Positions 1-64,000 of a stretch of DNA of 64,000 bases are shown here, piece after piece. A program made the translations under genes and the position numbers. The stretch spans positions 832,001-896,000 of the forward strand of contig OZ242374.1 of the NCBI GenBank assembly GCA_965209055.1, read 5' to 3'. This DNA is from Acidobacteriota bacterium (GTDB taxonomy: Bacteria > Acidobacteriota > UBA6911 > RPQK01 > JAJDTT01). Numbering within the stretch: position 1 is the stretch's first letter; every line of letters begins with the position of its first letter. The notes beneath the pieces were generated by a model. The model saw nothing but the letters and a program-made list of their open reading frames with translations, was not told the DNA's origin and did not search any database.

Positions 1-342
1 GGCTCGAAACCCGTCGCCCGTCAGCCGGCCCACGACTCGGGGACGCAGGGGAGTGCGTTCCGGGAATCCCCCCAGGCTTTCGATGAATTCGGCTCGCAGG
101 CGTTCCTGGTAGTCCCGGATCTGCTCCGGGGTCTTCAGCGCTTCGTACGCCTGCAGACGCCGGTCCAGCGCGGCGTGGACGAGTGGCCGGAGATGATCCT
201 GAAGCAACCGGACTTCGCCGTCCGGCTGTGCCGATGCCGGCAGCACCCGGAGATCGGTCCCGAGCGCGATTTCGGGCGTCAGGGTCCAGACAAGAACGAC
301 AAGGAGTATGCGGGCTGTGCTGGGCGCTGGGCTGGATAACAC
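1..342 (-). CDS. 5' part of a secreted alpha/beta-hydrolase (acetylxylan esterase-like), runs off the window start
   Basis: Not in the ORF track. Manual translation from GTG 342 (GAGGA upstream) gives MLSSPAPSTARILLVVLVW...EFIESLGGFPERTPLRPRVVGRLTGDGFRA: a signal-like N-terminus plus the LGGFPERTPL..R.VG segment typical of these hydrolases. Confidence 0.6.
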   Translation of the reverse strand, partial: MLSSPAPSTARILLVVLVWTLTPEIALGTDLRVLPASAQPDGEVRLLQDHLRPLVHAALDRRLQAYEALKTPEQIRDYQERLRAEFIESLGGFPERTPLRPRVVGRLTGDGFRA

Positions 343-458
343 GAACCCGAATCCTCACAGGAATTGTGTCTGCGGTCAAACGACTTCAGAATGCGGTTCG
401 CGGGGTTCCACAGTCTGTGGAGAAAGCCCCGCCCGGGACCGGGAGCGAAGGAAGGGGA

Positions 459-2075
459 ATGAAAGCGGACAGCGGGAAAGCGCACGATATCGACGTTCTC
501 ATCGTCGGAGGGGGGCACAATGGGCTGGTCGCCGGAAGTTACCTGGCGCGGGCCGGCCTGGAGGTCCAGGTCCTGGAGCGGCGGTCCATGGTCGGCGGGG
601 CCTGCATCACCGAGGAGCTCTTTCCCGGTTTCCACTTCTCCAGTTGCTCCTTCATGCTCTACGCGCTGCACCCCAAGGTTGCGGACGACCTGGAACTGCA
701 CCGATACGGTCTCCAGGTCTTTCAGGTCGATCCCTTCCTGTTTCGCCCCTACCCCGACGGCCGGCGCCTGGTGCTGCACCAGGACCCGGAACGCAACGCG
801 GAAGCCATCGGCGCGTTCTCCCGCCGGGACGCGGAGAGCTACCGGCGATGGAACCGGTTGTGGGAACGGTTCCATTCCATCGTGCACGCTTACGTGCTCA
901 CGCCCCCTCCCGCCTACGTCGATCTGGTGAGGAGGGCCAGGGAGACGGGCAACCTCGAGATCTTCAAGAAAGTCCTGATCACCAGCCACGCCGACCTGGT
1001 CGAGGAGTTCTTCGAGTCGGATCACGTCCGGGCCGCCATGATCCATTCCGGAGACCATGGCGACCCCCGGTCCATCGGAAGCGCCCTGCCGGCGGCCTTC
1101 CTGCCGGGCGACGTGGCACCCGAACGGCGGATCGTGGGCATCGTCAAGGGAGGAATGGGCGCGGTCACGCGGGCCATGGCCGCTTACCTGGAAAGCCAGG
1201 GCGGCGCCATTCGCACCGGGTGCCAGGTCCGCCGCGTCCTGGTGGAGGACGGCCGCGCCCGGGGTGTCGAACTGACCAGCGGAGAGACGATCCGAAGCCG
1301 CTTGGTCGTCTCCAACGCCGACCCCAAGCGCACCTTCCTGGACCTGGTCGAACCGGAACATCTCCCCCCGGGCTTCTGCGGTAGGGTCCGCGGCCGGCGG
1401 ACCGAGATCGGGTACTTCAAGTTCCACGCCGCCATGGATGAATTGCCCGACTTTTCCTCCTGGCTGGGAAGGGACTACGATCCGCGAATCACGGCCCGCG
1501 TCTGGATCTGCCCCTCCATCGAATACGTGCGGCGCGCCTGGCGGGACGCCCGGCGGGGCCGTCCTTCGAGGCAGCCCGTCATGTCGATCCAGATCCCCTC
1601 CGTCTACGACGACAGCATCTGCCCGCCGGGCAAGCACGTCCTGTCCATCTTCGCCGAATACGCGCCGGTCCGTCCGGCCCGGGGCAATTGGGATGAACGC
1701 CGGGAGGAGGCCGGAGAGCGGCTGATTGACGCGGTGACGGCGTATGCGCCCAACTTTCGTCGTGCTATTGCAGACTGGATGCTCTTGACGCCTCTGGACC
1801 TGGAACGCCGCGTCTACCTGACCGCCGGCAACATCCACCACCTGGACATGACGCCGAGCCAGGTCTTCTCCCGCCGGCCGCTCACGGGCTGGGCCGAGTA
1901 CCGGACCCCCGTCGAGGGCCTGTGGCTCTGCGGCGCCGGCACCCACCCGGGCGGCGAGGTCTCGGGAGCGCCCGGTCACAACGCGGCCCACGCCATCTTG
2001 CGGGATCTTCGGAGGGGCGATTCCCAATCGCCCGGTTCCCCCTCGTTTGCTGATGTCGAAAGAACCGGCGGTTAG
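459..2075 (+). CDS. Phytoene desaturase-family NAD(P)/FAD-dependent oxidoreductase
   Basis: GGGHNG dinucleotide-binding motif, ERR..VGGAC.TEE, C-terminal LWLCGAGTHPGGEVSGAPGHNAA. ATG 459 follows GAAGGGG. Confidence 0.85.
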   Translation: MKADSGKAHDIDVLIVGGGHNGLVAGSYLARAGLEVQVLERRSMVGGACITEELFPGFHFSSCSFMLYALHPKVADDLELHRYGLQVFQVDPFLFRPYPDGRRLVLHQDPERNAEAIGAFSRRDAESYRRWNRLWERFHSIVHAYVLTPPPAYVDLVRRARETGNLEIFKKVLITSHADLVEEFFESDHVRAAMIHSGDHGDPRSIGSALPAAFLPGDVAPERRIVGIVKGGMGAVTRAMAAYLESQGGAIRTGCQVRRVLVEDGRARGVELTSGETIRSRLVVSNADPKRTFLDLVEPEHLPPGFCGRVRGRRTEIGYFKFHAAMDELPDFSSWLGRDYDPRITARVWICPSIEYVRRAWRDARRGRPSRQPVMSIQIPSVYDDSICPPGKHVLSIFAEYAPVRPARGNWDERREEAGERLIDAVTAYAPNFRRAIADWMLLTPLDLERRVYLTAGNIHHLDMTPSQVFSRRPLTGWAEYRTPVEGLWLCGAGTHPGGEVSGAPGHNAAHAILRDLRRGDSQSPGSPSFADVERTGG

Positions 2076-2089
2076 GAAACCGCCGCTCC
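2066..2089. repeat. REP-like palindrome, family A (CGGCGG-N-CCGCCGCTCC)
   Basis: cggcggttaggaaaccgccgctcc overlaps the stop codon. The same family recurs at several sites in the window. Confidence 0.65.
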
Positions 2090-2104
2090 TGCTGGAGGCC
2101 GCCC

Positions 2105-3559
2105 ATGCCCCGTCCCAATCTTCTGGTGCTGATGACCGATCAGCAGCGAGCCGACACCGTGGGTCCCGCCTCTCCCTGCCGGACCCCCCACCTGGACGCC
2201 CTGGCTGCTCAGGGAACCCGGTTTCTCCGTGCCTACTCTTCCAACCCCATCTGCTCGCCCAGCCGGGCGAGCCTGATGACGGGGCTCCTGCCCCACAGCC
2301 ACGGGATGGTCGACTGCACCCATACGGTGGAGCCCTATCGCGCCGACCTGAAGCCGGGACTCCCCTTCTGGAGCCGGGAGCTTCGGGGCGCCGGGTATCG
2401 CACCGGCTACTACGGGAAATGGCACATCGAGCGCTCCAATCGGCTGGAGGATTTCGGATTCGATTCGTACGAGCTGATGGAGAGCTTCGAGGCGGCCGAT
2501 GTGGGATGCCAACGGGTTCCCGACGCCGGCTACCTGGCGCGCCGCCGGAGCCTGGGACTCCCCGAATCGGATCGCCGCTGGGAACGCAAGGGGATGGTTC
2601 GCCATCCCGGATACCGGGACCTGTTGCTGCACGGCGTCGTGGACGAGCCCGTGGAGGGAACCCGCGAGCACCACGTCTTCTCGCGCGGGATCGATTTTCT
2701 GAATGAACCGGCCCGCGGCGACCAACCGTGGTGCCTCTTCCTGAGCACCGCCGGTCCTCACGATCCCTACGTCGTGCCGCGGGAATACCGTCGCCGCTAC
2801 GACGCCCGTTCCCTGATGCCTCCCCCCAGTTTCCAGGACGATCTGGCCGGCCGTCCCGCCATCTACCGGCGGATGCGGAGCGTGTGGGACCAGATGCGGT
2901 GGTCCGATTTCGCCGAGGCCACCGCCTGCTACTACGCCTTCTGTTCCCTCGTCGACGACCAGATCGGGAGGATTCTGAGGGTCCTGGAGGAGACGGGCCA
3001 GTCGGAGAATACGCTGGTGCTGTTCCTGTCGGACCACGGTGACTACATGGGAGCCCACCGTCTGATGCTCAAGGGGGTCCCCGCCTTCGAGGAGGCTTAT
3101 CGCGTGCCCCTGATCCTGAAAGGTCCCGGGGTGAATCCGGGACAGGAGGTCCCCGAGATCGTCAGTCTGCTGGACGTGGCGCCGACCCTGACGGAGCTGA
3201 CGCTGGGAGAGGACTTCTCCTGCCACGGGCGGTCGCTGCGTCCGCTGTTGGAGGGGGACGGATCCGGCTGGGACTCGGAAGCCTACGCCGAAATGCAGGG
3301 CCAGAGAATGGCGTACACGCAACGGGTTCTCTGGAGAGACAACCACAAGTACGTCTTCAATGCCTTCGACGAAGACGAGGTCTACGACCTGGAACAGGAT
3401 CCCCACGAACTGCGCAACCTGGCCGGAAGCCGCGAGTCCCTGTGCCGGGAGATGGCGGCTCGGATGTGGGAAATCGCCCGAGCCACCGGCGACTACAACC
3501 TCTACGAGTCCCAGTACGGCTGCTTCCGCTGGGCGCCCGTGGGACCGGAGGCGCGCTAG
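2105..3559 (+). CDS. Sulfatase (formylglycine-dependent, choline-sulfatase-like)
   Basis: PNLLVLMTDQQR, CSPSRASLMTG (CxPxR), GKWH, SDHGD motifs. Confidence 0.92.
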   Translation: MPRPNLLVLMTDQQRADTVGPASPCRTPHLDALAAQGTRFLRAYSSNPICSPSRASLMTGLLPHSHGMVDCTHTVEPYRADLKPGLPFWSRELRGAGYRTGYYGKWHIERSNRLEDFGFDSYELMESFEAADVGCQRVPDAGYLARRRSLGLPESDRRWERKGMVRHPGYRDLLLHGVVDEPVEGTREHHVFSRGIDFLNEPARGDQPWCLFLSTAGPHDPYVVPREYRRRYDARSLMPPPSFQDDLAGRPAIYRRMRSVWDQMRWSDFAEATACYYAFCSLVDDQIGRILRVLEETGQSENTLVLFLSDHGDYMGAHRLMLKGVPAFEEAYRVPLILKGPGVNPGQEVPEIVSLLDVAPTLTELTLGEDFSCHGRSLRPLLEGDGSGWDSEAYAEMQGQRMAYTQRVLWRDNHKYVFNAFDEDEVYDLEQDPHELRNLAGSRESLCREMAARMWEIARATGDYNLYESQYGCFRWAPVGPEAR

Positions 3560-3564
3560 GAGGG

Positions 3565-3578
3565 GGGACTGTTAGTCC
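3565..3578. repeat. att core, left copy (GGGACTGTTAGTCC)
   Basis: Identical to 7094-7107. Contains the dyad GGACT-GTT-AGTCC. Confidence 0.85.
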
Positions 3579-3607
3579 GACGCTCTGTCCAACTGAGCTA
3601 CGGGATT
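3565..3607 (-). pseudogene. tRNA-like 5' half (acceptor 5' strand, D-arm, partial anticodon arm)
   Basis: Minus strand reads AATCCCG-TA-GCTC-AGTTGGACA-GAGC-G-TCGGA-CTAACAG-TCC. D-arm is canonical; no T-arm or 3' acceptor strand follows. Confidence 0.7.
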
Positions 3608-3627
3608 GATCCTTTCCTTTCAACAGG

Positions 3628-4734
3628 TTATCCCGATGCTCCTCTCAAATCGTTCCTCCTATTTCCTCCCCGTTGCCTGTTTGTTGCCGGTCTCATTTGT
3701 GAGTCTTCGGTAGCCTGTGCCTCCCGAATGCTGGCAAGCGCATGCGAACTGACGTACCCCGCGTAGCGCATCGTCGTGCTGATCGAGGAGTGGCCCATCA
3801 GCTTCTGCACCGTCCTCACGTCCACCCCCTGCATCAGCCAATGGCTGCACCGGAATCGTCTCAGGTCGTGAAATCCGACCTTCAACCCCACCCGCTCGGT
3901 GGCCCGGCGCAACGGCTTGTCCGGATTCACCCATCTCGTGCCGGTTCGGGTGTTGACAAAGACATATGGGGTGCTCAGGTAGCGAACCAGCCCGGTCAGG
4001 TATCCTGCGGCGTACTTCGACAGCGGGATCTCCCTCGTCTCGTCGTTCTTGGTGAATTCCACCCATAGCAGCCTCCGGGATAGATCCACCCGTTTCCAGG
4101 TGAGCGACAACGCTTCGCCTTTCCGAATCCCCGTCTCGCCGATCACGGCGATCATGGCTTGCAGGTAAGGGTTGTCCATCGCCTCGACCAGGTCGCGGAA
4201 CTGTTGAACCGTCAAGGGCCGGAAGACCTTCTTGGGTTCTTTGAGTTTGGGGAATCTCACCAGCGGGTGCGTGTCCACTTCCCCGCACTCCAGCGCGTAG
4301 GAAAACAGCTTGCTGATGGCGGCAATGTCCCGGTTCACCGTGGCCGGCTGCACTTGCTTCTTTCTCCTGGCGACGTAGCGGTACAGGTCCTTGCGTTGGA
4401 ACTCCTTCAGGGGAATGTTCCCCAGCATGGCGTTGAGGCTCTTGAACGAGAGCGCATAGCGGCGGCGGGAGCGCATGCGAGGTTTGCAATACTCCTCGAA
4501 GAAACGCTCGTAGAAGCTCCGGACCGTCCAGACGGTGCGGTTCCCGCCGGCGAGCTCCTCCTTGAGCTGCTTCCAGGTGCCGTCCAGGATGCTCGACTCG
4601 ATTCGTGTTTGAAGCGCCTGTGCGCTCCGGTAGTTGGGGGCGTACATTCGGAGCCGACCGGATCCGTTCGGCCAGTACTTGCTGACGACGTACCGTCGTC
4701 TCCCCCGGCGATCCTTCACCTTGTAGATGCCCAT
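3628..4734 (-). CDS. int: Tyrosine recombinase / phage integrase (lambda Int-like, with N-terminal arm-binding-like and core-binding domains), 368 aa
   Basis: TGIRKGE (catalytic R), TKN (K), FHDLRR (HxxR), LMGH...TTMRY (H, Y). ATG 4734 follows a strong SD (AGAAAGGAGG). Confidence 0.95.
   Translation of the reverse strand: MGIYKVKDRRGRRRYVVSKYWPNGSGRLRMYAPNYRSAQALQTRIESSILDGTWKQLKEELAGGNRTVWTVRSFYERFFEEYCKPRMRSRRRYALSFKSLNAMLGNIPLKEFQRKDLYRYVARRKKQVQPATVNRDIAAISKLFSYALECGEVDTHPLVRFPKLKEPKKVFRPLTVQQFRDLVEAMDNPYLQAMIAVIGETGIRKGEALSLTWKRVDLSRRLLWVEFTKNDETREIPLSKYAAGYLTGLVRYLSTPYVFVNTRTGTRWVNPDKPLRRATERVGLKVGFHDLRRFRCSHWLMQGVDVRTVQKLMGHSSISTTMRYAGYVSSHALASIREAQATEDSQMRPATNRQRGGNRRNDLRGASG
3674..3691 (+). 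repeat. Candidate integrase arm-type sites (tandem TGCC(T/G)GT), left end
   Basis: tgcctgtttgttgccggt matches 6971-6988 tgcctgtctgttgcctgt at 16/18. Each copy is about 100 bp inside an att core. Confidence 0.6.
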
Positions 4735-4800
4735 GCATCTCCTCCTTTCTGGATCCGGGTTCTTCGCCGTGGGGCGAATCGTACCACGGCTCCAGAGAAC

Positions 4801-4877
4801 GGACCGGTGGGACCTGTCCCCCCAGACCCCCCAGTGGCGCCAGAACCCGCGCCGGATCACCATTCCGGCGCTGAACC
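4801..4877 (-). repeat. 77-bp structured motif, copy 1 (inverted relative to 5804-5880), upstream of int
   Basis: Ungapped 60/77 identity to 5804-5880 by manual count. 8-bp stem GCGCCGGA/TCCGGCGC with loop ATGGTGA, then GGGGGGTCTGGGGGGACAGGTCC. Confidence 0.8.
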
Positions 4878-5247
4878 GGGCGCTTTTATTTGTCGCGTCC
4901 CATAAGAATGGGTCCCTCGCGCAGGATTCCCGCCGCGTCTCTCGCAGGCTTCCCGGTCGGAGCAAATCTGTCCCCGGCCGAGGTGTCGCTTGAAACCCCC
5001 TCAGGCGGGAATTCTCGTGAGATCGTGAAAAAACAAGCCCGCCATCTGGCCTGTGTTGGCCCGCCGCAGCCGGACGAAGGGTTAGGTATAGGCCCCGGAG
5101 CGTCGTCCAGAAGCCTCCGGCGCGGCGCCGGGAAACAGGCAATTCTCAGCACGGGCGCAGCCCGTTAGGTAGTCCATGAGATCCGGAGCTCGGGCGATCG
5201 GCAAGACGCGATCCTGCTTCCAGAACTCAGCCTGATGGTGAAGACGG

Positions 5248-5277
5248 CTGACGTCATCCGATCTTCTTGAGTAGAAT
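5248..5277 (+). promoter_or_regulatory. Putative sigma70-type promoter for the small membrane peptide
   Basis: CTGACG-N18-TAGAAT upstream of SD GGAGG (5311-5315). Confidence 0.35.
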
Positions 5278-5323
5278 CTGATGGAAGTGGGTCAATCGAA
5301 AGCAGGCCAGGGAGGCAAAGCAG

Positions 5324-5455
5324 ATGCGCTCAGACCACACCCCCCCCCCCACCATGCTCAGGATGGTCGTTGCCGTCGTCATCGGACTGATTGTGTTCGA
5401 GGTGGTGGCGGCGCTGTATCAGGTCGTCGCCGGGTTCTTTCTGGCGGCTTTCTGA
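5324..5455 (+). CDS. 43-aa hydrophobic membrane peptide with an internal C11 tract
   Basis: Below the ORF-track cutoff. MRSDHTPPPTMLRMVVAVVIGLIVFEVVAALYQVVAGFFLAAF; GGAGG lies 8 nt upstream of the ATG. Confidence 0.55.
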   Translation: MRSDHTPPPTMLRMVVAVVIGLIVFEVVAALYQVVAGFFLAAF

Positions 5456-5803
5456 CGTCTTGCCGGGTTTTCGGCCCCAAGAGCAATCCAAAATCACGGC
5501 GATGGTAGCCGGTCGGGCCAAGGGTTCCACCTCGATGGCCAGGCCGACATGGAAAGCGTCCTCGGTTCTGGCGATCCAGGGGAGAAAGTAAATTGCACCG
5601 GTGGGGCTGGGGGCTTGAGAGATCGGTGGCAACACTGAACTGGAGGCAAAACGACGCACCCTGTGGGAAATCTCTGATTTTCCACACGGTGGGGAGGTTC
5701 GTTGAGACGAGGCTCGATCCCTCTTTGGAGAGTTCTTTGGTGGGTATGTGTCTCTTCGCATCCGGGGGGTTCGGGGGGGCTGGCCCCACCGCTACGAGCG
5801 TCA

Positions 5804-5880
5804 GGTTCACGGTCGGCTTGGTGTGCCGAACGGGGTTCAGGCGCACCAGGGGGGTCTGGGGGGACAGGTCCACCCGGTCC
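5804..5880 (+). repeat. 77-bp structured motif, copy 2
   Basis: Stem CGGTCGGC/GCCGAACG (7 of 8 paired) with loop TTGGTGT, then the same G-rich block as copy 1. Confidence 0.8.
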
Positions 5881-5917
5881 TCGGTCTTCTTCCGGGCCTT
5901 CCCGCAGGGAGAATTGA

Positions 5918-6014
5918 GACGGGAGCGACCCCCCCAGGGGGTGTTGCGCAAATGTGAATTGCGCAACGCCCCCGCGCCCGCACCGGGCAGCAAAAAGGGG
6001 GGGTCGCTCCCGTC
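5918..6014 (+). other. Nested stem-loop (three-way junction); candidate structured RNA or ssDNA signal
   Basis: Perfect 18-bp outer stem 5918-5935/5997-6014. 15-bp inner stem 5937-5951/5959-5973 with one G-T pair on the + strand. Small GCCCG/CGGGC hairpin. Confidence 0.7.
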
Positions 6015-6240
6015 CACCTCCATTTTCCCCGTGCGGCCACCCGGTGGCCGGGAATGGGGCCGTAACTGACTGAAAGGAAAAAAGATCGGGGAGAGTGAAT
6101 TTGTGAGTCACCGGGACCGCTTTTTGTGAATCCACCCCCTTTGTCCCATTCACATCCCGGATCGGGCGCGAGACCCTCTTGACGCACGCCCGAAACGAGT
6201 CACCAATAACCTTTGCGGCGGCCGAGAGTGGTCATCTCGA

Positions 6241-6480
6241 TCACAACTGACACGGAGCGATCCTCCACCGCCGGTGCGTCGCCATCCAGGAGCGCAGACC
6301 CTCGGTGACCACCGGCTCCGGAGCGACACAGACGAGGGTGGCCCTGCCGTCCTCGACGGCAATCTGCAGTTTGAACGCCAAGTAACGCCGGGTCCTCCCC
6401 ACTGCGCCATAGGGCACTTGCCGGGGATGCTGATTCTCGGGAATGGCGTCCCGTCCGAAGGGGTCTACGGACTTGTTCAT
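6241..6480 (-). CDS. Hypothetical protein, 79 aa (element-borne)
   Basis: ATG start with GAGGGTG upstream. No motif recognised. Confidence 0.4.
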   Translation of the reverse strand: MNKSVDPFGRDAIPENQHPRQVPYGAVGRTRRYLAFKLQIAVEDGRATLVCVAPEPVVTEGLRSWMATHRRWRIAPCQL

Positions 6481-6625
6481 CCGCCGTCACCCTCGGAATG
6501 CTCTACGACATCGGATGGGAGCTACGTGAGCGTGGAGTGGACCCCCTCGACGTGCTACGGTGTCTCGAAGGTGCTCAGTAACGACCACTCAACTCAGTGG
6601 TGCAACCGAGTAAGGAGTAACCCTA

Positions 6626-6892
6626 ATGAACCCAGCCCGCGAAACAATTCCGCCCGAACGCCTTCAACAAATTGCGGCGTGGGACGGATTAGCTTCCCAA
6701 GTCGTTCTCGTGGACGTTCCGGGTCGGGGACTGGTTCCCAAACTGAGGTTGTGGTTTCAGTTCCGACGACTCGGACCACCGCCTCCGGGTAACGGGCCAA
6801 CCATTCACCAAGAAGCAGTTGTCGGTCTGGAATTTGCGCAGAGGATGGTGGACCACATATCGAGTGCAATTGCCGACGCGAAGCAGCGTTGA
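6626..6892 (+). CDS. Hypothetical protein, 88 aa (element-borne)
   Basis: AAGGAG SD 8 nt before the ATG. Globular-looking composition; no motif recognised. Confidence 0.6.
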   Translation: MNPARETIPPERLQQIAAWDGLASQVVLVDVPGRGLVPKLRLWFQFRRLGPPPPGNGPTIHQEAVVGLEFAQRMVDHISSAIADAKQR

Positions 6893-6970
6893 CGTTCACG
6901 GAGCCGCACTTGGGGCAGTTGATACGGAAGGGAGAAAAAGGGCGCGCCGGCTTTCAGGAGCCGATTCGGC

Positions 6971-6988
6971 TGCCTGTCTGTTGCCTGT
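6971..6988 (+). repeat. Candidate integrase arm-type sites, right end
   Basis: Direct-repeat partner of 3674-3691. Confidence 0.6.
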
Positions 6989-7093
6989 TCAGCATGTCAA
7001 ACATAGGGAGTCAACCACCTTACCGATTCGGCGAAGAACCCGGTAAATCACTGTAAACGTTAATGTTCGGTAGTCTTTGACTTTGGGACAGTT

Positions 7094-7107
7094 GGGACTG
7101 TTAGTCC
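7094..7107. repeat. att core, right copy (GGGACTGTTAGTCC)
   Basis: Identical to 3565-3578. Confidence 0.85.
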
Positions 7108-7113
7108 CCCTCT

Positions 7114-7265
7114 GCGGCGACTTTCCTGTCGCCCACTGGGACAGGCAACTATCTTGTCGCTTGGTCTTCTTGCCGGAAAGTGTAAAGGGGGGACTACCGT
7201 CCCCCCTCCCCCCCCTGTCGGCGGTTGGAAACCGCCGCTCCAAGTCGCCGCTCCAAGTCGTCGTT
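7114..7265. repeat. Cluster of REP-like palindromes (families A and B) between convergent host genes
   Basis: ggcgactttcctgtcgcc; aggggggactaccgtcccccct; cggcggttggaaaccgccgctcc. Confidence 0.7.
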
Positions 7266-7268
7266 CCC

Positions 7269-8015
7269 CTAGTACATGAACCACCCACCGTTGACGTCCA
7301 GGGTGGCTCCGGTGAAATACGAGGCTTCCTCCGAGGCCAGGAAGACGACGACGGAAGCGATCTCCTCCGGGTCGCCCAGCCGTCCCAGGGGAATCTGGTC
7401 GACGATCGCCGCCACCTGCTCCGACGGAATCCGCATCATGTCCGTATCGACAACTCCAGGCGCGATGGCATTCACGGTGACATCGGGAGCCAGTGTCCGG
7501 GCGTACGACTTGGTGATGGCGATGATCCCCGCCTTGGTGGCCGCATAGACCGACGAGGCGGCCACGCCTCCCGTCCGGGCGCCGACGGAGCTGATGTTCA
7601 CGATCCTTCCCGAGCCCTGCCGGACCATCACCGGCGACACCGCCTGCGACACGAAGAAGGTCCCCTTGAGGTTGATCCCCACGATCCGATCGAAGTCCGC
7701 CTCGGTCACCTCCTCCAGCGGGATTCGCGGGCAGATGGCCGCGTTGTTGACCAGGACGTCGATGCGCTCGTGCTCCGTCACGATCTTCTCGATGGCAGTC
7801 GAGATCTCCGATGGCCGGGAAATGTCAAGAGTGTAGGCGGCCGCCGACTTCCCTTCCCGGGTCAAACGATCCGCCAGTCGCCGGACTCCCTCGGTGTTGA
7901 TGTCGCAGAGCACGACCTTGGCGGACTCATTGGTGACAGCCCGGGCGATGGCCGTCCCGATCCCGCCCGCGGCTCCTGTGATCAATACGACCTTGCCGGA
8001 TAGCGTTCCCTTCAT
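7269..8015 (-). CDS. Short-chain dehydrogenase/reductase (FabG-like)
   Basis: TGAAGGIG, NNAA, YAATK (YxxxK), VNAIAPG motifs. Confidence 0.92.
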   Translation of the reverse strand: MKGTLSGKVVLITGAAGGIGTAIARAVTNESAKVVLCDINTEGVRRLADRLTREGKSAAAYTLDISRPSEISTAIEKIVTEHERIDVLVNNAAICPRIPLEEVTEADFDRIVGINLKGTFFVSQAVSPVMVRQGSGRIVNISSVGARTGGVAASSVYAATKAGIIAITKSYARTLAPDVTVNAIAPGVVDTDMMRIPSEQVAAIVDQIPLGRLGDPEEIASVVVFLASEEASYFTGATLDVNGGWFMY

Positions 8016-8037
8016 TCCTGTATTCCTCCGTCCCCAA

Positions 8038-9480
8038 TCAGACAAGCCGCCGGATCAGGTTGGACACCCGCTCGACGACGGTCTGTTCGGCGTCCGGGCG
8101 CAATGCCACCGGCATGGAATGGCTCTGCACCAGCAGGTCCGGTACGGCGTAGCGTTCGTGAACACTCCAGCCTCCTTGAGGATAGTCTTCGGCACGGGGC
8201 AGATAGGCGACGAGGCCGTTGGAGAACCCCAGGAACTGGGTGTGCTCGAAGGGCGATCGCGCCTTGACGTCCAGTCCGGTCTGAAAGAAGGCCTCGACGC
8301 TGGCGCTGGCCACGACGATGTCGTTGATCCGAATCGCCTGAATGAGCGTATCCAACGGCGGATTCCCCGCGTGCACGGCTTCGACCAGTTTTTCGGCCCA
8401 GTCGCTGAAGCGCATCGCCACGCTGATCTCCCAGTTCCTGGCGTCGCTGGTCCGGGCGTGGTCCAACTTCTGCCTCCACTCGTCACGGATGGCCTCCGCT
8501 TCCTCCAGCGGCGGCAGTTCCCCGAACTCCAACTGGATGATCTCGTCGACGGCGCCCAAATAGGTGCAGGTTTCGCCGTCGGCCGGCTCCCACGGCCAGA
8601 ACAGGATGTTGGGAATGACCCCCATGGGACGCCGCTCTTTCCCGCGACGGACGTTGGTGCGGATGTCCGCAGCCACTTTGACCACTTCGGCGCCCAGAAT
8701 CAGGCCGGTCCGGTTCTTGGTGTCCCGGCAATCCACCTCGTAACCGATCCCATGGACCGGATTGACGTTTCCGCCACAGGCCTGCAGAAAGACTGAAAGC
8801 CCGCCCAAAGTGTCTTCCACCAGATCGCGGGCCGGACCGGGAAAGTCGGAGGAGACCAGCGACGAGCGGGGGCCCATGGTCACGGTGTGGCAGCCGTAGC
8901 TGAAGCAGGTGGCGATGGGACGGCCCTCCAGATCGTCGATTCTGAGGACGCCGACAGCCGAATCGATGGGAACGCTGGGATCTTCTCCCAGGACGTCGCG
9001 GCCGTCGGGACCCGTCTCCCTCCTGTAGACGCCGATATGGGCTTTACCCCATCCCGCCCCGATCCGGGCCGGCTGCGAAGACTGGTCGGCCTCCACGCAC
9101 GTCTCCACCAGCCACTCGATGAGCCGATCCTGGTAGGCGCGTTGAAGCCTCATCTGCCCCGGCGAGTCGGGCAGGAAATCAGGCAGCGCCGGACCGCTGT
9201 GGGTATGGTTGAAATTGATCAGGACATGGGACGCCGGCGTCCCCACCGCCTCGCCGATGCGCCGCCGGATCTCGAGCGCGACAGGCAGAAAGATGACACA
9301 GATATCGATGCCGACGATAACCACCTTGCTGGCCTGATTGGAGAGCACAACGGCGGTCGCCGACAGATCCGATTCGACGGCCTGGAGCGGTTCGGCGAAC
9401 AGCCGGATCCCGGGCCGCTTCGTTCCCAGGGGAGGGTTGATGATTCTTCGGGCGGCGCCCGCACAGAGGACCTTCGACAT
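8038..9480 (-). CDS. Neutral/alkaline ceramidase-like amidohydrolase
   Basis: HTHSGP, YGCH, SSDFPG, LQACGGNVNP motifs. AAGGGAG SD. Confidence 0.75.
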   Translation of the reverse strand: MSKVLCAGAARRIINPPLGTKRPGIRLFAEPLQAVESDLSATAVVLSNQASKVVIVGIDICVIFLPVALEIRRRIGEAVGTPASHVLINFNHTHSGPALPDFLPDSPGQMRLQRAYQDRLIEWLVETCVEADQSSQPARIGAGWGKAHIGVYRRETGPDGRDVLGEDPSVPIDSAVGVLRIDDLEGRPIATCFSYGCHTVTMGPRSSLVSSDFPGPARDLVEDTLGGLSVFLQACGGNVNPVHGIGYEVDCRDTKNRTGLILGAEVVKVAADIRTNVRRGKERRPMGVIPNILFWPWEPADGETCTYLGAVDEIIQLEFGELPPLEEAEAIRDEWRQKLDHARTSDARNWEISVAMRFSDWAEKLVEAVHAGNPPLDTLIQAIRINDIVVASASVEAFFQTGLDVKARSPFEHTQFLGFSNGLVAYLPRAEDYPQGGWSVHERYAVPDLLVQSHSMPVALRPDAEQTVVERVSNLIRRLV

Positions 9481-9532
9481 TTTCAAACTCCCTTAGCGGA
9501 CCGTTTCCCGGATACGAGAGAGGACCGGTTCT

Positions 9533-11104
9533 TCATTCACCCCGAACATACACCGCGTAGAGCCTGGGGTCGCCTTCAGCCGAGGTGAGCCGGATGCGAA
9601 GCCGCACCTGCCGACCCGCAAGGTCCGAAAGCTGACCGCCGGGCCAGACCACGGAACAGTCGAGCCCTCCGCCCCGCTTCTGTAGCCACCCCGCGCCTCC
9701 GGTGCAGGAGACCGTGCCGGCGTCGGCATCGGAGTAGCCGGGGAGCAGATTGAAATCGACGCCGGACACCTCGACCCGCATTTGCGCCGCGAAATCGGCG
9801 TTCAGAAAGACCTGGGCCTCCCCCTCCGGCCAGCGGAAGGGCGCCGACCAGACCCAGCCTTCGGAGACGCCCCGAATCAACCCCACGGCGCCCCATCGAT
9901 CGCGAGGCAAGGTGGCAAGGGCGACCTCGCCATAATATTCGGGGCCCACCGGCGCGTTCCGCCAGCGGCCATGGTAGATCCAGGTCTCGTCGTCCACGTT
10001 CAAAATGCCGTTGGCCTGGCACAGGATCGTGGGGTAGTCCTTCCCGGCCACCGGCGTCACCGGAGAATCGCGCCGCGAGATGTAGACATGCTTCTTCACC
10101 GGCTCGCGAAAATGGATCCCGTCGTTGCTCACCACCAGTCCCAGGTCGCAGGTGGTGCCGCCGACTCCCGTACCGCCGTGGCGCCAGATGCCGTAAAGAC
10201 CCACCGCCACCGAGCCGTAGCTGGCCCCGCCGACGCCCAGGTGGACCTGGTCGTACTCGCCGGCGGCTCCTCTGGGACCCAGGGTCCGGGGCTCCGGCAA
10301 TCCGAAGGTCTCGGCCTGGCCCGCCAGCCAGTTTTCGAAGTCGTTGGACACCCAGGCGTAACCCCGGCGTTCGTGCAGCTCTCCACCCTCCCCAAACAGC
10401 TTTCCCTGGCCGTGAGCCAGGTAGAGCCCCTTGTGTTTGTAGAAGGAGGAGAGTTCGACGAAGACGTCGAGCGGCAGGTCTGGCCTTGCAGTCCAGGTCA
10501 ATCCGTCGCGGCTGGTGGCGGTTCGGAGGGTGGATCGGGCCAACCCGTTCAGCTTCGGTTCGGCCCACCGTTCCCGCGCAGCGATGGGATTGTAGACCAT
10601 CTTGTAGCGTCGTTCGGGATCGGTCTCCTCCTCGTCCTTGATGACGGTGACCCCCATGACCCTGTCGTCGGGCAAACGGATGGCGTTGTTTTCCAGGTTT
10701 CCCTTGATGGAGACCTGCTTCAGCGACGGCTTGATCCAACGAATGCCGTCCTCGCTCTCGGCGTAGGCGGCGGGACCCATTCCTAGTTCGGAGGGCCGGG
10801 CGCCCATACGGACCGGGTAGTACCACATGCGAAACTTGCCCTCGTCCACCATCACGGTGCCGTAGAAATGGGCCGCCAACTGGTCGGCCGCGCCGGGGTC
10901 GTCGCCACTGGGGACCAGCACCGGCTCCTTTCGGACCAGCGGCCGGGACAGGTAGTAGCAGAGGTTGCGCCGGAAGGGGAGCAGGTGGTCGTCGACGGCC
11001 AGCAGAACGATGTCCTGATGCCGTTGGGGCGCCGGTTCGACGCCGCAGGCGAGAGCAAGGGCCACTGCGCCGCAGAATAGACGCGCGACGGATCGGAGAA
11101 TCAT
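9533..11104 (-). CDS. Lipoprotein, five-bladed beta-propeller glycoside-hydrolase-like
   Basis: Lipobox LALAC. YAESEDGIRWIKP, DPERRYKMVY and C-terminal LAGRQVRLRI motifs are shared with 32993 and 42443. Confidence 0.7.
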   Translation of the reverse strand: MILRSVARLFCGAVALALACGVEPAPQRHQDIVLLAVDDHLLPFRRNLCYYLSRPLVRKEPVLVPSGDDPGAADQLAAHFYGTVMVDEGKFRMWYYPVRMGARPSELGMGPAAYAESEDGIRWIKPSLKQVSIKGNLENNAIRLPDDRVMGVTVIKDEEETDPERRYKMVYNPIAARERWAEPKLNGLARSTLRTATSRDGLTWTARPDLPLDVFVELSSFYKHKGLYLAHGQGKLFGEGGELHERRGYAWVSNDFENWLAGQAETFGLPEPRTLGPRGAAGEYDQVHLGVGGASYGSVAVGLYGIWRHGGTGVGGTTCDLGLVVSNDGIHFREPVKKHVYISRRDSPVTPVAGKDYPTILCQANGILNVDDETWIYHGRWRNAPVGPEYYGEVALATLPRDRWGAVGLIRGVSEGWVWSAPFRWPEGEAQVFLNADFAAQMRVEVSGVDFNLLPGYSDADAGTVSCTGGAGWLQKRGGGLDCSVVWPGGQLSDLAGRQVRLRIRLTSAEGDPRLYAVYVRGE

Positions 11105-11271
11105 CCGCTTGAGTTTCCCCATTTTGAGTGGAGATGGCAATCTCGTGCGCGGGGCGGCGGAGCCGATCGAACGCCTTGACGGATTTGGCCTCGGAATATT
11201 CGCCTGTTTCGCGTGGCAAACCATTGGAAACAACTCCGATACTTGCTAGACAACCTTGAAAGAAGCTAGAA

Positions 11272-11300
11272 TTGACAGCAATGAAGACACTTCTTTGCTG
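11272..11300 (+). promoter_or_regulatory. TA operon -35 (TTGACA) overlapping a palindromic operator
   Basis: CAGCAATGAAG-ACA-CTTCTTTGCTG (10/11 dyad) at 11276-11300, just upstream of the antitoxin ATG. Confidence 0.55.
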
Positions 11301-11309
11301 GCACATCTC

Positions 11310-11546
11310 ATGGCGCAACTGACTGTTCGGAACGTGACCCAGCAAGTGGTTCGTGCGCTCAAGCGGAAAGCTGCGGCCCATGGCCGATCCGCAGAAGCCG
11401 AACACAGAGAGATCCTCCGTAGGGCACTGCTTGAAAGGGAGGAGAACTTCGCCTCCCGAGCCAGGAGCCTTAGGCAACGTCTTCGATCCTCCGTCGACAG
11501 CACCGAGGGCATCAGGGCCGACCGGGATCGGGACACCTCGGAATGA
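11310..11546 (+). CDS. FitA-like ribbon-helix-helix antitoxin
   Basis: MAQLTVRNV....RALKRKAAAHGRSAEAEHREIL signature. Confidence 0.88.
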   Translation: MAQLTVRNVTQQVVRALKRKAAAHGRSAEAEHREILRRALLEREENFASRARSLRQRLRSSVDSTEGIRADRDRDTSE

Positions 11547-11971
11547 AGGGCTATGTCGTCGATGCGAGCATCGTTGTGAAGTGGTTCGTAGAGGAAATAT
11601 GGTCCGACGAGGCATCAAGCCTGCTGGAAGCCGAAACCACGCTGATCGCTCCGGAACTCCTGTTTGCCGAAGTTTCCAACGCGCTTTGGGCCATGCGCCG
11701 CCGCGGCGATATCGACAGTGCGGACCTCGCGGATGCCATCGATGCGCTGAGAGTGTCTCCGGTCGCGGTGCCTTTCTCGATGCGCCAGCTTGCCGCCGCG
11801 GCAGCCCGGCTTGCCGTCGATCTCGACCATCCGGTCTACGACTGCTTCTATCTCGCGCTTGCGGTTCAGGAACAATACCCTGTGATCACCGCTGATGCGC
11901 GGTTCCACCGCAAAGTGCGGAAACACCCCTACCTTTCTGACCGGATCATGCACTTGGCGAGTTTGACCTGA
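11543..11971 (+). CDS. vapC: VapC/PIN-domain toxin
   Basis: VVDASIVVKW, EVSNAL, YDCFYLALA, ITAD motifs. ATGA overlap with the antitoxin. Confidence 0.92.
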   Translation: MKGYVVDASIVVKWFVEEIWSDEASSLLEAETTLIAPELLFAEVSNALWAMRRRGDIDSADLADAIDALRVSPVAVPFSMRQLAAAAARLAVDLDHPVYDCFYLALAVQEQYPVITADARFHRKVRKHPYLSDRIMHLASLT

Positions 11972-12064
11972 CTGCCAGTCTGCGGGGCGAAGACCACCAC
12001 TCTGTTACTCTCATTCCCGGCTTGACCTTACCTCCGGTTCGGACCTAAACTACCTGAAACCAGG

Positions 12065-13729
12065 ATGATCTTCTCCTATTCCAAATCGAGATCAGCGGCC
12101 TCATTGCTCCTCGTCCTGACACTGACCCTCGCAGTCGTCTGGGCCGGCCCCAAGGAAAAGGACGCCTCCAGCGAAGAGGCCGTCGACTACTACAACAAGT
12201 GGTTGAATGACACGGTCGTCCACATCATCGCCCATGATGAACGGGGGGTCTTCGAGAAGCTGACCAGTCCCGAGGAGAAAGAGAACTTCATCGAGCAATT
12301 CTGGCGCCGCCGGGACCCCGACCCGCGCACCATGATCAACGAGTTCAAGGAGGAGCACTACCGCCGGATCGCCTACGCCGACGACCACTTCTCCAGCGGG
12401 CTCGCGGGCCGGAATACGGATCGGGGCCGGATCTACATCATGCATGGTCCGCCGGCCGACATCGAGAGCTTTCCTGCCGGCGGCCGCTACGACAGGACTC
12501 TGGAAGAAGGACTCGGCACCACCATCGTCTTTCCCTTTGAGCGCTGGCGCTACCGGAACCTGGAGGGCATCGGATCGAACATCATCATCGAGTTTGTCGA
12601 CCAGTCCATGACGGGAGACTACAAGCTCGCCTACCACCCCGACGAAAAGGACCTGATGGACGACAAGGGATTCGGGGGCATGAAGTTGGCCGAGATACAA
12701 GGATGGACCGACAAGTCCGAACGCTGGCTCAGGCACGGTTACCCCATGATGGACGGGAGCGGCGCCGGCGACTGGCACCAGCTGCAGAAGTATTTCGACC
12801 GGCTCCGCGTCACTTCCGCCACCATGGCACAGACCAAGGGCAAGTACGACGACCTGAAGAAGTTCGTGAGGACCCGTGTCTCGTATGAGCCGCTTCCCTT
12901 TCGGCTCAGGAACGACCAGTTGGAGCTGAATGGCGAGGAAGTTCTGGTGCTGCTGACGCTGGAAGTGCCCAAGAAGGAGCTCAACTTCAAACCGGCCGGC
13001 GCAGCCACGGCCACCGCCACGCTGGACCTGTACGGGGTGGTGACCAACATGGCCAACCAGCATGTGGCCGAGATCGACCAGGAGATGGCCGTCCACGTGG
13101 CCACGGACGAGTTGGCGGGAGGGCTGAACGACCTCTCCCTGCACCAGGTGGTCCTTGCCCTGGACAGGGGGCAGCGCTACAAGCTGGAACTCTTTCTGCA
13201 GGACCTGGAGAGTGGAAAGGTGGGCAGCAAGACCCTGGCCATCAATCCATTTCGACCCCGGGATGAAGGTCTGGGAGCCAGTACCCTGCTGCTGTCGGAT
13301 CACGTGAAGCAGTTGGGTTACGTCCCGGAGCAATACGAGATGTTCGTCATGGGGGACCTGTTGGTCCGCCCCAGCGTCTCAAGGAGTTTCGACGGCGAGA
13401 ATCCGCTATGGGTTTACCTGGAAATCTATGGATTGGAAATGGACTCAGCCTCCAGCAAACCCTCAATCAAGGCGGATTACTTCATCCTTAAGGACGATCA
13501 GATCGTCTTCGAAATCCATGACTCCCTGGGCAAGTCGGTCTACTTCTCCTCCTATCGCCGCACCATGTTGCTGCAAGGGTTTCCCTTGGGCCGGCTGCAG
13601 CCGGGGAAATACACCCTCAGTGCGCAGATCGCGGACCAGATCGGAGGAAACAGCACCAGCCGCGAGGAAGAGTTCACCATTCTGAAGCCTGCCGTCGACG
13701 CCGGCCAAGCTCAGGTGTTGAAACGCTGA
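12065..13729 (+). CDS. GWxTD domain-containing protein (motif variant GRNTD)
   Basis: Signal peptide; FIEQFWRRRDP, EEHYRRIAYA, TDRGRIYI.HGPP motifs. Confidence 0.9.
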   Translation: MIFSYSKSRSAASLLLVLTLTLAVVWAGPKEKDASSEEAVDYYNKWLNDTVVHIIAHDERGVFEKLTSPEEKENFIEQFWRRRDPDPRTMINEFKEEHYRRIAYADDHFSSGLAGRNTDRGRIYIMHGPPADIESFPAGGRYDRTLEEGLGTTIVFPFERWRYRNLEGIGSNIIIEFVDQSMTGDYKLAYHPDEKDLMDDKGFGGMKLAEIQGWTDKSERWLRHGYPMMDGSGAGDWHQLQKYFDRLRVTSATMAQTKGKYDDLKKFVRTRVSYEPLPFRLRNDQLELNGEEVLVLLTLEVPKKELNFKPAGAATATATLDLYGVVTNMANQHVAEIDQEMAVHVATDELAGGLNDLSLHQVVLALDRGQRYKLELFLQDLESGKVGSKTLAINPFRPRDEGLGASTLLLSDHVKQLGYVPEQYEMFVMGDLLVRPSVSRSFDGENPLWVYLEIYGLEMDSASSKPSIKADYFILKDDQIVFEIHDSLGKSVYFSSYRRTMLLQGFPLGRLQPGKYTLSAQIADQIGGNSTSREEEFTILKPAVDAGQAQVLKR

Positions 13730-13808
13730 CCAGGATTGGAGGAACGAATTTTCGGGCGGTCCATCGTCTTCGCCCGGTGCCGTTTCTTTGGTCTGTTGAT
13801 TTGGAGAT

Positions 13809-13892
13809 CGGCGGCTGGAAAGCCGCCGACCCCGGCGACAAGAATGTCGCCGCTCCTGACGCCGCTTCCGGCGACAAGAATGTTGCCGCTCC
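13809..13892. repeat. REP-like palindrome cluster (family A)
   Basis: cggcggctggaaagccgccg plus two cggcgacaagaatgt(c/t)gccgctcc units between convergent genes. Confidence 0.75.
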
Positions 13893-13894
13893 CC

Positions 13895-14557
13895 CTATTC
13901 GGTCTTCGGCATTTGTCTCAGCGCGTCCAGGAGCGCCCGGGCATCTGCGGCGGTAGAACTCTGCGGCGCGAGTTCCAAGTGTTTTTCCAGGTGTTCCAGG
14001 GCTTGCGCCAGCCTGTCTTCCTGAAGTAGCAGAACCCCGACGTAGTAGTGTGCATCCGCGTGTTCGGCGTCGGCGGCAAGGGTCTTACGCAGAGCCTCCA
14101 TGGCTTGCACCTCTCTCCCCGCATTGAGGTGGTCCACGGCGATGAAGTATTGAGATTTCGCGGTTGCCCTGGGATCCTGGTCCCCCGTCAACTTCAGCCC
14201 CTTCTGGTACATCTCCGTGGCCTTCCCCGCCTCCCCCATGTCCGAGTAGACGTGTCCCAGGTCCTGGTAGTAGGTGGCGTTCCCGGGATCCAGCTCGATG
14301 GCCTTCCGGTAGGCGGCCACTGCATCCGAGGGCTTTTTCAGTTTGTTGTAGACGTGCCCCAGGTTGGCCCAGGTTGGCGCCAGAGTCGGTTGCGTCTCCA
14401 CCACCCTGCGGAACGCCTCCGCCGCCTCCTCGTATCGACCTCCGTCGACGAATCGCATGGCCACCTTGTGGCTTTCGTCTATTATCGAGACCTTCCGCTT
14501 AATTTCCTCCGCTTGACGCAACTCTTGAACCAGTGTGTCTCTCTCGGCCTGAGTCAT
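13895..14557 (-). CDS. Tetratricopeptide-repeat region (C-terminal half of a split gene)
   Basis: TPR motifs (AWANLG-like WANLGHVY, YRKAIELDP, AHYYVG). Its ATG overlaps the TGA of the upstream ORF. Confidence 0.75.
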   Translation of the reverse strand: MTQAERDTLVQELRQAEEIKRKVSIIDESHKVAMRFVDGGRYEEAAEAFRRVVETQPTLAPTWANLGHVYNKLKKPSDAVAAYRKAIELDPGNATYYQDLGHVYSDMGEAGKATEMYQKGLKLTGDQDPRATAKSQYFIAVDHLNAGREVQAMEALRKTLAADAEHADAHYYVGVLLLQEDRLAQALEHLEKHLELAPQSSTAADARALLDALRQMPKTE

Positions 14558-14919
14558 CTCGGCGTGGAGGAGTGGCCGCGCGTCATGGTGAAATTGTTGA
14601 CGCCGCCGTTTTGTGACTGTGACGCCCGAACCCCCACCGACTCCTCGGTCCAGTAACCCTCCTTGATGGCCACGATTCGATATGAGAGATAGGGATCGAC
14701 GGCGATGTGGAAATATCGTCCCCCCTTGTCGGTCTTGAGTTTGTACCTTATCTTGCTGTCGAGTCCCTCGATCCTGACCACCACGTCTCTGAGGGGCTTG
14801 CCCTCCCGGTCCCTGATCTGGCCCTGCAAGGTGCCCCGGTGCTGGGCGTCGGCTTGCCCCGACGCCAGCAGGAAAAGGGTTCCCAGTACGAACCAGAGAC
14901 GACCGCGTATTCTGTTCAT
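14554..14919 (-). CDS. Signal peptide plus carboxypeptidase-regulatory-like domain (N-terminal half of a split TPR gene)
   Basis: GGAGGA SD; signal peptide ending ADAQ; GQIRD.EGKPL..V.VRIE...KTDKGGRY. Confidence 0.7.
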   Translation of the reverse strand: MNRIRGRLWFVLGTLFLLASGQADAQHRGTLQGQIRDREGKPLRDVVVRIEGLDSKIRYKLKTDKGGRYFHIAVDPYLSYRIVAIKEGYWTEESVGVRASQSQNGGVNNFTMTRGHSSTPR

Positions 14920-14933
14920 ATCCTCCACCCCAT

Positions 14934-14970
14934 AAAAAAAGGGGGGAAGGGAACCAGTTCCCTTCCCCCC
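14934..14970 (-). terminator. Rho-independent terminator downstream of the TonB receptor
   Basis: GGGGGGAAGGGAAC/GTTCCCTTCCCCCC stem followed by T7 on the minus strand. Confidence 0.75.
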
Positions 14971-15002
14971 ATTCTAATCGACTTTTCCCGGCTTGAAACC
15001 CG

Positions 15003-18000
15003 CTAAAAGACGATCTGGAACTGGAAGTGGGCGCTACGGGGAGCCGACCCGAACCGCAGCAGGCCTCCGCCCCGTGAAGGGATTCCGAAGCGAGCCGGAC
15101 TGGTGACAAAGAGGCCGCGGTCTCTCGACGCCACCACGTGGTTGAACGGGTTGACGAAGGTCACGGAGAGCCGGGCGTTAATGTCTTCATGGAGCCACCG
15201 GATGGGGATGAATTTGTACACCGTCGCGTCAAAGGCCCAGCCCGGCAGCCGGCTCACGGCGTCGCGCGGGGTGGTGCCGTAGGTGCCCGGATCCGGGACC
15301 TTGAAGCAGTTGATGTTGACTGTCGTCGGCCGCGTATAGCTATGCGGGCGGACCTGGGGGTCGCAGCCGGCTTTGGACATGCTGGCGCGGCCTCGGAAGC
15401 GGCCGGTGTTGGTGGGATCGAATCCGCTGTAGTATTGGTGATACGGACGTCCGGTGCCGGCATCGAAGACGCCCGAGAACTCCCAGCCACCCAGCAGCCC
15501 GCTCAGAATCGAGCCTCTCCGCAGGTGCGACAGGTAAGGCTGATCCGGACCCCACGGGAGCTCCCAGATGAAGTTGATGCGGATTGAGGCCGGGTTCATA
15601 TAGGCGTCGGCCCGATCCCGGTTCCGGTCGTAGGGGTCCTCGATTCCGGCGAAGCCTCCGACGCGCGGGAAATAGCCCCGCCCGAAGGCTGACGCGAACG
15701 CCGTAGCGTCCTCCACGTCCTCGATTTCTTTGATCCACTGGAACATGCCGTCGAACATGAGCCCGCCGATAGGAGTCCGGGACATTCGGCGAGTGAACTG
15801 CCACTGGAATTGGTTGTGGCTCATGTGGCCGCCGCTGTCCAGGTAGATGATGTCGTCAAACCCCGGGTTGTGGGGGTAAATGAGCCGCTCTTCGGTAAAG
15901 GGGATCGTGCTCGCGGGAGGAAGATTGATGTCCCGGGCGTACCACATGCTGACGGTCGAAGCGCCGACGTAGGAGAAGCGAAAGGAGGTTTCACGTCCCA
16001 ACTGCCGCTCCAAGGTCAGATTCCACTGCATCAGGTAGGGTTCCTTGATTTTGGGATTCACGCCTTGGATGTTGAAGGTGGCCGGAGCCGAGCCCCCGAC
16101 GGTCGCCCGGGGAAAAGGCCGGTCGGTGGTGACCAGGGGGACGCCATCGGTGATGGTATTCCGAAAGTTCTCGTCCAGAGCGAAAGGCCCGCCCGTAAGC
16201 AGCGTCGAGAAGTAGTTGTTGGTGGTCCCGGAATCGTGCATGAACATGCCGAAGCCGGACCGGAGTACGGTCTTGTCGTCGAGCCGGTAGGCAAAGCCCA
16301 GACGCGGCGACCACTTGGTCAGGGAATTGACCAGGTGGTTGGGGAAACGGGCCTCGCTGGCCGTCTCGATGGGGATGGCGGGATGGAAGGCCGGGGCGAT
16401 CAGACCCCGCCCGGCTTCCGGCACCACCAGGGCGCCGGTGGCCATATTGAAATTGTACCAGGCCCCGTTGACGTCTCTGCGCGGGGAGATCCGGTCGTAG
16501 CGGACCCCGATGTTCAGTTTCAACCTGGAGCTGACCTGAACGTCGTCCTGCACGAACAGCCCGAACTCGCTGTAGCGCCCCTCGACGGCCGGCCGTGGAG
16601 TGTGGCGCCCCGTCGTGGTGGGAAGTCCCAGCAGGAAGTCGGCGAAGGGATCGCCGGTGAAGAATCCGGTGTGAGTCCAGGCGCCCGCGACCGCTCTGCT
16701 GGCCCGGAGGTCGCCCAAGTGCCGAATGGCGTGGTCGTAGCCCAGCTTCCAACTGTGGATTCCGGTGCGATAGCTGAGATTGTTGCGGACGCTGAAGTTG
16801 TTGTTCACCGTCGTGTTCGTGGCGCCGGCCCGGGTACCGATGGTGTGGATGGTATCGACGCTGATGAAGGGGAGGGTGTTGAATCCCTTGCGGGTGGCAG
16901 CGTCGTCGCCCAGGTCGATGCCCAGCGAGTCGATGAACAGGGCAGCAGTTTGGTCGGTTCTATTGTACGCATCGCGGCGGAACCAACCGAACCGGAACTC
17001 GTTGATGAGACCGGGCGTGAAGATGTGGGTATCGAAGACGTTGAAGACGTCGTTCAGGTTCCCGAATTGGTCCTGTCCGGTAGCGGGATGGCGTGCGCCG
17101 AACCAGGTGGAAGCCCCGCAATGACAGGTTTCCCAGAAGTCCCTCTGCGTATGGGAGATGCCGAAGGTGTTCCGGTTGAGGATGCTCTGGTCGATGCGGT
17201 AGATCCACTGCTTGTTGGCGCCCTGCGCGTTGCCCTGAAACTGGAGATTCTGCACCGGAATGTCGGGGTCGCCCACGTTGGATCCGGTGGGTTCCAGGAG
17301 CCACTGGTCGATCATGTTGATGGCGACGGGGTTCCAGCGCGAGCGGGGAATGATGTTCCCGGCGAACGTCTCCCCGGTGAGGGGGTCCTTCAATTCCCCC
17401 AATTCGGGCCGTATCTTGGCCAGATAGGCGGAAAGGTCTCCCCTGCGCATGGCCGCGGTGGGGGTGTTGTACCAGGTTCCCTGCCCGAAGGTGATGTTGG
17501 TGGGCGGATTCTGCTCGAAGGAGAAAAAGAACCAGGTCTTGTCCCGTCCGTCATAGATTTTCGGGATGTAAACGGGCCCCCCGTAGGTCCAGTTGTAGCG
17601 AAATGCCCACTCGCCGGGATTCCGCGTCGCGCCGGGTGGACCGGGCCACCGGGCCTGCAGCCGGGGGTGCCGCATGTTTATGGTGAACATGCCGTGAGGC
17701 CGATTCTCGCCCCGCTTGGTGACGGCGTCGATGGTCAGCGGGGTCCGGTATTCGGCGGCGGCGTTCAAGGCGACCGTCTTCTCCTCGGCGATGGCCGAGA
17801 AGGGAGGCCCCACCTGCTCGCCGTTCATGGGAGTCCCGTCCACCGAAGTCTGGGTCATGGTGGACCGCGACCCGTTGGACTTGTAGCTGTCGGCCACGTC
17901 AGCGTTGATGAAGGCCAGGCTCAGGGGCCGGGAGGCGTGGCCGAAGCGGCTCATGATCATGGTCCCACGCGGTCCGGCGTTGACGAGCCGGTCGGTCCGG

Positions 18001-18419
18001 GCCTCACCCCATTGGACGGTGTCGGTGTTGATCACCGGCACCTCGCTGCGTACGGTCACCTGCTCGGCCACTTCACCCACTTGCAGTTTGACGTCGAACC
18101 GCTGGGTGACCCGAGCGGCCAGATAGTTGTCAATATTGACGTACTTCCTGAATCCGGGCAGTTCCGCGCTGAGGGTGTAAGTGTTCGGCGCCTGCACGAC
18201 CGAGAATTGGAAGTCCCCGCGATCGTCGCTGATGGTCTCGCGGATGAACCCAGTGTCTTGGTTGGTCAAGGTCACCGTTACCCCTGGGACTACCGCCCCC
18301 CCGGTGTCGGTGACGGTTCCCAGCACGGTGGCGGCCGTGGTCTGCGCCTGTGCTGGTGTCAGCAGGAGGGGGATAAGCGCCGGGATCAGCAGAACCCAGA
18401 AAAATCGTCTGTTGTTCAT
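15003..18419 (-). CDS. TonB-dependent receptor with carboxypeptidase-regulatory-like N-domain (Acidobacteria/Oar-type)
   Basis: Signal peptide, GTVTDTGGAVVPG, FVQDD.QVS.RL.LN.GVRYD, WSPRLGFAY, terminal PR......F. Confidence 0.9.
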   Translation of the reverse strand: MNNRRFFWVLLIPALIPLLLTPAQAQTTAATVLGTVTDTGGAVVPGVTVTLTNQDTGFIRETISDDRGDFQFSVVQAPNTYTLSAELPGFRKYVNIDNYLAARVTQRFDVKLQVGEVAEQVTVRSEVPVINTDTVQWGEARTDRLVNAGPRGTMIMSRFGHASRPLSLAFINADVADSYKSNGSRSTMTQTSVDGTPMNGEQVGPPFSAIAEEKTVALNAAAEYRTPLTIDAVTKRGENRPHGMFTINMRHPRLQARWPGPPGATRNPGEWAFRYNWTYGGPVYIPKIYDGRDKTWFFFSFEQNPPTNITFGQGTWYNTPTAAMRRGDLSAYLAKIRPELGELKDPLTGETFAGNIIPRSRWNPVAINMIDQWLLEPTGSNVGDPDIPVQNLQFQGNAQGANKQWIYRIDQSILNRNTFGISHTQRDFWETCHCGASTWFGARHPATGQDQFGNLNDVFNVFDTHIFTPGLINEFRFGWFRRDAYNRTDQTAALFIDSLGIDLGDDAATRKGFNTLPFISVDTIHTIGTRAGATNTTVNNNFSVRNNLSYRTGIHSWKLGYDHAIRHLGDLRASRAVAGAWTHTGFFTGDPFADFLLGLPTTTGRHTPRPAVEGRYSEFGLFVQDDVQVSSRLKLNIGVRYDRISPRRDVNGAWYNFNMATGALVVPEAGRGLIAPAFHPAIPIETASEARFPNHLVNSLTKWSPRLGFAYRLDDKTVLRSGFGMFMHDSGTTNNYFSTLLTGGPFALDENFRNTITDGVPLVTTDRPFPRATVGGSAPATFNIQGVNPKIKEPYLMQWNLTLERQLGRETSFRFSYVGASTVSMWYARDINLPPASTIPFTEERLIYPHNPGFDDIIYLDSGGHMSHNQFQWQFTRRMSRTPIGGLMFDGMFQWIKEIEDVEDATAFASAFGRGYFPRVGGFAGIEDPYDRNRDRADAYMNPASIRINFIWELPWGPDQPYLSHLRRGSILSGLLGGWEFSGVFDAGTGRPYHQYYSGFDPTNTGRFRGRASMSKAGCDPQVRPHSYTRPTTVNINCFKVPDPGTYGTTPRDAVSRLPGWAFDATVYKFIPIRWLHEDINARLSVTFVNPFNHVVASRDRGLFVTSPARFGIPSRGGGLLRFGSAPRSAHFQFQIVF

Positions 18420-18749
18420 GACCTCTCCTTATTTCAGAAGAAAACGGATTGAAGAGAGCGCCTGGGAATGCACTCGGTAGTAGTAGGAGACAAAATGCTG
18501 CATGCAGCCGGGTTGGCTGGGGGTCGCCTGAATGGGCTAACTCCTACCAAAATGGTTCCCGGTCTACTTCGTCCAGGAAAAAATGAGTTTCGAGCCCCCT
18601 GGGATACGGACCCGAGCAGTGATCGAAAGGTACCATGTGTCATCCAGGATTGCAATAACGATTTTGGAATCACTATTTAGCTCGCATTTTTCACCATTGG
18701 GCGCTTAGGAAACCAGATTTCCGGAGTGGGGAGGACGGACCAAGTGAAC

Positions 18750-19520
18750 ATGAGAGGCAAGGCGGCAGTCGTCACCGGCGCCGGCGCCGGCATCGGCCGG
18801 GGGGTGGCGTTGAAATTCGGCGAACACGGGGCCAGTGTGGCGGCTATCGACATCAATTTCGGCACGGCCCGGGAGACGGCCCGCGAGATCCGTCAGAGCG
18901 GTGGAGAAGCGCTGGAGCTGCAGGCCGACGTCGGCGAGGAGAGCAGCACCGACGCCGCATTCGAGAGGATCCTGGACAAGTTCGGCGCCGTCGACGTCCT
19001 GGTGAACGTCGCCGGCATCGAGCACTACCAGGAATTCCTGGAATTTACGGACCAGGAGTTCGACCGGCAGATCGCCGTCAACCTGAAGAGCGTGTTCTTC
19101 TGCAGCCGGCGGGTGATTCCTTCCATGATCCGGAACGGGGGCGGCAGCATCGTCAACACCGCCTCGGTGCAGGCCCTGGCCACCACCGGACAGATCGCAC
19201 CCTACGCCGCCGCCAAGGGGGGCATCCTGGCCATGACGCGGGACATGGCCCGCGACTTGGGCCACTACAACATCCGCGTCAACACCATCTGTCCCGGCTG
19301 CATTCAGACCCCCATGCTGGACCGGTCCTTCACCAGCACCGCCGACCGGGACGCCTACATGGAGAAGCTGGAGGCCTCCCTTCCCCTGGGACGGGTGGGT
19401 TTGCCTGAAGACATCGCCAACGTGGCCCTGTTTCTGGCCTCCCCTCTGTCCGCCTACGTCACGGGAATCGCCATCAACGTGGACGGAGGGATGATGAGCA
19501 AGTTGCCGCTGCCGGAGTAG
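18750..19520 (+). CDS. Short-chain dehydrogenase/reductase
   Basis: TGAGAGIG, YAAAK, IRVNTICPG motifs. Confidence 0.92.
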   Translation: MRGKAAVVTGAGAGIGRGVALKFGEHGASVAAIDINFGTARETAREIRQSGGEALELQADVGEESSTDAAFERILDKFGAVDVLVNVAGIEHYQEFLEFTDQEFDRQIAVNLKSVFFCSRRVIPSMIRNGGGSIVNTASVQALATTGQIAPYAAAKGGILAMTRDMARDLGHYNIRVNTICPGCIQTPMLDRSFTSTADRDAYMEKLEASLPLGRVGLPEDIANVALFLASPLSAYVTGIAINVDGGMMSKLPLPE

Positions 19521-19527
19521 TTGTGAG

Positions 19528-19547
19528 GGGGGACCTTCCTGTCCCCC
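19528..19547. repeat. REP-like G-run hairpin (family B, GGGGGAC-N4-6-GTCCCCC)
   Basis: gggggaccttcctgtccccc. Confidence 0.6.
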
Positions 19548-19692
19548 AGTCCTCTACTCTCCGATGCCGCGTCGGGAGTCCGGCGGCCCATTCTCCACGG
19601 TCGCATCCCGGCGGAAAAGTTGGTGCTCCCCCGGACGTGGAGCCGATATCTTCCGGGTGGACCGGCGTCCGACGGGGGAGAGGAGATTGAAA

Positions 19693-22464
19693 ATGCCGAA
19701 TCCAAGTCGCGGAACTTCCCTTTTCCCCCTTCTACTGGCCCTCTCGTTGGGGGCCGGCTTCCCCTCGCTGGCCGCCCAAAGTTGGAACGAAGACAGCTAC
19801 CAGGACTTCGCCGACGGCCGGCTGGACGCCTCCGGCCAGAACATCTACGTGTCTCGGAACGGGACCGTCCGCACCATCCACCGCTTCGATCTGAATCAGG
19901 ACGGCCACCTGGACCTGATCTTCAACAATACGCATGACAGCATCACCTACGTGGATGCCACGTGGGCCGGCTTCGACTCCGCCCGGACACTCACCCATTC
20001 TTCGCTGGCGGTGTTGGGGAGTCTCCGGGCGGTCGCGGGAGACCTGAACCGGGACGGCATCACCGACCTGGTCTTCTGTCCCAACCCCGACGGGATTCAA
20101 CACCCCCGCAGGTTCATTTCCATCGCGTGGGGCGGTGCGGAGGGCTGGACTTCCAACCGGATCAGTGGGGTCCTGCCGGCCTGGAACCCCCGGACGGTGG
20201 CCGTCGCCGACCTGAACCGCGACCATTGGCCCGACATCGTGGTCCTGGCTCAGGCGCCCCGGAGGCAGCCGGACGGGACACCGGTCAAGAGCATGGTGAT
20301 GAAGGTGTTCTGGGGCGGTCGACTGGGCTTTTACCTGGGCCGGCGTCAAATCCAGGAACTCCCCATGTCGGTCGACATGAAGGCGGCCGATTTCGACGCC
20401 GACGGAGCACGGGACATCGCGGTGCTGACCGCCGAAAGCGAGATCCGGATCTTCTGGGCGTCTTCCGAGCCGTCCGCCGTGCCCGTGATCTTGAACGCCA
20501 CTCGCATTCCTCTCTCCGGCCCTGCGGCCGGCTGCGTGGCGGCCGGGGACATCGACGGAGACGGGCGCACCGACCTGGTGGCGGGAACTTTCGACGGGAC
20601 CCTCTACACCGTCACCGCCGGCGCCCATCGAAAATGGAACCAGCCGGCACGGAGGCAAGCGGCGCCGGCTTCCCACATCTCGGTCGGCGATCTGGACGGC
20701 GATGGACACGCCGACCTGGCGTTGACGGAGTTCGGTATCCGGCATGCTTCGGGAGGAGAACGGGGCGCCGCCGACAGTCCGGGAGGGATCCGGATCCTCT
20801 GGGGAGAGGCGGGAAAGTTCGATCCTGCGCACTCGCTCAACCTGGAGGTGGATCACCCTTCGGCCTCGGCCATCGGCGATCTGGACGGCGACGGAAGGTC
20901 CGATCTGGCGGCGGCCGTCTACCAAGGAACGTCAAACTTTGCCGCGGAGTCCGCTGTCTTTTTCGGAAACGGCGACCGCTCCTTCCGGCGGGCAAGGCGC
21001 GGCATCCCCTCCTCCGGAGCCGCGGACGTGCTGGTGGTCCCGGCGGAAGAAGACCTGCCGGCCCGGGTCGTCCTCTGCAACAGCCAGGGCGGCACTCTGA
21101 ACGAGAGGGTTCCCCTCTACGTCTACTGGGGCGGCAAGGGGGGCTTCCACCCGGACCGCCGATGGGTGATCCCCTTCAGCGGCGGCTACGGCGCCGTCGG
21201 CGCCGACCTCAACGCCGACGGCATCACCGATCTGGTGGCCATGAACTCCGGACACAGCGGTCACGCGGACCCCGACGTGGGCGCCCACATTCTCTGGGGG
21301 ACATCCCGGGGGTTCGACCTGGACGGAAACCGAACCATCCTCTCGGAGAATCATCTCTCTTCCGGCAACGTCGCCGACTTGAACCGCGACGGCTACCTGG
21401 ACCTGATCCTGAACGGTTTCGATCCGGCCCAAACCACCCTCTACTACGGATCGGAGACTGGATTCCACCGGAGCCGGCGCCTGGTCGTGCCCTCGGTGCT
21501 GACCGTGGCCGACTTCAACCGGGACGGCTGGTTGGACCTGTCCGGGAGCGCGCCGAGCGGAGCGGTGGGGATCCTCTGGGGCGGCCCGGAGGGACCGAGC
21601 CGCGAACTGGAATCCATAGGATACGTCCCCTGGGCGGCCAACCAGGAAACGGCCGACCTCAACGCCGACGGACACCTGGATTTGATCGTGGGCGGCTACG
21701 CCGATCCCACCACCCGGATCTCCGATGTCGGACTCTTCATCTTCTGGGGATCGGTCGAGGGCTTCACTCCCTGGAACGCCCAGTGGCTGCCCGGCATGGG
21801 ACAACTGGGCCCGTTGGTGGCCGACTTCGACCGGGACGGCTTCCTGGACCTGTTCGCGCCCTCCTATCACGGAACCGGCGTCCGGGAGTCCATGCCCTCA
21901 TACCTGTTCTGGGGAAGCCGGGACGGCCTGCGCGCCGAGAACAAGACCCGGCTCGTGTGCGACAGCGCCAGCGACGCCATGGCGGGAGATTTCGATCAGG
22001 ACGGACTTCTCGACCTGGCCGTCGTCTGCCATACCCGCCACGGGGACCACCGCATCGACTCGAAGGTGTTCTACAACGATGGAAAGCGATTTTCCGCCCC
22101 CAGGACGGTGGGGCTTCCCACCCTGGGGGGACACACCATCTACCTGACCGACGTCGGTCACATCTACGATCGGAGCTGGCGCCAGACCTACGATTCCTCC
22201 CTGTTTCACTGGGACGGTGAGCGTAGCGGCGGCCGGCTGGAAGCCAAGGCGGAAACGCCCGCCCACAGCCGGCTGAGGTTCCGCGTCCGGTCGGGAGCCG
22301 AACCGTCCGGACTGGAGCAAAAGCCCTGGCGCCAGGTGAACGGGGACCAATTCCCCCTGGAGAGCGGCGACCGCGTCCTGCAGTACCAGGCCGTCTTCGA
22401 GTCCGGCAATGGAGACAGCTACCCGATCCTGGACCGGGTGACGATCGAGCTGAGCTCCGAGTAG
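19693..22464 (+). CDS. Secreted FG-GAP/VCBS repeat protein
   Basis: Signal peptide; many D(L/F)N.DG..DL calcium-blade repeats. AGGAG SD. Confidence 0.85.
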   Translation: MPNPSRGTSLFPLLLALSLGAGFPSLAAQSWNEDSYQDFADGRLDASGQNIYVSRNGTVRTIHRFDLNQDGHLDLIFNNTHDSITYVDATWAGFDSARTLTHSSLAVLGSLRAVAGDLNRDGITDLVFCPNPDGIQHPRRFISIAWGGAEGWTSNRISGVLPAWNPRTVAVADLNRDHWPDIVVLAQAPRRQPDGTPVKSMVMKVFWGGRLGFYLGRRQIQELPMSVDMKAADFDADGARDIAVLTAESEIRIFWASSEPSAVPVILNATRIPLSGPAAGCVAAGDIDGDGRTDLVAGTFDGTLYTVTAGAHRKWNQPARRQAAPASHISVGDLDGDGHADLALTEFGIRHASGGERGAADSPGGIRILWGEAGKFDPAHSLNLEVDHPSASAIGDLDGDGRSDLAAAVYQGTSNFAAESAVFFGNGDRSFRRARRGIPSSGAADVLVVPAEEDLPARVVLCNSQGGTLNERVPLYVYWGGKGGFHPDRRWVIPFSGGYGAVGADLNADGITDLVAMNSGHSGHADPDVGAHILWGTSRGFDLDGNRTILSENHLSSGNVADLNRDGYLDLILNGFDPAQTTLYYGSETGFHRSRRLVVPSVLTVADFNRDGWLDLSGSAPSGAVGILWGGPEGPSRELESIGYVPWAANQETADLNADGHLDLIVGGYADPTTRISDVGLFIFWGSVEGFTPWNAQWLPGMGQLGPLVADFDRDGFLDLFAPSYHGTGVRESMPSYLFWGSRDGLRAENKTRLVCDSASDAMAGDFDQDGLLDLAVVCHTRHGDHRIDSKVFYNDGKRFSAPRTVGLPTLGGHTIYLTDVGHIYDRSWRQTYDSSLFHWDGERSGGRLEAKAETPAHSRLRFRVRSGAEPSGLEQKPWRQVNGDQFPLESGDRVLQYQAVFESGNGDSYPILDRVTIELSSE

Positions 22465-22474
22465 GGGCACCAGG

Positions 22475-24961
22475 TTACGAACTCAGCAGCAGGAAGACGA
22501 TGGCAATGGGAGCCCCGGCGGCGAGGCTGCAGAGAAGGAGGTAACGCCAGGATCGTCCCCGCGTCGGCAGCAGGCTCGCCGCCGAACCCACCACGACGTG
22601 GACGATGAAGGGGAACAGATAGATCCATTGGAAGCTGAGACTGGGGCCACCGGTCAAAATGTCCCAGAAAGCCCACAGGAAGGCGAAGGAAAAACCGTAG
22701 ACGGCCCCCACAATCGCTCCGAACGGAGTCGAGAACGGCACGAACAGGCACATGAAGAAGAGCCCGAACAGGGGAGCGACGAACAGCCCGTTGGTCTTGT
22801 TGGTCACTTCGGTGATGTTGCCGGGGACGTTACCCACCGGCGCACTGAGAAGGACCACGGCGATGCCGATGCCCAGCACCAGCGCCCGGGCCAGTTTGAC
22901 GCTGTGTTCCTTCCGCAGTTTCCGGCGGCGGAAACGGCCCAGGAAATCGACGTGGAACACGGTCACGATGGAATTGATGCCCGAGTCGAGGCTCGACATG
23001 GCGGCGGCGAACATGGCCGCGATGACCAGGCCGGCCAATCCGTGCGGCAGATAGTTGGCGATGAAGTGGGGAAACAGAAAATCGGCGTCCGCCAGCAGGT
23101 CCTTGCCGTCGGCGATGGCGTGGGGGTTGGCCTGGAAGAAACCCAGGACCGAGAAGCCCAACCCGGCCAGCAGCACGGAGACGGCTAAGCCGGCGCCGAC
23201 GTTGATGTACAGGGCGCGCCGGGCGGCCTTGGCGTCCCGCGTCGCCAGATAACGCTGAATGGCCACCTGATCGGAACCGTAGGTGAAGATGGTCCACACC
23301 GCCCCGGAGAGGATCGACCCGATCACCGTCACTCGTATTGCCGGATTCCAGTCGAAGACAGGAATTTGGTCCCAGTGCGGCGCCCATGAAGTCGGGACCC
23401 AACCGCCGAGACCGATGTCCATGGTGACCATCGCAATCGTGATCAGACCTCCGGCGAAGAGGATGAGGAATTGGATGACGTCCGTGATCACGACGGCCCG
23501 CAAACCCCCGAGGGCGGTGTAGAGCACCGCGACCGCCCCGGCCACCATCACCACCGTCGGCGTCATCGACTCGGGCCAACCCACCATGACCACCACGGCC
23601 TTGGCCGCCAGATAGATGAGCAGAGCCATCCAGATCAGGCGCGTCAGGATGAAGATCACCGCCGCCGTCAGCCGGACCCCGATTCCCAGACGGCCCTCCA
23701 GAAGCTCGTAGGCGCTGGTGATGGGCAGCTTCATGAAAACGGGGATGAGGAAGTAACCGCAACAGACGACGATCAGTGGGATCCCCAACGTTCCCCAGAC
23801 CACGATGCCCGGCCCGTGCTTGACCAGCTCCCCGGGAACCGCCAGATAGGAAATCGTGCTCAGCAGCGTGGCGTACAGCGAAATCCCGATGACGAACGAA
23901 CCGAGGCTGCGGCTGCCCAGGAAATACTCCTCGGTGTCGGTCTGGCGGCGCGAGTAGTACCAGCCGACGCCGAGCATGAAGACGCCGTAGGCGGCGACCA
24001 CGAACCAGTCCACCCACCCCAGGCCCCGGAAATCACGCCGCTCGATCCTGAGCAGCGCATTGGCGGCGGCGACTCGGATCTCGGCATCAGTCGCCTGGCG
24101 GACCAGAAGCGGTTCCAACAGGGGGATCTGGTCCCCGTCTCCGCCGTGGGCCAAAGCCTCGATGGCTTCCAACCGTTGTTCCCGGGTCCCGTTCCGGACG
24201 TAGGATTGGAGTTCGGACTTCGAAACAGGATTACCGGCCCCGTGCACGTAGAGCGCGCTCAGCAGGTAGATCCGGACGTTTGAATCCACCTCCTCACTGG
24301 AAAGAGCCCGCTCCAAAGCGGAACGGACCTCGGGACCGGCGCTCTCCAGGCGGCGGAGCGCAAATGCGGCTCGAGCGCGGACCGCCGGGTCCCCGGACTC
24401 CAGCCGGGAGGCCAACCTGGTTTGGTCCTCGCCCGATCCGGAAGCCGCCAACAGCCAGAGGGCGTCCACCTGCCGGAAGCCTTCACCCTCACCAGCCAGC
24501 CGCAGCAACTCCGCCGGACGGCCCGCATAGCCCATATTGGCCAACGCCTCTGCGGCCCGGCTGCCCCGTTCGCCCTCACTCGACAGAAAGGCCTCGAGGA
24601 TCCGATCCACATACTGTTGCCTCTCCAGGTCATGTTGGCTCTTCCTGAGCGTCGCCTGCGCCAGGATCTGCCAGACGCCGATCTCATGACTGGAACCGGG
24701 TTCCGCCGCCTCGCTGGAGAAGGCCTCCTTGACGCCTTCGCTGGAGTTGTTCCAGAGCAGGGCTTCGGCGGCCCGAATGCGGACCCACCCCCGCTCTTCC
24801 TGCAGCGCTTGCCGCAGAACCTGGACGCTGCGCTCCCGGAGGAGCCGCTCGGGGTCCTCTGCGAAGACGGGAGCAATCCCAAAGCACAGGAGCACGAGGA
24901 GTACCGCCGCGCGGCGAGCGCGAAGTCGAAAATCCGAACTCCCGGATCCTTCTTGTGGCAC
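22475..24961 (-). CDS. Sodium:solute symporter (SiaT-like) fused to an N-terminal HEAT-repeat domain
   Basis: Signal peptide, HEAT units (VRIRAAEAL, VRARAAFAL, IRVAAANAL), then SSS motifs (EEYFLGSR, GGLRAVVITDVIQ, DQ..IQRYL, FAAAMSSLDSGINS). Start at GTG 24961 is inferred. Confidence 0.85.
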   Translation of the reverse strand: MPQEGSGSSDFRLRARRAAVLLVLLCFGIAPVFAEDPERLLRERSVQVLRQALQEERGWVRIRAAEALLWNNSSEGVKEAFSSEAAEPGSSHEIGVWQILAQATLRKSQHDLERQQYVDRILEAFLSSEGERGSRAAEALANMGYAGRPAELLRLAGEGEGFRQVDALWLLAASGSGEDQTRLASRLESGDPAVRARAAFALRRLESAGPEVRSALERALSSEEVDSNVRIYLLSALYVHGAGNPVSKSELQSYVRNGTREQRLEAIEALAHGGDGDQIPLLEPLLVRQATDAEIRVAAANALLRIERRDFRGLGWVDWFVVAAYGVFMLGVGWYYSRRQTDTEEYFLGSRSLGSFVIGISLYATLLSTISYLAVPGELVKHGPGIVVWGTLGIPLIVVCCGYFLIPVFMKLPITSAYELLEGRLGIGVRLTAAVIFILTRLIWMALLIYLAAKAVVVMVGWPESMTPTVVMVAGAVAVLYTALGGLRAVVITDVIQFLILFAGGLITIAMVTMDIGLGGWVPTSWAPHWDQIPVFDWNPAIRVTVIGSILSGAVWTIFTYGSDQVAIQRYLATRDAKAARRALYINVGAGLAVSVLLAGLGFSVLGFFQANPHAIADGKDLLADADFLFPHFIANYLPHGLAGLVIAAMFAAAMSSLDSGINSIVTVFHVDFLGRFRRRKLRKEHSVKLARALVLGIGIAVVLLSAPVGNVPGNITEVTNKTNGLFVAPLFGLFFMCLFVPFSTPFGAIVGAVYGFSFAFLWAFWDILTGGPSLSFQWIYLFPFIVHVVVGSAASLLPTRGRSWRYLLLCSLAAGAPIAIVFLLLSS

Positions 24962-24976
24962 GGTTGTTCCCCAATC

Positions 24977-24999
24977 CGGCGATTGGAAATCGCCGCTCC
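24977..24999. repeat. REP-like palindrome (family A)
   Basis: cggcgattggaaatcgccgctcc. Confidence 0.65.
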
Positions 25000-25002
25000 G
25001 GC

Positions 25003-28000
25003 CTAGCCTACCCCCAAATACTGCGATGTGCCGGTGATGGGTTCTTCCGGCTCGCCGCCGCTGCCTTCCGGTTCGGGAGGCGCCTTTTCGAGCTGGTAGA
25101 CGGTTCGCTCTCCCAGGTCCGCGCTCACGTCGCCTCGCCGGACTTCCGGAAGGACCAGGCGCAGGGTTTTGATCTCGCCGGCGGCCAGAGGCAGTCCCTG
25201 GGCCGGCGCCGCCGGGTCGAGTTGTTTCAGGTTGTCCTCCAGAAGATCGGTCTCCCAGGCATCGACCACCGGTAGCGGACCAAATTTGCGTGGGATCAAC
25301 GGCGCCCCTCCGCGGCGGTGAAGCGCCAGCTCGTAGGGACGGAAGGTGACGAAGGGGGCCAGGAGCTCGCAGGTCATGTTCACCGGACGGCCCTCTGCCT
25401 CGTAGGCCCGGGCTACCAGGTCCTCTCCCACCTGCGACAGCTTCAATGCCGAGAGCACCACGTTGTCCGGGGCCACCGCCATCAGGCTCGCTCGCTCCGG
25501 AAGGATGTCGTAGCGGCGGTCGGGAACGATGGGCAGGAGCCGGTTCCATCCGGCCAGATGCTCCCAGCCGAACCGCCAGGCCCGCCCGCTCTTCCAGTCT
25601 CCGGCGTGGGAGGTCAACGAGAGTTGAGCCTCCTGTTCTCCCGGAAAGAAGTTGAAGGTGGGGGCGTAGATGCTGCAGTTGCTGGAAAGTTGGGCGCAGA
25701 GGACGCCCCGGTCGAACCGGATCATGCTCTTGGGAGGAGTGACGGTGACGCAGAAATCGCGCCGGTGGTCCCGGGCGCTCAGAAAACGTCCCGTCATGCG
25801 AGGGTCCCGGTCGGCCCTCGCCTTCTCCCCCGCCAGCCAGACCTCGTCCGCTCCCAGCCGGTCGGTCAGGTGCCGCTCGTGCTCCTGGGTGGCAAACAGA
25901 GTGTCGAAAACGATCTCAGGGTCCTCCAGGTTCAGAGGAAAGAACCAGCGCAACCCGTGCATGGGACGATTGTCCCAGTGCCAGCGGAAGAAGATGTCCA
26001 CGCGCCGCAGACCGGCATAGAGGACGCAACGCTGGCTCCAGTAGCCTCCGAAAAAGGCGGGGCCGTCCTTGGGAGTCAAGAGGGGACGGCGCACCTCGAT
26101 GCTGGCCGAAACGGCTCCTCCGCGGACCCGGATTTCCGCCGGGCCATGATCGCGGCTGCGGTACTCCCGCCCGGTGGGATCGAAGTCGATGCAGCTCCGG
26201 CCGCTGTCCTCCTCGATGAGGAGCTCACCGGCGCCGAAAGGAGCCGAACCGTCCACTAACTCGATTCCCAGCGTCTTGTCGTAGAGGCTCTCGCAGAAAC
26301 CGGTCACCGGGTCCAGACGGACCCGATAGAACTCGTTTTCGATGGAATTCCGACCCGTTTTGAGAGACGTTTCGGTCTCGTCCGACTTGCCGTTCCCGGT
26401 CAGATAGAAGGTCTCATATCCCATGGCGGGGACCCGGGCGCTGAAACGCACCGCACCCTCCGGCCCCAGTTCGTGGGGGACCGGGGAACCGGCGGAATCG
26501 GTGAGGGCCAGCCGGTCCGGGGAGACCGAGCCGGGCAGCGGAACCTGAACCACGTCCCGGCGCTCCCAATTCAACAGGTTGAACACCGCCACGGCCGGGT
26601 CCTCCCGCCGGAAGGCGATCTTGGAGGCGATCCGGTGCGCGGCCGAACCGGCCACATCGTCGGCCGCTCCCTGGACCCGCCTCAAGATGTCCCTGGTGTG
26701 CTGGATGGTCTCGTCGCCGGACCAGCCGATCTGCTCGTGCTGCTGGGTGAACAGCAGGTCGGACCAGAGGGCGGACAGCAGGTCCCGGGGGTAGAGGGCG
26801 CCGGTGACGCAATAGTCGAGGGCGGCGGCCTTCTCCGCGGCCGCCAGGGCGTAGCCGGCTCGATGGGACTGCTCCATGATGGGGTACATCCCATGGGCGT
26901 TCAGCGCGAAGTGGGGCAGGTAGCCCTGGTGGTGATCCCGCCGGACCCGGGAATCGGACGCGACCCGGTCCGAGAACCGGCTCAGGGTATTGAACCGCGC
27001 CTGGGGAGTGACGAAACTGCGGTTCCAGGCCGCCACCCGGTTGATGAGCGCGCGCCTGGATTCGGCCTGGTCCCGGGCCGCGGCGTGACCGACGTAGGGG
27101 GCGCCCCAAGCCGCGAGCACGGCGCGAATGGAGGCAGCCGTCTGGCGCACGACCTTGCTCCGGGAGGTGAAACTTCCCTCGATCAGTTCGTCGGTCCGCC
27201 AGAGGGCGGAGATGGTGGGCGTGGTGTACCCGGCCAAGACCCCTTCCTGGGGGACGAAGCTGGGATGGCGAGTGCCGTCGGCCCCCTCAACGTCGAGCAA
27301 CTGACTGCCTGAGCGTCGAGGATAGATGCCCCCGTAGCGCCCGCGCCAGAAGAAGGAGATCCCGCATTTGTCCAGGATCTGCGGCATCTGCGGGTCGAAC
27401 CCGGGACTGTCGCAGGAGTAGAGGACGCGGCCCTGCGCCCCCAGACGGCGGCGGAGCCACCATTGGCTTTCGGCGAATTGCCGGATGTAGGATTCCCCTT
27501 CATAGAAGTCGGCGTAACTGGGCGCCAGGGTGGGGCTGATGTCCAGCCTTCCTTTGCGGATGAAGCGTTTCACCGTCTCCTGCAACTGCGGCCGCTTGTG
27601 CAACAGGTTCTTGAGCCCGTAGAGGAATTCCACGTTATAGGTGTAGTGGTCGTCTTCCGAGATCAGTTGGACGGCGTCGCGCAGGGACCGGAACGCCTCC
27701 CAGTGTTCGGGCAGACCGGTAAAATAGCCGAAACAGAGATGGGAGGAGGGCATCAGGTGGTATTCGAAGTGGGGGACCGGCCCGGTCTCGAACTCGGCCG
27801 CGGCCAGAATCCGATCTCCGGCAAGCAGCCGGACCGAGGCCTTGGTGACGGTGGCGACGTCCTTCACCACTGCCAGGAGCGACAACTTGCCGGCTTCCCG
27901 CAAAGGCTCGGCAGGACAGCGCAGGGTTGCGCCTCCCGCCGTCGTCTCCAGTCTCAGGGCGGGCGGGAACGGCGCCCCCGCATCCTCAATCACGACTTCA

Positions 28001-28086
28001 ATCCAGCGATGCGGGTGAGACAGATCCGCACTCGGGCGGCCCACCACCGGCAGCGGGTCCACTCTCAGAATCTTCCACTCTTTCAT
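25003..28086 (-). CDS. GH38 alpha-mannosidase-like glycoside hydrolase, divergent
   Basis: EGESYIRQF, D.PGF.PQMPQIL..CGI, GADGT, VFNLLNWER, VPAMGY, ENEFYRV, VVLSALK motifs. Confidence 0.75.
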   Translation of the reverse strand: MKEWKILRVDPLPVVGRPSADLSHPHRWIEVVIEDAGAPFPPALRLETTAGGATLRCPAEPLREAGKLSLLAVVKDVATVTKASVRLLAGDRILAAAEFETGPVPHFEYHLMPSSHLCFGYFTGLPEHWEAFRSLRDAVQLISEDDHYTYNVEFLYGLKNLLHKRPQLQETVKRFIRKGRLDISPTLAPSYADFYEGESYIRQFAESQWWLRRRLGAQGRVLYSCDSPGFDPQMPQILDKCGISFFWRGRYGGIYPRRSGSQLLDVEGADGTRHPSFVPQEGVLAGYTTPTISALWRTDELIEGSFTSRSKVVRQTAASIRAVLAAWGAPYVGHAAARDQAESRRALINRVAAWNRSFVTPQARFNTLSRFSDRVASDSRVRRDHHQGYLPHFALNAHGMYPIMEQSHRAGYALAAAEKAAALDYCVTGALYPRDLLSALWSDLLFTQQHEQIGWSGDETIQHTRDILRRVQGAADDVAGSAAHRIASKIAFRREDPAVAVFNLLNWERRDVVQVPLPGSVSPDRLALTDSAGSPVPHELGPEGAVRFSARVPAMGYETFYLTGNGKSDETETSLKTGRNSIENEFYRVRLDPVTGFCESLYDKTLGIELVDGSAPFGAGELLIEEDSGRSCIDFDPTGREYRSRDHGPAEIRVRGGAVSASIEVRRPLLTPKDGPAFFGGYWSQRCVLYAGLRRVDIFFRWHWDNRPMHGLRWFFPLNLEDPEIVFDTLFATQEHERHLTDRLGADEVWLAGEKARADRDPRMTGRFLSARDHRRDFCVTVTPPKSMIRFDRGVLCAQLSSNCSIYAPTFNFFPGEQEAQLSLTSHAGDWKSGRAWRFGWEHLAGWNRLLPIVPDRRYDILPERASLMAVAPDNVVLSALKLSQVGEDLVARAYEAEGRPVNMTCELLAPFVTFRPYELALHRRGGAPLIPRKFGPLPVVDAWETDLLEDNLKQLDPAAPAQGLPLAAGEIKTLRLVLPEVRRGDVSADLGERTVYQLEKAPPEPEGSGGEPEEPITGTSQYLGVG

Positions 28087-28168
28087 GTCGCGCTCCGTAT
28101 CTTTTTTCGCAAGCTCGGCCGGGATGGCTTTGATTCGAGCCTATCAACATCCGGAATCAGGAGAAACC

Positions 28169-28645
28169 ATGAGCATCGAAGGCGCCGTCAACTATCGGAA
28201 AATCAGTGAGATGGTCGCGACCTCCGGATCGGTCTCCGAAGACCGCCTCCGGCGTCTCGGGGAAGAGGGATTTCATGCGGTGGTCAACCTGTTGCCCGAT
28301 TCATCGGAGGTGGCGGTTCCCGATGAACGTGAAATTGTCGAGGGTCAGGGATTGGAATACCATTACATTCCGGTAGACTTCGGGAACCCGACGGAAGCGG
28401 ACTTCAGCCTCTTCAGACGCGTCATGAAGAACGCCGGGGACAAGAAAATCCTGATCCATTGCGCGGCGAACTACCGGGTCAGCGCCTTTTATTCTCTCTA
28501 TGCCATGCGAGATCGGGACTGGTCCTGGGAGGACGCCCGCGCACATATCGCTTCGATCTGGGACACCGCCGATTATCCGGTCTGGAAACGGTTTATCAAC
28601 GAGTTGAAGTCTCAGTCGAGCCGGACTCTACCCTGCGGCGGATGA
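28169..28645 (+). CDS. Protein-tyrosine-phosphatase-superfamily protein (DUF442-like)
   Basis: HCAANYR (CX5R) motif; AGGAG SD. Confidence 0.8.
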   Translation: MSIEGAVNYRKISEMVATSGSVSEDRLRRLGEEGFHAVVNLLPDSSEVAVPDEREIVEGQGLEYHYIPVDFGNPTEADFSLFRRVMKNAGDKKILIHCAANYRVSAFYSLYAMRDRDWSWEDARAHIASIWDTADYPVWKRFINELKSQSSRTLPCGG

Positions 28646-28655
28646 TGGCGGAATC

Positions 28656-31600
28656 GTGAGGAAACCGGTTCGGCGCTCACGCACGACGGCAGGCGTTTTC
28701 GCCAATCTCACGCTGCTCCTCCCGCTGATCCTGCCGGCTGCCCATCTTTCCGCCCAGACCACCGCCCGAGTCAGCGTCCACGGACCCAACCGGGGAAACG
28801 GTCCCAGCCAGTACGCCCAGATCAGCGCCTCCGGACGCTTCGTCGTCTACACCTCCACCGCCTCCAACCTGGTGGACGGAGATACCAACTGGGCGTCGGA
28901 CGTCTTCGTTCACGACCGTGAAACGGGGGAGACCGCCCGCGCCAGCGTGGACGACGCGGGAAACCAGGGCAACAGTCTGAGCCAGTTTCCCAGGATCAGC
29001 TCCGGCGGCCGCATCGTCGCCTTCGAGTCGCTCGCTTCCAACCTGGTGGACGGCGACACCAACGGCGCGCTGGACGTCTTCGTCCAGGACCGCAAGTCAG
29101 GCAGGACCACGCGAGTCAGCCTCGGCAGCGGAGGGGACCAGGGCAATAGCGCCAGCGGGGTGCCCTGCCTCAGTTCCGACGGCCGTGTCGTAGCTTTCGA
29201 GTCGCTCGCCTCCAACCTGGTGGACGGCGACACCAACGAATCCACCGACGTCTTCGTCCGTGACCGCCGGACCGGGGAGACGACCCGGGTCAGCGTCGAC
29301 AGCCGGGGACGACAGGCCAACGGCTCCAGTGCCGGCTCCAGCTTGGACGGCAGCGGCCGATACGTCGCCTTCGAGTCGCTGGCCACCGACTTGGTGCCTG
29401 GAGACACAAACCGGGTGTCGGACGTCTTCGTCCATGACCGCCGGACGGGGAAGACCACCCGGGTGAGCGTCGACAGCCGCGGACGGCAGGCCAACGGCGG
29501 CAGCTCGGCGCCGAGTCTCAGCGCCGACGGACGTTTCGTGGGTTTCGGCTCCTACGGATCCACACTGGTGGACGGCGACACCAACCAGGAGATCGACGTC
29601 TTCGTCCACGACCGCCAGACGGGGGAGACCACCCGGGTGAGCGTCGACAGCCTGGGAGGACAAGCCAACGGGAGCAGCGGAATCGCCGCCCTCAGCGCCG
29701 GCGGACGATGGGTCGCCTTCCACTCCTTCGCCTCCAACCTGGTGGACGGCGACACCAACGGAACGCTGGACGTCTTCGTCCACGACCGGCTGACGGGACG
29801 GACGACCCGGACCAGCCTGACCGAAAAGGGCCGGGAATCGAACGGTCCGAGCCGCGATCCCACCATCAGCGCCGATGGCCGCTTCGTCGCCTTCGAGTCC
29901 CATGCCTCCAATCTGGTGTCTCGGGACGACAACGGGAACGTCGACGTCTTCGTCCGGGATCGGGGCGGCGCCGATCCATCCGCTGCGCTTGGCAGGCCAC
30001 AGAAATTCGAGTTGGCGGGTCGGCTCCTGGGATGGCTGCGGCGAGGCTGGGACGGCCTCGTCTCCGAAACCCGCGTGAGAGCCGAAGCCTTCACCCGGGA
30101 GCGGTTTCGGATGCCCGCCGCCGCCCTGGCCCACGCCGAATCCGCTCCGGTCCAGTTCACCGACGTGACCGAAGCAGCGGGCATCCGCTTCCGGCATTAC
30201 AAGGGGGAGACGGGGAAGCGGTACCTGCCCGAGACCATTGGTTCGGGAGTGGCAGTCCTGGACTTCGATCAGGACGGGTGGATGGACCTCTTCTTCGTCA
30301 ACGGCTGGCGCCTGGAAGGCGGAAGACCCGAGGGGGTCGGATCCGTCCTCTACCGCAACCGGGGCGACGGCACGTTTGACGACGTGACCCGGGAGGCGGG
30401 GCTGGAAGTACACGCCTACGGCATGGGGGCGGCGGCCGGAGACTATGACAACGACGGCTTTCCGGACCTCTACGTGACGATTCTGGGCCTCAACCGGCTC
30501 TACCGGAACAACGGCGACGGGACCTTTTCCAACGTGAGCGTCGATGCCGGCGTCGGCAACCCCTCCTGGGGGGCGAGCGCGGCCTGGCTGGACGCCGACA
30601 ACGACGGCAAGCTCGATCTCTTCGTGACCAACTACGTCCGTTGGAGCCCCTCCCAGGACCAGTGGTGCGGTTACGGCCCCGGAGCCAAGCACTACTGCAC
30701 TCCCGAGATCTTCACCGGTGACACTTCGCGCCTCTTTCGCAACCGGGGCGGCGGACGATTCCGGGACGTCACCAGGGAGGCGGGACTGTTCAACCCCTCG
30801 GGCAAGGCCTTGGGAGTGGCCCTTTGGGATTTCGACGGGAACGGGTTGATGGATCTCGTGGTGGCCGAGGACACTCAGCCCGACAAGATCTACCTGAACC
30901 GGGGCGGCTTCCGCTTCGAGGAGGTGGGCACTCGCAACGGATTCGGCTTTTCCGAAGCGGGCCTGGCCCGGGCCGGCATGGGAGTCGATGTGGCCGACAC
31001 TGACAACGACGGTCGAGGAGCGGTGGCCGTCACCAATTTCTCCTACGAGGGGATTGGCTTCTACCGCTGGGACAGCGGCCTGAACTTCATCGATCAGGCC
31101 GCTCCGGCGGGCATCGGGCAACCCAGTCTATTGACCCTGGGCTTCGGACTCCTCTTTCTGGACTACGATCTGGACGGTTGGCAAGACCTGCTGGCGGTCA
31201 ACGGCCATATCGACGACCTGGTGGAGACGGTTCAGACCCGGCTGACCTACCGGCAACGGCCGCTCCTGTTTCGCAACCAGAGGGACGGCCGCTTCCTGCC
31301 CATGGGCGGGGAGGCGGGTCCCGCTCTGGAGCGAGCTTATGTCGGCCGCGGCGCCGCAGCCATCGACTACGACAACGACGGTGACCTGGATCTGGTCGTG
31401 ACGGAGAACGGAGGTCCGGGTCGCCTGTTTCGCAACCAGGGGGGAAACCGAAACCACTGGCTCCAGATCCGGCTCGTCGGCGGCAGCTCCAACCGGGACG
31501 GTATCGGCGCCCTGGTCACCGTGAAATCGGGTTCCACAACCCAACGGCGCTACCGCCGAAGCGGCTCCAGCTATCTCTCCGAGAGCGATCCGCGGCTGAC

Positions 31601-31733
31601 CTTCGGCCTGGGTGATGCGACCCGGGCGGACCGCCTGGAGGTCCGCTGGCCCAGCGGCGCCACCCAGGTCCTGAAGGACGTTGTGGCCGGACGCCTGATT
31701 GTCGTGCAAGAGCCCGTCGAAACCGATCCATAG
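28656..31733 (+). CDS. TolB-like beta-propeller fused to a CRTAC1-family (FG-GAP plus ASPIC/UnbV) domain
   Basis: Seven 58-aa ASNLVDGDTN repeats; then FTDVTEAAG, DYDNDG repeats and SYLSESDPRLTFGLG...VRWPSG. Confidence 0.85.
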   Translation: MRKPVRRSRTTAGVFANLTLLLPLILPAAHLSAQTTARVSVHGPNRGNGPSQYAQISASGRFVVYTSTASNLVDGDTNWASDVFVHDRETGETARASVDDAGNQGNSLSQFPRISSGGRIVAFESLASNLVDGDTNGALDVFVQDRKSGRTTRVSLGSGGDQGNSASGVPCLSSDGRVVAFESLASNLVDGDTNESTDVFVRDRRTGETTRVSVDSRGRQANGSSAGSSLDGSGRYVAFESLATDLVPGDTNRVSDVFVHDRRTGKTTRVSVDSRGRQANGGSSAPSLSADGRFVGFGSYGSTLVDGDTNQEIDVFVHDRQTGETTRVSVDSLGGQANGSSGIAALSAGGRWVAFHSFASNLVDGDTNGTLDVFVHDRLTGRTTRTSLTEKGRESNGPSRDPTISADGRFVAFESHASNLVSRDDNGNVDVFVRDRGGADPSAALGRPQKFELAGRLLGWLRRGWDGLVSETRVRAEAFTRERFRMPAAALAHAESAPVQFTDVTEAAGIRFRHYKGETGKRYLPETIGSGVAVLDFDQDGWMDLFFVNGWRLEGGRPEGVGSVLYRNRGDGTFDDVTREAGLEVHAYGMGAAAGDYDNDGFPDLYVTILGLNRLYRNNGDGTFSNVSVDAGVGNPSWGASAAWLDADNDGKLDLFVTNYVRWSPSQDQWCGYGPGAKHYCTPEIFTGDTSRLFRNRGGGRFRDVTREAGLFNPSGKALGVALWDFDGNGLMDLVVAEDTQPDKIYLNRGGFRFEEVGTRNGFGFSEAGLARAGMGVDVADTDNDGRGAVAVTNFSYEGIGFYRWDSGLNFIDQAAPAGIGQPSLLTLGFGLLFLDYDLDGWQDLLAVNGHIDDLVETVQTRLTYRQRPLLFRNQRDGRFLPMGGEAGPALERAYVGRGAAAIDYDNDGDLDLVVTENGGPGRLFRNQGGNRNHWLQIRLVGGSSNRDGIGALVTVKSGSTTQRRYRRSGSSYLSESDPRLTFGLGDATRADRLEVRWPSGATQVLKDVVAGRLIVVQEPVETDP

Positions 31734-31763
31734 CAGTCCGTGGCTCGTTGCCGACCTTTCCGT

Positions 31764-32975
31764 TCAGTTTGCCGACGACCGCACCAGACGCCAGAAGACA
31801 CCCTTCACGGCCCGGCTCTCCCACCCTGGATGCCGTGTGTTGTAGACGGTCAGGAAGTGGTCCGGCTCCAACTCTACCGTCGGGGCCGTAAAGGAGTGGC
31901 CCGGCGGATTGGGCACCAGCAGGAACCGGGTGGACTCGGCCATGGAGGGGGTCCCCGATTCCGTCTCGTTCAGCCAGGTCCGTCCCCCGTCCGGGCTGAC
32001 CCGCGCCAGCACCGTGCCGTCAGGGGCGCTCTTGCCCGGGACGCCTCCCTGGTGGGTGATCACGACCACGTTTCCCGGGGTCCAGAGGATGGTCCCGCGG
32101 TGCCCGTAGTATTCGTTCAGGCTTCCCGGCACCTCCCGGAAAGTCCGTCCGCCGTCGCTGGATTCGAGGAGGATTCCCTGTTTGTAGATGGCCCCGGCCC
32201 CCGGAGGAGCTCCGCTTCGCTTCGACATCGCCTCCACGTCTTCCCCGGGAAACGAGGGCCGCTGGATGCGGGTCATGGCCAGGACGCGCATCGGGTCGTT
32301 TGGATCCACGGCATAGCCGGTTTCAGCCACGTACTGGTGCACTTCGGTGGGGTCGCCCCAGGTTTGTCCGCCGTCCCGGGAACGGATCAGCGTCTCGTGA
32401 AATCCCGGCCGTGACCGGTCCTCCTGCTGATAATCCCTATGGTTCGGGTAACGCAGGCCCACCCCCAGCACGATGGTCCCGTCTGCCTCCTGGAAGAAGG
32501 TGTTGTAGTCGTTGAAGCAGAAAGCGTAAGGGTCCTCGGACCCGCCCGGTGAGAAAGGCCCGAAATCGATGGCGGTGGTTTTCCAGGTGATCCCGGAGTC
32601 GCTCGAAACCGAGACGAACAGATCCTTGCCGCCGGGGGACTGGTGCATCAGCCAGAGGTTTCCGTCACGGCCGGCATAGAGTCCGTGCTGAACCTGGCCG
32701 GGTGGTACGCCGGAAAGATTCACCGGCAGCCTGGTCCAACTCCGGCCCTGATCGACACTCTTGTAGAGCCTCTGCTGGGTCTGAGTGTTGACGTAGATGC
32801 TTCCGTCCGGATGGGTGACCATGCCCAGCATGGAACGGCTCAGCCCTGACTCTACGGGGTCCAACAACACCTCGCCTTCGATCTCGATCGTCGCTACGGG
32901 AGCGACTTCACCCGGGCCGCAGGCGACGGCAAGCGCCAACAGGACGAGCCCAATCCATCCCAGTTTCTGTGTCAT
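31764..32975 (-). CDS. BNR/Asp-box sialidase-like lipoprotein (paralog of 34652 and 35971)
   Basis: Lipobox LAVAC; SxDxGxTW Asp-boxes; LLESSDGGRTFREVPG. Confidence 0.78.
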   Translation of the reverse strand: MTQKLGWIGLVLLALAVACGPGEVAPVATIEIEGEVLLDPVESGLSRSMLGMVTHPDGSIYVNTQTQQRLYKSVDQGRSWTRLPVNLSGVPPGQVQHGLYAGRDGNLWLMHQSPGGKDLFVSVSSDSGITWKTTAIDFGPFSPGGSEDPYAFCFNDYNTFFQEADGTIVLGVGLRYPNHRDYQQEDRSRPGFHETLIRSRDGGQTWGDPTEVHQYVAETGYAVDPNDPMRVLAMTRIQRPSFPGEDVEAMSKRSGAPPGAGAIYKQGILLESSDGGRTFREVPGSLNEYYGHRGTILWTPGNVVVITHQGGVPGKSAPDGTVLARVSPDGGRTWLNETESGTPSMAESTRFLLVPNPPGHSFTAPTVELEPDHFLTVYNTRHPGWESRAVKGVFWRLVRSSAN

Positions 32976-32992
32976 TTTCCTACTCTCCACTA

Positions 32993-34525
32993 TCAATCTC
33001 GAAAACCGAACGAGAAGAGCTTGGCGTTCTCCAGATAGAACTTCAGCCGGATCGGCTGCCCCTCCAATCCCTTCAGATTACCCTGTCCGTTCCACGAAAC
33101 GCGATGGCGGACGGCGTCCGATTCCAACACGTCACAATCGCCCCGGCCGAAGCTTTCCAACGGCTGGCCTTCCGTGGAGAGAATCTCGACTTGAACCCGT
33201 CCCGACCCCGCGTCCGCGTTGATCAGCAGTTCACCGCCCCGGAAGCGGAAGGGCTTGGTGGTCAGGACACCCGCCTTCGCTCTGGCATCGACGGAAACGA
33301 ACCCGTCCAGGCGCAGCTTCGACAGCGCGATGCCGCTCTTGAACCCGGCGAACCCGTCCGGCGGCTCCGAGTTGTGGTCCGCGCCCCATCCCACGTAGTA
33401 GATCCAGATCCCGTCATCCCGGACCAGCGGTCCCTGCACCGGCCAGATGAATCCCCAGTCGAAGTCCCCCGGCCGCTCCGAGAGGGGCAGGAAGACCTCC
33501 CGGCCGCCGCCTCGATGCCAGTTCAGACCGTCGCGGCTGTAGGTGAGCTGCACCGGTCCCCGGGGACGTTCGTACCCATAGCTGAAAACGGTCATCAACC
33601 CGATCCGCAGTTCGTCGTGGAGCATGACCTGCATGTTGTAGAACTGGTCCCGGTGCATCGGGTCGCGGTCGTCGGCCGCCACCACCGTTCGCATGGGAGT
33701 CCAGTGGACGAAGTCGTCGCTCTCCACCTGGCCCACCCGGCGCAGGCTGTGGTTCTCGGGAACCCGGTCCTTCTTGGGCCCGCCCCAGAGCTGGGCGTAG
33801 ACCTTCCGCGCCCAGGGATCGCTGACCATCTTCTTGCGCACCTCTTTGATCATCCCGGTGCGGTCCCGGATGATGGCCACGTACTTGCCCAGCCGGCCGT
33901 CCCAGTAGGGAACCGGCTGGCTGTCATGCCCCGGCGCGTGGAAGATGACCTTCTCCCCCCCCTTGTAGTCGGTCCAGCGGAGGCCGTCCGCCGAGTAGGC
34001 GGCCCGGATGCCCTGGTAGAGCATCTTGTACCGTTTGGCGGGATCGGTTTCCCGGGGATCGATGAAGACACCCGTTTCGAGCCCGTCCTTGTCCATGATG
34101 ATGTTGTTGTCGCGGCTGCCCCGGTGCTCGACGATGCCGAGGGAGGGCTTCACCCAGCGGATTCCGTCCCGGCTGTAGGCGTAGGCCAGGATCATGGACT
34201 GGTCTTTCGCTCCCCAGAGGCTGTACCACATCTTGTACAGCCCGTCCGATTCGTCGAATAGGATGGTGATAAAACAGAAGTGCATCCCCGCTTCCCAGGA
34301 CGGGTCTCCTTCGGGAACCATGGGCAGCACCGGGCCGGCTCCGTACTTGACCGGCTGGTTCAGGGTCTTGGCGACGCCGTCCAAGGACTCGATGATGTAG
34401 TCGTCGATGAACAACTGCCGGTTCTGCGCCACGTCCAACGTGGACCCGGCCGAGGCCGTGACCCAGCCGGCGAGGACGTATCCCAGCAGCAGGAACCCGT
34501 ACTTGGAATTTCGCAGTGATTGCAT
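32993..34525 (-). CDS. Secreted five-bladed beta-propeller glycoside-hydrolase-like protein
   Basis: RQLFIDD, YKMWY, YSRDGIRW.KP, LRLDGFVS motifs. AGGAG SD before ATG 34525. Confidence 0.72.
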   Translation of the reverse strand: MQSLRNSKYGFLLLGYVLAGWVTASAGSTLDVAQNRQLFIDDYIIESLDGVAKTLNQPVKYGAGPVLPMVPEGDPSWEAGMHFCFITILFDESDGLYKMWYSLWGAKDQSMILAYAYSRDGIRWVKPSLGIVEHRGSRDNNIIMDKDGLETGVFIDPRETDPAKRYKMLYQGIRAAYSADGLRWTDYKGGEKVIFHAPGHDSQPVPYWDGRLGKYVAIIRDRTGMIKEVRKKMVSDPWARKVYAQLWGGPKKDRVPENHSLRRVGQVESDDFVHWTPMRTVVAADDRDPMHRDQFYNMQVMLHDELRIGLMTVFSYGYERPRGPVQLTYSRDGLNWHRGGGREVFLPLSERPGDFDWGFIWPVQGPLVRDDGIWIYYVGWGADHNSEPPDGFAGFKSGIALSKLRLDGFVSVDARAKAGVLTTKPFRFRGGELLINADAGSGRVQVEILSTEGQPLESFGRGDCDVLESDAVRHRVSWNGQGNLKGLEGQPIRLKFYLENAKLFSFGFRD

Positions 34526-34651
34526 CAGAATCTCCTGAACCGGCTCAAAACGAGAGAGATCCGTTCGGACAATTGACCTCATCATAGAGGAAATCTCAAC
34601 ACGCCGACGACGGCAGACCCGGTCCCAATCTGAAACAGGGGAAGACAGCTC

Positions 34652-35929
34652 ATGTCAAGACGACTCGATTCCATGATCATGCTCGTGGCGCTCGCCCTGG
34701 CGGGGTGCGCTCCTCCGGCGGGAGGAAGCCTGGCGGACGTCCAGCTCTTCATCGAAGACGAAGTGATTCTCGCCCCTGCGAGCGCCCGTCTGAACGCCCA
34801 TAACGTGGTTCGGGGACCGGACGGCGCCATCTGGCTCAACACCGGCGAACCGGACCCGGGCCTCTTCCGGAGCACGGATCAGGGCCGGACCTGGGAGACG
34901 ATTGCCGTGAAGCTCTCCGATGTCCCGCCCGGACAGCATCTGGGAGGATTTCACGCCGCCCGGGACGGCAGTCTCTGGCTGGTCCACCAGGCCGCCCCTT
35001 ATCGAATTGTCGACGGCGAGTCGATCGAGTCCACCGACCGGCGGGGTTTCTTCTCGATCTCGACGGACGGCGGCCAGACGTGGGAGACGCGGGAGCTCGA
35101 CCAGGCCCGCTTCGCTCCCGACCCCGAGGCGGACCCTTATACGTCCATTGACATCGCCTGGTGCCACCCCAATTTCGTGGAACGGCCCGACGGGAGCGCC
35201 TTCTACTCCATCAGCATGCGCTACGACGACTGGGAGGACTACTCCCAAGCGGATCAGACGCGCCCCGGAGTCCGCGACGTGATGGTTCGCACCCGGAACG
35301 GGGGGCGGACCTGGGGAGATCCCACCATCGTCCACCAGCACGCCACCGAGACCGCCTACGCCGTGGACCCCAACGACCCGGACCACATCTTTGCGGCCAC
35401 CCGAATTCAGAGGAAAGGTCTGCCGGGCGAGGACCTGCAGGCGATCCGTAAGTTGACCGCCATGGACATGACCCCGCCCAACTACATGCCCGACTGGGCC
35501 TACAAGAACGGAATCCTGCTGGAATCGACCGACGGCGGCCGATCCTTCCGGGAAGTGCCCGGCGGCTTGTTCGGCTTCGGCAGCTACCGCTGGTCCGCGA
35601 TCTGGACGGAGGAAGACTGGTTGATCCTGGCGAGCACCGCGGGTCAGGACCCGGGACAACGAAAGAGTCCTGGCGACCAGGTGCTCCGAATCAGTCTGAA
35701 CGGAGGGAAGACCTGGCTCGACGGCACCGAAAAGGGGACATCCACGGCGGCGAAGGCGAAGAAATTCATGGTGGTTCCCGGGTACCGGGACGTGGGCAAG
35801 GCGGACCACTACAGCGCCTCGGTGCCGGCGACCATCCAGATCGCCGAGAACCGGTTCCTGACCTTCTGCACCTACAAGAAGGACCGGATCCTCCGGGGCC
35901 GGTTCTGGCGCCTGGAGAACTTGCCGTAA
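34652..35929 (+). CDS. BNR/Asp-box sialidase-like lipoprotein
   Basis: Lipobox LAGC; STDQGRTW and STDGGQTW Asp-boxes. Confidence 0.78.
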   Translation: MSRRLDSMIMLVALALAGCAPPAGGSLADVQLFIEDEVILAPASARLNAHNVVRGPDGAIWLNTGEPDPGLFRSTDQGRTWETIAVKLSDVPPGQHLGGFHAARDGSLWLVHQAAPYRIVDGESIESTDRRGFFSISTDGGQTWETRELDQARFAPDPEADPYTSIDIAWCHPNFVERPDGSAFYSISMRYDDWEDYSQADQTRPGVRDVMVRTRNGGRTWGDPTIVHQHATETAYAVDPNDPDHIFAATRIQRKGLPGEDLQAIRKLTAMDMTPPNYMPDWAYKNGILLESTDGGRSFREVPGGLFGFGSYRWSAIWTEEDWLILASTAGQDPGQRKSPGDQVLRISLNGGKTWLDGTEKGTSTAAKAKKFMVVPGYRDVGKADHYSASVPATIQIAENRFLTFCTYKKDRILRGRFWRLENLP

Positions 35930-35970
35930 CGGAGCGGCGGATTCCAACCGCCGATGGGGGAAGACAGCTC

Positions 35971-37248
35971 ATGACAAGACGACTCGACTCCGCAATTGTT
36001 TTGTTCGTTTTCAGTTTGGCGGCCGTGACCGTCTGGGCCGGTGGAAGCCTGGCGGACGTCCAGCTCTTCATCGAAGACGAGGTGATCCTCGCCCCCGCGA
36101 GCGCCGACCTGGATGCCTACAACGTGGTTCGCGGTCCCGAAGGAGCCATCTGGCTCAATACCGGCGAACCGAAGCCGGGCCTCTACCGGAGCAAGGATCA
36201 GGGCCGGACCTGGGAGACGATTCCGGTCGAGCTGCCGCAGGCCCCTCCCGGCCAGCATACGGCAGGCTTCCACGTCGCCCGGGACGGCAGTCTCTGGCTG
36301 CTCCATCAGGCCCCCCCGACCTACACTGCCGACGGCAAGTCCATGGAGTACAAAGACCGGAGGGTCTTTTTCTCGAAATCCACGGACGGCGGCCGGACCT
36401 GGGAGAGCTGGGAGATCGACTACGGCCGCTTCGCTCCCGACCCCGGGGCGGACCCCTATACGATGATGGAGACCGCCTGGTGCCACCCCAACTTCGTGGA
36501 GCGGCCCGACGGGACCGCCTTCTTTTCCCTCAGCATGCGCTACCCCGATTGGGATGACTGGCATCAGGAGGATCAGTCCCGGCCCGGCATCCGCGACGTG
36601 ATGGTCCGCACCCGGGACGGAGGGAAAACCTGGGGAGATCCCACCATCGTCCACCAGCACGCCACCGAGACCGCCTACGCCGTGGATCCCCACGACCCGG
36701 ACCACATTTTCGCGGCGACCCGAATCCAACGGAAAGCCCTGCCGGGCGAGGACCTGCAGGCGATCCGGAAGCTGAGCGCCATGGATATGACGCCGCCCAA
36801 ATACATGCCCGACTGGGCTTACAAGAACGGCCTCCTGCTGGAATCGACCGACGGCGGCCGCTCTTTCCGGGAAGTGCCCGGCGGATTGTTCGGATTTGCC
36901 AGCTACCGCTGGTCCATGGTCTGGACCGAGGATGACTGGCTGGTTCTGGCCAGCCACGCGGGTCAGGACCCGGGACAACGAGAGAATCATATTGACCATG
37001 TGGTCCGAATCAGTCTGAACGGAGGGAAGACCTGGCTCGACGGCACCGAAAAGGGCACCAAGTTGCCGGCGAAGGCCAAGAGGTTCATGGTGTTCCCGGC
37101 GTTCCGGGACGTGGGCAAGGTGGACCACTACAGCGCCTCGGTGCCGGCGACCATCGAAGTCTCCAAGAACCGGTTCCTGACCTTCGGCGCCTACAAGCGG
37201 GACAAGATCCTCCGAGGCCGGTTCTGGCGCCTGGAGAATCTGCCTTGA
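35971..37248 (+). CDS. BNR/Asp-box sialidase-like secreted protein (tandem duplicate of 34652)
   Basis: Same length (425 aa) with long identical blocks. Signal peptide has no Cys. Confidence 0.78.
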   Translation: MTRRLDSAIVLFVFSLAAVTVWAGGSLADVQLFIEDEVILAPASADLDAYNVVRGPEGAIWLNTGEPKPGLYRSKDQGRTWETIPVELPQAPPGQHTAGFHVARDGSLWLLHQAPPTYTADGKSMEYKDRRVFFSKSTDGGRTWESWEIDYGRFAPDPGADPYTMMETAWCHPNFVERPDGTAFFSLSMRYPDWDDWHQEDQSRPGIRDVMVRTRDGGKTWGDPTIVHQHATETAYAVDPHDPDHIFAATRIQRKALPGEDLQAIRKLSAMDMTPPKYMPDWAYKNGLLLESTDGGRSFREVPGGLFGFASYRWSMVWTEDDWLVLASHAGQDPGQRENHIDHVVRISLNGGKTWLDGTEKGTKLPAKAKRFMVFPAFRDVGKVDHYSASVPATIEVSKNRFLTFGAYKRDKILRGRFWRLENLP

Positions 37249-37250
37249 TG

Positions 37251-37324
37251 GGAGCGGCGATTCTCTTTCCGCCGGTTTCTTGATCGATTTTTCGGGAAGA
37301 AGAATGGGCGACAGGAAAGTCGCC
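37251..37324. repeat. REP-like palindromes (family A) between convergent genes
   Basis: ggagcggcgattctctttccgccg; gggcgacaggaaagtcgccc. Confidence 0.6.
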
Positions 37325-37328
37325 CCTC

Positions 37329-38153
37329 CTAACGCGGGCGTTCTCCCTTGATGGTCACGCGCAGGCCGCGGCGACGGTTGGGATAATAGTCCCACAGGGC
37401 GTAGTGCTGGGCGCAGCGGTTGTCCCAGAACGCCACCGATCCGGGACGCCAGCGGAACCGGCACTGGAACATGGGGCTGGCGGCGTGCTCCACCAGGAAT
37501 CCGAGGACGGCGTCGCTCTCACTCTTTGAAAGCTGGACGATACGGGTGGTGAACAGGCGGTTGACGAAGAGCGCCTTGCGTCCGCTCACCAGGTGCGTCC
37601 TGACGACGGGATGCTCCGATCTGGGAAAGGTCTTCCCCTCATCGTCGGAGTCGTCGTAACGGCCGCGGTAGACCTGCTCCCCGTCGTGGACGGCGGTCAT
37701 TCCTTCGAGCATCCGCCGCATCGGCGCCGAAAGGGACTCGTAGGCCGCGTACATGTTGGCGAACAGAGTGTCGCCCCCCACCGGCGGCACCTCCAGCATC
37801 TGAAGGATCGTCCCCAAAGGCGGCTCCCGGTCGCAGGAGACGTCCGAGTGCCAGTCCTCTCCGGCGATCCGGCGGGTGTTCTCGTCGGCGTAGATTTCCA
37901 TGACTTCGGGATGGCCGTCGACCAGGCGGGGCCATGCGGGATGAATATGCAGTTCACCGAAGTTGCGGCCCAGCGCCTTCTGCTGGGCCGGGGTCATGGA
38001 CTGGCCGCGGAAAAAGAGGACGCAGTGTTCGGCAAGTGCGTTGGAGAGGGCATCCACCAACTCCGCCCCAAGCGGCCGGGAGAGGTCGATGCCGTGCACT
38101 TCGGCGCCGCAATGACCGGTCACTTTCCTGAATTCAAGATTGGGAGCCGGCAT
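37329..38153 (-). CDS. tauD: TauD/TfdA Fe(II)/2-oxoglutarate dioxygenase (taurine dioxygenase-like)
   Basis: WHSDVS (HxD), GGDTLFANMYAAY, HPVVRTH, WDNRC.QH motifs. Confidence 0.88.
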   Translation of the reverse strand: MPAPNLEFRKVTGHCGAEVHGIDLSRPLGAELVDALSNALAEHCVLFFRGQSMTPAQQKALGRNFGELHIHPAWPRLVDGHPEVMEIYADENTRRIAGEDWHSDVSCDREPPLGTILQMLEVPPVGGDTLFANMYAAYESLSAPMRRMLEGMTAVHDGEQVYRGRYDDSDDEGKTFPRSEHPVVRTHLVSGRKALFVNRLFTTRIVQLSKSESDAVLGFLVEHAASPMFQCRFRWRPGSVAFWDNRCAQHYALWDYYPNRRRGLRVTIKGERPR

Positions 38154-38260
38154 GGGAGGAGCCTGGGTTCGGTCGGCAGTCTATCGGAAACATCGGGTTC
38201 CGTTCCAGCCAAGAATGAATGAGGGACAAGACTGTCCCTCCTCCCAATTGTCCAGGACCC

Positions 38261-38311
38261 ATTTGTCTATGCATAGATAATTAGAGGTCAGGGTTTACTA
38301 TTTATAGTAAA
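38261..38311. promoter_or_regulatory. Two AT-rich CTAT-N2-ATAG palindromes upstream of tauD
   Basis: atttgtctat-gc-atagataatt and tttactat-tt-atagtaaa; centres 31 bp apart. Confidence 0.5.
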
Positions 38312-40015
38312 TTCAAGAGCAACTGGGAGCACGATCCGGGAAGGATGGCACCGGGAATGGTAGATCACCTGGCGGGCCGTCACCAGTTCGGTCTCGGCCA
38401 GATCGTTCCCGCCGGTGTTGTGGTTCCGATCGTGATTCGGGAAGTCGCTGCTGGTGATCTCCACGCGGATTCGATGTCCCTCGAGGAACCGGCAGGCGGT
38501 CGGTCCCAGCTCGATGCGGTACTCGACAGCCTCGCCCGGAGTCACCAGGTCCTCCCGATCCATGGAGATCCGGTGCCGGGCGCGGACCATGCCGTAACCG
38601 ACGTCCAGGGCCCGGCCGTCGGGATGTTCGTCCACGAGCCGGACGAAGAAGTCCGTGTCCCGGGCCGAGGTCGAGGCGAAAAGAACGGCTTCGGGATAGC
38701 CGACGACTTCCACCTCCTGCTCCAAGGGGTCGGTCCGGTAGTTCAGGATGTCCCGGCGGTGGGCGAGGGCGGACCGGTCGGAGGGTTGCGTGAACATCTC
38801 TTGGCTCCAGAGTGTCGGGACCGGATCCTTGGGATCGTAGTCGTAGGCATCTTCACGGGACCGCGCCGGAACCGACGCCGAAAGCCGCCCTGAGCCGTCC
38901 GGGCGGTGGGCGTCCCCGCCGCTGTCCAGATAGAACTCGCGCCAACCGACGCCATCCTCCGGAGGCCAGGTCGCCGCCCCTTTCCAGACCTGCGAACCCA
39001 TGACGAAATACCGCACCGGCGGTTCTCCCCGCAGACCGTCTCCGTCTCCCTTGAGCCAATGATCGAACCAGCGAATCATCACCTGGGTCAGTTCGACCCG
39101 GGCCTCCGGTCCGTAGTCCATGGAGCCGAGGGACCGCTCCCCCAGGTGCTTGTGGTTCCAGGGTCCGATGACGAGCCGGGTCTGTTCCCTGGCTGCCTTC
39201 GTCCGGGCGTTTTGCTGCATCCGTCGAAGGTGCCTCATGGAGCCGTTGCAGTGATCGTACCAGCCGCTGAAGTCCAGGTTGGGGACCTCCACCTCCCGGT
39301 GGATCCGGTCGAATCGCCAGGCGCGGCGGGTCGGATTTCGGAGCCAGTCCCGAGCATATTCCCGAAGCCCCGGCGGAAGGTACCCGGGAAGATCCATCCA
39401 GGGCAGGAACCAGATCCAACGCATCTGCTCCTGCTCGTCCCAAATCTTCTCGGCCTCTTCCGGAGTGTGGGGCGGAGGCAGCCCATGGCGCCGGCGAAGG
39501 TCCGGGGCCATGCTGTTCATCCACCATTTGACCCGCCGTCCCGGACGGAAGGAACCCCACCAGTCCAGATCGGTGATCTCCAGGGGGATGGAATTGGCGC
39601 ACATGGCCACCAGGTGAGGCGGCCGGAGCCGGGCCAGGGACCACTGCATCCAGCCGTTGTAGGAGACTCCGAAGGTACCCACCTTGCCGTTGCAGAATGG
39701 CTGCGCGGCCAGCCACTCCACGCTGTCGTACCCGTCCTCCCCGTCCTGAGTCCGCTCCACCGTGAACGGAACGTACTCCCCCTCGGAGGCATAGCGGCCC
39801 CGGCTGTCCTGGGCGACCACCGCGTAGCCGGCCCGCACCAGCGGCTCCAATCCGCTCTCCGCCTTCCCGTAGGGGGTCCGCGTCAACAGACCGGGACAGG
39901 GAGAGGGAACATCAGGGCGAAAGATGTTGGCGCGGAGGACGACGCCGTCCCGGACGGGAACCCCGACGTTCATCTCGATGAGAATATCCGGCGTTTCCGG
40001 GCCGGCTTCAGGCAT
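38288..40015 (-). CDS. CocE/NonD-family hydrolase
   Basis: RTPYGK, QDSRGRYASEG, GVSYNG (GxSYxG), GWYD, IGPWNH motifs. Confidence 0.92.
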   Translation of the reverse strand: MPEAGPETPDILIEMNVGVPVRDGVVLRANIFRPDVPSPCPGLLTRTPYGKAESGLEPLVRAGYAVVAQDSRGRYASEGEYVPFTVERTQDGEDGYDSVEWLAAQPFCNGKVGTFGVSYNGWMQWSLARLRPPHLVAMCANSIPLEITDLDWWGSFRPGRRVKWWMNSMAPDLRRRHGLPPPHTPEEAEKIWDEQEQMRWIWFLPWMDLPGYLPPGLREYARDWLRNPTRRAWRFDRIHREVEVPNLDFSGWYDHCNGSMRHLRRMQQNARTKAAREQTRLVIGPWNHKHLGERSLGSMDYGPEARVELTQVMIRWFDHWLKGDGDGLRGEPPVRYFVMGSQVWKGAATWPPEDGVGWREFYLDSGGDAHRPDGSGRLSASVPARSREDAYDYDPKDPVPTLWSQEMFTQPSDRSALAHRRDILNYRTDPLEQEVEVVGYPEAVLFASTSARDTDFFVRLVDEHPDGRALDVGYGMVRARHRISMDREDLVTPGEAVEYRIELGPTACRFLEGHRIRVEITSSDFPNHDRNHNTGGNDLAETELVTARQVIYHSRCHPSRIVLPVALEFTINSKP

Positions 40016-41138
40016 CCGGATCCAGGCGGGCCCAGTAGCAGTTCATGGAAACGGCGTCACCGGCGTAGTAGGCCACCATCACCGTCCCGTCGGGAAGGGT
40101 TTCGGCGAACGGCAAGCCGAAGCTCCAGAGGGACATTTCCGAAAGCAGTTCCCCGGTCTCGTCCTCCGGCGAGTCCTGCGATCCCGAAGGGCCATGGGTG
40201 TAGAGAACCACCTCGGTGTCCGGATCGAAATCCGCATCTACGCTCCCGGCCAGCCGCGCCCGGATGGAGTGGGTCCCGTACCGGTCCACCCAGGCCAGCA
40301 CCACCCTTCCGTCAGGGAGCATGGCCGGATGGGCCGCCTGGTCGGGGAAACCCAGATCCTGGGCGCGGGACCAGGTGAGGCCGCCGTCGGCGCTGAGACG
40401 GCGGTGGACGTTCAGGTACTTCCTGGTTTCGCTGTCGTAGGTCCAGAGGAAGGCCGCGATCCGGCCGTCGGGCGCCACCCCCACGCGCTGGTCCCAGTTG
40501 AAGATGCGTCCGGTCCGATCTTCACCGGCGACGACCGGATCTTCCCAATTCAGACCGCCGTCCCGGGAGTGGAAGAGGACCACTTTCTGGTACCACTTGG
40601 ACCCGTCGTCGTAGTGCTTGTTGGTCTCGATGCTCATCCCCAGAGTGCCGTCGGCGAGGCGAAAGACGGGACTGGTGAGACTGGGCGGCCCGATCTCGTC
40701 CGGCATGGGAACGACCCGCCAGGGCGACCAAATTCTCCCCTCGTCGTCCGACTCGGCCAGGACCACCGCCATGGGGAGGCAGCCCTCGGTCTCCGCGTTG
40801 AACAGGCCCTGGCCCGGGTAGGTCTGGCGATCCACCCACATTCCGGCGGCCAGAAGACGCCCCGGCGCCGTCTCCGTGAGGTAGCAGATCTTGAGCGTCC
40901 CCCCGACTCCGTCCACGGTGGGAGCGTTCCAGGGACGGCTCGGAGCGCTCCAACACCGCTCCTCCCCGTCCCAACGAAAGAGCTCGGCACACTCGTCGGC
41001 GCCGTCCTTGCTGGAACCGGCGCGGCAGGTGGCCAGAAGGCCGCCGTTTGCCAGGACGGCAAGCGCCGGAAAGGTGGTCACGGCACGATGGGTTCCGGGT
41101 TCGCTCTCGGCCAGGACGCCTCTTTGCACGACCTTCAT
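40008..41138 (-). CDS. Sialidase/BNR-family protein (no signal peptide)
   Basis: TFPALA, SDDEGRIW, SRDGGLNW, SADGGLTW. ATGA-coupled to the upstream gene. Confidence 0.78.
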   Translation of the reverse strand: MKVVQRGVLAESEPGTHRAVTTFPALAVLANGGLLATCRAGSSKDGADECAELFRWDGEERCWSAPSRPWNAPTVDGVGGTLKICYLTETAPGRLLAAGMWVDRQTYPGQGLFNAETEGCLPMAVVLAESDDEGRIWSPWRVVPMPDEIGPPSLTSPVFRLADGTLGMSIETNKHYDDGSKWYQKVVLFHSRDGGLNWEDPVVAGEDRTGRIFNWDQRVGVAPDGRIAAFLWTYDSETRKYLNVHRRLSADGGLTWSRAQDLGFPDQAAHPAMLPDGRVVLAWVDRYGTHSIRARLAGSVDADFDPDTEVVLYTHGPSGSQDSPEDETGELLSEMSLWSFGLPFAETLPDGTVMVAYYAGDAVSMNCYWARLDPDA

Positions 41139-42397
41139 GGCTGTCTCCCCTGGTTCCGCCACCAGCGGAATTCCAGCGTGCCCCGTTCCGCCACGGCGGC
41201 GAGGTCCGGATTTGCGTCTCCGTCCAGGTCGGCGATGATGACCTGGTTGGCCCGGCGCCAGTTGTCCTTCAACACATGCATGGTCCATGCGCCCTTGGGA
41301 TCTCCGCCGTTCTCGAACCAGGCGACACGGCCCGGGTCGCCCCAACCGGTGGCCACCACGTCCACGTCTCCATCACCGTCCAGGTCCGCGGCATCCGCCT
41401 CGAACGCATTCTGGTAGGGCTCGCGGATGACGTGGACCCGCCACGGGCCTTCGGTGGGATCGCCGGCGTTCTCGTACCAGAGGACCGAGTGGGTCGATTG
41501 CCCCGGCGTGAGCTCCCGTCCGCCGGCCAGGACCACGTCCAGGTCGCCGTCCAGATCCATGTCCACCGGCTGTCCGTGAAGGGCCCGGGGAGCTTCGGCG
41601 ATCAGGCGCCTCGTCCAGGTTCCCGACGATGGCCGGCCGCTGTTCTCGTACCAGACCACGATGGCGTTGCCCGCTTCGGCAGTGTGGATGGGAACGATCT
41701 CCTCGAGAGCGGCGGTGGCCAGCAGATCCCAGTCGCCGTCGCCGTCGAAATCCGCTGCCCGGATGGCGGTGGTCTCCCGAAGATCGCCTTCGATCAGATG
41801 CTGCTCCCAGGCTTCGACCCCCGGGTCCGCAGGATTCCCCGGATTTTCGAACCAGGCGAACTGGTAGCCCAACCACCACGAAGAGCCCGCCACATCCAGA
41901 TCGCCGTCGCCGTCCAGATCGGCCAGGGCCACGTCATAGGCGCCCGGCAGCGTCCCCTTGGCGATGTTCCGCCGTTTCCAAAGCTGTCCGTCCGCCGGAT
42001 TGCCATTGTTCTCGAACCAGAGCAGGTCTCCGTGCAGGTTCTTCACGATCACCACGTCCGGATGTCCGTCGCCGTCGACGTCCCCCACGGCGTGGCGCTC
42101 GAGCCGCTCGGGGTCGTCCTGCTGGATGAAACGTCGCGTGAACTCGCCCGCGCCGTCGTTTTCGAACCAGTACAGGTCGTTGTGCGGAAGCGCGTCGGCG
42201 CTGGTCAGATCCAGGTCGCCGTCCCCGTCCAGATCGGCGGCCGCGATTCCGAAGGGATAGGTGTATCCCTCCATGATCAGATGTTCGCTGAATTGAATGG
42301 CGGGAGGCGGTTCCTCGTCTCGCGGCGCCCCACAAGAGAGGAAACCGGCCGCTGCCAAAAACAGGGGGATGTGGATTCTCGGGGTTGTCTTACGCAT
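41135..42397 (-). CDS. FG-GAP/VCBS repeat lipoprotein
   Basis: Lipobox FLSC; repeated DLDGDGDLD and WFEN motifs. Confidence 0.85.
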   Translation of the reverse strand: MRKTTPRIHIPLFLAAAGFLSCGAPRDEEPPPAIQFSEHLIMEGYTYPFGIAAADLDGDGDLDLTSADALPHNDLYWFENDGAGEFTRRFIQQDDPERLERHAVGDVDGDGHPDVVIVKNLHGDLLWFENNGNPADGQLWKRRNIAKGTLPGAYDVALADLDGDGDLDVAGSSWWLGYQFAWFENPGNPADPGVEAWEQHLIEGDLRETTAIRAADFDGDGDWDLLATAALEEIVPIHTAEAGNAIVVWYENSGRPSSGTWTRRLIAEAPRALHGQPVDMDLDGDLDVVLAGGRELTPGQSTHSVLWYENAGDPTEGPWRVHVIREPYQNAFEADAADLDGDGDVDVVATGWGDPGRVAWFENGGDPKGAWTMHVLKDNWRRANQVIIADLDGDANPDLAAVAERGTLEFRWWRNQGRQP

Positions 42398-42442
42398 GGC
42401 TTGCAGTATCATGAGCCGAATTCTCTACCAGAGAAACCCCAA

Positions 42443-44008
42443 ATGATGCGATTCCGGCTTTTCTTACTTCACTTGTTCTTTTTTGTATTCCTGACGGCCC
42501 AAGGAGCCGTTGCCGGCACTCCCGGCCTAATGAACCGTCCCGCCCTGGTCGAGATGGGAGACCGCCTGGAGTTGTTCGTCGACCATCACCTCATCGATCG
42601 TCTGGAGGGCGCTCGCCTCAAGCTCCATCACCCCAGGCCCGCGGAGACGGTGATCCGGGGAGACCGCCCCTGGGAAGGCGAACTCGGTTTTGGCCAGACG
42701 GTGATCCTGCACCAGGGCAAGTACCTCCTGTACTACCACGGGTCCAACAAGCTCTGCTATGCCGAGAGCGGGGACGGGGTCCACTGGACCAAACCGGCGC
42801 TGGGCCTCATCGAGGCCGGCGGGAGCCGGCAGAACAACCTGGTGGGAACGGCCGGCGGCGAGTATCTCTACGATCACCTGGAGGAACCTGCCGCCAGGGT
42901 CTATCTCGACTCCCGGCCCGGTGTGCCAGCCGGACGGCGCCTGATCGCGCTCAAGTTGGACGAAGGACACCGGGCGAATCCCACCGAAGAAGAACTGGCC
43001 CGCAGGCTCACGGTGAATCAGGAGGGTTTGTGGCAGGGAAGCCCCACCGACGTCATCCCCTGGGTCTCCAAAGATGGGAGGGCCTGGGAGAGACTCGGAG
43101 ACAAACCGCTGTTCCGGAACAACCTTTACGGAACGCTCGACGGAGACTTTTCCTTTTTCTGGTCGGAGGTCGAGCAGCAGTACGTCATCTACTCGCGTTA
43201 CTTCACCTCCCCCAACCGATCGGTGGGACGGCGGGCCATCGCCCGGCTCACGGCTCCCAACCTGTACCAGTGGTCCGAATTCCAACCCATGAGCTATGGG
43301 AATGGCGGGACCATTCCCGAAAATCACCTCTACATCAACCTGACGCTGCCCTACTACCGGGCGCCCCAGATCTATCTCGCGTTTCCGGCCCGGCTCATGG
43401 TGGGCCGGCAGGTGCTGACCGATGAGGATGCCCAGGCGGCCGGGGTACCGGAGGGAAGGTGGATGGACACTTCCGAGACGGTCCTCATGACCACGCGTGG
43501 ACCCGGCAACCGTTACGACACGACGTTCCGGGAGGGTTTCATTCGTCCCGGACCGGGAGCCCGGAACTGGATCACGCGCACCACCTTCGCCCTTCGCGGC
43601 GTGGTGCCCACCGGCCCCCGGGAGATCTCCATGTACGTCAGCCGCGAGACCGGCACCCGACACTGGCACATCCGCCGGTACGTGTTGAGAGTGGACGGGT
43701 TCGCGTCGGTCAACGCTCCCTATGACGGCGGAGAAATGGTGACCCGACCGCTCACCTTCTCGGGAAAGGAACTTCTGCTCAACACCTCCACGTCGGCCGC
43801 CGGCAGCGTCCGGGTGGAAATCCAGTCGCCCACCGGCGAGCCCGTCGCCGGCTACGCGCTGGAGGACTCGATGGAGATCGTGGGGGATGAGATCGAGCGT
43901 GTCGCCGGCTGGCAAAATGGGACGGATGTCTCCCCCCTGGCGGGGCAACCGGTCCGCCTCCGCTTCGTCCTGAAGGACGCGGACCTCTACTCGATCCGTT
44001 TCAGATAG
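42443..44008 (+). CDS. Secreted five-bladed beta-propeller glycoside-hydrolase-like protein
   Basis: Signal peptide MMRFRLFLL..; ELFVD, YAESGDGVHWTKP, LRVDGFAS, DADLYSIRF motifs. Confidence 0.75.
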   Translation: MMRFRLFLLHLFFFVFLTAQGAVAGTPGLMNRPALVEMGDRLELFVDHHLIDRLEGARLKLHHPRPAETVIRGDRPWEGELGFGQTVILHQGKYLLYYHGSNKLCYAESGDGVHWTKPALGLIEAGGSRQNNLVGTAGGEYLYDHLEEPAARVYLDSRPGVPAGRRLIALKLDEGHRANPTEEELARRLTVNQEGLWQGSPTDVIPWVSKDGRAWERLGDKPLFRNNLYGTLDGDFSFFWSEVEQQYVIYSRYFTSPNRSVGRRAIARLTAPNLYQWSEFQPMSYGNGGTIPENHLYINLTLPYYRAPQIYLAFPARLMVGRQVLTDEDAQAAGVPEGRWMDTSETVLMTTRGPGNRYDTTFREGFIRPGPGARNWITRTTFALRGVVPTGPREISMYVSRETGTRHWHIRRYVLRVDGFASVNAPYDGGEMVTRPLTFSGKELLLNTSTSAAGSVRVEIQSPTGEPVAGYALEDSMEIVGDEIERVAGWQNGTDVSPLAGQPVRLRFVLKDADLYSIRFR

Positions 44009-44042
44009 CAGTCCGTGGGGACGGCCCGGTTCGGCTTCGGTT

Positions 44043-45281
44043 TCAGTTGGGCAGACGCCACCGGACGACTTGGGCCGTGTAGCTTCCGACGGGGCGTCCT
44101 CTCTCGTCCAGCGGTGTGTTCCCCAAGGCGGTCACGATGGTGCCGTCCTCCAGGACGACGCTGGCGCCGTAGCCGTGACCCGGGCTCAGATGGTAGACCT
44201 CGGGCAACCAGGTCTGTCCGCCGTCCCGGCTGATCCGCGCCCTGACGTCCCCCTCCGGGTAGGGGTAGCGGTCTTCCACCACCAGGACCACCGGGCCGTC
44301 GGAGAGCTGGACCATGTGCCCGTGGGCCTGGCCGAACTCCAGATCCATGGGCCCGTCCGTCTGACGCCAGACGGGGCGGAAATTCTGCCAGCTCCTGCCG
44401 CCGTCTGCGGAATCGGACAGGAAGACGCGTTTTCCCACGGTGGATTTCTGGATCTCCCGCCGGGCGTGATCCTCGATCAGGGCCGGCGGTTCGTTCTGCG
44501 GGGGAGGAGCCTCGTATCTGCGCTGGTAACGGATGGCGGCCAGAAGGCGGCCGTCGTGAAGTTCCAGCAGATTGGTCTCGGTGCCCCACTGCTGCAAGGA
44601 ATGCTTCTCCTCCCAGCTCTTTCCACCGTCGGTGGAACGGAAGACATAGGTGGTGGGCGGCGGTTTCGAGGCGTCCTCTTTGTCATAGGCGTGTTGGGCA
44701 GCCATGATGGTGGGCCACAGAAGTGTTCCGTCCCGAAGCTCCAGCAGGCAGTTCTGGTTCCCCCCCGCCCGGATGAACGGAGACAGGTTGTCCAAACGGC
44801 TCCATGAGTGCCACGACTCGCCGCCGTCGGTGCTGCGCAGCAGGAAGTCGGTGGGCGGATCGTCGGCGCGGTAGGCCCAGAGCAGGGTGCCGTCCCGCAA
44901 CACTCCGAAGGAGTCATAGTTCTTGGCCCGCATGGGCGGGTCCAGAGAATCGACGTCGATGGAGCGGCTCTCCCAAGTCTTTCCAGCGTCGCGGGAGAGG
45001 AAAACCCGGGCATAGAGGGAGACGTAGATACGTCCGTCCCCGGTCATGCCGATGCCGGGGTCGCCCCGCCAGGGCATATCGGGATAGTCGAGGGGGATGT
45101 ATTCGGCGGGGAGGGTTCCGATTTCCTGGTGGTCCCGGGTGATCCGGATTTCTCCGTTGGGGGTGAAGGGGGCGGGAGGGGCCGGCTCGTCCCGGGTCTC
45201 GACGCCGGGGCGCGTCGACGGACTGCAGCCGAAGCTCAACATGAGCGCCCACAGAAAGTGGATTATGTGAAATCGGTGCAT
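44043..45281 (-). CDS. Sialidase/BNR-family lipoprotein
   Basis: Lipobox SFGC; about five Asp-boxes. Confidence 0.78.
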   Translation of the reverse strand: MHRFHIIHFLWALMLSFGCSPSTRPGVETRDEPAPPAPFTPNGEIRITRDHQEIGTLPAEYIPLDYPDMPWRGDPGIGMTGDGRIYVSLYARVFLSRDAGKTWESRSIDVDSLDPPMRAKNYDSFGVLRDGTLLWAYRADDPPTDFLLRSTDGGESWHSWSRLDNLSPFIRAGGNQNCLLELRDGTLLWPTIMAAQHAYDKEDASKPPPTTYVFRSTDGGKSWEEKHSLQQWGTETNLLELHDGRLLAAIRYQRRYEAPPPQNEPPALIEDHARREIQKSTVGKRVFLSDSADGGRSWQNFRPVWRQTDGPMDLEFGQAHGHMVQLSDGPVVLVVEDRYPYPEGDVRARISRDGGQTWLPEVYHLSPGHGYGASVVLEDGTIVTALGNTPLDERGRPVGSYTAQVVRWRLPN

Positions 45282-45350
45282 GTTGACTCCCTGAGAAAGG
45301 CGAATTTCGAGTCTCCCGCAACTCGTATCGCGTGTTGTTCCTCTGGAGAC

Positions 45351-45431
45351 CGGCGGCAAGAAAGCCGCCTGTTCCCAGTGGGCGACAAGAAAGTCGCCCC
45401 TCCGATCGGCGGCAAGAAAGCCGCCGCTCCC
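45351..45431. repeat. REP-like palindrome cluster (family A)
   Basis: cggcggcaagaaagccgcc twice and gggcgacaagaaagtcgccc. Confidence 0.75.
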
Positions 45432-45440
45432 GATGGGCGG

Positions 45441-46616
45441 CTAGGATGTCGCCCCTCCGAGGCGCCAGTGGAGGGCTGCCATGGTGCGGCTCCCCACCAC
45501 CCGGCCCCGGTGGTTCAAGTCCGTATTTTCGCAGACGGTGACGATGGTGCCGTCGGGGTAGACGACGCTGTCCGGGTAGCCGTGCCCGTGCATGAGCGAA
45601 TAGGTCGTCGGGTCCCAGGTCCGTCCTCCGTCGGAGCTGATCCGCGCCCGGATCCCGGCCAGCTCGTAGGGGTAGCGCTGCAACCAGATGGCTGCGATCC
45701 TTCCGTCGGGAACCTGGACGAACTCGCCGGGGATGCTGCCCCGCAAATCGAACAACCTGGGGTTGACCCAGGTTCGGCCGCCGTCGGAAGACTCGGCAAT
45801 CACCCCGTTTTTCAGAACCCACTCCTCGGTGGGGCTGGCTCCGGTCTTCTCCCGGAAGCCGGGTGGGTCCTCCTGGAGCATCGGTCTCTGGGCTCGGATG
45901 TAGGCCAACATCCGGTTCGAGTCCTTGACCGCCATCAAGGTGCTCTCGGCCGAATAGGGAAGGATCAGGGTCCGGTCTCCCCAGCTCCGGCCCCCGTCCC
46001 GGGACCGGAAGATGTGGTCGTGGAAACCCCGAACTCGAGGGTTGTCCCATTCGTCGACCCCGTCGCGGTGGCGGAGGGTCACGGTGATCATGGCGGTTCC
46101 GTCCGGATGCTGGTAGACGTCGCTCCACCCGGAGCCGCTGAAGGTGTAGGGGCTCACGTCCAGGGGAAAGGGCTCGCTCCAGGACTCACCGTAGTCCGTG
46201 GAGCGCTGGACATAGGTCACCGAGTGGTCCGGCGCGTCGTGGATCAGGATGAAAACGTCGTCGTCCAGTATTCCGAACCCGCCGCCGGTGCCCACCGGGA
46301 GCTTTCGCATGGTCCAGGTCCTGCCGCGGTCCGTGGACTCCCACAAATAGCCGCTGCCCGCCGCGAAGACGCGGCCGTCCCGGGTCAGGCCGGTCCGCGT
46401 GTCGGTCCGGGAGAAGGGGCTGGACATGGGGTAGATCCTGGCGCCCTGGATGGGAATCGTCTTTCGGGTGTGGGGAATCTCGTACGAAAAGGGGACGGGA
46501 ACGGCGGTTCCCTGGTCTCCTCTGCCGGAAGCGGCGGCGCCTGGAACCACCTTCCCGCTCATGGCCAGGACCCCTGCTGCGGCGGTCTTCCGGAGGAAAT
46601 CTCGGCGCCTGATCAT
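45441..46616 (-). CDS. Tat-exported sialidase/BNR-family protein
   Basis: RRRDFL twin-arginine signal; about five Asp-boxes; C-terminus similar to 44043. Confidence 0.8.
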   Translation of the reverse strand: MIRRRDFLRKTAAAGVLAMSGKVVPGAAASGRGDQGTAVPVPFSYEIPHTRKTIPIQGARIYPMSSPFSRTDTRTGLTRDGRVFAAGSGYLWESTDRGRTWTMRKLPVGTGGGFGILDDDVFILIHDAPDHSVTYVQRSTDYGESWSEPFPLDVSPYTFSGSGWSDVYQHPDGTAMITVTLRHRDGVDEWDNPRVRGFHDHIFRSRDGGRSWGDRTLILPYSAESTLMAVKDSNRMLAYIRAQRPMLQEDPPGFREKTGASPTEEWVLKNGVIAESSDGGRTWVNPRLFDLRGSIPGEFVQVPDGRIAAIWLQRYPYELAGIRARISSDGGRTWDPTTYSLMHGHGYPDSVVYPDGTIVTVCENTDLNHRGRVVGSRTMAALHWRLGGATS

Positions 46617-46749
46617 TTCACGGGTCTCGTTCAGGTGGGTCTTGCCGCATCCCGGCCCGAAGTACTAATGTGAACGCTGTTCCGGTCGGCGTTCAGCAAG
46701 AAAATCTGGCCCCGATCCTACCATCGTCCAGAGGAAAGGTACTACTGCA

Positions 46750-47712
46750 ATGGCAAAGCAACCCTTGATCGTGGTTCCCGGTGACCACCCGGTGCAACTG
46801 GCCGGATCACCTCACCTGGAGCGGCTGCGCCCCTATGGAGAGGTGGCCCTCTACTCCACTCGTCCCGCCGGCGACGCCGAGAAACTGGCCCGCGTCCGGG
46901 ACGCGCAGGCGATGATCAATTCCCGGGGCGCCGTCAAATGGCCCGGGCACCTGTTGAAGCAACTTCCCCGCCTGCGTTTCATCACCGTGTGTGGGATCGG
47001 CACCGACTCCATCGATCTGGAGACGGCACGGGAGCAAGGCATCATCGTCTCCAACATTCCCGGGATGACGGCCGCGGTGGTGGCCGAGCATGCACTGGCT
47101 CTCATGCTGGCCGCCTCCAAGCGAGTCTCCTACCAGACGGCCGAGCTGCGGGCGGGCCGATGGATCGGCATGAACAACGTCTACCTGCGGGGCAAGACCG
47201 CCGGCGTCATCGGGACCGGCGCCATCGGAGCCAAGATGATCGAGCTTTGCCGGGCGCTGGGAATGGATGTGGTTGCCTGGACGTTCAATCCGACCGACGA
47301 GCGGGAGCGAAAGCTGGGGGTGCGCTTCCTGGAGCTGGACGAGCTGTTGCAACTGGCGGACGTGGTGACGCTTCACCTCAAACTGACCCCGGAGAGCCGG
47401 CATCTGATCGGCGCCCGGGAGCTGTCGCTGATGAAACCGGGGAGTCTGCTGGTCAATACGGCCCGGGGAGCCATCGTCGACACGGCTGCGCTGGTGGAAT
47501 CCCTCGACTCAGGGCATCTGGGCGGCGCCGGTCTGGATGTGTACGACACCGAGCCGCTCCCCGGAAACGACCCGTTGTTGGAGTGCGAGCAGTTGGTCCT
47601 GACCCCGCACAGCGCGGACCAGACCCCCGAAGGCTACGACCTCCTCAATCAGGGGGTCGTGGACAACGTCATCGCCTTCCTCGAGGGGCGTCCGCGCAAC
47701 ATCGTCACCTGA
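46750..47712 (+). CDS. D-isomer-specific 2-hydroxyacid dehydrogenase (SerA-like)
   Basis: GVIGTGAIG, LVNTARG, LDVYDTEP, LTPH motifs. Confidence 0.92.
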   Translation: MAKQPLIVVPGDHPVQLAGSPHLERLRPYGEVALYSTRPAGDAEKLARVRDAQAMINSRGAVKWPGHLLKQLPRLRFITVCGIGTDSIDLETAREQGIIVSNIPGMTAAVVAEHALALMLAASKRVSYQTAELRAGRWIGMNNVYLRGKTAGVIGTGAIGAKMIELCRALGMDVVAWTFNPTDERERKLGVRFLELDELLQLADVVTLHLKLTPESRHLIGARELSLMKPGSLLVNTARGAIVDTAALVESLDSGHLGGAGLDVYDTEPLPGNDPLLECEQLVLTPHSADQTPEGYDLLNQGVVDNVIAFLEGRPRNIVT

Positions 47713-47728
47713 CGGCTCGAAGAAAGCT

Positions 47729-48121
47729 TCAGACGACGTCGTAGAGCAGGACACCGTACTTCGACCCGGTGAGGGTCTTCTCGATGGTGGGCCAGACCCT
47801 CTGGTGTTCATCCGTGGCCACCCAGGTCTGGCGCTGCTCCTCGGTTTTGAAGCTGATGAGGAGCCGGTACTTGAAGTTGCCGGGAGCCGGACCCGCCAGG
47901 GCCTGCCGCAGCTTCATCAGGCGGACCTCGACGAAGCCGGGCTGGGCGCTGATGGCCGGCCGGAAGATCTTGTGGAAGTTCTCCACCATCTCTCCTTCCC
48001 GGGCCGGGTCCACTTCCAGGTCCACGTGAAGCTGGATCGGCTTGTGATGGGCAGCAGCGGAAGCGCGGCCGGAAAAGAGGCCGATTCCCAGAAAACCAAG
48101 AAGACAGTTGCGACGATTCAT
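47729..48121 (-). CDS. Antibiotic-biosynthesis-monooxygenase-like (dimeric alpha/beta barrel) protein with a Tat-like signal
   Basis: MNRRNCL signal; QPGF..VRL...W.ATDEHQRVWP. Confidence 0.65.
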   Translation of the reverse strand: MNRRNCLLGFLGIGLFSGRASAAAHHKPIQLHVDLEVDPAREGEMVENFHKIFRPAISAQPGFVEVRLMKLRQALAGPAPGNFKYRLLISFKTEEQRQTWVATDEHQRVWPTIEKTLTGSKYGVLLYDVV

Positions 48122-48335
48122 GCGGTGATTCTACCGCACGCCGATCGGACTCGCCGTCTGCGCCAGGTTTTCGAGGCAGGATGGACGATTGAAGGGACGC
48201 GATTGAAGGCACGGGTGTTTTGTCGTCCGGTTCCACGTCGCTACGTGTGCGGTGCGGGATTCGGCGGTTGGGAAACCGTCATTTCTGTTCGGCGGTTAGG
48301 AAACCGCCGCGCCGGTTCGGTCTATAATTGCCTTC

Positions 48336-49553
48336 GTGCGCCGCTTCTTCCTCTGCCACTATCATGAGGTCGGTCTCAAGAAGGGGAATCGCGCCTTCTT
48401 CGAGAGGCGCCTCTGCGAGAACATCCGCAAGGCTCTGGCGCAGTATCCGTACAAGTCGGTCCGGCGAATCTCCGGGCGGATTCTGGTGGAAGTGCCGGAG
48501 GATGCCCCTCACGAGCGGATTGGACAACGCCTCCAGAAAGTCTTTGGGGTGGCGTCCTGTTCTTCCGCCTGGCTCTCCGGACAATCTCTGGAGGACCTGG
48601 AGCGAAACCTCTGGACGCTGGTCCGGGACCGGGAGTTCGACACCTTCAAGATCGAGGCCCGGCGCGCCCAGAAGAGCTTTCCGTTGACGTCACCGGAACT
48701 GAACCGACTGCTCGGTTCCCATGTGGTGGAGCGTTCGGGCAAAGGGGTGAACCTCACCGCTCCCGATCTGACCTGCCACGTCGACATCGTGGAACGGTAC
48801 GCCTTCCTCTACTTCACCCGGTTGCCGGGCGCCCGCGGCCTTCCCGTCACCACTTCGGGCCGGGTCGTCGTGCTCCTCTCCGGCGGGATCGATTCACCGG
48901 TGGCGGCGTACAAGATCATGAAGCGGGGCTGCCCGGTGATCTTCGTCCATTTTCACAGCTATCCCTTCACCAACCTGGAATCCCAGGAGAAGGTCCGGCG
49001 CCTGGTGAGGTTGTTGAACGAATTCCAGTTCGAGTCCGTCCTTTACCGAGTGCCCTTCGCCCACACTCAGCGGCAGATCGTCGCCCTGACTCCGCCGGAG
49101 ACCCGGGTGGTCTTCTACCGCCGATTCATGCTGCGGATCGCCGAAAGGCTGGCTCTCAAGGAGGGCGCGCTGGCCCTGGTGACCGGAGACAGCATCGGCC
49201 AGGTGGCTTCCCAGACGCTGGCCAACCTGTCAGTGATTTCCAGTACCGTGAGCATGCCCGTGCTCCGTCCGCTGGTGGGAGACGACAAGGAGGAGATCAT
49301 TCAGACGGCCAGGCGGATCGGGACCTTTCCCGTCTCCATATTGCCCGACGTGGACTGTTGCTCCCTTTTCGTTCCCAAGCACCCCGAGACTCGCGCGCGA
49401 GCGGCCGCCATCGAGGAGATCGAGGCCGCACTGGACGTGGAAGAGTTGGTGGCGGCCGCACTGGCCGGCGCCGAACGGGAGATCTTCGAATCGATTTCCT
49501 CGGAATTGCCGGCGGCCAAGACCGTCCTCAGCCACGGGAACGGCCCGTCATGA
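48336..49553 (+). CDS. thiI: tRNA 4-thiouridine(8) synthase (no rhodanese domain)
   Basis: YHEVGLKKGNR, THUMP region, LLSGGIDSPVA PP-loop, GDSIGQVASQT, DCC motifs. Confidence 0.95.
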   Translation: MRRFFLCHYHEVGLKKGNRAFFERRLCENIRKALAQYPYKSVRRISGRILVEVPEDAPHERIGQRLQKVFGVASCSSAWLSGQSLEDLERNLWTLVRDREFDTFKIEARRAQKSFPLTSPELNRLLGSHVVERSGKGVNLTAPDLTCHVDIVERYAFLYFTRLPGARGLPVTTSGRVVVLLSGGIDSPVAAYKIMKRGCPVIFVHFHSYPFTNLESQEKVRRLVRLLNEFQFESVLYRVPFAHTQRQIVALTPPETRVVFYRRFMLRIAERLALKEGALALVTGDSIGQVASQTLANLSVISSTVSMPVLRPLVGDDKEEIIQTARRIGTFPVSILPDVDCCSLFVPKHPETRARAAAIEEIEAALDVEELVAAALAGAEREIFESISSELPAAKTVLSHGNGPS

Positions 49554-50155
49554 TGCGGTTCGCTGGGACTCTTCGCGGAGCCGCCGGGTTCCTGCTCTCA
49601 GCCGCGTTCCTGGCTACAGTCTCCGGAGGCGCCTTCGGGGAGGCGGACGAGGCGGCCGCCCGGGTGGAGCGGCTCTTCCAGCAGCTGGAGACGCGTTCCG
49701 AATCCCCCGGGTCCCCTCCCGAAACCTACGTCCTCAGCGAAGAGGACCTCAACGCGTTTCTGGCCTTTCGCTTGCGGAAATACAATCCCAAGGGGGTCGA
49801 ATCGGTGAGGGTGGTCTTCCGCCAGGATCGTCTGCTGGTTCGGGCCGACGTCGACCTCAGCAAGGTCGTTTCGAGCCGGAAAGCTCCCGAAGCGGGTCTC
49901 CTGGCGGCGCTCCTCGGCGGGCGCCACCAGGTGGAAGTGGACGGAGTCCTGGAGGTGGAGGATGGGCGCGGCCAATACCGGCTGGTGGGATTGAATCTGG
50001 ATGGGGTGCCCTTTCCCGCCATGCTGTTGGACTCCCTCGTGGACCGCCTCATGGAGGCGACCCAGCTCTCCGACGATCCCCGCAAGCCTTTCACCATGCC
50101 GTACGGCATCAAAGATGTCACAATAAGTCCGGGCCGGGCCACGATCCGAACCTGA
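49550..50155 (+). CDS. Secreted hypothetical protein (LmeA/DUF2993-like)
   Basis: ATGA-coupled to thiI; signal peptide; LSEEDLNAFL pattern. Confidence 0.6.
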   Translation: MMRFAGTLRGAAGFLLSAAFLATVSGGAFGEADEAAARVERLFQQLETRSESPGSPPETYVLSEEDLNAFLAFRLRKYNPKGVESVRVVFRQDRLLVRADVDLSKVVSSRKAPEAGLLAALLGGRHQVEVDGVLEVEDGRGQYRLVGLNLDGVPFPAMLLDSLVDRLMEATQLSDDPRKPFTMPYGIKDVTISPGRATIRT

Positions 50156-50203
50156 CGAGGGACCCGATTCTTCCATCCTGAAATCGAACCGAAGGGGCGG
50201 CGA

Positions 50204-51526
50204 GTGCTGGAACGAATCGAGGCGCGTCTTCGGGAGGGCGCCCTCCACATCCACGACATTCTGGCCGCGGAGGGCTTTCGGACCTATTTCGCGGGAGGCG
50301 CCGTCCGGGACCTTCTCCTGAACCGCCGCTTCGACGAGATCGACATCGCGACCGCGGCTCCTCCCGACGTTGTCGAGAGACTTTTTCCCCGGACCATCGG
50401 AGTGGGGCGCGAATTCGGCGTCGTCGTGGCCGTGGTCGGCGGCACCAACTACGAGATCGCCACCTTCCGGGCCGAGTCCGGGTACACGGACGGAAGGCGT
50501 CCGGACCAGGTCCGCTTCACCCACGCCCGGCAGGACGCCCTGCGCAGGGACTTCACCGTCAATGCCCTCTTCCTGGACCCGGTCACCGGGAAAGTCATCG
50601 ACTACACCAATGGACGGAAGGACCTGGACCGGGGCCTGATCCGGACCGTCCGGGACCCCCTGCTGACGTTCGAAGAGGACAAGCTCCGGGTGCTCAGGGC
50701 GATCCGGTTCGCCTGCCAGCTCGGCTTCCGGATCGACGGCCCCACCTACGACGGCGTGACCCGCTACGCTCATCGGCTCTCGCAGATCAGCCGGGAGAGG
50801 ATCCGGGACGAACTCCTGAAGATTCTCTGCGGTCCCGCACCGGCGCGGGGCCTGTCGCTGCTATCCGACTCGGGCGTGCTGGAGGAGGTGCTGCCGGAGG
50901 TCTTCGACATGCACGGCGTGATGCAGCCGCCGGCATTCCATCCGGAAGGGGACGTCTTTCAGCACACACGGCTCATGTTCTCCCTGGTTCGGAACCTGAG
51001 TCCGACCCTGGCTCTGGCAGTGCTGTTTCACGACGTGGGCAAGCCCGGCACCTTCGCCTTTGGGGACCGGATCCGGTTCGACGGCCACGCCGAATTGGGG
51101 GCCCGGATGGCCGAGGAAATCTGCCGCCGGCTCAAGCTCTCGGGGGTTCAGATTCAGCAGGTGGTGCGTCTGGTCAAGGATCACCTCCGCTTCATGCACG
51201 TCCGGCAGATGCGGGAGAGCACGCTTCGCCGCTTTCTTCGCACGGAAGGTTTCGAAGAACACCTGGAGTTGCATCGCCTGGACTGCCTGGCCAGCCACGG
51301 CGATCTTTCCAACTATGACTTCTGCCGGGAGAAACTGAGCGAACTGGACCGGGAGGCGCTGGCTCCCCCGCCGCTCATCAACGGGCACGACCTGATCGCA
51401 CTGGGCCTGGAGCCGGGGCCCCTGTTCTCGGAGATCCTGAAGCAAGCCGAAGACCTCCAACTGGAGGGGATCCTGACCGCGCGGGACGACGCTTTGTCAT
51501 GGGTTCGGAAGACGCATGGAACATAG
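50204..51526 (+). CDS. cca: CCA tRNA nucleotidyltransferase / poly(A) polymerase family with HD domain
   Basis: GGAVRD, DIDIAT-like EIDIAT, RRDFTVNA, EDKLRVLRAIRF, HPEGDV, FHDVGK motifs. Confidence 0.9.
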   Translation: MLERIEARLREGALHIHDILAAEGFRTYFAGGAVRDLLLNRRFDEIDIATAAPPDVVERLFPRTIGVGREFGVVVAVVGGTNYEIATFRAESGYTDGRRPDQVRFTHARQDALRRDFTVNALFLDPVTGKVIDYTNGRKDLDRGLIRTVRDPLLTFEEDKLRVLRAIRFACQLGFRIDGPTYDGVTRYAHRLSQISRERIRDELLKILCGPAPARGLSLLSDSGVLEEVLPEVFDMHGVMQPPAFHPEGDVFQHTRLMFSLVRNLSPTLALAVLFHDVGKPGTFAFGDRIRFDGHAELGARMAEEICRRLKLSGVQIQQVVRLVKDHLRFMHVRQMRESTLRRFLRTEGFEEHLELHRLDCLASHGDLSNYDFCREKLSELDREALAPPPLINGHDLIALGLEPGPLFSEILKQAEDLQLEGILTARDDALSWVRKTHGT

Positions 51527-51596
51527 CCGGCGGCACTGACGATTCGGGGCCGCGCAACTATCTTATCGCCGAGTCGGGTGTTATAAATGGGACACC

Positions 51597-52442
51597 ATGA
51601 TACCCAGAATCCCGTTCTTCGTTGTTCTCCTGATCGGATCGCTGGCTTGGTTCAGTTGCTCGGAACCGCCGCCACCGGAGCCTGAGGCTCCGGTCGATCT
51701 ACCCCCGCCCCCGCCCAAACCGGGAGACATGGTCCTGATCCCCGCCGGGGAGTTCATGATGGGGACCGACAGCGTCCCGAATAACGCTGCAGGTCTGGAG
51801 ACGCCGGCTCACAAGGTGACTTTTGACAACCCCTACTACATCGATGTCTACGAGGTGACCAACGGCCAGTGGATCAAGTTCCTGACCGAGAGCCGCACCA
51901 AGGTGGAAAGCAACTGGCGTCCCATGTACTCCATCGGCAAGGAGGACGTTCCCGTCGCCAATCTGACTCTGGACGACGCCAAGGCCTACTGCGAGTGGGC
52001 CGGAAAACGCCTCCCCACCGAGGCGGAGTGGGAGCGGGCCGCCAGGGGGCCGGAGAACCTCCGGTTTCCGTGGGGAGACGTCTACGATCCGAGCAAGTCC
52101 AACACCAACGACATGAATTTCAACGGCTTGGTCGAAGTCGGCAGCTTCGAGACGGACAAGAGCGGTTACGGCGTCTACGACATGATGGGCAATGTCCAGG
52201 AGTGGACCAGCGATCGGCTCCGGCCTTATCCGCAGAGCACGAGAAAGGTCCGCAACAATCCTGCATTCACGTCCCGGTTCAGGCTCTACTCCTTGAGAGG
52301 TTCGTCCTTCGCCTTCAAGGGAAGCAGCATGAATCTGTTGACCCGTAGCGGATACCCGGCCAAGGCTCAGTACGGGACCGGTTTCCGCTGCGCCAAGGAT
52401 GCCGAAGAAGAGGCTCCCGCGGAGGGTGGCGGAGAGCAGTAG
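51597..52442 (+). CDS. FGE-sulfatase (SUMF1) domain lipoprotein
   Basis: Lipobox WFSC; MVLIPAGEF.MG, RLPTEAEWE.AARG, GNVQEW, GFRC motifs. Confidence 0.88.
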   Translation: MIPRIPFFVVLLIGSLAWFSCSEPPPPEPEAPVDLPPPPPKPGDMVLIPAGEFMMGTDSVPNNAAGLETPAHKVTFDNPYYIDVYEVTNGQWIKFLTESRTKVESNWRPMYSIGKEDVPVANLTLDDAKAYCEWAGKRLPTEAEWERAARGPENLRFPWGDVYDPSKSNTNDMNFNGLVEVGSFETDKSGYGVYDMMGNVQEWTSDRLRPYPQSTRKVRNNPAFTSRFRLYSLRGSSFAFKGSSMNLLTRSGYPAKAQYGTGFRCAKDAEEEAPAEGGGEQ

Positions 52443-52470
52443 CCACAGCGATCGGCCCATGACCCAGACC

Positions 52471-52507
52471 GGAGAGCTTGACAAGCTCTCCCGCCTTCGA
52501 CTACGAT
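52471..52507 (+). promoter_or_regulatory. sigma70 promoter of tRNA-fMet with a palindrome over the -35 box
   Basis: TTGACA (52478)-N18-TACGAT (52502); GGAGAGCTTG-A-CAAGCTCTCC dyad. Confidence 0.6.
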
Positions 52508-52520
52508 TTCCCGTCTCTGT

Positions 52521-52597
<77 letters not shown>

Positions 52598-52711
52598 ACC
52601 TCACCCGTTTTTTTCCGTCCGGTATTTTCCACCCATTCAGGCACGTGCTCACACTGCGGCCTCATAGGTTCGGGCCGTATTGCGTTTTACGGAAAGCGAG
52701 GAAAAGCGAAA

Positions 52712-55492
52712 ATGAAAGGAAGACTGACCGGCCCCACAACCGGTTTATCGACTCTGCTCATGCTCGCCTTGATGTTACCCGCGTTCGGGCAACAGACAGG
52801 TGGACAGGAAGAACGATGCCTCGAGGTTCGGGTCCTGGACCCTTCCTCCGCCTCCATACAAGGCGCCACGGTCACCATCGGGGAACGGGAGGAGAGGACC
52901 GGCAACTCCGGCGTCGCCACATTCTGCGGTCTCGGTTCCGGGCCACACTGGGTCATCGTTTCGGCGGAGAACTTTCAGGTCGACGAAAGCTCCGTGGACC
53001 ATTCGGAGGGCATGGTCGCCATCACCCTCCAGGCCCTCCTGGAGACGGAGCTGGTGGTGGTCGGGAGCCGAGCCCAGCCGCGGTCGGTGACCGAATCTCC
53101 AGTCCCCATCGACGCCATCCCCCTGGAAGATGTCATCAGCCAAGGCTCAACCACCCTCGACTACCAGTTGCGCACACTGGTTCCCTCCTTCAACGTCGCC
53201 ACCCATCCCATCAGTGACGCCGCCACCCTGGTGCGGCCGGCCAGCCTGCGAAACCTGGCGCACGACCACACGCTGGTGCTGGTGAACGGCAAGCGCCGCC
53301 ACCGCTCGTCGGTCATCGCCTGGTTCGCCGGCGTCACGGACGGCGCGCAGGGTCCGGATATTTCGACGATTCCCGCCATCGCGCTGCGCCAGGTGGAGGT
53401 GCTGCGGGACGGCGCGTCGGCCCAATACGGCTCGGACGCCATCGCCGGCGTCATCAACTTCCTGCTCAAGGACGCCCGGGAGGGAGGCAGCGTCGAATTC
53501 AACACCGGCACCTACCACGCGGGGGACGGTGATTCCTACACCTTCGCCGGCAACGTGGGACTGCCGCTGGGCGAAACCGGCTTCGCCAACCTCAGCCTGG
53601 AGTACGGCAACTCCGACCCGACGAACCGAAGCGTGCAACGCGCCGACGCGGCGGCCCTCATCGCGGCCGGCAACACCCACGTGGCCGATCCGGCCCAGAT
53701 CTGGGGCAACCCGACCATCGAGGACGACGTGAAGTTTTTCGGCAACTTCGGCCACCTGTTCTCCAATGGCACACAGATCTACGGCCACACCAATTTCGCG
53801 GAGAAGAAGGTGACGGAGGGTTTCTATTTCCGGAATCCCAACAACCGGGCCAATATCTACAGCCTCGACGGCGGCGAGACCCTGATGGTCGCCGACCTGC
53901 TGGACGCGCGCGACGGCGTCGTGGACGGATCGGCAAACTGTCCCGTCGTGCGAATCACCGGCAACGTACCCGATCAGGAAGCCCTGGCGCGGGTGTCCGC
54001 AGACCCGAACTGCTTCTCCTTCCGGGAGTTGTTCCCAGGCGGCTTTACACCCCAGTTCGGCGGCGTGGTCACCGACATGTCGGTGGTGGGAGGCGTCCGT
54101 GGAGTCCTTGCCAACGGGCTGAACTGGGACGCCAGCGCCAGCTACGGCGCCCACGAGTCGGATTTCTTCTTCAAGAACACCGTCAACGCCTCGCTCGGAC
54201 CCGAAACTCCCACGGAATTCGATCCGGGCCTCTACCGCCAGGAGGACGTGAACCTCAATTTCGACGTCTCCTACGCCGCGACCGACATGATCAACATCGC
54301 CGCCGGCAGCGAGTGGCGAAACGAGCGTTTCGAGATCGGCGCCGGCGGCCGACCGTCCTGGGAGGTGGGACCGTACGCGGCCCAGGGATTCGTCTCCGGC
54401 TCCAACGGATTTCCGGGATTCCCCGACTATACGGCCGGCGCCTGGAATCGCAGCAACGTGGCGCTCTACGGCGACCTGGAACTGCGGGACCCGGGGGACC
54501 GGTGGACGGTGGGCGGCGCCCTCCGGTTCGAGCACTTCGACCTCTTCGGCTCCACGACCAACGGGAAGCTGTCCGCCCGCTTCGGGTTGAGCGACGCGGT
54601 TTCGGTGCGGGGCGGCGTCAGCACCGGGTTCCGCGCTCCGACGCCCGGCCAGCAGAATACGCTCAACGTGCAGACCACCATCGACCCGGACACTCTGCAA
54701 CTGGTCGACAGCGCCAACGTGCCCTCGACTTTTCTTGCGGCGGAGCTGAAGGGGGGCAAACCGCTGGAGCCGGAGACGTCGGTCAACACCACGGCCGGGC
54801 TGGTGATCGACAACGGACCATTCACGCTGACGGCTGACTACTTCCGCGTCGACCTCTCCAACCGCCTCGCTCTTTCGCAAACGTTCACCCTCACGGAGGA
54901 CGAACGGGCGCTGCTGATCTCGGAGGGAATCGCCTCGGCCGGCACGCTGGCCTTCTTCCGGTTCTTCATCAACGATTTCTCGAGCCGGAACCAGGGAATC
55001 GACCTGGTCTCGACCTATACTCCGCCCGGGTTGGGCGGCGGCACGGTGCTCAGTTTCGCCATGAACTACACCCACACGGAACTGACGGAAGAATCGGAGC
55101 TCCTCACCCCCGGCGACGTCCTGGGCCTGCAGCGCGGCGTGCCCCGGATCCGCTGGAACGCCGCCGTCAACCAGAGGGTGGGCCGGGTCGGCCTGCTGGG
55201 CCGCCTGAACTACTTCGGGTCATGGGTCGATCATTTCGACGCCAGGTTCGTCCGAGGCGCCGACTCGCCACTTCTGGAGGGCCGCACCATCGTCGACCTG
55301 GAGGCGAGCATCCGGTTCGGAGAAGGCGTGACCTTGGCATTTGGCGGCCAGAACGTGTTCAACACATTCTCCCAACGGATGGACCTCTTCGCCGACATCT
55401 TCGGGCTCCCCTACAGCCAGTTCACCCCCTGGGGCCTGAGCGGCGGCTACTACTACGCCCGCCTCAACTATTCGTGGGGAAGCAGTTTCTAG
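52712..55492 (+). CDS. TonB-dependent receptor
   Basis: Signal peptide; VVVGSR TonB-box region; EVLRDGASAQYGSDAIAGVINF plug; terminal F. Confidence 0.92.
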   Translation: MKGRLTGPTTGLSTLLMLALMLPAFGQQTGGQEERCLEVRVLDPSSASIQGATVTIGEREERTGNSGVATFCGLGSGPHWVIVSAENFQVDESSVDHSEGMVAITLQALLETELVVVGSRAQPRSVTESPVPIDAIPLEDVISQGSTTLDYQLRTLVPSFNVATHPISDAATLVRPASLRNLAHDHTLVLVNGKRRHRSSVIAWFAGVTDGAQGPDISTIPAIALRQVEVLRDGASAQYGSDAIAGVINFLLKDAREGGSVEFNTGTYHAGDGDSYTFAGNVGLPLGETGFANLSLEYGNSDPTNRSVQRADAAALIAAGNTHVADPAQIWGNPTIEDDVKFFGNFGHLFSNGTQIYGHTNFAEKKVTEGFYFRNPNNRANIYSLDGGETLMVADLLDARDGVVDGSANCPVVRITGNVPDQEALARVSADPNCFSFRELFPGGFTPQFGGVVTDMSVVGGVRGVLANGLNWDASASYGAHESDFFFKNTVNASLGPETPTEFDPGLYRQEDVNLNFDVSYAATDMINIAAGSEWRNERFEIGAGGRPSWEVGPYAAQGFVSGSNGFPGFPDYTAGAWNRSNVALYGDLELRDPGDRWTVGGALRFEHFDLFGSTTNGKLSARFGLSDAVSVRGGVSTGFRAPTPGQQNTLNVQTTIDPDTLQLVDSANVPSTFLAAELKGGKPLEPETSVNTTAGLVIDNGPFTLTADYFRVDLSNRLALSQTFTLTEDERALLISEGIASAGTLAFFRFFINDFSSRNQGIDLVSTYTPPGLGGGTVLSFAMNYTHTELTEESELLTPGDVLGLQRGVPRIRWNAAVNQRVGRVGLLGRLNYFGSWVDHFDARFVRGADSPLLEGRTIVDLEASIRFGEGVTLAFGGQNVFNTFSQRMDLFADIFGLPYSQFTPWGLSGGYYYARLNYSWGSSF

Positions 55493-55647
55493 GCGTCAGT
55501 CGAGGATCCCTGCAGCGGCAATCTGGGCTGGTTTCGACCGCTTCCTTACACTCCGGTTCATATGTACCCGGCCATACGCCTGACCTCATTTGGATCGGGT
55601 GCATTTCGGCGAGAAAAACAAGACTGCAAACGAAGACTCGAATCTCA

Positions 55648-56856
55648 TCACGGACCCACCCAGCTTTCTATCGGTTTCGACAGGAATTCTTCTACACTGA
55701 TGCCATCCCACCCGATCAACAAGCGACGGGTCGGGTGAAATACTTTGGTGAAGGCTGCCATTCCCGGCAGTGACTGGCGACCGCTGGTGCTTTTGACTTC
55801 AATCGCCGTTAGCGTCCGGCCGGCACTTGCGACGAAATCGACCTCGCGGTTTCGGTCTCGCCAGTAGAAGACCTGGCAGGAGCCGGCAGCTGCCGCATTC
55901 GCCAGATGAGCCCCAACGGCTGACTCAACCAGTCTTCCCCAGAACTCGGTGTCTGCGCGGGCCTGCTGCAGAGTGAGGCCGCAACCGGACGTCATCAGGG
56001 CCGTGTTGAGGACCTGCAACTTCGGGCTGGAGCTTCTTCGGCGAACAGCAGCACCGGCTTACTTCTGCAGACCGGTCAGCATGCCGGCACCCGCCAACAG
56101 ATCGAGGTAGTGAGCGAGGGTCGTGGTGTTCCCGGCATCCTGGAGCTGCCCCAGCATCTTGGTGTAGGAAAGGATCTGACCCGAATACGTACAGCCCAAT
56201 TCGAACAACCGTCTCAACAGGGCGGGTTTATCCACCCGGGAGAGCAGCAGGACGTCCCGGGAGATGGTGGTTTCGATGAGCGAGTCGCGGATGTAACGTG
56301 ACCACCGTTCCGGCTCTTTGATCAGCGGAGCTGCGCCGGGATAGGCGCCGTAGAACAGGAATTCCTCCAAGGACCAACCGAAGGCGGTCTGCATCTCGGG
56401 GAATTCCCAGTGCGGCAGATGCAGTATTTCGAATCGTCCGGCCAGACTTTCGGTGAGGCTCCGGCCGATCAGGAGCGGCGCCGAACCGGTCAACACCACC
56501 TTGAGCCGGCGCCCGCGCCGCGTATCTTCATCCCACAGGCGCTTTACGGCCTCGGCCCAGTGGGGCGCCTTCTGCGCTTCGTCCAGTACGAAAAGAGCAC
56601 CCCCGGCTTTCGCACCGCCAGCCAGGAGCCGCGCAACATCCCACTGTCCGGCGATCCAATCCGGGCCGCGCAAAGTCGGCTCATCGGCGCTGGCATAGTG
56701 ATGGGGCAAACCGCACTGTTCGGCGACTTGTGTGACCAGGGTGGTCTTGCCGACTTGGCGAGCCCCGGTGACGATCTGGAGGAAACGGCGCGGTTCGCGT
56801 AGACGAGAGTGTAATTCCGCAGCATGAGGGCGCGTATATCCCAAATTACTCAACAC
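55648..56856 (-). pseudogene. AAA_14 ATPase / DUF4143 protein interrupted by an in-frame TAA
   Basis: GARQVGKTT Walker A, LDEAQ Walker B, EVDF..AIEVKS. The two ORFs are in frame, separated by TAA at 56059-56061 (LQK*AGAAVRRRSSSPKLQV). Confidence 0.85.
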
Positions 56857-56888
56857 AATGAGTAATATTACTCTTTCTATTGAGTAAT
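56845..56888. promoter_or_regulatory. Two abutting ATTACTC(A/T)-N6-TGAGTAAT palindromes over the ATPase start
   Basis: attactca-acacaa-tgagtaat followed directly by attactct-ttctat-tgagtaat. Confidence 0.65.
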
Positions 56889-57036
56889 TGGAAACGATAG
56901 TCCGACAATCTTCATCGGTGACCGGAGTCTAAAACCAGCCGGCGGGCAGCAACGATTCCGAACCTGGATCACTTTGGCGACAGGTTGCCGTCGGCAGCGT
57001 CTATTGCCGCCCAGCTTTGCCCCTGCAGGCGGAACC

Positions 57037-57537
57037 TCAGGGCCAATAGCCATCGAAGTTGAAGGAAATGAGCGCCCCTTTCCATCCATCGGGTCCCCGC
57101 TTCCAGATGAAGATCACCTTGCCCCGCCGGCTTTGTTTCTCGCCTCCGGCGGACGGACTCGACTCCAGCAGGTAGACCCCGTTCTCGAAGGCCCAGTCGC
57201 TGGCTACGGTCTTGGACCCGGTGAAGGCGAAATCGTGGATCCGGTGCTCCTGCAGGAACCTTCGGGCCCAGACGGCCACCTCCTGCCGCGACGAGATCGT
57301 CGGTTGCTGCGGGGGCATGACGGCCACGCCCGCGTCCAGGTGGGATCGGATCCATTCCTCGACTCCTCCTTCGTTCATGGCGCGAATGAAGGCGGATCGC
57401 ATGCGGCCCAACTGGGCCCGGTCCTCCTCCAGGCCGGGTCTCGGACCCGCCTCGGGCATCGGGGTCTGGAGTCCGCCGGTACACGCGCAATGGAGAGTCG
57501 CGGCAAGGACGAAGATTCGTTTCAAAAGGTGTTTCAT
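57037..57537 (-). CDS. NTF2-like / DUF4440 putative lipoprotein
   Basis: GGGAG SD; signal with Cys; MPPQQP.I, DWAFE.G.Y, GK.IFIWKR.PDGWK. Confidence 0.75.
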   Translation of the reverse strand: MKHLLKRIFVLAATLHCACTGGLQTPMPEAGPRPGLEEDRAQLGRMRSAFIRAMNEGGVEEWIRSHLDAGVAVMPPQQPTISSRQEVAVWARRFLQEHRIHDFAFTGSKTVASDWAFENGVYLLESSPSAGGEKQSRRGKVIFIWKRGPDGWKGALISFNFDGYWP

Positions 57538-57789
57538 CTTGGTCTCCCACGCTCGGCCCGGCGTCCTCCGTCCAGGGACCCAGGGAGAGCTGTTTCGTGC
57601 TCCCCGCATGCAGCCGAGACTCTCCGCCCCCGAGGAGAGACCAGCAACTCAACGCAGCGGCCAGCACCAGATGCAGGCAACGAGTTTCCGACTGGAGCCC
57701 ACGGCCCTGGGGCAGGTCTCACAGAGACTACACTTGGGGCTGTGGTGTTCCTATACTCACCCCGACGGACACCTGCCGGGAGGGTTTCG

Positions 57790-59448
57790 ATGGACAAGTT
57801 TTTCCGCCTGATACCGACCCTTGTCGTGATTTTCGTGACGTCGAGTTGCGCCGTCCAAAAGCCGTCCTCTTCCGAGACCCGCGGCGAAACCCGGCGCCAA
57901 GGCCAATTGCGGCTCCTCTTGAACAGTGACGGCGGCGACAGCGCGTTGATGGCCTTCGAGCCGCCCATCACTCCGGGCCAGCTCTGCCGGGTGGTGAACG
58001 AGGCCGAAGGAACCCAAGTGGACGTCTTCATCCAATGCGTCCAGTGGAGCGACGAGCAGATGCTCTATCCCACCCGGGTCGCCGAAGTTTATGCCAAGCC
58101 CATCAGCGAGGAACACGAGCGGGACTTCGAGGAGTATCCCGGAATCCGGCGCTGGGCCCGGAACGTCGGCTCCTTGCTGGACGCGGGCCGGGACCCCCTG
58201 GAGATCTGGAGCCGGCGGAGCCATGAGGCGGGAATGCAATTCTGGCCCAGCCTGAGGATGAACGACATTCACAAGGACTGGTCGGAGCGTTGGCCCTCCT
58301 TCCGGAGCCGGTGGGAACGGGACAATTCTCATGTGCGGCTCGGATCCGCCGTCCCCGACCGTTATCTGCACCAGGCGAACCGCTCGCCCCAACCCTCTCA
58401 CGGCTACTCCTGGGCCATGGACTACGCCTTGGAAGAAGTTCGGACCCGAAAGCTGGCCATCATCGCGGAAGTGTGCGCCGACTACGACGTGGACGGCTTC
58501 GAAATGGATTTCCTGAGCCACCCCTACTACTTCAAAAAGGGACAGGAAGCCCATGGCCTGCCCTTGATGAACGATTTCGTGCGCCAGGTCCGCGCGCGGC
58601 TGGACGAGATCGGCCGGGCCAAGGGGCGCAAGCTGACGCTCATGGCGCGGGTCCTCCCTTCTTTGGAACTCAACCGGAAGATCGGGCTGGACCTCCCCAC
58701 CTGGATCCGGGAGGGGTGGGTGGACCTGATCGCGCCGGCGACCCGAGGCTACCTGGACATCTCGGCGGACCTGACTCCTTTCGTGGAGTTGGCCGGGGGG
58801 ACCGGTGTCGAGATCTCCGGGGGCCTGTCCGACCTCTACGTGCGAGATTACACCGGACAGAAGACCGGCCGGGCCACCATCGAAATGCTGCGGGCGGCAG
58901 CGTCGGCCGCCTGGCAGTCCGGCGTGACGAGCCTGCACCTGTTCAACTACGACTGCCACGCCACCGGCAAGGGCAAACCGGGAGTGCTCTTCAGTCCCGG
59001 CGAGCTTCAGGCTCTGAAGGAGATCGGAGATCCCTCCGTGATCGCCCGCAAGGACAAGCACTATTACGTGACTCGCGAAATGGGGGGGCTGACCCCGGAG
59101 GCGGGAGGTGAGATGCAGCTTCCGACGGAGATGGTCCGGGGCGACACCCGGGAACTCCGGTTCCTGGTGGGGGACGACGTGGCGGCGGCCCGTGAGGAGG
59201 GAACTCTGGAATCCACCTCCCTGCTGGTCTCGCTGCGAGGATACGATCGCTGGGACGACGATATGAGGGTGCAGTTGAACGGCCGCAGGCTACGGGGAAG
59301 GTTCGAGGGGGGCGCTCTCCGTTTCGAGGGCGTGACCCCGAAGCGGGGAAAGAACCTGCTGTCGCTGAACCTCCGGAACCGGCCGGCTTCTCGACAGGCT
59401 CCCATCCGGGTCCAAGGCGTCGAACTGTTCATCGATTACCGGGATTGA
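57790..59448 (+). CDS. GHL10/DUF187-like TIM-barrel lipoprotein
   Basis: Lipobox TSSC; NSDG, SLRMNDIH, YDVDGFEMDF, LHLFNY motifs. Confidence 0.75.
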   Translation: MDKFFRLIPTLVVIFVTSSCAVQKPSSSETRGETRRQGQLRLLLNSDGGDSALMAFEPPITPGQLCRVVNEAEGTQVDVFIQCVQWSDEQMLYPTRVAEVYAKPISEEHERDFEEYPGIRRWARNVGSLLDAGRDPLEIWSRRSHEAGMQFWPSLRMNDIHKDWSERWPSFRSRWERDNSHVRLGSAVPDRYLHQANRSPQPSHGYSWAMDYALEEVRTRKLAIIAEVCADYDVDGFEMDFLSHPYYFKKGQEAHGLPLMNDFVRQVRARLDEIGRAKGRKLTLMARVLPSLELNRKIGLDLPTWIREGWVDLIAPATRGYLDISADLTPFVELAGGTGVEISGGLSDLYVRDYTGQKTGRATIEMLRAAASAAWQSGVTSLHLFNYDCHATGKGKPGVLFSPGELQALKEIGDPSVIARKDKHYYVTREMGGLTPEAGGEMQLPTEMVRGDTRELRFLVGDDVAAAREEGTLESTSLLVSLRGYDRWDDDMRVQLNGRRLRGRFEGGALRFEGVTPKRGKNLLSLNLRNRPASRQAPIRVQGVELFIDYRD

Positions 59449-59484
59449 AGAGGCGAAGGATCCGGCGGTCCAGGAGAGGTGGAG

Positions 59485-61155
59485 ATGAGACTCGTGAACG
59501 GAAAGGTGGCGGCCTGGGGACCGTTGGCTCTGCTCCTTCTCGGAAGCTGCGGAGGCGCCGGGCCCGAGCGGAACTCGATCGATTCAGAGGAATCGGAGGT
59601 GCCGTCCCCGAAGATGGCTCGCCTCTACCTCAACAGCGACGGGGGAAGCGGAGCCCTGTACGCGAACGGCCCTCCCATCACGCCCGATCAGGTCTGCCGC
59701 GTGGTCAACGAACTGGAAGGGACCCAGGTGGACGTCTTCATCCAGTGCGCATCGTATGGGACATACGTGCTCTATGACACTCAGGTCGGTGAAGTGTACG
59801 GCCGCGGAATGACCGAGTTCGAGAATCCCAACTTCGGGCGTTTGGCCCAAAACGTCTTGGGCCTCCTGGAACAGGGGACAGACCCCCTGGAGATCTGGGC
59901 GGCCCGGACCCACGAGCTGGGCATGAAATTCTGGGCCAGCCTCAGGATGAATGACATCCACAAGGACTGGGTCGACCGCTGGCCCTCGAAGCGGGGGCGG
60001 TGGGAGCGGGAGCGGCCACACGTGGCCATCGGCAAGGACGTCCCGGACCGTTACGTGAGCCTTTACGGACGGGATTTCAGCTACGCCTTCGACTACGCCC
60101 GGCAGGAGGTCAGGGACCTGAAATTCGGACTGGTGGAGGAGATCTGCCGCGACTACGACGTGGACGGCATCGAACTCGACTTCCTGAGCCACCCCATGGT
60201 CTTCAAGAAGGGGCAGGAGGAAGCGGGCATGCCCATCATGACCGGCTTCGTGCGGCGGATTCGCGACCGGCTGGAAGAGATCGGGCGCCGGAAGGGGCGC
60301 CGGATCACCCTCATGGTCCGGGTTCTGCCGACCGTGGGCCTGAACCGGGAGATCGGTTTCGACGTCGTGACCTGGATTCGGGAGGGACTGGTGGACGTGA
60401 TCGCTCCTGCCACTCGAGGTTACCTAGATATGAACCCGGATCTGGCCAGCTTCGTGGAGGCGGCCCGAGGGACGCAGGTTCAGGTGTTGGGCGGGATCTC
60501 GGACCTCTACGTCAGAGACTACACCGGCTCCAAGACGGGACGGGCCAGTCCGGAGATGATGCGCGCGGCGGCCCAGAGTTTTTGGGGGCAGGGCGTGAGC
60601 GGGCTGCACCTGTTCAACTTCGACTGCCACGCCAGCGGCATCCAGGGGCACAGTGCCGTCAATTCCTTGATCGATACCTCCCGGCAACCGCTCCTGAGTC
60701 CTGAAGAGCGGCAGATGCTGATGGAGATCGGCGATCCGGAGCTCATCTCGCGGAAGGACAAGCACTACTTCATCACCAGGGACATGGCGGGCCGGACGCC
60801 GGAGGAAGGGGGAGAGATGCCGCTTCCTGTCGATCTTGACGAGGGGCAGGAGACGAATCTTCGCCTTTTCGTGGGCGACGACGTGGAAGCCGCGAGTCAG
60901 GATGAGGTCCTGGAATCGCTGCGTCTGGTGGTGAGTTTGAACGCATACAGCCGGTGGGACGACGATTTGCGGTTGGTGCTGAATGGGCGGAGGTTGCGGG
61001 GAGAGATGGGAAACGGGCGGTTGCGCTTCGAGAATGCTCCTGTACGGCAAGGGCTCAATGAGCTGACGATTCGGCTGCGGCGACGGGGCGGGCGGGGCCC
61101 GCTCCAACCGGTGCGGGTTCAGGGGGTCGAGGTGTTCATTGACTACCGGATGTAG
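59485..61155 (+). CDS. GHL10/DUF187-like TIM-barrel lipoprotein (tandem paralog)
   Basis: Lipobox LGSC; SLRMNDIHKDW, YDVDGIELDF motifs. Confidence 0.75.
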   Translation: MRLVNGKVAAWGPLALLLLGSCGGAGPERNSIDSEESEVPSPKMARLYLNSDGGSGALYANGPPITPDQVCRVVNELEGTQVDVFIQCASYGTYVLYDTQVGEVYGRGMTEFENPNFGRLAQNVLGLLEQGTDPLEIWAARTHELGMKFWASLRMNDIHKDWVDRWPSKRGRWERERPHVAIGKDVPDRYVSLYGRDFSYAFDYARQEVRDLKFGLVEEICRDYDVDGIELDFLSHPMVFKKGQEEAGMPIMTGFVRRIRDRLEEIGRRKGRRITLMVRVLPTVGLNREIGFDVVTWIREGLVDVIAPATRGYLDMNPDLASFVEAARGTQVQVLGGISDLYVRDYTGSKTGRASPEMMRAAAQSFWGQGVSGLHLFNFDCHASGIQGHSAVNSLIDTSRQPLLSPEERQMLMEIGDPELISRKDKHYFITRDMAGRTPEEGGEMPLPVDLDEGQETNLRLFVGDDVEAASQDEVLESLRLVVSLNAYSRWDDDLRLVLNGRRLRGEMGNGRLRFENAPVRQGLNELTIRLRRRGGRGPLQPVRVQGVEVFIDYRM

Positions 61156-61195
61156 GGGCACCCGTGGGGGGTGAGATCTGAATGCGGGAAATGAA

Positions 61196-61331
61196 AAGGG
61201 GGGACTGTCGTCCCCCCTTGAACACCTCTGTTTGGCGACAGGATAACCGCCGCTCCCGGCGGCAGGAAAGCCGCCGGTCCTGGTCGGCGGCAAGAAAGCC
61301 GCCGCTCCCGGCGACAGGAATGTCGCCGCTC
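61196..61331. repeat. REP-like palindrome cluster (families B and A) between convergent genes
   Basis: aaggggggactgtcgtcccccctt plus four GGCG(G/A)CA(G/A)GA..GCCG units. Confidence 0.75.
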
Positions 61332-61332
61332 C

Positions 61333-64000
61333 CTAGAAGTTGTTGCCCCAGGTGTAGCCGACCCGGACATAGTAGTAGCCGCCGTTGAAGCCGAACGGCC
61401 CGAACTGTCCGTAGCGGTTGCCCACTCCGGCCAGGGCGCCCGGATTCTCGTCCGGGTAGGTATTGAAGACGTTCTGCGCTCCGACCGACAGCGTGACGTT
61501 TTTGATCGGGATGCCGAGCTCGACGTCGACCAGCGGTTTGCCGGCGTACAGCGGATACAGGTGCGAATTTGCCACGCCCATCGCCGAGCGCGCGTCCTCC
61601 CGATCCCAGTACGAACCGTAATAGTGCATCCGGGCCATCAGGGTCCAATGGCTTGTGGTGTGGGTGGCCCCGAAGTTCCAGCGAATCCTCGGCAGCCCCA
61701 GGGTCAGCGACGTGACCCGGTCCGTGTCGAAGTGCTCCTCGCTGAACTCGGTCACTTGCGTGTCCGTGTAGTTGAAAACGCCGGTGAACGTGGTCCGCCC
61801 GCCGATGGCCAGCGGCGTCCAGGACGCGACGAGATCGACCCCCTGCGTGAGGGTCGAGAAGTCGTTCACGAAGAAGCGGAACGCGGCAAGGTTGCCGGCT
61901 TCGGTAATCCCGTCGGCCAGCAGCGTCTCGACCTCGTTTTCCGAAAGGTTGTAGTTCCTCGTGATGGTGAGCCGGTCCGACACGTCGACGCGGAAAAAGT
62001 CGGCGGTGAAGGTGAACGGCCCACCGGTGTCGACAACCGCCCCGAGCGAGTAGTTGATCGACTGTTCCGGCTGCAGTGCCACCCCGCCCCGAAGCGCCGC
62101 GACCGGCGACGTGGACGGGATGGTGCCGTTGTTGATCAGGTCGTTCAGCGCGTAGTCGAACTCGGTCGTTACGTTCAGCACGTTCTGCTGACCCGGCGTC
62201 GGGGCGCGGAAGCCGCTGCTGACCGCGGCACGCAACGCGAAGATGTCGGTGAAGCCGTAGCGCGCCGACAGCTTGCCGTTTATGGTCGTGCCGAAGCTGT
62301 CGTAGAAGTCCTCGACGCGTACCGCGCCACCGACGTTCCAGTCGTTGGCGCCGCCGTGCAGTTCGACATCGCCGTAAAACGCGTAATTGGCGCGGTCCCA
62401 GGTGCCGGCGTTCTCGGGCCGCGTGCCGTTGTAGCCGTTGGAGGCGGAGCTGAAGCCCTGAGACCCGTAAGGGCCGATGGCCCAGGACGCCGGATCACCT
62501 TCGCCGAGGTGGTACTGCTCGTTCCGCCACTCGAAGCCCCCGGCGACGTTGACCATGTCGCTCGCGGCGTACGACAGGTCCGTGTTGAAGCTGTTTTCGG
62601 TCTGCTGCAGCAGGTTCGGCTCGAACCGGGTCGGGCTGTCGGGGCCGAGAGAGGCGTTGACCGTGTCAAAGATGAAGGTCTGCACGTGGTTCCGGCCGGT
62701 GGAACCGCTGACGTCCCAGTGCAGTCCGTTCGCCAGGGTCCCGCGCAAGCCGGAGACAAATGAGTAATCGTAGACGTCGCCGCCGAACTGGGGCGTGAAG
62801 CCGCCCGGCAGACCGTTCGGTGCGCCAAGGAACGGCTGGTGGAATGTGAAGCAGTTCGGATCGTTGCGGACCGCCGCGAAGGCGGCCGGATCCGGCGTGC
62901 CGTCGACGACTCTGACCGTCGGGCAATTGGACACGCCCACGCCCAGGCCCTTCGCCTCCTGCACGTCGCCGACCAGCAACGTCTCGCCGCCGTCGATCGA
63001 ATAAACGTTGCCGCGGTTGTTGGGATTCCGGTAGTAGAACCCGCCGGTCACCAGTTTACTGGCGTAGTTCGTATGGCCGTAGAACTCCACCTGGTCCCCG
63101 CCGGTGCCGAAGTTGGCGAACAGCTTCAGGTCGTCCTCGACCAGCGGCACGCCCCAGACACGCGACGTGGTGCGCACGTTGGTGTTGCCGCCGTTGATCA
63201 CCGCCGCCGTACCGCTGTCATTGATGGCCCGATTGGTGGGGTTCGTGCCGCCGTACTCGACACTGACGTTCAGGAACCCTTCGGGGCCGAGCGGCAGACC
63301 CACGTTACCGGCGAAAGCGAAGTTCCTGCCGCGACCGCCGATGCCGTTGCACGAGCGGCCGATGGCACCGCACGAGCCCGAGTCCCCGTCGTTCTCGTCG
63401 AAGTACTGGCCGGTGCGGAATTCCATGCTGCCCCCGGAGCGGGCGTTCTTCAACTCGAAGTTGATGACGCCGGCAATGGCGTCGGAACCGTATTGCGCGG
63501 CCGCGCCGTCGCGCAGCACCTCGACCTGCCGCAGAGCGATGGCGGGTATGGTGGACAGATCCGGCCCCTGCGCTCCGTCGGCGATACCATTGCCCAGCCA
63601 GGCGATGACGGCCGCGCGGTGGCGGCGCTTGCCGTTGACGAGGATCAGCGTGTGGTCCGGGGCCATGTTGCGCAGGTTGGCCGGCCGCACGATGGTGGCC
63701 GCGTCGCTGATGGGCTGGGTGTTGACGTTGAAGGAGGGTGTCAGCGTGCGCATCAGGTCGGTGACGTCAGTCGCCCCCTGATTGGTGAAATCCGTGCCGC
63801 CGATCACGTCGACGGGAACCATCGACTCGGTGCTGGACCGCGCTTCGGCACGAGTCCCGACCACGATCAGTTCGGTCTCCAGCAGGACCTCCAGTGTGAA
63901 AGAGACTCTGCCCTCGGACTTGTCCACCAGGTCTTCCAGCACCTGGAAGTTGGGTGCGACTATTACGACCGCATGGGGAGCCGGGCCCAGATCGCAGAAT
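61333..64000 (-). CDS. TonB-dependent receptor, paralog of 52712-55492; 5' end lies beyond the window
   Basis: Same plug motif (EVLRDGAAAQYGSDAIAGVINF). The frame stays open to the window edge (FCDLGPAPHAV matches FCGLGSGPHWV of the paralog). Confidence 0.9.
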   Translation of the reverse strand, partial: FCDLGPAPHAVVIVAPNFQVLEDLVDKSEGRVSFTLEVLLETELIVVGTRAEARSSTESMVPVDVIGGTDFTNQGATDVTDLMRTLTPSFNVNTQPISDAATIVRPANLRNMAPDHTLILVNGKRRHRAAVIAWLGNGIADGAQGPDLSTIPAIALRQVEVLRDGAAAQYGSDAIAGVINFELKNARSGGSMEFRTGQYFDENDGDSGSCGAIGRSCNGIGGRGRNFAFAGNVGLPLGPEGFLNVSVEYGGTNPTNRAINDSGTAAVINGGNTNVRTTSRVWGVPLVEDDLKLFANFGTGGDQVEFYGHTNYASKLVTGGFYYRNPNNRGNVYSIDGGETLLVGDVQEAKGLGVGVSNCPTVRVVDGTPDPAAFAAVRNDPNCFTFHQPFLGAPNGLPGGFTPQFGGDVYDYSFVSGLRGTLANGLHWDVSGSTGRNHVQTFIFDTVNASLGPDSPTRFEPNLLQQTENSFNTDLSYAASDMVNVAGGFEWRNEQYHLGEGDPASWAIGPYGSQGFSSASNGYNGTRPENAGTWDRANYAFYGDVELHGGANDWNVGGAVRVEDFYDSFGTTINGKLSARYGFTDIFALRAAVSSGFRAPTPGQQNVLNVTTEFDYALNDLINNGTIPSTSPVAALRGGVALQPEQSINYSLGAVVDTGGPFTFTADFFRVDVSDRLTITRNYNLSENEVETLLADGITEAGNLAAFRFFVNDFSTLTQGVDLVASWTPLAIGGRTTFTGVFNYTDTQVTEFSEEHFDTDRVTSLTLGLPRIRWNFGATHTTSHWTLMARMHYYGSYWDREDARSAMGVANSHLYPLYAGKPLVDVELGIPIKNVTLSVGAQNVFNTYPDENPGALAGVGNRYGQFGPFGFNGGYYYVRVGYTWGNNF

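Follow-up and report, generated by a model that had tools for sequence, protein, structure and literature searches.

Some insertion sequences, including those of the IS110 type, target REP/BIME palindromes, and their enzymes belong to the DDE, DEDD or HUH types. Integron cassettes have no integrase of their own and are stacked at one platform. Paired arm-type sites, an arm-binding domain and a tRNA target form the make-up of double-strand, lambda-type systems. The described systems closest to the locus analyzed here include two groups of tRNA-targeting integrases, which are treated in a review of archaeal tyrosine recombinases (PMC8371274). According to the sections of this review used here, crossover in the anticodon-loop class (Williams 2002) takes place within a 7-nt segment flanked by the dyad of the anticodon stem, and the integrase gene adjoins attP. 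The same sections state that bacterial tRNA genes restored after integration use the original promoter, with very few exceptions. The pTN3-like integrases of Thermococcales (Cossu et al. 2017) have the 5′ half of a tRNA gene as attB, which is described there as unique in archaea; expression of the restored tRNA is attributed to the integrase promoter, and use of a 5′ half is seldom met in bacteria. For palindromic targets, REP/RAYT biology served as the comparison (PMC3333891).

The window (the whole stretch of 64,000 nt that was analyzed) contains a 3.5-kb element at positions 3565–7107, which is bounded by a 14-nt direct repeat, GGGACTGTTAGTCC, in exact copies at 3565–3578 and 7094–7107. Three matches of the repeat with at most two mismatches were found against 1.00 expected, and 7 of 100 shuffled sequences also reached three, so the count alone is not significant. 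Both exact copies nevertheless bound a unit that recurs throughout the genome. The features of the element and its junctions are as follows:

3557–3564, plus strand: left host half of the split hairpin, the sulfatase stop codon TAG (3557–3559) followed by the start of a G-run.
3565–3578, unstranded: attL repeat GGGACTGTTAGTCC, with the inferred 7-nt overlap CTGTTAG at 3569–3575.
3566–3607, minus strand: tRNA-Arg(TCT)-derived 5′ half and anticodon arm, in the P′ arm of the attachment site; not a tRNA gene.
3608–3627, minus strand: 20-nt spacer from the integrase stop codon to the tRNA-like half, with the conserved motif GTTGAAA(G)GAAAGGAT.
3628–4734, minus strand: tyrosine integrase gene, 368 aa, with ATG at 4732–4734 and stop codon at 3628–3630.
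3672–3689, minus strand: candidate arm-type sites of the P′ side, AGGCAAC (3672–3678) and CGGCAAC (3683–3689), spaced 11 nt apart within the 3′ part of the integrase gene.
5896–6226, plus strand: conserved non-coding backbone module, in which 5918–6014 is a long nested hairpin.
6924–7093, unstranded: right end, or P arm, which is conserved; its candidate arm-type sites are 6969–6975 and 6980–6986 on the minus strand.
7094–7107, unstranded: attR repeat GGGACTGTTAGTCC, with the inferred overlap at 7098–7104.
7108–7112, plus strand: right host half of the split hairpin (C-run); the right-hand sequence resembles the SDR-side hairpin array of relatives.

The left repeat directly follows the stop codon of a sulfatase ORF (2105–3559; PF00884, 164 bits). 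Beyond the right C-run lie a hairpin array and then the end of a short-chain dehydrogenase (SDR) gene (7269–8045, minus strand). The copy in the window is devoid of recognizable cargo, and an Rfam search over 4700–7300 gave no match at E up to 1. The integrase belongs to the PF00589 family (98.9 bits against a cut-off of 27.1, covering profile positions 3–166 of 172), and the candidate catalytic stretches GIRKGE, HDLRRFR and GHSSISTTMRY were recognized by eye in its translation. The N-terminal matches are weak, namely, Int_N (PF24624, 27.3 bits) and a SAM-like domain (PF02899, 23.1 bits).

Analysis of the element against its own 6.08-Mb genome using BLAST showed 29 integrase-end and 31 right-end matches. 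According to position and strand, these ends pair into 25 elements of 2.7–25 kb, and one more element spans contig ends, which gives 26 complete copies; left over were a broken copy, a degenerate remnant and a few unpaired ends. The 26 full-length integrase frames show 88–100% amino acid identity to that of the window. The genome, which looks like a metagenome assembly, has an estimated contamination of 7.4%. Integrase matches (not copy numbers) amounted to 28 in this genome, i.e., the 26 full-length genes and one broken gene in two pieces, to 11 in the relative G004, and to 0–6 in each of the 39 remaining relatives included. What the minimal 2.7-kb copies have in common with the copy in the window is the integrase, the stretch 4799–4922, the non-coding block at about 5645–6460 and the right end 6924–7107; an excisionase or replication gene was looked for in these minimal copies, and none was found.

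The motif (A/C)GGCA(A/G)C was noted 49 times in the P′ arms of 25 elements, at −111 and −100 from the core, and 45 times in 25 P arms, at +107 and +118, with 0.09 expected per arm in both cases. The paired candidate arm-type sites on both arms, together with the Int_N domain, whose score is a marginal pass of the cut-off of 27 bits, place the element among heterobivalent (lambda-type) systems. The motif in the spacer between the integrase and the tRNA-like half was read from an alignment of 27 arms and four tRNA-linked relatives. In relatives with a tRNA 3′ half, a TTGA(A/T)(A/T)(A/T) motif also precedes the tRNA end.

The first-pass annotation of this DNA had read the minus strand of the left element end as the 5′ half of a tRNA with the att core on the anticodon arm, and the analysis agrees with this. 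When the stretch was cut at the core, the Rfam tRNA model matched 3566–3607 (minus strand) over model positions 1–40 of 71 as a 3′-truncated hit (21.2 bits, E 0.0096). This score is below the gathering score of 29 bits, as is expected for half a tRNA. The covariance-model scan proposed as a check of 3565–3607 gave this match for the cut stretch and no match with the same model for the uncut one. ARAGORN called no tRNA at 3500–3700, and the stretch does not form the complete cloverleaf, with T-arm and acceptor 3′ strand, of a tRNA gene. A tRNA with a matching D-arm, which it had been proposed to look for, is present in this genome: the tRNA-Arg(TCT) gene at complement 307704–307778, which is unoccupied. 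Identity to this tRNA is 28/31 over tRNA positions 4–34 and 32/42 over positions 1–42, and the anticodon arm coincides with the core, GGA-CTAACAG-TCC. The additional likening of the plus-strand core to a tRNA-Asn arm was not borne out: the tRNA-Asn arm of this genome is CCGGCTGTTAACCGG, its stems differ, the homologous reading is that of the minus strand, and the ancestor is tRNA-Arg. The element carries the 5′ portion of the tRNA (positions 1–42) and not the 3′ portion that characterizes anticodon-loop integrases.

In every copy in the genome, the tRNA-like half is retained between the integrase and the core, and insertions or deletions are almost absent from the alignment of the arms. The likeness ends at tRNA position 42, i.e., at the core edge; positions 43 and 44 match in 0 and 1 of 27 arms, respectively. 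The acceptor positions 1, 2 and 3 are kept in 3, 9 and 12 of the 27 arms. The best-kept parts, the D-loop with the 3′ D-stem (GGACAGAG) and the anticodon-stem GGA/TCC, are found in 25–27 of 27, with tRNA positions 30–32 kept in all 27, and attP reads GGA-N7-TCC in every class of copies. Of 108 D-stem cells, 95 are paired and 13 are breaks, for which no more than two compensations are conceivable. In a search of three copies (those of the window, L054 and L055), Rfam gave a truncated tRNA match only for the class-A copy of the window; the class-C and class-D arms had no tRNA match at E up to 10. Since the D-stem breaks are uncompensated, a role as RNA is unsupported and the tRNA signal is fading. 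The tRNA half would thus persist as a fixed-length spacer, perhaps with a binding site, between the candidate arm-type sites and the core, and not as RNA.

The nearest outgroup integrases (82–84% and 71% identical) are located beside intact tRNA-Arg genes; one of them, on a 1.9-kb contig (84% identical integrase), runs into an intact tRNA-Arg(TCT). Twenty loci were fetched from relatives to examine the tRNA context. In four of these, with integrases 71–82% identical, an intact tRNA-Arg gene (TCT or TCG) is next to the integrase on the same strand, and its 5′ end faces the integrase. In 13 loci with more distant integrases (39–52% identical), a tRNA-Arg or tRNA-Leu gene lies on the other strand with its 3′ end facing the integrase, which is the textbook layout, and in three loci nothing more than a 3′ half including the anticodon arm is present. 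A search for the narrow integrase-to-tRNA junction pattern gave 3 of 401 genomes sampled from the phylum, and all three were already among those described here.

The most informative relative is G003, a genome of the same genus, where an island of approximately 47 kb with the same ends is integrated inside tRNA-Arg(TCT), with the crossover in the anticodon loop. At one junction, the native upstream flank matches up to tRNA position 42 and is followed by DNA homologous to window 6940–7093. At the other junction, which lies some 47 kb off, an intact tRNA and the syntenic downstream flank come after the integrase. The same locus is unbroken in G002, G005 and G007. The two junctions together indicate that the element provides the tRNA's 5′ half and that the one native to the host has been moved to the far end. 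The displaced fragment had been sought in the first 20 kb, where just a 10-nt chance match was found; the true far end is 47 kb away. Anticodon-loop targeting of tRNA genes by sister elements was found in G003, G010 and G035. In G035, identical integrases are located beside tRNA-Arg(TCT) and tRNA-Arg(TCG), with a difference of 1 nt between the two loops. One locus of the latter genome (G035:C1:5131142-5133448; L022, L025) contains one tRNA-Arg(TCG) between a 3′-half integrase (47%) on its 3′ side and a 5′-half integrase (71%) on its 5′ side; both halves of this tRNA may be element-supplied.

The target sites in the genome under study are different. The empty site of the window, reconstructed from the left flank, the repeat and the right flank, is GAGGGGGGAC-TGTTA-GTCCCCCTC, a hairpin with a perfect 7-bp stem including the closing pair. 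It had been taken for a G-run hairpin of the same kind as those at 7186–7207, 19528–19547 and 61196–61219, and not for a tRNA gene; the reconstruction and the folds of these like-built hairpins (DNA-fold z of −4.0, −1.3 and −4.6, respectively) confirm this. All 25 reconstructed empty sites in the genome, i.e., those of all paired copies, are G-run hairpins. Perfect stems of 4–8 bp in register with the overlap are present in 20 of them, and the five class-D sites have 8-bp stems (GTGGGGGT/ACCCCCAC) that are offset from it by one base. ARAGORN called 68 tRNAs, and none of these contains any of the 26 complete copies; among 17 loci from relatives, 14 run on into G/C-run hairpin sequence after the overlap.

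The hairpins are REP-like in their high copy number: GGGGAC-N3-8-GTCCCC occurs at 124 sites, whereas the counts of both hexamers would predict about 10. Class-C hairpins have some 30 nt of flanking sequence in common and occur as tandem arrays, for example, at genome positions 3248905–3249305 and 4101368–4101668, with periods of about 80 nt and 43 nt. Several ARAGORN calls of odd length in hairpin arrays, such as complement 4203100–4203187, look false. Two weak matches to Y1-transposase (PF01797, cut-off 23 bits), which scored 30.8 and 23.6 bits, were detected at genome positions 1142970–1143203 and 3750831–3751106; one of the two is about 600 nt from an element end.

These data point to the following explanation. 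Judging from sequence comparison, the attachment site of this element family descends from tRNA-Arg(TCT), and the lineage was very probably retargeted to the G-run, REP-like hairpins. The integrase would bind a short G-rich dyad common to the hairpins and the anticodon stem, and strand exchange would proceed as lambda-type recombination across a 7-bp overlap that corresponds to the 5-nt loop of the hairpin and its closing pair. The overlap alone would set the address, so that point changes in the attP overlap could have redirected the element, first away from the tRNA towards hairpin loops and later between loop types. The tRNA half would be retained as a spacer of fixed length or a binding region. 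Excision as a circle and re-integration at unoccupied hairpins may have raised the copy number, and the larger copies would ferry defence genes.

Another possibility is that the integrase recombines folded single-stranded hairpins, like integron integrases with attC, and not double-stranded sites. All targets are indeed strong hairpins, and the copy number has gone up without a visible replication gene. However, the attP core pairs over only 3–5 bp, the candidate arm-type sites are paired on both arms and accompanied by an N-terminal domain of the arm-binding type, and the sister element uses an ordinary tRNA gene, all of which makes the single-stranded mechanism unlikely. The direct repeats differ in length, which is 14–15 nt in classes A and B, 10–11 nt in class C and in one class-D copy, and 7 nt in the other four class-D copies. 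This range (7–15 nt) tracks the identity common to the attP and attB stems; where these differ, as in class D, the repeat shrinks to the 7 nt alone. Such a pattern is predicted for a 7-bp overlap flanked by protein-binding half-sites.

The first-pass annotation had left it open whether the tRNA-targeting integrase had switched or merely spilled over to REP-like palindromes. Spill-over would mean that a tRNA gene is still the primary site and that the hairpins are secondary sites, used when the primary one is lacking. It would fit the use of tRNA-Arg(TCT) by close relatives with 82–84% identical integrases and the attP stems GGA/TCC, unchanged in all 27 arms. Against this, the tRNA overlap CTTCTAA is kept in none of the 27 arms of this genome, and its tRNA-Arg(TCT) gene is present yet unoccupied. 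Moreover, the N7 of each attP, located by alignment, is exactly the loop region of the hairpin that it occupies.

The integrase tree bears on the same question. It was constructed for 57 integrases by a quick method without bootstraps, with the root assumed by taking the tRNA-Leu types as the outgroup. The hairpin-linked integrases formed one clade of 37 sequences (26 from this genome and 11 from relatives; SH-aLRT 95), which was joined first by the G003 integrase (L019; 98) and then by the other three 5′-half types (L020–L022; 100). The 3′-half tRNA-Arg types were placed beside the combined hairpin and 5′-half group. Since the hairpin users are one clade inside the tRNA users, a switch fits better, and the move of the integrase to palindromes, as such, stands; spill-over appears quite improbable.

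The site-specific retargeting also has to be weighed against a transposon-like origin of the hairpins, in which the hairpin halves are terminal inverted repeats of the element, the loop is a target duplication, and no pre-existing hairpin was targeted. The left flank (T)AGGAGGG is present in 7/7 class-A copies, and CCCCTCC follows most right ends, as such a structure would imply; the same left flank was also noted at 12 unoccupied sites counted by eye. However, the same hairpins with their flanks are found uninterrupted far from the elements. For the 7-mer CTGTTAG/CTAACAG of classes A and B, which occurs 97 times in the genome, nine uninterrupted hairpins have stems of at least 6 bp (the 12 sites counted by eye have laxer stems), and all 15 paired elements of these classes are in G-run hairpins, with no insertion at a non-hairpin occurrence of the 7-mer. 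For the other loops, uninterrupted hairpins number 133 for TTGGAAA, 21 for TTAGAAA (many of both with shared flanks and in arrays) and 2 for a third type, against 5, 1 and 4 occupied ones. Classes A and B, which are interleaved on the integrase tree, occupy the same asymmetric site in opposite orientations, with attP overlaps that are reverse complements. In addition, the repeat length varies exactly with the identity between the attP and attB stems, and an uninterrupted hairpin after a stop codon is present at the orthologous site in G004, with one loop base unlike that of the window's target. We therefore regard a transposon-like origin as very improbable.

That the tRNA likeness arose by chance or convergence, as a protein-binding sequence resembling a D-arm, can practically be dismissed: GGACAGAG could be a binding site and the covariance-model matches fail in two diverged copies, but the truncated match and the 28/31 identity to the genome's own tRNA-Arg(TCT), the end of the likeness exactly at the core edge, and the homologous arm of relatives, which forms the 5′ half of a tRNA gene that is intact and syntenic, all speak against it, and the G003 junctions already contradict it.

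The surroundings of the element in the window were compared with those in relatives. The sulfatase gene is not beside the SDR gene in G001, G002, G004, G005 and G007, so only the right-hand side of the empty site is comparable. In four relatives, the SDR gene is accompanied by differing hairpin sets that start at the TAG stop codon of the neighbouring gene. In the examples covered, namely, those of the window and the SDR-side arrays of the four relatives, the hairpins are intergenic and often start at a TAG stop. Opposite the SDR gene of the four relatives lies a gene that ends in ..VVEKYAF, after which come TAG and hairpins. In the genome under study, the ..VVEKYAF gene end adjoins the right end of another element copy at about position 6074466, approximately 840 kb away across contig ends. 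At 7108–7268, the changed neighbourhood has the appearance of a rearrangement associated with an element.

Contigs of four public runs were searched for excision (3564 joined to 7108) or a circle joint, and no clean one was found; the contigs break in the repeat. The element-spanning joints in these runs have 22–23 letters on the shorter side and extra letters in between, as repeats typically give. The left junction (2900–3610) is crossed by one contig of run X19 with 0 differences. The depth across the element is many-fold over that of the flanks, which does not equate to copy number and is not used as evidence. Contigs 95–99% similar to the flanks (window 2900–7800) occur in runs labelled as sponge metagenome (X1, X3), and four runs of one study contain 0.77–0.78 of the sampled words and could be the source.

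Six larger copies were analyzed for cargo: 69 frames were predicted and 54 scanned, with integrases and short overlapping frames left out. The domains found were AbiTii, Abi_alpha, FRG, an MmeI-type enzyme and a type I restriction-modification set (HsdS, HsdM, HsdR), as well as GmrSD, which was found twice, DDE transposases, and a methylase together with an Mrr-like nuclease. For one 6-kb copy, none of its four frames matched a domain. Five larger copies are located as follows:

L052, genome 2095900–2106550: larger copy.
L053, genome 5198350–5207620: larger copy.
L054, genome 4721800–4732500: larger copy.
L055, genome 2810300–2820850: larger copy.
L056, genome 3141000–3160999: larger copy.

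The cargo at these loci is mostly anti-phage defence, namely, AbiTii, Abi_alpha, the type I restriction-modification set, the MmeI-type enzyme and GmrSD, and DDE transposases are nested in two of them. The genome contains six tRNA-Leu(TAA) genes, one of which is within the element at 2095941–2106491. Two copies are identical over 2753/2753 nt, and two more are 99.96% identical, at loci with different flanks; on sequence grounds, this suggests recent movement of the copies.

The module at 5896–6226 has 66 BLAST matches in the genome, 33 inside elements and 33 outside, which are often clustered. Its central hairpin (5918–6014) folds as DNA at −51.7 kcal/mol with a z of −12, and no Rfam match to the module was found. 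Its interpretation as a gene was rejected, as codon periodicity is absent (0.111/0.120/0.131) and no clean ORF is present. ARAGORN miscalls copies of the module as an 85-nt tRNA-Val, e.g., at genome 5203736–5203820. The module could be an origin or transfer site.

The number of overlaps in use is considerable: three to four hairpin overlaps in this genome, one of them used both ways, and eight more noted by eye in relatives. For the family-level group, eleven hairpin overlaps and two tRNA overlaps were counted. This number and the identical integrases of G035 at two tRNA loops argue for an address driven by the overlap. A broader reading may be advanced tentatively, although in our estimate it is somewhat more apt to be wrong than right. 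The family would be an overlap-addressed integrase platform, in which near-identical integrases recognize a generic G-rich dyad and the 7-bp overlap is the sole address; one or a few base changes or a flip would then move the element between a tRNA gene and REP loops, with scattered, integron-like planting of defence cassettes at REP safe harbours. Should the overlap be the only determinant of the address, the family would be a natural example of what integrase engineers aim for and a source of ready-made cognate attP/attB pairs.

The retargeting from tRNA-Arg(TCT) to hairpins would show, in a single integrase lineage, site specificity evolving from a single-copy tRNA gene to an abundant repeat, with the steps visible in living relatives, namely, from the 3′-half tRNA type through the 5′-half tRNA type to the hairpin type. 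The tRNA half in the attachment site would be a molecular fossil that dates and directs the switch. A one-site integrase would thereby have become a many-site one, with 26 copies here against 0–11 integrase matches (which are not copy numbers) in the 40 relatives searched, and this would open the way to element-driven rearrangement and to the spread of defence genes around the chromosome. In addition, the family provides a bacterial instance of a rare arrangement, namely, a tRNA gene whose promoter-side half comes from a mobile element. A full-text literature search gave no account of a tyrosine integrase retargeted from tRNA to REP-like palindromes with multi-copy spread, which does not prove absence from print.

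Comparison with the known systems shows both likeness and difference. The distant relatives found here (39–52% identical) match the anticodon-loop class exactly, as 3′ ends of tRNA-Arg or tRNA-Leu face the integrase, whereas attP of the present family contains the 5′ half instead of the 3′ half, and the window's element is off the tRNA altogether and present in 26 copies. The layout of the G003 island is the same as that of the pTN3-like integrases. The 5′-half layout is thus rare but already known from the review of archaeal tyrosine recombinases, in its sections used here (PMC8371274). The likening to the pTN3-like integrases is by layout; these are archaeal, and those sections do not describe their retargeting to intergenic palindromes. 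As in REP-targeting insertion sequences, abundant intergenic palindromes serve as plentiful and probably low-cost landing sites, but the element here has a lambda-type tyrosine integrase, arms, a 7-bp overlap and cargo of up to about 20 kb. Integrons likewise combine a tyrosine recombinase, hairpin-shaped sites and small cassettes with adaptive genes, whereas here every unit comes with an integrase and arms of its own, and the units lie scattered.

Follow-up and report, generated by a model that had tools for sequence, protein, structure and literature searches.

The interval 3565-7107 of the 64-kb window, the whole stretch of DNA that was analysed, raises the question of what kind of mobile element can consist of little more than one integrase gene and a long structured interior. 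A preliminary description had proposed a lone element of an undescribed class, with structured RNA or single-stranded DNA as its payload. Our analysis, in which this 3.5-kb element is named E02, upholds part of that reading: E02 is a genuine integrative mini-element, as indicated by purifying selection on its integrase and by its conserved motifs. The idea of a new payload class is not retained, since E02 belongs, as an almost empty copy, to a family numbering at least 26, in which the larger elements bear protein-coding restriction and defence genes. E02 is likely to be an intact copy, almost devoid of cargo, from a family of site-specific integrative elements that is specific to this lineage and was retargeted from tRNA-Arg to hairpins.

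Boundaries and coding content of E02

The termini of E02 are formed by an exact 14-nt direct repeat of GGGACTGTTAGTCC on the plus strand, as described earlier, and not by inverted repeats. The left core copy, the attL crossover region, lies at 3565-3578, and the right copy (attR) lies at 7094-7107. These are the only two matches to GGGACTGTTAGTCC in the window at up to one mismatch, where 0.03 would be expected, and two matches were reached in 1 of 100 shuffles. The same core borders seven elements of subfamily A. The matching subterminal motifs reported previously are also genuine and are conserved across the family copies. The left arm contains a copy of the conserved motif GTTGCCTGTT (3672-3681, plus strand), and the conserved right arm (6924-7107, plus strand) holds an arm motif (6980-6989), a 15-nt box (7029-7043) and the attR core. 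Eight-mers of the arm motifs occur as direct repeats in both arms of 24-25 of the 25 elements, and the GTTGCCTGTT copies are candidate arm-type sites that the integrase presumably binds. A second 15-nt box (4755-4769, plus strand), about 21-35 nt upstream of the integrase ATG, is a perfect inverted repeat of the right-arm box; an inverted match of 11-15 nt is retained in 25/25 elements, and the box may represent an operator.

The tyrosine integrase gene (3628-4734, minus strand) encodes 368 aa and has an AGGAGG box 6 nt before its ATG, which bears out the earlier call of an intact integrase with a strong Shine-Dalgarno sequence. Its product matches Phage_integrase (PF00589, E = 3.6e-28) together with N-terminal Int_N/SAM-like domains, aligns to solved integrase and Xer chains, including 5c6k_A, across the R, HxxR and GH..Y motifs, and shows a weak, partial match to 2a3v. 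With a pN/pS of 0.14, pooled over 11 copies that are related and non-independent, the integrase is the sole E02 gene under purifying selection.

The three micro-ORFs of the preliminary description are all present, at 5324-5455 (plus), 6241-6480 (minus) and 6626-6892 (plus), and none of them matches a Pfam or PHROG family; ten further interior ORFs have no Pfam family either. Among these 13 non-integrase ORFs, scanned against Pfam and, for the micro-ORFs, also against PHROG, no replication, packaging, relaxase or phage-like gene was found, in agreement with the reported lack of a recognisable Rep, relaxase, primase, capsid or cargo gene. The first micro-ORF encodes a hydrophobic 43-aa product behind a promoter-like site (5248-5277), within a 723-bp segment (4923-5645) that is common only to E02, E01, E06 and E10 and is skipped exactly, from 4922 to 5645/5646, in contigs from three runs. 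The second, of 79 aa, has a pN/pS of 1.0-1.9 in pairwise comparisons and 1.47 when related, non-independent copies are pooled. Its tblastx match to a ~150-aa ORF of P4-like integrase islands covers 40 aa at 42% (E = 3.6e-6), and it is probably a decaying, inverted remnant of that ORF, which in those islands follows the structured module M described below. The third, of 88 aa, belongs to a segment (6460-6923) common only to E24, at 98% identity, where selection could be compared with one comparator only, showing 1 change. No excisionase candidate in E02 passes the selection test.

A multicopy family and its structured module

The genome that carries E02 contains 90 matches to its DNA. Specific blastn searches returned 39 matches for the left module, 66 for module M and 30 for the right arm, and pairing these matches delimits 25 complete elements, from 2,698 to 25,080 bp long, and a further one truncated by a contig end, giving a lower bound of at least 26 elements (2.7-25 kb) in one genome. 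All have in common the integrase, the arm motifs and module M. Exact flanking repeats of 10-15 nt border 21 of the 25 complete elements, and the other four have a 14-nt repeat that is imperfect but exact in its central 7 nt. Several copies are nearly indistinguishable: E25 and E26 match at all 2,781 bp and have different flanks, E05 and E23 differ over 10.5 kb only by an intron, and E21 and E27 show 1 difference in 2,717 positions. Near-identity at separate sites, as a sequence signature, is a sign of recent mobility.

Family members bear up to about 22 kb of cargo, placed either in the stretch from the integrase to M or in that from M to the right arm. Of the 25 complete elements, at least 10 carry a restriction or GmrSD-type defence system, and 8 of the 10 largest cargo proteins scanned match PADLOC restriction or defence models. 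E02 itself is almost cargo-free, its only insert being the 723-bp segment.

The interior of E02 is strongly structured, and the hairpins and duplicated motif noted earlier were recovered. An 84-nt inverted duplication has its left arm at 4801-4884, upstream of the integrase gene, and its right arm at 5797-5880, with 77% complementarity; the left arm is present in the 2.7-kb elements too. A perfect 18-bp stem (5918-5935/5997-6014) encloses a nested 15-bp hairpin, and this nested hairpin (5918-6014), with its near-invariant outer stem, is the core of the non-coding module M (5894-6275), in which it is followed by repeated TTCACA/TGTGAA words. Compared with shuffles, the folding z of 5894-6275 is -7.1 for the plus and -4.95 for the minus strand. 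Of 32 pairs in M, nine are altered on both sides, a number matched by 0 of 500 shuffles. The comparison of G-U with A-C mismatches indicates no transcribed strand, and an Rfam search of 3300-7400 returned no match at E <= 1. M is present in 26/26 elements, so that, with the box and the arm motifs, the non-coding motifs are indeed conserved in homologous elements.

Module M extends beyond this family. It also occurs in P4-like integrase islands, directly upstream of the ~150-aa ORF, a placement that by analogy resembles that of a leader or operator. M has a counterpart with 88% identity in genome G023, and covariance-model matches in 21 of 76 genomes of the order, a distribution indicating that M has moved between families of the order. 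Judged from these comparisons, M is a backbone component of the family that is also common to the P4-like islands.

Such a module would suit a hitch-hiking satellite or mobilisable mini-element, in which structured non-coding DNA is the payload, a helper supplies the proteins, and M acts as an origin of transfer, a packaging or replication signal, or a functional RNA. The retention of M with its near-invariant outer stem in every element, its compensatory pairs in excess of shuffles and its apparent movement within the order are consistent with this reading, and a 2026 preprint (bioRxiv 10.64898/2026.01.13.699239) describes islands that consist of an integrase and an oriT alone. Nevertheless, we find it unlikely. 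E02 has no replication, packaging, relaxase or phage-like gene among the ORFs scanned, nor any of the packaging-redirection, capsid or regulator genes typical of PICI or P4-like phage satellites. The four conjugation marker families PF03432, PF08751, PF02534 and PF03135 have zero matches in the genome, which shows no relaxase, coupling protein or VirB4; neither a relaxase nor an oriT with a resident conjugative helper, as in integrative mobilisable elements and iOriT islands, was found. The leader- or operator-like position of M in the P4-like islands also speaks against this reading, the payload elsewhere in the family is protein-coding defence cargo, and the observed spread lies within one genome and requires the integrase alone.

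Target hairpins, tRNA-Arg ancestry and flanks

Every family copy is inserted in the loop of a G-rich REP-like hairpin. The core 13-mer occurs 44 times in the genome, of which 31 are element ends, one is a solo end and 12 are hairpins without an element. Hairpins with the stem GGGGGAC number 87 and those with the stem GGGCGAT 99, compared with 0 and 0 in the reversed genome. Two Y1_Tnp genes (RAYT-like, PF01797) are present in the genome, and one adjoins hairpins in the relative G004; it is the target, not the element, that shows the high-copy extragenic palindromes and genomic Y1 transposase of a REP/RAYT system. Beside E02, a neighbouring unoccupied hairpin (7186-7209), which shares the stem class but not the loop, lies within a repeat cluster (7116-7241) present in all eight congeners.

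The left core of E02 corresponds to the top of the target hairpin, a 4-bp stem with the asymmetric 5-nt loop TGTTA. Since the 14-nt core at both ends is identical to this hairpin top, we interpret insertion as integrase-mediated recombination between the attP core and the hairpin. The integrase would recombine the attP core with the top of a GTAG-tagged REP-like hairpin (4-bp stem and 5-nt loop), with the stem, a palindrome, contributing a pair of inverted core-binding sites and the asymmetric loop acting as the overlap that sets orientation. Cores vary between subfamilies, and so do the hairpin classes used; A and B, whose loops are reverse complements of each other, therefore occupy a common hairpin in opposite orientations. 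What we infer is the circular excised form, excision by the integrase alone, its recognition of the arm and core sites, the way in which copies multiply and any role of M. Conservative site-specific recombination alone does not account for a rising copy number.

A trace of an older target is preserved next to the core at the integrase-proximal end. Positions 3574-3604 (minus strand), running into the core, form a vestigial 5' half of tRNA-Arg(TCT), with the acceptor 3' part, the D arm and the 5' anticodon-stem strand, and 28 of its 31 nt agree with positions 4-34 of the tRNA-Arg(TCT) that the genome encodes. For 6/6 subfamily representatives, this tRNA was the best or joint-best match among 68 tRNAs. 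ARAGORN and Rfam detected no complete tRNA at either E02 end; the genome's tRNA-Arg genes are located elsewhere, and neither E02 nor the other 25 copies lie in tRNA genes. Unlike a tRNA-gene-targeting island inserted in a reconstituted tRNA gene, E02 retains only the 31-nt vestige. In contrast, full tRNA-Arg genes follow the integrases of G003 (82%), G010 (72%) and G035 (71%) at the corresponding position. In the integrase tree, all 11 hairpin-associated integrases group together in a single clade (92/90), and each successive outgroup is associated with tRNA-Arg. Given the hairpin-loop sites, the tRNA-Arg half and these outgroups, the family looks like tRNA anticodon-loop integrators retargeted to anticodon-arm-like hairpins, followed by IS-like spread. 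The ancestor would have integrated at the tRNA-Arg anticodon loop carrying a tRNA 5' half to rebuild the gene, and that half would survive as the vestige beside the core; retargeting would then have made dozens of sites accessible, so that the family could spread like an IS to 26 copies or more.

Orthologous loci in relatives provide further information about the sites. In G004, the end of the sulfatase ortholog is an unoccupied hairpin with a 1-nt difference in its loop, and the dehydrogenase-side locus also holds an unoccupied hairpin, whereas in G006 the sulfatase-side hairpin is occupied in the opposite orientation. An empty-site allele in relatives, which the preliminary description had sought, therefore exists as unoccupied hairpins, but its two halves belong to different loci. 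The single empty site predicted earlier is a chimera, because the two flanks of E02 derive from different ancestral loci. Searches of assembled contigs yielded no circle junction and no precise empty site for E02. With its catalytic motifs, bounding core repeats and an unoccupied allele in relatives, E02 has the features of a tyrosine-integrase integrative element; the integrase is its only enzyme, and no DDE, DEDD, HUH or serine transposase of an insertion sequence was found.

These loci also bear on whether E02 is a fossil that can no longer move, left over as a repeat after a larger tRNA-Arg island or prophage lost its genes and decayed. The decay that the 79-aa ORF suggests and the rearranged flanks of E02 are compatible with such an origin, and the homologous G003 integrase (82%) does end a 47-kb island bounded by two tRNA-Arg 5'-half copies. 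However, copies even smaller than E02, of 2.7-2.8 kb, lie identical or one base apart at different sites, and the identical 2.8-kb pair in particular speaks against decay from something larger. The integrase, cores and arm motifs are intact, the first under purifying selection, and the reversed occupant in G006 is an independent insertion. We regard a fossil origin as quite improbable and keep to the interpretation of E02 as an intact family member.

The surroundings of E02 are composite. E02 is flanked on the left by the end of a segmental duplication of 46 kb, and on the right by part of a locus whose other half adjoins E27. The element is itself a mosaic, with the left 2.6 kb nearest E06 (96%) and the right 1.2 kb nearest E24 (98%). 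As these flanks are non-cognate, recombination between copies, and not simple insertion, may have brought E02 to where it now lies. A collapsed or mis-joined repeat between two other copies could also produce a mosaic with non-cognate flanks, and a contig terminates inside one family element, so assembly around the repeats is imperfect. Against such an artefact, to which we assign almost no weight, E02 is identical to no other copy, recombination among copies would yield the same structure, and a 1,551-nt short-read contig, from a run that may share the assembly's sample, spans the left junction with zero differences; at the right junction, short-read contigs reach 27 nt on the element side, below the 31-nt rule.

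Implications and known systems

The family shows a change of target with intermediates visible in one genome, from a unique tRNA gene to a look-alike repeated hairpin and on to transposon-like behaviour, and it links tRNA-targeting islands, REP sequences and defence islands, which are usually handled apart. It offers a simple, testable rule of specificity and orientation, stem arms plus a 5-nt overlap, that could serve programmable multi-site integration, and it suggests that REP hairpins are landing pads for shuffling restriction systems and even 46-kb chromosomal segments. M adds a multi-copy structured motif without an Rfam family, found in the order among the genomes searched. A broader proposal, which we put forward tentatively as possible, is an integrase-only, transposon-like platform that escaped single-copy tRNA-Arg via REP hairpins mimicking an anticodon arm, multiplies within a genome, swaps restriction and defence cargo at sharp slots, flips polarity through an inverted 5-nt overlap, and moves or duplicates tens of kilobases between copies, with M, common to the P4-like islands, as an undescribed structured cis-element or RNA for docking or control.

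The iOriT islands, described in that preprint as an integrase and an origin of transfer only, share with E02 a minimal size, an integrase, conserved non-coding DNA and nearby defence genes. They differ in that the four conjugation marker families are missing from the E02 genome, where M is at best a putative oriT.

In integrons, IntI recombines folded attC hairpins. The E02 family similarly combines a tyrosine recombinase acting on imperfect palindromes with cassette-like cargo that has sharp boundaries, but its integrase is not IntI-like beyond the catalytic fold, the whole element moves with the integrase, and attC arrays are absent (integron background: PMC4792948).

Prochlorococcus tycheposons, according to bioRxiv 10.1101/2020.12.28.424599, have a ~1-kb tyrosine recombinase module and flanking partial tRNA repeats, target seven tRNA genes, and in many cases carry a 2-4-kb replication module or packaging genes. 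They resemble the E02 family in being modular, in occurring several times per genome, in the variety of their cargo and in the rearrangements that accompany them. The E02 family differs from them in lacking a replication module, in targeting REP-like hairpins, with tRNA targeting only ancestral, and in carrying mainly restriction and defence cargo.

Among insertion sequences, the IS110 family includes examples that target REP sequences. They share with the E02 family the use of abundant extragenic palindromes as sites and IS-like copy numbers (REP/RAYT background: PMC2817692, PMC3116915 and PMC3733652). In contrast to their DEDD or HUH transposases, the enzyme of the E02 family is a tyrosine integrase, and its elements have an attP, arm motifs and a conservative core repeat and carry cargo of up to about 22 kb.

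A further comparison concerns the anticodon-loop integrators. Tyrosine integrases of islands and prophages reportedly use the anticodon-loop sublocation of tRNA genes, as Williams is said to have described in Nucleic Acids Res in 2002. The E02 family differs in targeting multi-copy REP-like hairpins, with at least 26 copies per genome and a tRNA half that is vestigial. It resembles them in that the integrase lies beside the att core, the core is an anticodon-type stem-loop, a tRNA fragment is borne by the element, and the nearest relatives reside at tRNA-Arg.

Genes and non-coding interior of the element

The element (E02, 3565-7107) is bounded by an exact 14-nt repeat, GGGACTGTTAGTCC, which forms its core at 3565-3578 and again at 7094-7107; a third match is absent from the 64-kb window even at one mismatch (0.03 expected). 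Adjoining the left repeat, on the minus strand, is a tyrosine integrase gene of 368 aa (3628-4734), whose ATG is preceded at a distance of 6 nt by an AGGAGG box. Its product matches Phage_integrase at 3.6e-28, carries Int_N and SAM-like domains at the N-terminus, and can be aligned to solved integrase and Xer chains via the catalytic motifs. These results agree with the preliminary description, which had reported exact terminal repeats and an intact integrase with a strong Shine-Dalgarno sequence. The three micro-ORFs that it listed also exist and belong to no Pfam or PHROG family, as is the case for ten more interior ORFs; a separate PHROGs search with six small ORFs gave no match. ARAGORN found no tRNA near the element, and Rfam returned nothing for 3300-7400 at E-values up to 1.

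The interior is indeed packed with hairpins, including an 84-nt inverted duplication, an 18-bp perfect stem around a 15-bp hairpin, and further palindromes, and the stretch 5894-6275 folds far more stably than shuffled sequences on the two strands (z -7.1 and -4.95). The extra DNA of E02 is a 723-bp segment (4923-5645), common to three other copies and skipped by contigs of three sequencing runs, that holds a promoter-like site and a 43-aa hydrophobic ORF. Within this ORF region (5199-5465), the promoter-like site lies at 5248-5277, and the sequence upstream of the ORF is complementary over 27 nt to its 3' end (5199-5225 and 5439-5465); from its sequence, the region appears to resemble a type I toxin locus. 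The element is also a mosaic, its left 2.6 kb being 96% identical to the related element E06 and its right 1.2 kb 98% identical to E24.

Among the ORFs of E02, only the integrase behaves like a gene. Its pN/pS was 0.14 (11 copies pooled), against 1.47 pooled and 1.0-1.9 pairwise for the 79-aa ORF, values that come from related and hence non-independent copies; comparators were too few for the 43-aa and 88-aa ORFs. The 79-aa ORF varies in start and length among copies, and because it is weakly homologous, in inverted orientation, to an ORF of about 150 aa that elsewhere follows the structured module M (below), it looks like a remnant. The smallest members of the family, at 2.7-2.8 kb, are barer still. 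The earlier picture of one integrase accompanied by mostly non-coding DNA therefore holds.

A family of elements with a conserved structured module

The source genome (G000) is a single 6.08-Mb contig, in which a search with E02 DNA gave 90 matches. Local blastn gave 39 hits to the left module (core and integrase), 66 to a structured non-coding module, M (5894-6275), and 30 to a 184-nt right arm. Paired up, the hits make 25 complete elements of 2,698-25,080 bp and one more that the contig end truncates; they are labelled E01-E27, with E17 unused. Three blocks are common to all copies, namely the left 1,235 nt, M and the right arm, while the intervening stretches differ. A script detected exact repeats of 10-15 nt at the flanks of 21/25 elements; in the remaining four, where the script windows were misplaced, there is an imperfect 14-nt repeat with an exact 7-nt centre. 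Matching subterminal motifs, also noted previously, recur across the family: GTTGCCTG(TT) is directly repeated in both arms of 24-25 of the 25 elements, in all subfamilies, and a 15-nt box lying just upstream of the integrase ATG and recurring inverted 79 nt from the right end retains an 11-15-nt match in 25/25. We infer that both are candidate arm-type or operator sites.

Several copies are nearly or fully identical. E25 equals E26 over 2,781 bp with different flanks, E21 and E27 show one difference in 2,717 positions, and E05 and E23 match exactly over 10.5 kb once a group II intron in the integrase gene of E23 is set aside. Such identity suggests recent mobility of the family. A group II intron of about 1.9 kb (499-aa ORF with RVT_1 and GIIM) splits the integrase gene in 3/26 elements, at L028:1161-3072 in E01 and at the same nucleotide in E14 and E23. 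At the end of the G000 contig (6077182), the sequence stops 28 nt short of the left end of E27 and has no continuation at the contig start, so the assembly was probably broken at a repeat.

Nearly all copies lose their homology to E02 abruptly at about element position 1235 and regain it where M begins, a hint of defined cargo slots. Twenty representative cargo ORFs were scanned (for E04, E09, E14 and E24 the scan covered part of the cargo), and the same cargo was assigned in other elements by blastp clusters. The large cargo proteins are type I HsdR/HsdM (E11, E15, E20, E22), a type ISP/IIG enzyme (E16), type III Res and Mod (E18), an MmeI-like enzyme (E12), GmrSD-Schlafen proteins (E05, E08, E23), LRR proteins (E13, E19) and an fn3 protein (E03). 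PADLOC restriction or defence models match 8 of the 10 large cargo proteins. Further inserts consist of IS transposases, nested P4-like integrases and group II introns.

M is present in 26/26 elements, and half of its genomic copies (33/66) lie outside them. Two positions are typical of these outside copies: past the stop codon of a P4-like integrase gene (Arm-DNA-bind_3 plus Phage_integrase), at a distance of 82-224 bp, or immediately upstream of the ORF of about 150 aa. The first arrangement, a P4-like integrase followed by one to three tandem and partly truncated copies of M, is seen at G000 814794-818035, 1064763-1066990, 2675691-2678857 and 2971023-2973251, among others. M may be an attachment or control region of these integrases. 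An attachment site proper, suggested by the 82-224 bp spacing and the tandem partial copies, was not retained, as the island ends could not be defined. The second arrangement occurs at G000 3840624-3841088, 1600707-1601291 and about ten more places, and at L065:1715-2075 in the related genome G001; the ORF is rich in GC at third positions and has no relative in Pfam, PHROG or the protein atlas, where its scores are just 0.77-0.78.

When 33 copies drawn from 10 genomes are aligned, the outer stem of M and the following CACCTCC prove almost invariant and the inner parts variable. In this alignment, from which the structure was itself derived and which favours it in these statistics, 97.2% of cells pair, 9/32 pairs are changed on both sides, 0/500 shuffles match, and slid controls reach 45-60%. 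A covariance model, with up to 44 candidates scored per genome, placed M in at least 21 of the 76 genomes of the order; these comprise all eight genomes of the genus, including G001, which is without this integrase. At locus L062 of a genome from a different family of the order (G023), a copy of M is 88% identical to that of the window and the integrase matches are fragmentary, which suggests that M-bearing islands were transferred between families. Two copies called as an 85-nt tRNA-Val by ARAGORN (G000 3841235-3841319 and 5203736-5203820) have mismatched cloverleaf stems and are regarded as spurious.

We therefore regard M as a structured cis-element or RNA that is conserved in mobile islands. 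Its mismatches include both G-U and A-C (327 and 122 cells in a loose whole-module fold, with the core stems mixed), so that no transcribed strand can be named. Relaxase, TrwC, coupling-protein and VirB4 families had no match in G000, which leaves a reading of M as oriT without a resident helper. In our ranking, a control or leader region comes ahead of a recombination or docking site, and a transfer origin is third.

Target hairpins and ancestral loci

In every copy of the element, a G-rich palindrome surrounds the core and is completed by the outer flanks. Of the 44 occurrences of the 13-mer core in G000, 31 are element ends, one is a solo end and 12 are unoccupied hairpins, which typically have (T)AGGAGG before them and a C-run after. 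Hairpins with the stem GGGGGAC number 87 and those with GGGCGAT 99, with many loop variants, and neither stem class was found in the reversed genome. The leading TAG is consistent with the GTAG-tagged class of palindromic repeats (PMC3733652). Two genes for Y1_Tnp, of the RAYT type associated with REP sequences, occur in G000 (one adjoining E03), and one lies by hairpins in the congener G004. Reconstructed targets passed a folding test in 23/25 cases, yet 274 of 500 random genomic 42-mers also passed at the chosen threshold; our claim for REP-like hairpins thus draws on the flank palindromes, core occurrences and stem-class counts, and not on folding.

The cores of the subfamilies differ, each matching different hairpin classes. 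Subfamilies A (seven elements, E02 included) and B (nine) share one target hairpin and are inserted in it the opposite way round, and the 5-nt loop of one is the reverse complement of that of the other. Tyrosine recombinases act at inverted core-binding sites that flank an asymmetric overlap. The hairpin stem would here supply the inverted core-binding sites and the loop the asymmetric overlap, and the opposite orientations and reverse-complementary loops of A and B are what this arrangement predicts.

The gene to the left of E02 encodes a sulfatase, and its stop codon lies directly against the hairpin. The 90% identical ortholog in G004 has the same hairpin unoccupied, with the loop TTTTA instead of TGTTA, and the site in G006 holds an element in the opposite orientation; no hairpin was seen at the sulfatase end in G002, G003, G005, G007 or the second sulfatase copy of G000. 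The right flank adjoins a short-chain dehydrogenase gene, which in G004 and G001 is about 0.3-0.4 Mb from the sulfatase. There, the right-flank sequence follows a different gene ending just before hairpins; in G004 the hairpin at this locus is unoccupied and of the same class, and in G000 this other gene lies beside E27. Since the flanks come from separate loci in the relatives, the single empty site previously expected for E02 never existed. Instead, the halves of two ancestral sites are now joined at E02.

Around E02 (REARRANGEMENT), the 46 kb to the left (G000 789046-835550) are a roughly 98% duplicate of 172931-204967, and window positions 1-3550 are the end of this segmental duplication. 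E01 and E02, equally oriented, stand at the two ends of the duplicate, and an unoccupied target hairpin marks the exact start of the source copy; from this we infer that two elements and the intervening DNA may have moved or recombined as a block. The outer flank of E01, mapped in three congeners, revealed no ancestral site for the E01-segment-E02 block. Four sequencing runs were compared as contigs, a form in which circles and rare empty sites would not appear; one joint in metagenome run X7 (3576/3578 to 7210/7211), with 24 nt on one side and two similar hairpins joined, was set aside. To the right of E02, the intergenic 7116-7241 is a hairpin repeat cluster found at many places in 8/8 congeners, and a 13-nt tandem duplication lies at 7233-7258.

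Relation to tRNA-Arg islands and other mobile elements

On the integrase strand, 31 nt running into the core correspond to positions 4-34 of the tRNA-Arg(TCT) of G000 (28/31). For six subfamily representatives, this tRNA was the best or joint-best among 68, and the core of E03 retains the TCT anticodon loop. Behind the homologous integrases of G003 (82%), G010 (72%) and G035 (71%), a complete tRNA-Arg gene stands at the same spot; next to those of G012 and G009 (52%), the tRNA-Arg, full or partial, is oriented the other way. G003 contains two copies of the tRNA 5' half, 47 kb apart, that bound an island. Copies in G002, G004, G005, G007 and G008 end in hairpin cores.

A midpoint-rooted tree was built from 16 integrase sequences, eight from the 26 G000 copies and eight from loci of relatives, with partial or broken copies from G002, G006 and G008 left aside. 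In this tree, 11/11 hairpin-associated sequences form one clade (92/90). The outgroups follow in the order G003, then G010 with G035, then G012 with G009, and subfamily A is nested in B. The simplest reading is that the target may have switched from the tRNA-Arg anticodon loop to look-alike hairpins.

In membership tests, E02 fell outside tRNA-targeting islands, satellites, IMEs, tycheposons and insertion sequences. The preliminary observation holds, and so does part of its interpretation: the mini-element with one integrase and mostly non-coding DNA stands, and the suggested new class with a structured RNA or ssDNA payload finds no support. The literature searched, which lay outside subscription journals and supplements, contained no tyrosine integrase family with REP hairpins as its attachment site; it does describe REP-targeting insertion sequences, REP/RAYT biology, tycheposons and integrase-plus-oriT islands. 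E02 works like a classical integrase island, related to tRNA-Arg islands.

Follow-up and report, generated by a model that had tools for sequence, protein, structure and literature searches.

A covarying multi-hairpin module carried by integrase islands and other mobile elements of marine Acidobacteriota

A module that acts as a folded single strand travels with mobile DNA of marine Acidobacteriota, where it lies in the non-coding backbone regions of integrase islands, of a small plasmid, and of a conjugative element. We describe its structure, copy number, distribution, positions, and orientation, starting from an inverted pair of copies in a 64,000-nt stretch of an acidobacterial genome (hereafter, the window). 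As for its role, we lean tentatively toward a REP-derived, multi-hairpin 3′-end, terminator, or insulator module placed at the boundaries of backbone modules. To our knowledge, the mobile elements of the phylum Acidobacteriota are almost unstudied, and the motif represents a clean case of compensatorily kept structure in their backbone. A literature search at the level of listings and abstracts returned no paper on this motif or on REP-targeting integrase islets in this lineage.

The reverse complement of positions 4801-4877 matches 5804-5880 at 60 of 77 positions without gaps, just as the first-pass annotation of the window had reported. A repeat search lengthened the arms to 84 nt (4801-4884 and 5797-5880), which are 77% complementary and have 912 nt between them. 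The G block described as invariant, GGGGGGTCTGGGGGGACAGGTCC, is letter-perfect in both copies, and the exact match there extends over 23 nt. It occurs only twice in the window, even with up to three mismatches allowed, against a shuffle expectation of 0.00 (100 shuffles). Also present as claimed are the stem GCGCCGGA/TCCGGCGC, its counterpart CGGTCGGC/GCCGAACG, in which a single G·A mismatch occurs, the GGTTC flanks on both sides of the hairpin, and a third G block, GGGGGGTTCGGGGGGG, starting at 5764. This third block (G6-TTC-G7; 5764..5783, plus strand) was found only upstream of B-type copies.

Under a covariance model of the motif, copy A occupies 4801..4885 on the minus strand (97.5 bits; G000:836801-836885) and copy B 5796..5880 on the plus strand (88.7 bits; G000:837796-837880). 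In the alignment, copy A runs from a GAGCGC clamp through a long hairpin with an internal loop and a CAC-TGGGGGGTC-TGGGGGGAC block to a GGTCC end. The core measures 85 nt (76-87 nt across copies) and belongs to a four-hairpin module of about 125-195 nt, in which an A2 hairpin is followed by the long covarying hairpin, a G-run, and a G6A..TC6 palindrome; the fourth hairpin is present where the module is full. The A2 hairpin, GTCCCAT-NNNN-ATGGGAC within a CGCGC clamp, was delineated from alignments and folds at 4886..4922 (minus strand) and is the 5′ neighbor of the motif in every A-type module, while a C2 module with the hairpin CCCTGTGGGAAA..TTTTCCACACGG (5646..5757, plus strand) accompanies the motif in several islets. 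Whichever strand of the full 150-nt module is folded, four hairpins are predicted (z −3.2 and −3.1). The module edges are sharp (...CCGGTCC and CTGGAAG...) and are joined to at least eight different flanks, in both orientations. Over 25 motif sequences, the 17-nt block TGGGGGGTCTGGGGGGA is almost invariant, and the loop letters drift with the stems preserved. Comparison with Rfam 15, which the first-pass annotation had called for, gave no match at E up to 1 in positions 3000-9000, and ARAGORN found no tRNA or tmRNA gene in positions 1-12000. The promoter scan placed no sigma-70 or sigma-54 promoter within the motif, and inspection by eye revealed nothing convincing there. Protein coding through the motif was rejected because all three frames are used among the copies and the core length varies.

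The differences between the stems of the two copies are indeed compensatory. Among the 12 distinct copies of the window genome, 11 of the 20 pairs of the main helix are altered on both sides, and 87% of the alignment cells are paired; when the partner strand was slid, 38-54% were paired, and none of 500 shuffles reached the observed value. Extending the comparison to 25 distinct sequences from seven genomes or records, in an alignment fitted to the covariance model, we found 14 of the 20 pairs altered on both sides and 88.4% paired versus 36-54% after sliding, with a covariation score that again no shuffle of 500 reached. Covariation in both sets thus supports the proposal that selection acts on the folded single strand and not on duplex identity. 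Furthermore, the G block is conserved in copies A and B even though their stems have drifted apart through compensatory changes, a pattern that points to a function. Read on the G-rich strand, the stems contain about five G·T events versus two A·C events, a difference that is not significant.

A covariance-model search for homologs, as suggested in the first-pass annotation, detected 22 copies (12 of them distinct) in the window genome and strong copies in three sister genomes. The motif is also present on a 4.4-kb relaxase plasmid (a tandem-unit contig of 4,384 bp that carries a NikA-like gene along with a MobA/VirD2 relaxase), on an integrase/T4SS contig (int-VirB11-T4CP), and on a 1.9-kb contig bearing an int fragment and the R1 module described below. 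The further homologs preserve the stem, and the motif is tied to integrases and mobile elements. Thus, neither a genome-wide REP or MITE nor a family with a decayed stem, the two outcomes that the first-pass annotation had set against its own reading, is what the search returned. All but one of the 22 copies lie 16-371 nt from int or R1, the exception being 1,229 nt from R1, and no copy outside a mobile-element context was seen in any genome searched. The module is about 80-85% identical between otherwise unrelated replicons, and homologs of the neighboring small genes (X and a coiled-coil ORF) travel with it. Where two copies are paired, they sit 237-912 nt apart. The motif accompanies 10 of the 28 int copies and 11 of the 62 R1 copies, being missing from the other 18 and 51, respectively, and G001 has three copies of it and no int. 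Thus, it cannot be an essential recombination or transfer site. Scanning metagenomes with the G-block pattern yielded 15 loci, none of which is the motif (best 42.3 bits); they represent an unrelated conserved stretch and REP-like palindromes of other organisms. The same pattern had 0 loci in viral contigs.

The window pair lies in an island of about 3.5 kb that is present in 28 copies and often carries defense genes. Its tyrosine integrase (368 amino acids; 3628..4734, minus strand; 28 copies in the genome) matches Pfam Phage_integrase at 3.6e-28. ORF 3659-4738, considered as the integrase, was discarded, as it is in the wrong frame and has no Pfam, NCBIfam, or PDB match. The attachment core GGGACTGTTAGTCC forms a direct repeat at the left (attL, 3565..3578) and right (attR, 7094..7107) ends of the islet, both on the plus strand, as defined by occupied and empty sites, and a conserved right arm, R4, spans 6924..7110 (plus strand). 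With the true core at the islet ends and empty sites found elsewhere, we rejected the motif as an att site of the integrase. A possible excision joint, 3578/7093, was seen in one run only, with 21 letters on its shorter side, too short to count. Integron attC and attI sites likewise adjoin a tyrosine recombinase, and attC preserves structure rather than sequence; in contrast to the integron case, the present integrase is not IntI (TIGR02249, 61.6 bits with a cutoff of 265; NF011946, 28.4 bits with a cutoff of 435), its own sites are the islet ends, and most islets lack the motif.

Alignment of 28 leaders defined a conserved int leader at 4735..4800 (minus strand). It contains an extended −10-like element, TGGTACGAT (4786-4778, minus strand), and copy A ends 17 nt upstream of its TACGAT hexamer, the −10-like box of int. 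The first-pass annotation had placed one copy within the leader RNA of int. This placement was not supported, as TGGTACGAT lies downstream of copy A, which is therefore more probably upstream of the putative int promoter than within int mRNA. On the other side of the pair, copy B ends 29 nt upstream of a −10-like box of R1; both the int and the R1 promoter are consensus readings and thus putative. R1 (5896..6275, plus strand; 62 copies) starts with GCCTTCCCGCAGGGA and has an 18-bp perfect outer stem (5918-5935/5997-6014). It adjoins the coupling-protein gene in T4SS elements, including the resident conjugative element, and is a candidate oriT of acidobacterial conjugative elements, a better one than the motif given that position. 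The resident T4SS cluster (G000 1.826-1.846 Mb), which includes a CHC2 primase-helicase at about 1,841,222-1,843,327, has R1 and no motif, and L097 has both. In 21 of the 22 copies, the G-rich 3′ end of the motif faces either the int ATG (10 copies, at 67-352 nt) or the R1 start (11 copies, at 16-371 nt). In single-copy elements, the motif occurs either way round relative to R1, with the same orientation in type 3 and the opposite one in type 4.

The motif resembles the REP that serves as attB of the neighboring integrase. Next to the right end of the islet, a host REP unit (7169..7260, plus strand) consists of G6AC-TACC-GTC6, a C run, and a GGCGGTTGGAAACCGCC hairpin. Placed on the same strand, module and REP share a GAGCG start and the order of hairpin, G-run, and G6AC-N-GTC6 palindrome. 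The covariance model of the motif gave weak matches (E 0.013-0.4) in the window genome, most of them at sites that the REP comparison had also picked out, and in a sister genome it matched, end to end at 39.5 bits, a REP doublet of G008 that reads GAGCG-hairpin-hairpin-G7-TTA-G6AC-GGAA-GTC6. The host REP family is nevertheless separate from the motif and far more abundant, with 146 blast hits. According to crude gene calls, 16 of 42 REP G blocks follow a gene on the same strand and 15 precede one on the opposite strand, which places host REPs mostly at gene 3′ ends. Known REP, BIME, and REPIN sequences are, like the module, GC-rich imperfect palindromes with compensatory changes and several clustered hairpins; they likewise occupy the 3′ ends of genes and the gaps between convergent ones and are targeted by site-specific insertion, and the layout is common to module and host REP. 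In contrast to REP and BIME elements, the module is not genome-wide (22 copies, associated with int or R1), is longer, contains the near-invariant 17-nt G block, is carried between genomes on plasmids and islands, and was linked to no RAYT gene here. The module thus looks like a specialized derivative of host REP units.

Modules with intact neighbors occupy the gap between converging ORFs. The module lies between int and the small coiled-coil ORF in L097, between a PriCT-like and an XhlA-like ORF in G002, and between an X remnant and a zinc-ribbon ORF in type-4 islets; in L096, it is 9 nt away from the end of the X gene. At a paralogous X-C2 locus without the module, an ordinary hairpin is found in the same position. 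On the C-rich strand of A-type modules, a T-rich tract, such as TTTTATTTGT or TTTTGTTTGT, follows the long hairpin, with T at 6-8 of the first 10 positions past the stem. B-type copies lack this tract, and on the G-rich strand no U-tract follows the module hairpin. Tentatively, we infer that the module works at the RNA level, where it would close transcription units at the boundaries of the backbone modules. In the window, both copies face outward from the small cargo, so that transcripts coming from it would be stopped or processed before they reach int and R1. Intrinsic bidirectional terminators and 3′-UTR small RNAs share with it the GC-rich hairpin, the T-rich tract on one strand, the setting between converging genes, and covarying stems with drifting loops; what sets the module apart from both is its series of four hairpins, its invariant G/C block, the lack of a U-tract on the G-rich strand, and its conservation on replicons that are otherwise unrelated. 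Two features count against a terminator: near-invariance of TGGGGGGTCTGGGGGGA exceeds what a plain one needs, and the extent of identity between unrelated replicons is unusual for this class. In addition, the T-rich tail belongs to the C-rich strand, while the orientation rule and the wobble lean point to the G-rich strand, so that the working strand may be either one.

The module could also serve as a site for protein binding to the duplex. Here, the tandem nine-mers TGGGGGGTC and TGGGGGGAC together with the GGGAC..GTCC palindrome would bind either the integrase, as arm-type or core-like half-sites, or the ribbon-helix-helix (RHH)-like protein X. The bound protein would then regulate the int and R1 promoters or bring about inversion or exchange of the cargo between the two copies. 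The G block resembles attB (AGGAGGGGGGAC-TGTTA-GTCCCCCC) and an extra GGGACAGTT beside the attR core, the copies end 17 and 29 nt upstream of −10-like boxes, and X adjoins the module in L096, persists as remnants in type-4 islets, and has a similar ORF about 750 nt away in G002, with the module lying both ways round relative to X. However, covariation of the stem is not expected of a duplex operator, the palindrome has a spacer of 2-4 nt where the att core has 5, types 3 and 4 have not retained the GGGAC half-site, and both G001 and the plasmid lack this integrase; moreover, the RHH nature of X is a reading of its sequence, which has no Pfam match. All eight paired arrangements (four window-type and two 4496-type in the window genome, two in G004) have the same internal orientation, and no strand change appears at any of the 11 joints listed for four DNA runs. 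These joints were read from four DNA-like contig sets of one sample, and contigs can hide or drop rare forms. Thus, a duplex binding site is unlikely, and an inverton of the fimS or hin type, which shares with the pair the inverted repeats around a short segment, was rejected since neither an inverted arrangement nor a strand-changing joint was seen. We consider it quite unlikely that the module is a selfish, non-autonomous REP- or MITE-like passenger without a function, moved by a single-strand transposase or by recombination into safe 3′-3′ gaps. Its sharp ends with at least eight flanks in both orientations, its kinship with REPs, and two weak Y1_Tnp matches in the genome (30.8 and 23.6 bits) would fit such a passenger. 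Yet no terminal inverted repeats rose above noise, and no target duplication was seen: the 321 nt around a full module contain only internal hairpins, and the flanks CAGAGAAC and TCGGTCTT share nothing. Besides, no copy lies outside mobile elements in the genomes searched, the G block was kept while the A and B stems diverged with compensation, and the window genome has only about five junction types, so that copy number is due to the spread of islets and not to movement of the module. A MITE consisting of A plus B was also rejected, as it shows no target duplication and the pair never occurs outside the int-R1 frame.

Bacterial small RNAs typically combine an invariant single-stranded segment with a covarying stem and a T-rich tail, and the module conforms to this pattern. 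A regulatory RNA from the C-rich strand, for example one released from the 3′-UTR of a small gene upstream, would have UCCCCCCAGACCCCCCAG as its seed, the covarying hairpin as terminator, and a U-rich tail; in L097, G002, and type-4 islets, small genes read into the C-rich side, and GACCCCCC of the seed could pair with the invariant GGGGGGGTC of R1. This reading is improbable, as neither window copy has a gene or promoter upstream on the C-rich strand, B-type copies lack the tail, and the wobble pairs lean to the opposite strand; the lack of an Rfam match also counts against it but says little for a new family. Folding of DNA rather than RNA would be expected of an ssi- or sso-like priming site, or of a secondary nicking or termination site, on the transferred or displaced strand, with one copy per strand. 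We regard such a signal as rather unlikely. The priming or nicking role proposed in the first-pass annotation agrees with where the module resides, as all elements on which it was found (R1 islets, the NikA/relaxase plasmid, and the int-VirB11-T4CP contig) can be expected to go through a single-stranded DNA stage, but neither an enzyme that accompanies the module nor a constant orientation backs this role. Also in its favor are the anatomy of the motif, in which a covarying hairpin adjoins an invariant flank containing two nine-mers of CTG-G6, the cluster of hairpins, the inverted pair in the window, and, in the plasmid-holding genome, the two RepB-type primase genes (PF16793) that lie about 15 kb from copies of the coupling-protein gene. 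On the other hand, the window genome, with 22 copies, has neither a PF16793 primase nor a PF03432 relaxase; among five genomes searched, PF16793 was detected only in G101 and was absent from the motif-bearing G000, G001, and G004. The plasmid relaxase protein was not found in G000, G001, G002, G004, and G102 in a search run without a positive control. Similarly, the resident T4SS element and 18 of the 28 islets lack the motif, and single-copy elements carry it in either orientation relative to R1. An oriT usually lies upstream of a nikA-like gene, and the plasmid motif is about 650 nt from that place. The module has in common with MOBP and MOBQ oriTs a covarying inverted repeat with a conserved flank and, like them, occurs on a NikA/relaxase plasmid, but it is not beside the nikA-like gene, and the window genome has no PF03432 relaxase. 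The closest priming signals, ssiA and ssiB of RSF1010, form two inverted repeats of 40 nt, one on each strand, in which nt 7-27 make a hairpin and priming occurs at T32 (PMC8567376). They resemble the module in having a hairpin with specific flanks, inverted copies with one per strand, and a mobilizable replicon, and differ from its 85-nt core and its copies 237-912 nt apart in being 40 nt long and adjacent (PMC8567376). The module, in addition, is often single and in either orientation, and the RepB′ primase is absent in three of four motif-bearing genomes tested. Should the module nonetheless represent a new kind of single-strand initiation signal, which we find doubtful, it would combine four hairpins with an invariant start block (CTG-G6-T-CTG-G6) and serve second- or leading-strand priming. 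The replicons might then be an unstudied family of acidobacterial mobilizable defense islets and small plasmids, and the inverted pair of the minimal islet could give each strand its own start, by analogy with IncQ plasmids, whose sequence and enzyme are unrelated. Such a signal would be the first outside the classical plasmid families.

Whichever role applies, the motif marks the joints of a modular system made of a REP-palindrome-targeting integrase islet (28 copies), swappable cargo, and the 62-copy R1. How these islets insulate their integrase and transfer origin from changing cargo would become clear once it is known whether the module terminates transcription, initiates DNA synthesis, or acts as a protein-binding site. 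The module could also provide a compact boundary part for high-GC bacteria. The swappable cargo of the islets includes MmeI-like, AbiTii, Abi-alpha, FRG, and NucS-like genes. Between the two motifs of the window, the cargo (5248..5455, plus strand) comprises a sigma-70-like site (5248-5277) and a 43-amino acid hydrophobic ORF (5324-5455) with a C11 run. The listed RNA runs contained 0.06-0.07 of the words of the stretch. Most of the stretch was present only in the four DNA-like contig sets, in which depth tracks copy number and the cargo shows a 3-nt length difference.

On re-inspection, the inverted 77-bp motif pair was as the first-pass annotation had described it, with its two stems, GGTTC to either side of the hairpin and a third G block. 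The reverse complement of 4801-4877 matches 5804-5880 without gaps at 60 of 77 letters, and a repeat search extended the inverted arms to 4801-4884 and 5797-5880 (84 nt, 77% complementarity). Copy A (4801-4885, minus strand) and copy B (5796-5880, plus strand) share the exact 23-nt block GGGGGGTCTGGGGGGACAGGTCC, which occurs just twice in the window even with up to three mismatches and not at all in 100 shuffles. The core opens with GAGCGC and a hairpin (up to 20 pairs, 7-nt loop), continues with GGCGCCAC and TGGGGGGTC-TGGGGGGA, and closes with a short G6A..TC6 palindrome followed by CCGGTCC. The inner stem comes in seven or more versions, among them GCGCCGGA/TCCGGCGC, CGGTCGGC/GCCGAACG, CTGGCGGC/GCCGCCAG, AAAGAGTCCGGC/GCCTGACTCTTT, GTGGAGGC/GCCTCCAC, and CGGCCAGC/GCTGGCCG, as well as a perfect 20-bp stem on an integrase/T4SS contig (L097), where GAACCC replaces the 5' GGTTCA.

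The stem covaries. Across 25 distinct sequences, in an alignment fitted to the covariance model, two-sided changes were present in 14 of the 20 stem pairs, and 88.4% of cells paired versus 36-54% with slid partners. An independent MAFFT alignment of 12 sequences gave two-sided changes in 11 of 20 pairs and 87% of cells paired. The loop is variable, while the G block is almost invariant; wobble pairs favour the G-rich strand (about five versus two events, not significant). For the full module (~150 nt), folding predicts four hairpins whichever strand is taken (z about -3), and modules of the copy A type carry a T-rich tract past the long hairpin on the C-rich strand. Protein coding by the motif was rejected because the reading frame differs among copies and the core length varies from 76 to 87 nt. 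ARAGORN and Rfam searches of the motif stretch returned no match.

A covariance model built from 12 distinct copies of the source genome detected 22 copies there at 74-102 bits, with the next match at 31.6 bits. These copies, all on the single 6.08-Mb contig of the source genome (G000), of which the window is 832001-896000, are not independent, as about five junction types lie behind the 22. Among 101 relatives, strong copies were confined to three sister genomes (three in G001, one in G002, and six in G004), and the module was present in 4 of 401 genomes sampled across the phylum, all of one genus. A species-genome scan with the exact pattern added three records titled as marine Acidobacteriota MAGs. 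None of the 15 loci from a metagenome scan was the motif, and a viral scan gave no motif loci.

Three module sites lie outside the genus. One is a 20,989-bp contig (L096) of identical 4,384-bp units, each with a 320-amino acid ORF (weak KorA-like match), a small protein X, a NikA-like gene, a MobA/VirD2 relaxase, and a single motif copy. The contig probably represents the concatemeric assembly of a small mobilizable plasmid. On L097, a different tyrosine integrase lies on one side of the module and VirB11/T4CP genes on the other, and on a 1.9-kb contig the module accompanies an int fragment and the structured module R1. Its neighbours in G002 are an integrase fragment, a weak PriCT match, an X-like ORF, and an XhlA-like ORF. 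Protein X, which ends in ...TATVxEVxxRRxDFxLVRDSGKP, recurs beside the motif (G000:3846500-3847000, 3377100-3377510, and 3164326-3164493; L096:2735-3160); a small coiled-coil membrane ORF often comes next. It had no match in Pfam, and we take its N terminus to be RHH-like.

In the window, the unit 4801-5880 exactly occupies the gap from the end of the int module (near 4800) to R1. A motif lies within 600 nt of 10 of the 28 int copies and 11 of the 62 R1 copies; in 21 of 22 motifs, the G-rich 3' end faces the int ATG (67-352 nt) or the R1 start (16-371 nt). G001 carries the motif and lacks the islet integrase. In neighbourhood maps, several of which rest on crude GC3-based ORF picks, converging ORF 3' ends flank the module in every context with intact neighbours. 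The last codons of X remain attached to full modules, and a paralogous locus that pairs X with C2 (a hairpin element at 5646-5757, plus strand, in the window) but lacks the module has a plain hairpin at the equivalent place. For int, the -10-like TACGAT, with TGG before it, lies 17 nt downstream of the end of copy A; for R1, the -10-like GAGAAT lies 29 nt downstream of the end of copy B. The cargo between the motifs contains a promoter-like (sigma-70-like) site and a 43-amino acid hydrophobic ORF; in G004, the islet has no counterpart of 5108-5541. The ORF (5324-5455, plus strand) follows a GGGAGG site and includes a C11 run (5340-5350); each of the four DNA runs gave contigs in which this tract is shorter by 3 nt. 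It may encode a small membrane peptide or a toxin-like product with a variable tract.

The host REP family shares the motif order on the same strand (GAGC, hairpin, G7-TTA-G6AC-NNNN-GTC6), and the motif covariance model picks up such REPs at low score. Crude GC3-based gene calls place most host REP G blocks at the 3' ends of genes, in either orientation. The family, represented in the window at 7169-7260, is abundant (146 genome matches) and has the GGCGGTTGGAAACCGCC-GCTCC hairpin; its units often stand in tandem, and the G6AC..GTC6 palindrome may be present or absent. The source genome also has two weak Y1_Tnp matches, one adjoining an int copy.

From these sequence features, we tentatively favour a REP-derived multi-hairpin boundary module acting on single-stranded nucleic acid, most likely an RNA 3'-end, terminator or insulator element. 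Such a module would work at the joints of mobile-element backbones, and copies A and B would keep transcription that begins in the cargo from reaching int and R1. We hold this reading only tentatively because the invariant G block exceeds what a terminator needs. Background for the comparison of functions comes from MobC-type signatures, nick-site consensus sequences, G4-type signals, sRNA architecture, and the usual location of oriT next to nikA. The paired priming or nicking signals proposed by the first-pass annotation retain some appeal, as the module resembles RSF1010 ssiA/ssiB (PMC8567376) both in anatomy and in the company it keeps on mobile elements. Against this role, which we consider unlikely, no RepB'-type primase or PF03432 relaxase was found to co-occur in the source genome, the orientation to R1 varies, and elements can do without the module.

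A protein-binding site in duplex DNA, or a switch that works by inversion, appears more doubtful, since the stems covary and no inverted form was seen among paired copies or DNA-run contigs. That the module is a selfish passenger is less probable still, and a C-rich small RNA is the explanation to which we give least credence.

Next to copy B in the window lies R1 (5896-6275, plus strand), whose 62 copies in the source genome have sharp bounds, always start with GCCTTCCCGC, and have a long covarying hairpin followed by invariant stretches. Several adjoin N-terminal fragments of a coupling-protein gene, and R1 lies immediately upstream of that gene in the resident T4SS cluster (G000:1832114-1832256), a placement repeated on L097 (5130-5300). 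In the islets, R1 heads the defence-gene cargo, sometimes as arrays. R1 is a candidate oriT, and the islets may therefore be mobilizable. The T4SS cluster (G000:1826760-1846000; L120 and L121) encodes ArdC, T4CP, VirB8/6/10/9/4, a VirB2 pilin, and a CHC2 primase-helicase; no recognisable relaxase was found within it, and the resident element has no motif copy.

The islet itself spans ~3.5 kb (3565-7107) and is bounded on both sides by the direct repeat GGGACTGTTAGTCC, the att core. Its tyrosine integrase (4734..3628, minus strand; 368 amino acids; Pfam Phage_integrase, 3.6e-28) scores far under the Xer and IntI cut-offs; an ORF at 3659-4738 considered as the integrase was an off-frame artefact. 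In the 6-Mb source genome, int occurs 28 times, with nucleotide identities of 87-96%, and sister genomes have 0-11 copies of the tyrosine-integrase islet. Comparison of occupied and empty sites gave a REP-like palindrome, AGGAGGGGGGAC-TGTTA-GTCCCCCC, as attB. By our reading, the left arm (3579-3612, minus strand) resembles the 5' half of a tRNA, with D arm and anticodon stem, and ends at the att core; ARAGORN called no tRNA in this arm. The sequence suggests that the islet descends from a tRNA-targeting element that switched to REP palindromes. Larger islets carry, between conserved modules, defence-like cargo with MmeI-like, Eco57I-like methylase, AbiTii, Abi-alpha, FRG-domain, and NucS-like nuclease genes (L072:6410-9280; L073:2240-3178, 4547-5404, and 9613-10425; L074:3526-6321 and 7106-8161).

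In three copies, int is split by a ~1.9-kb insertion (G000:784165-786078, 3708107-3710022, and 5306068-5307983) at one identical point, equivalent to window 4722-4725, just within the int start; the insert could be an insertion sequence that prefers this site. The islet flank (window 1-3550), with FAD oxidoreductase-like and sulfatase genes, has a second copy at G000:201418-204967 (98.6% identity), and the homology stops 8 nt short of the sulfatase stop and ~5 nt short of the islet. Other window repeats comprise tandem duplicates of ~1.2 kb at 85% identity (34717-35944 and 36036-37263) and two further sets at ~73% identity (28788-29955 and 58479-60640).
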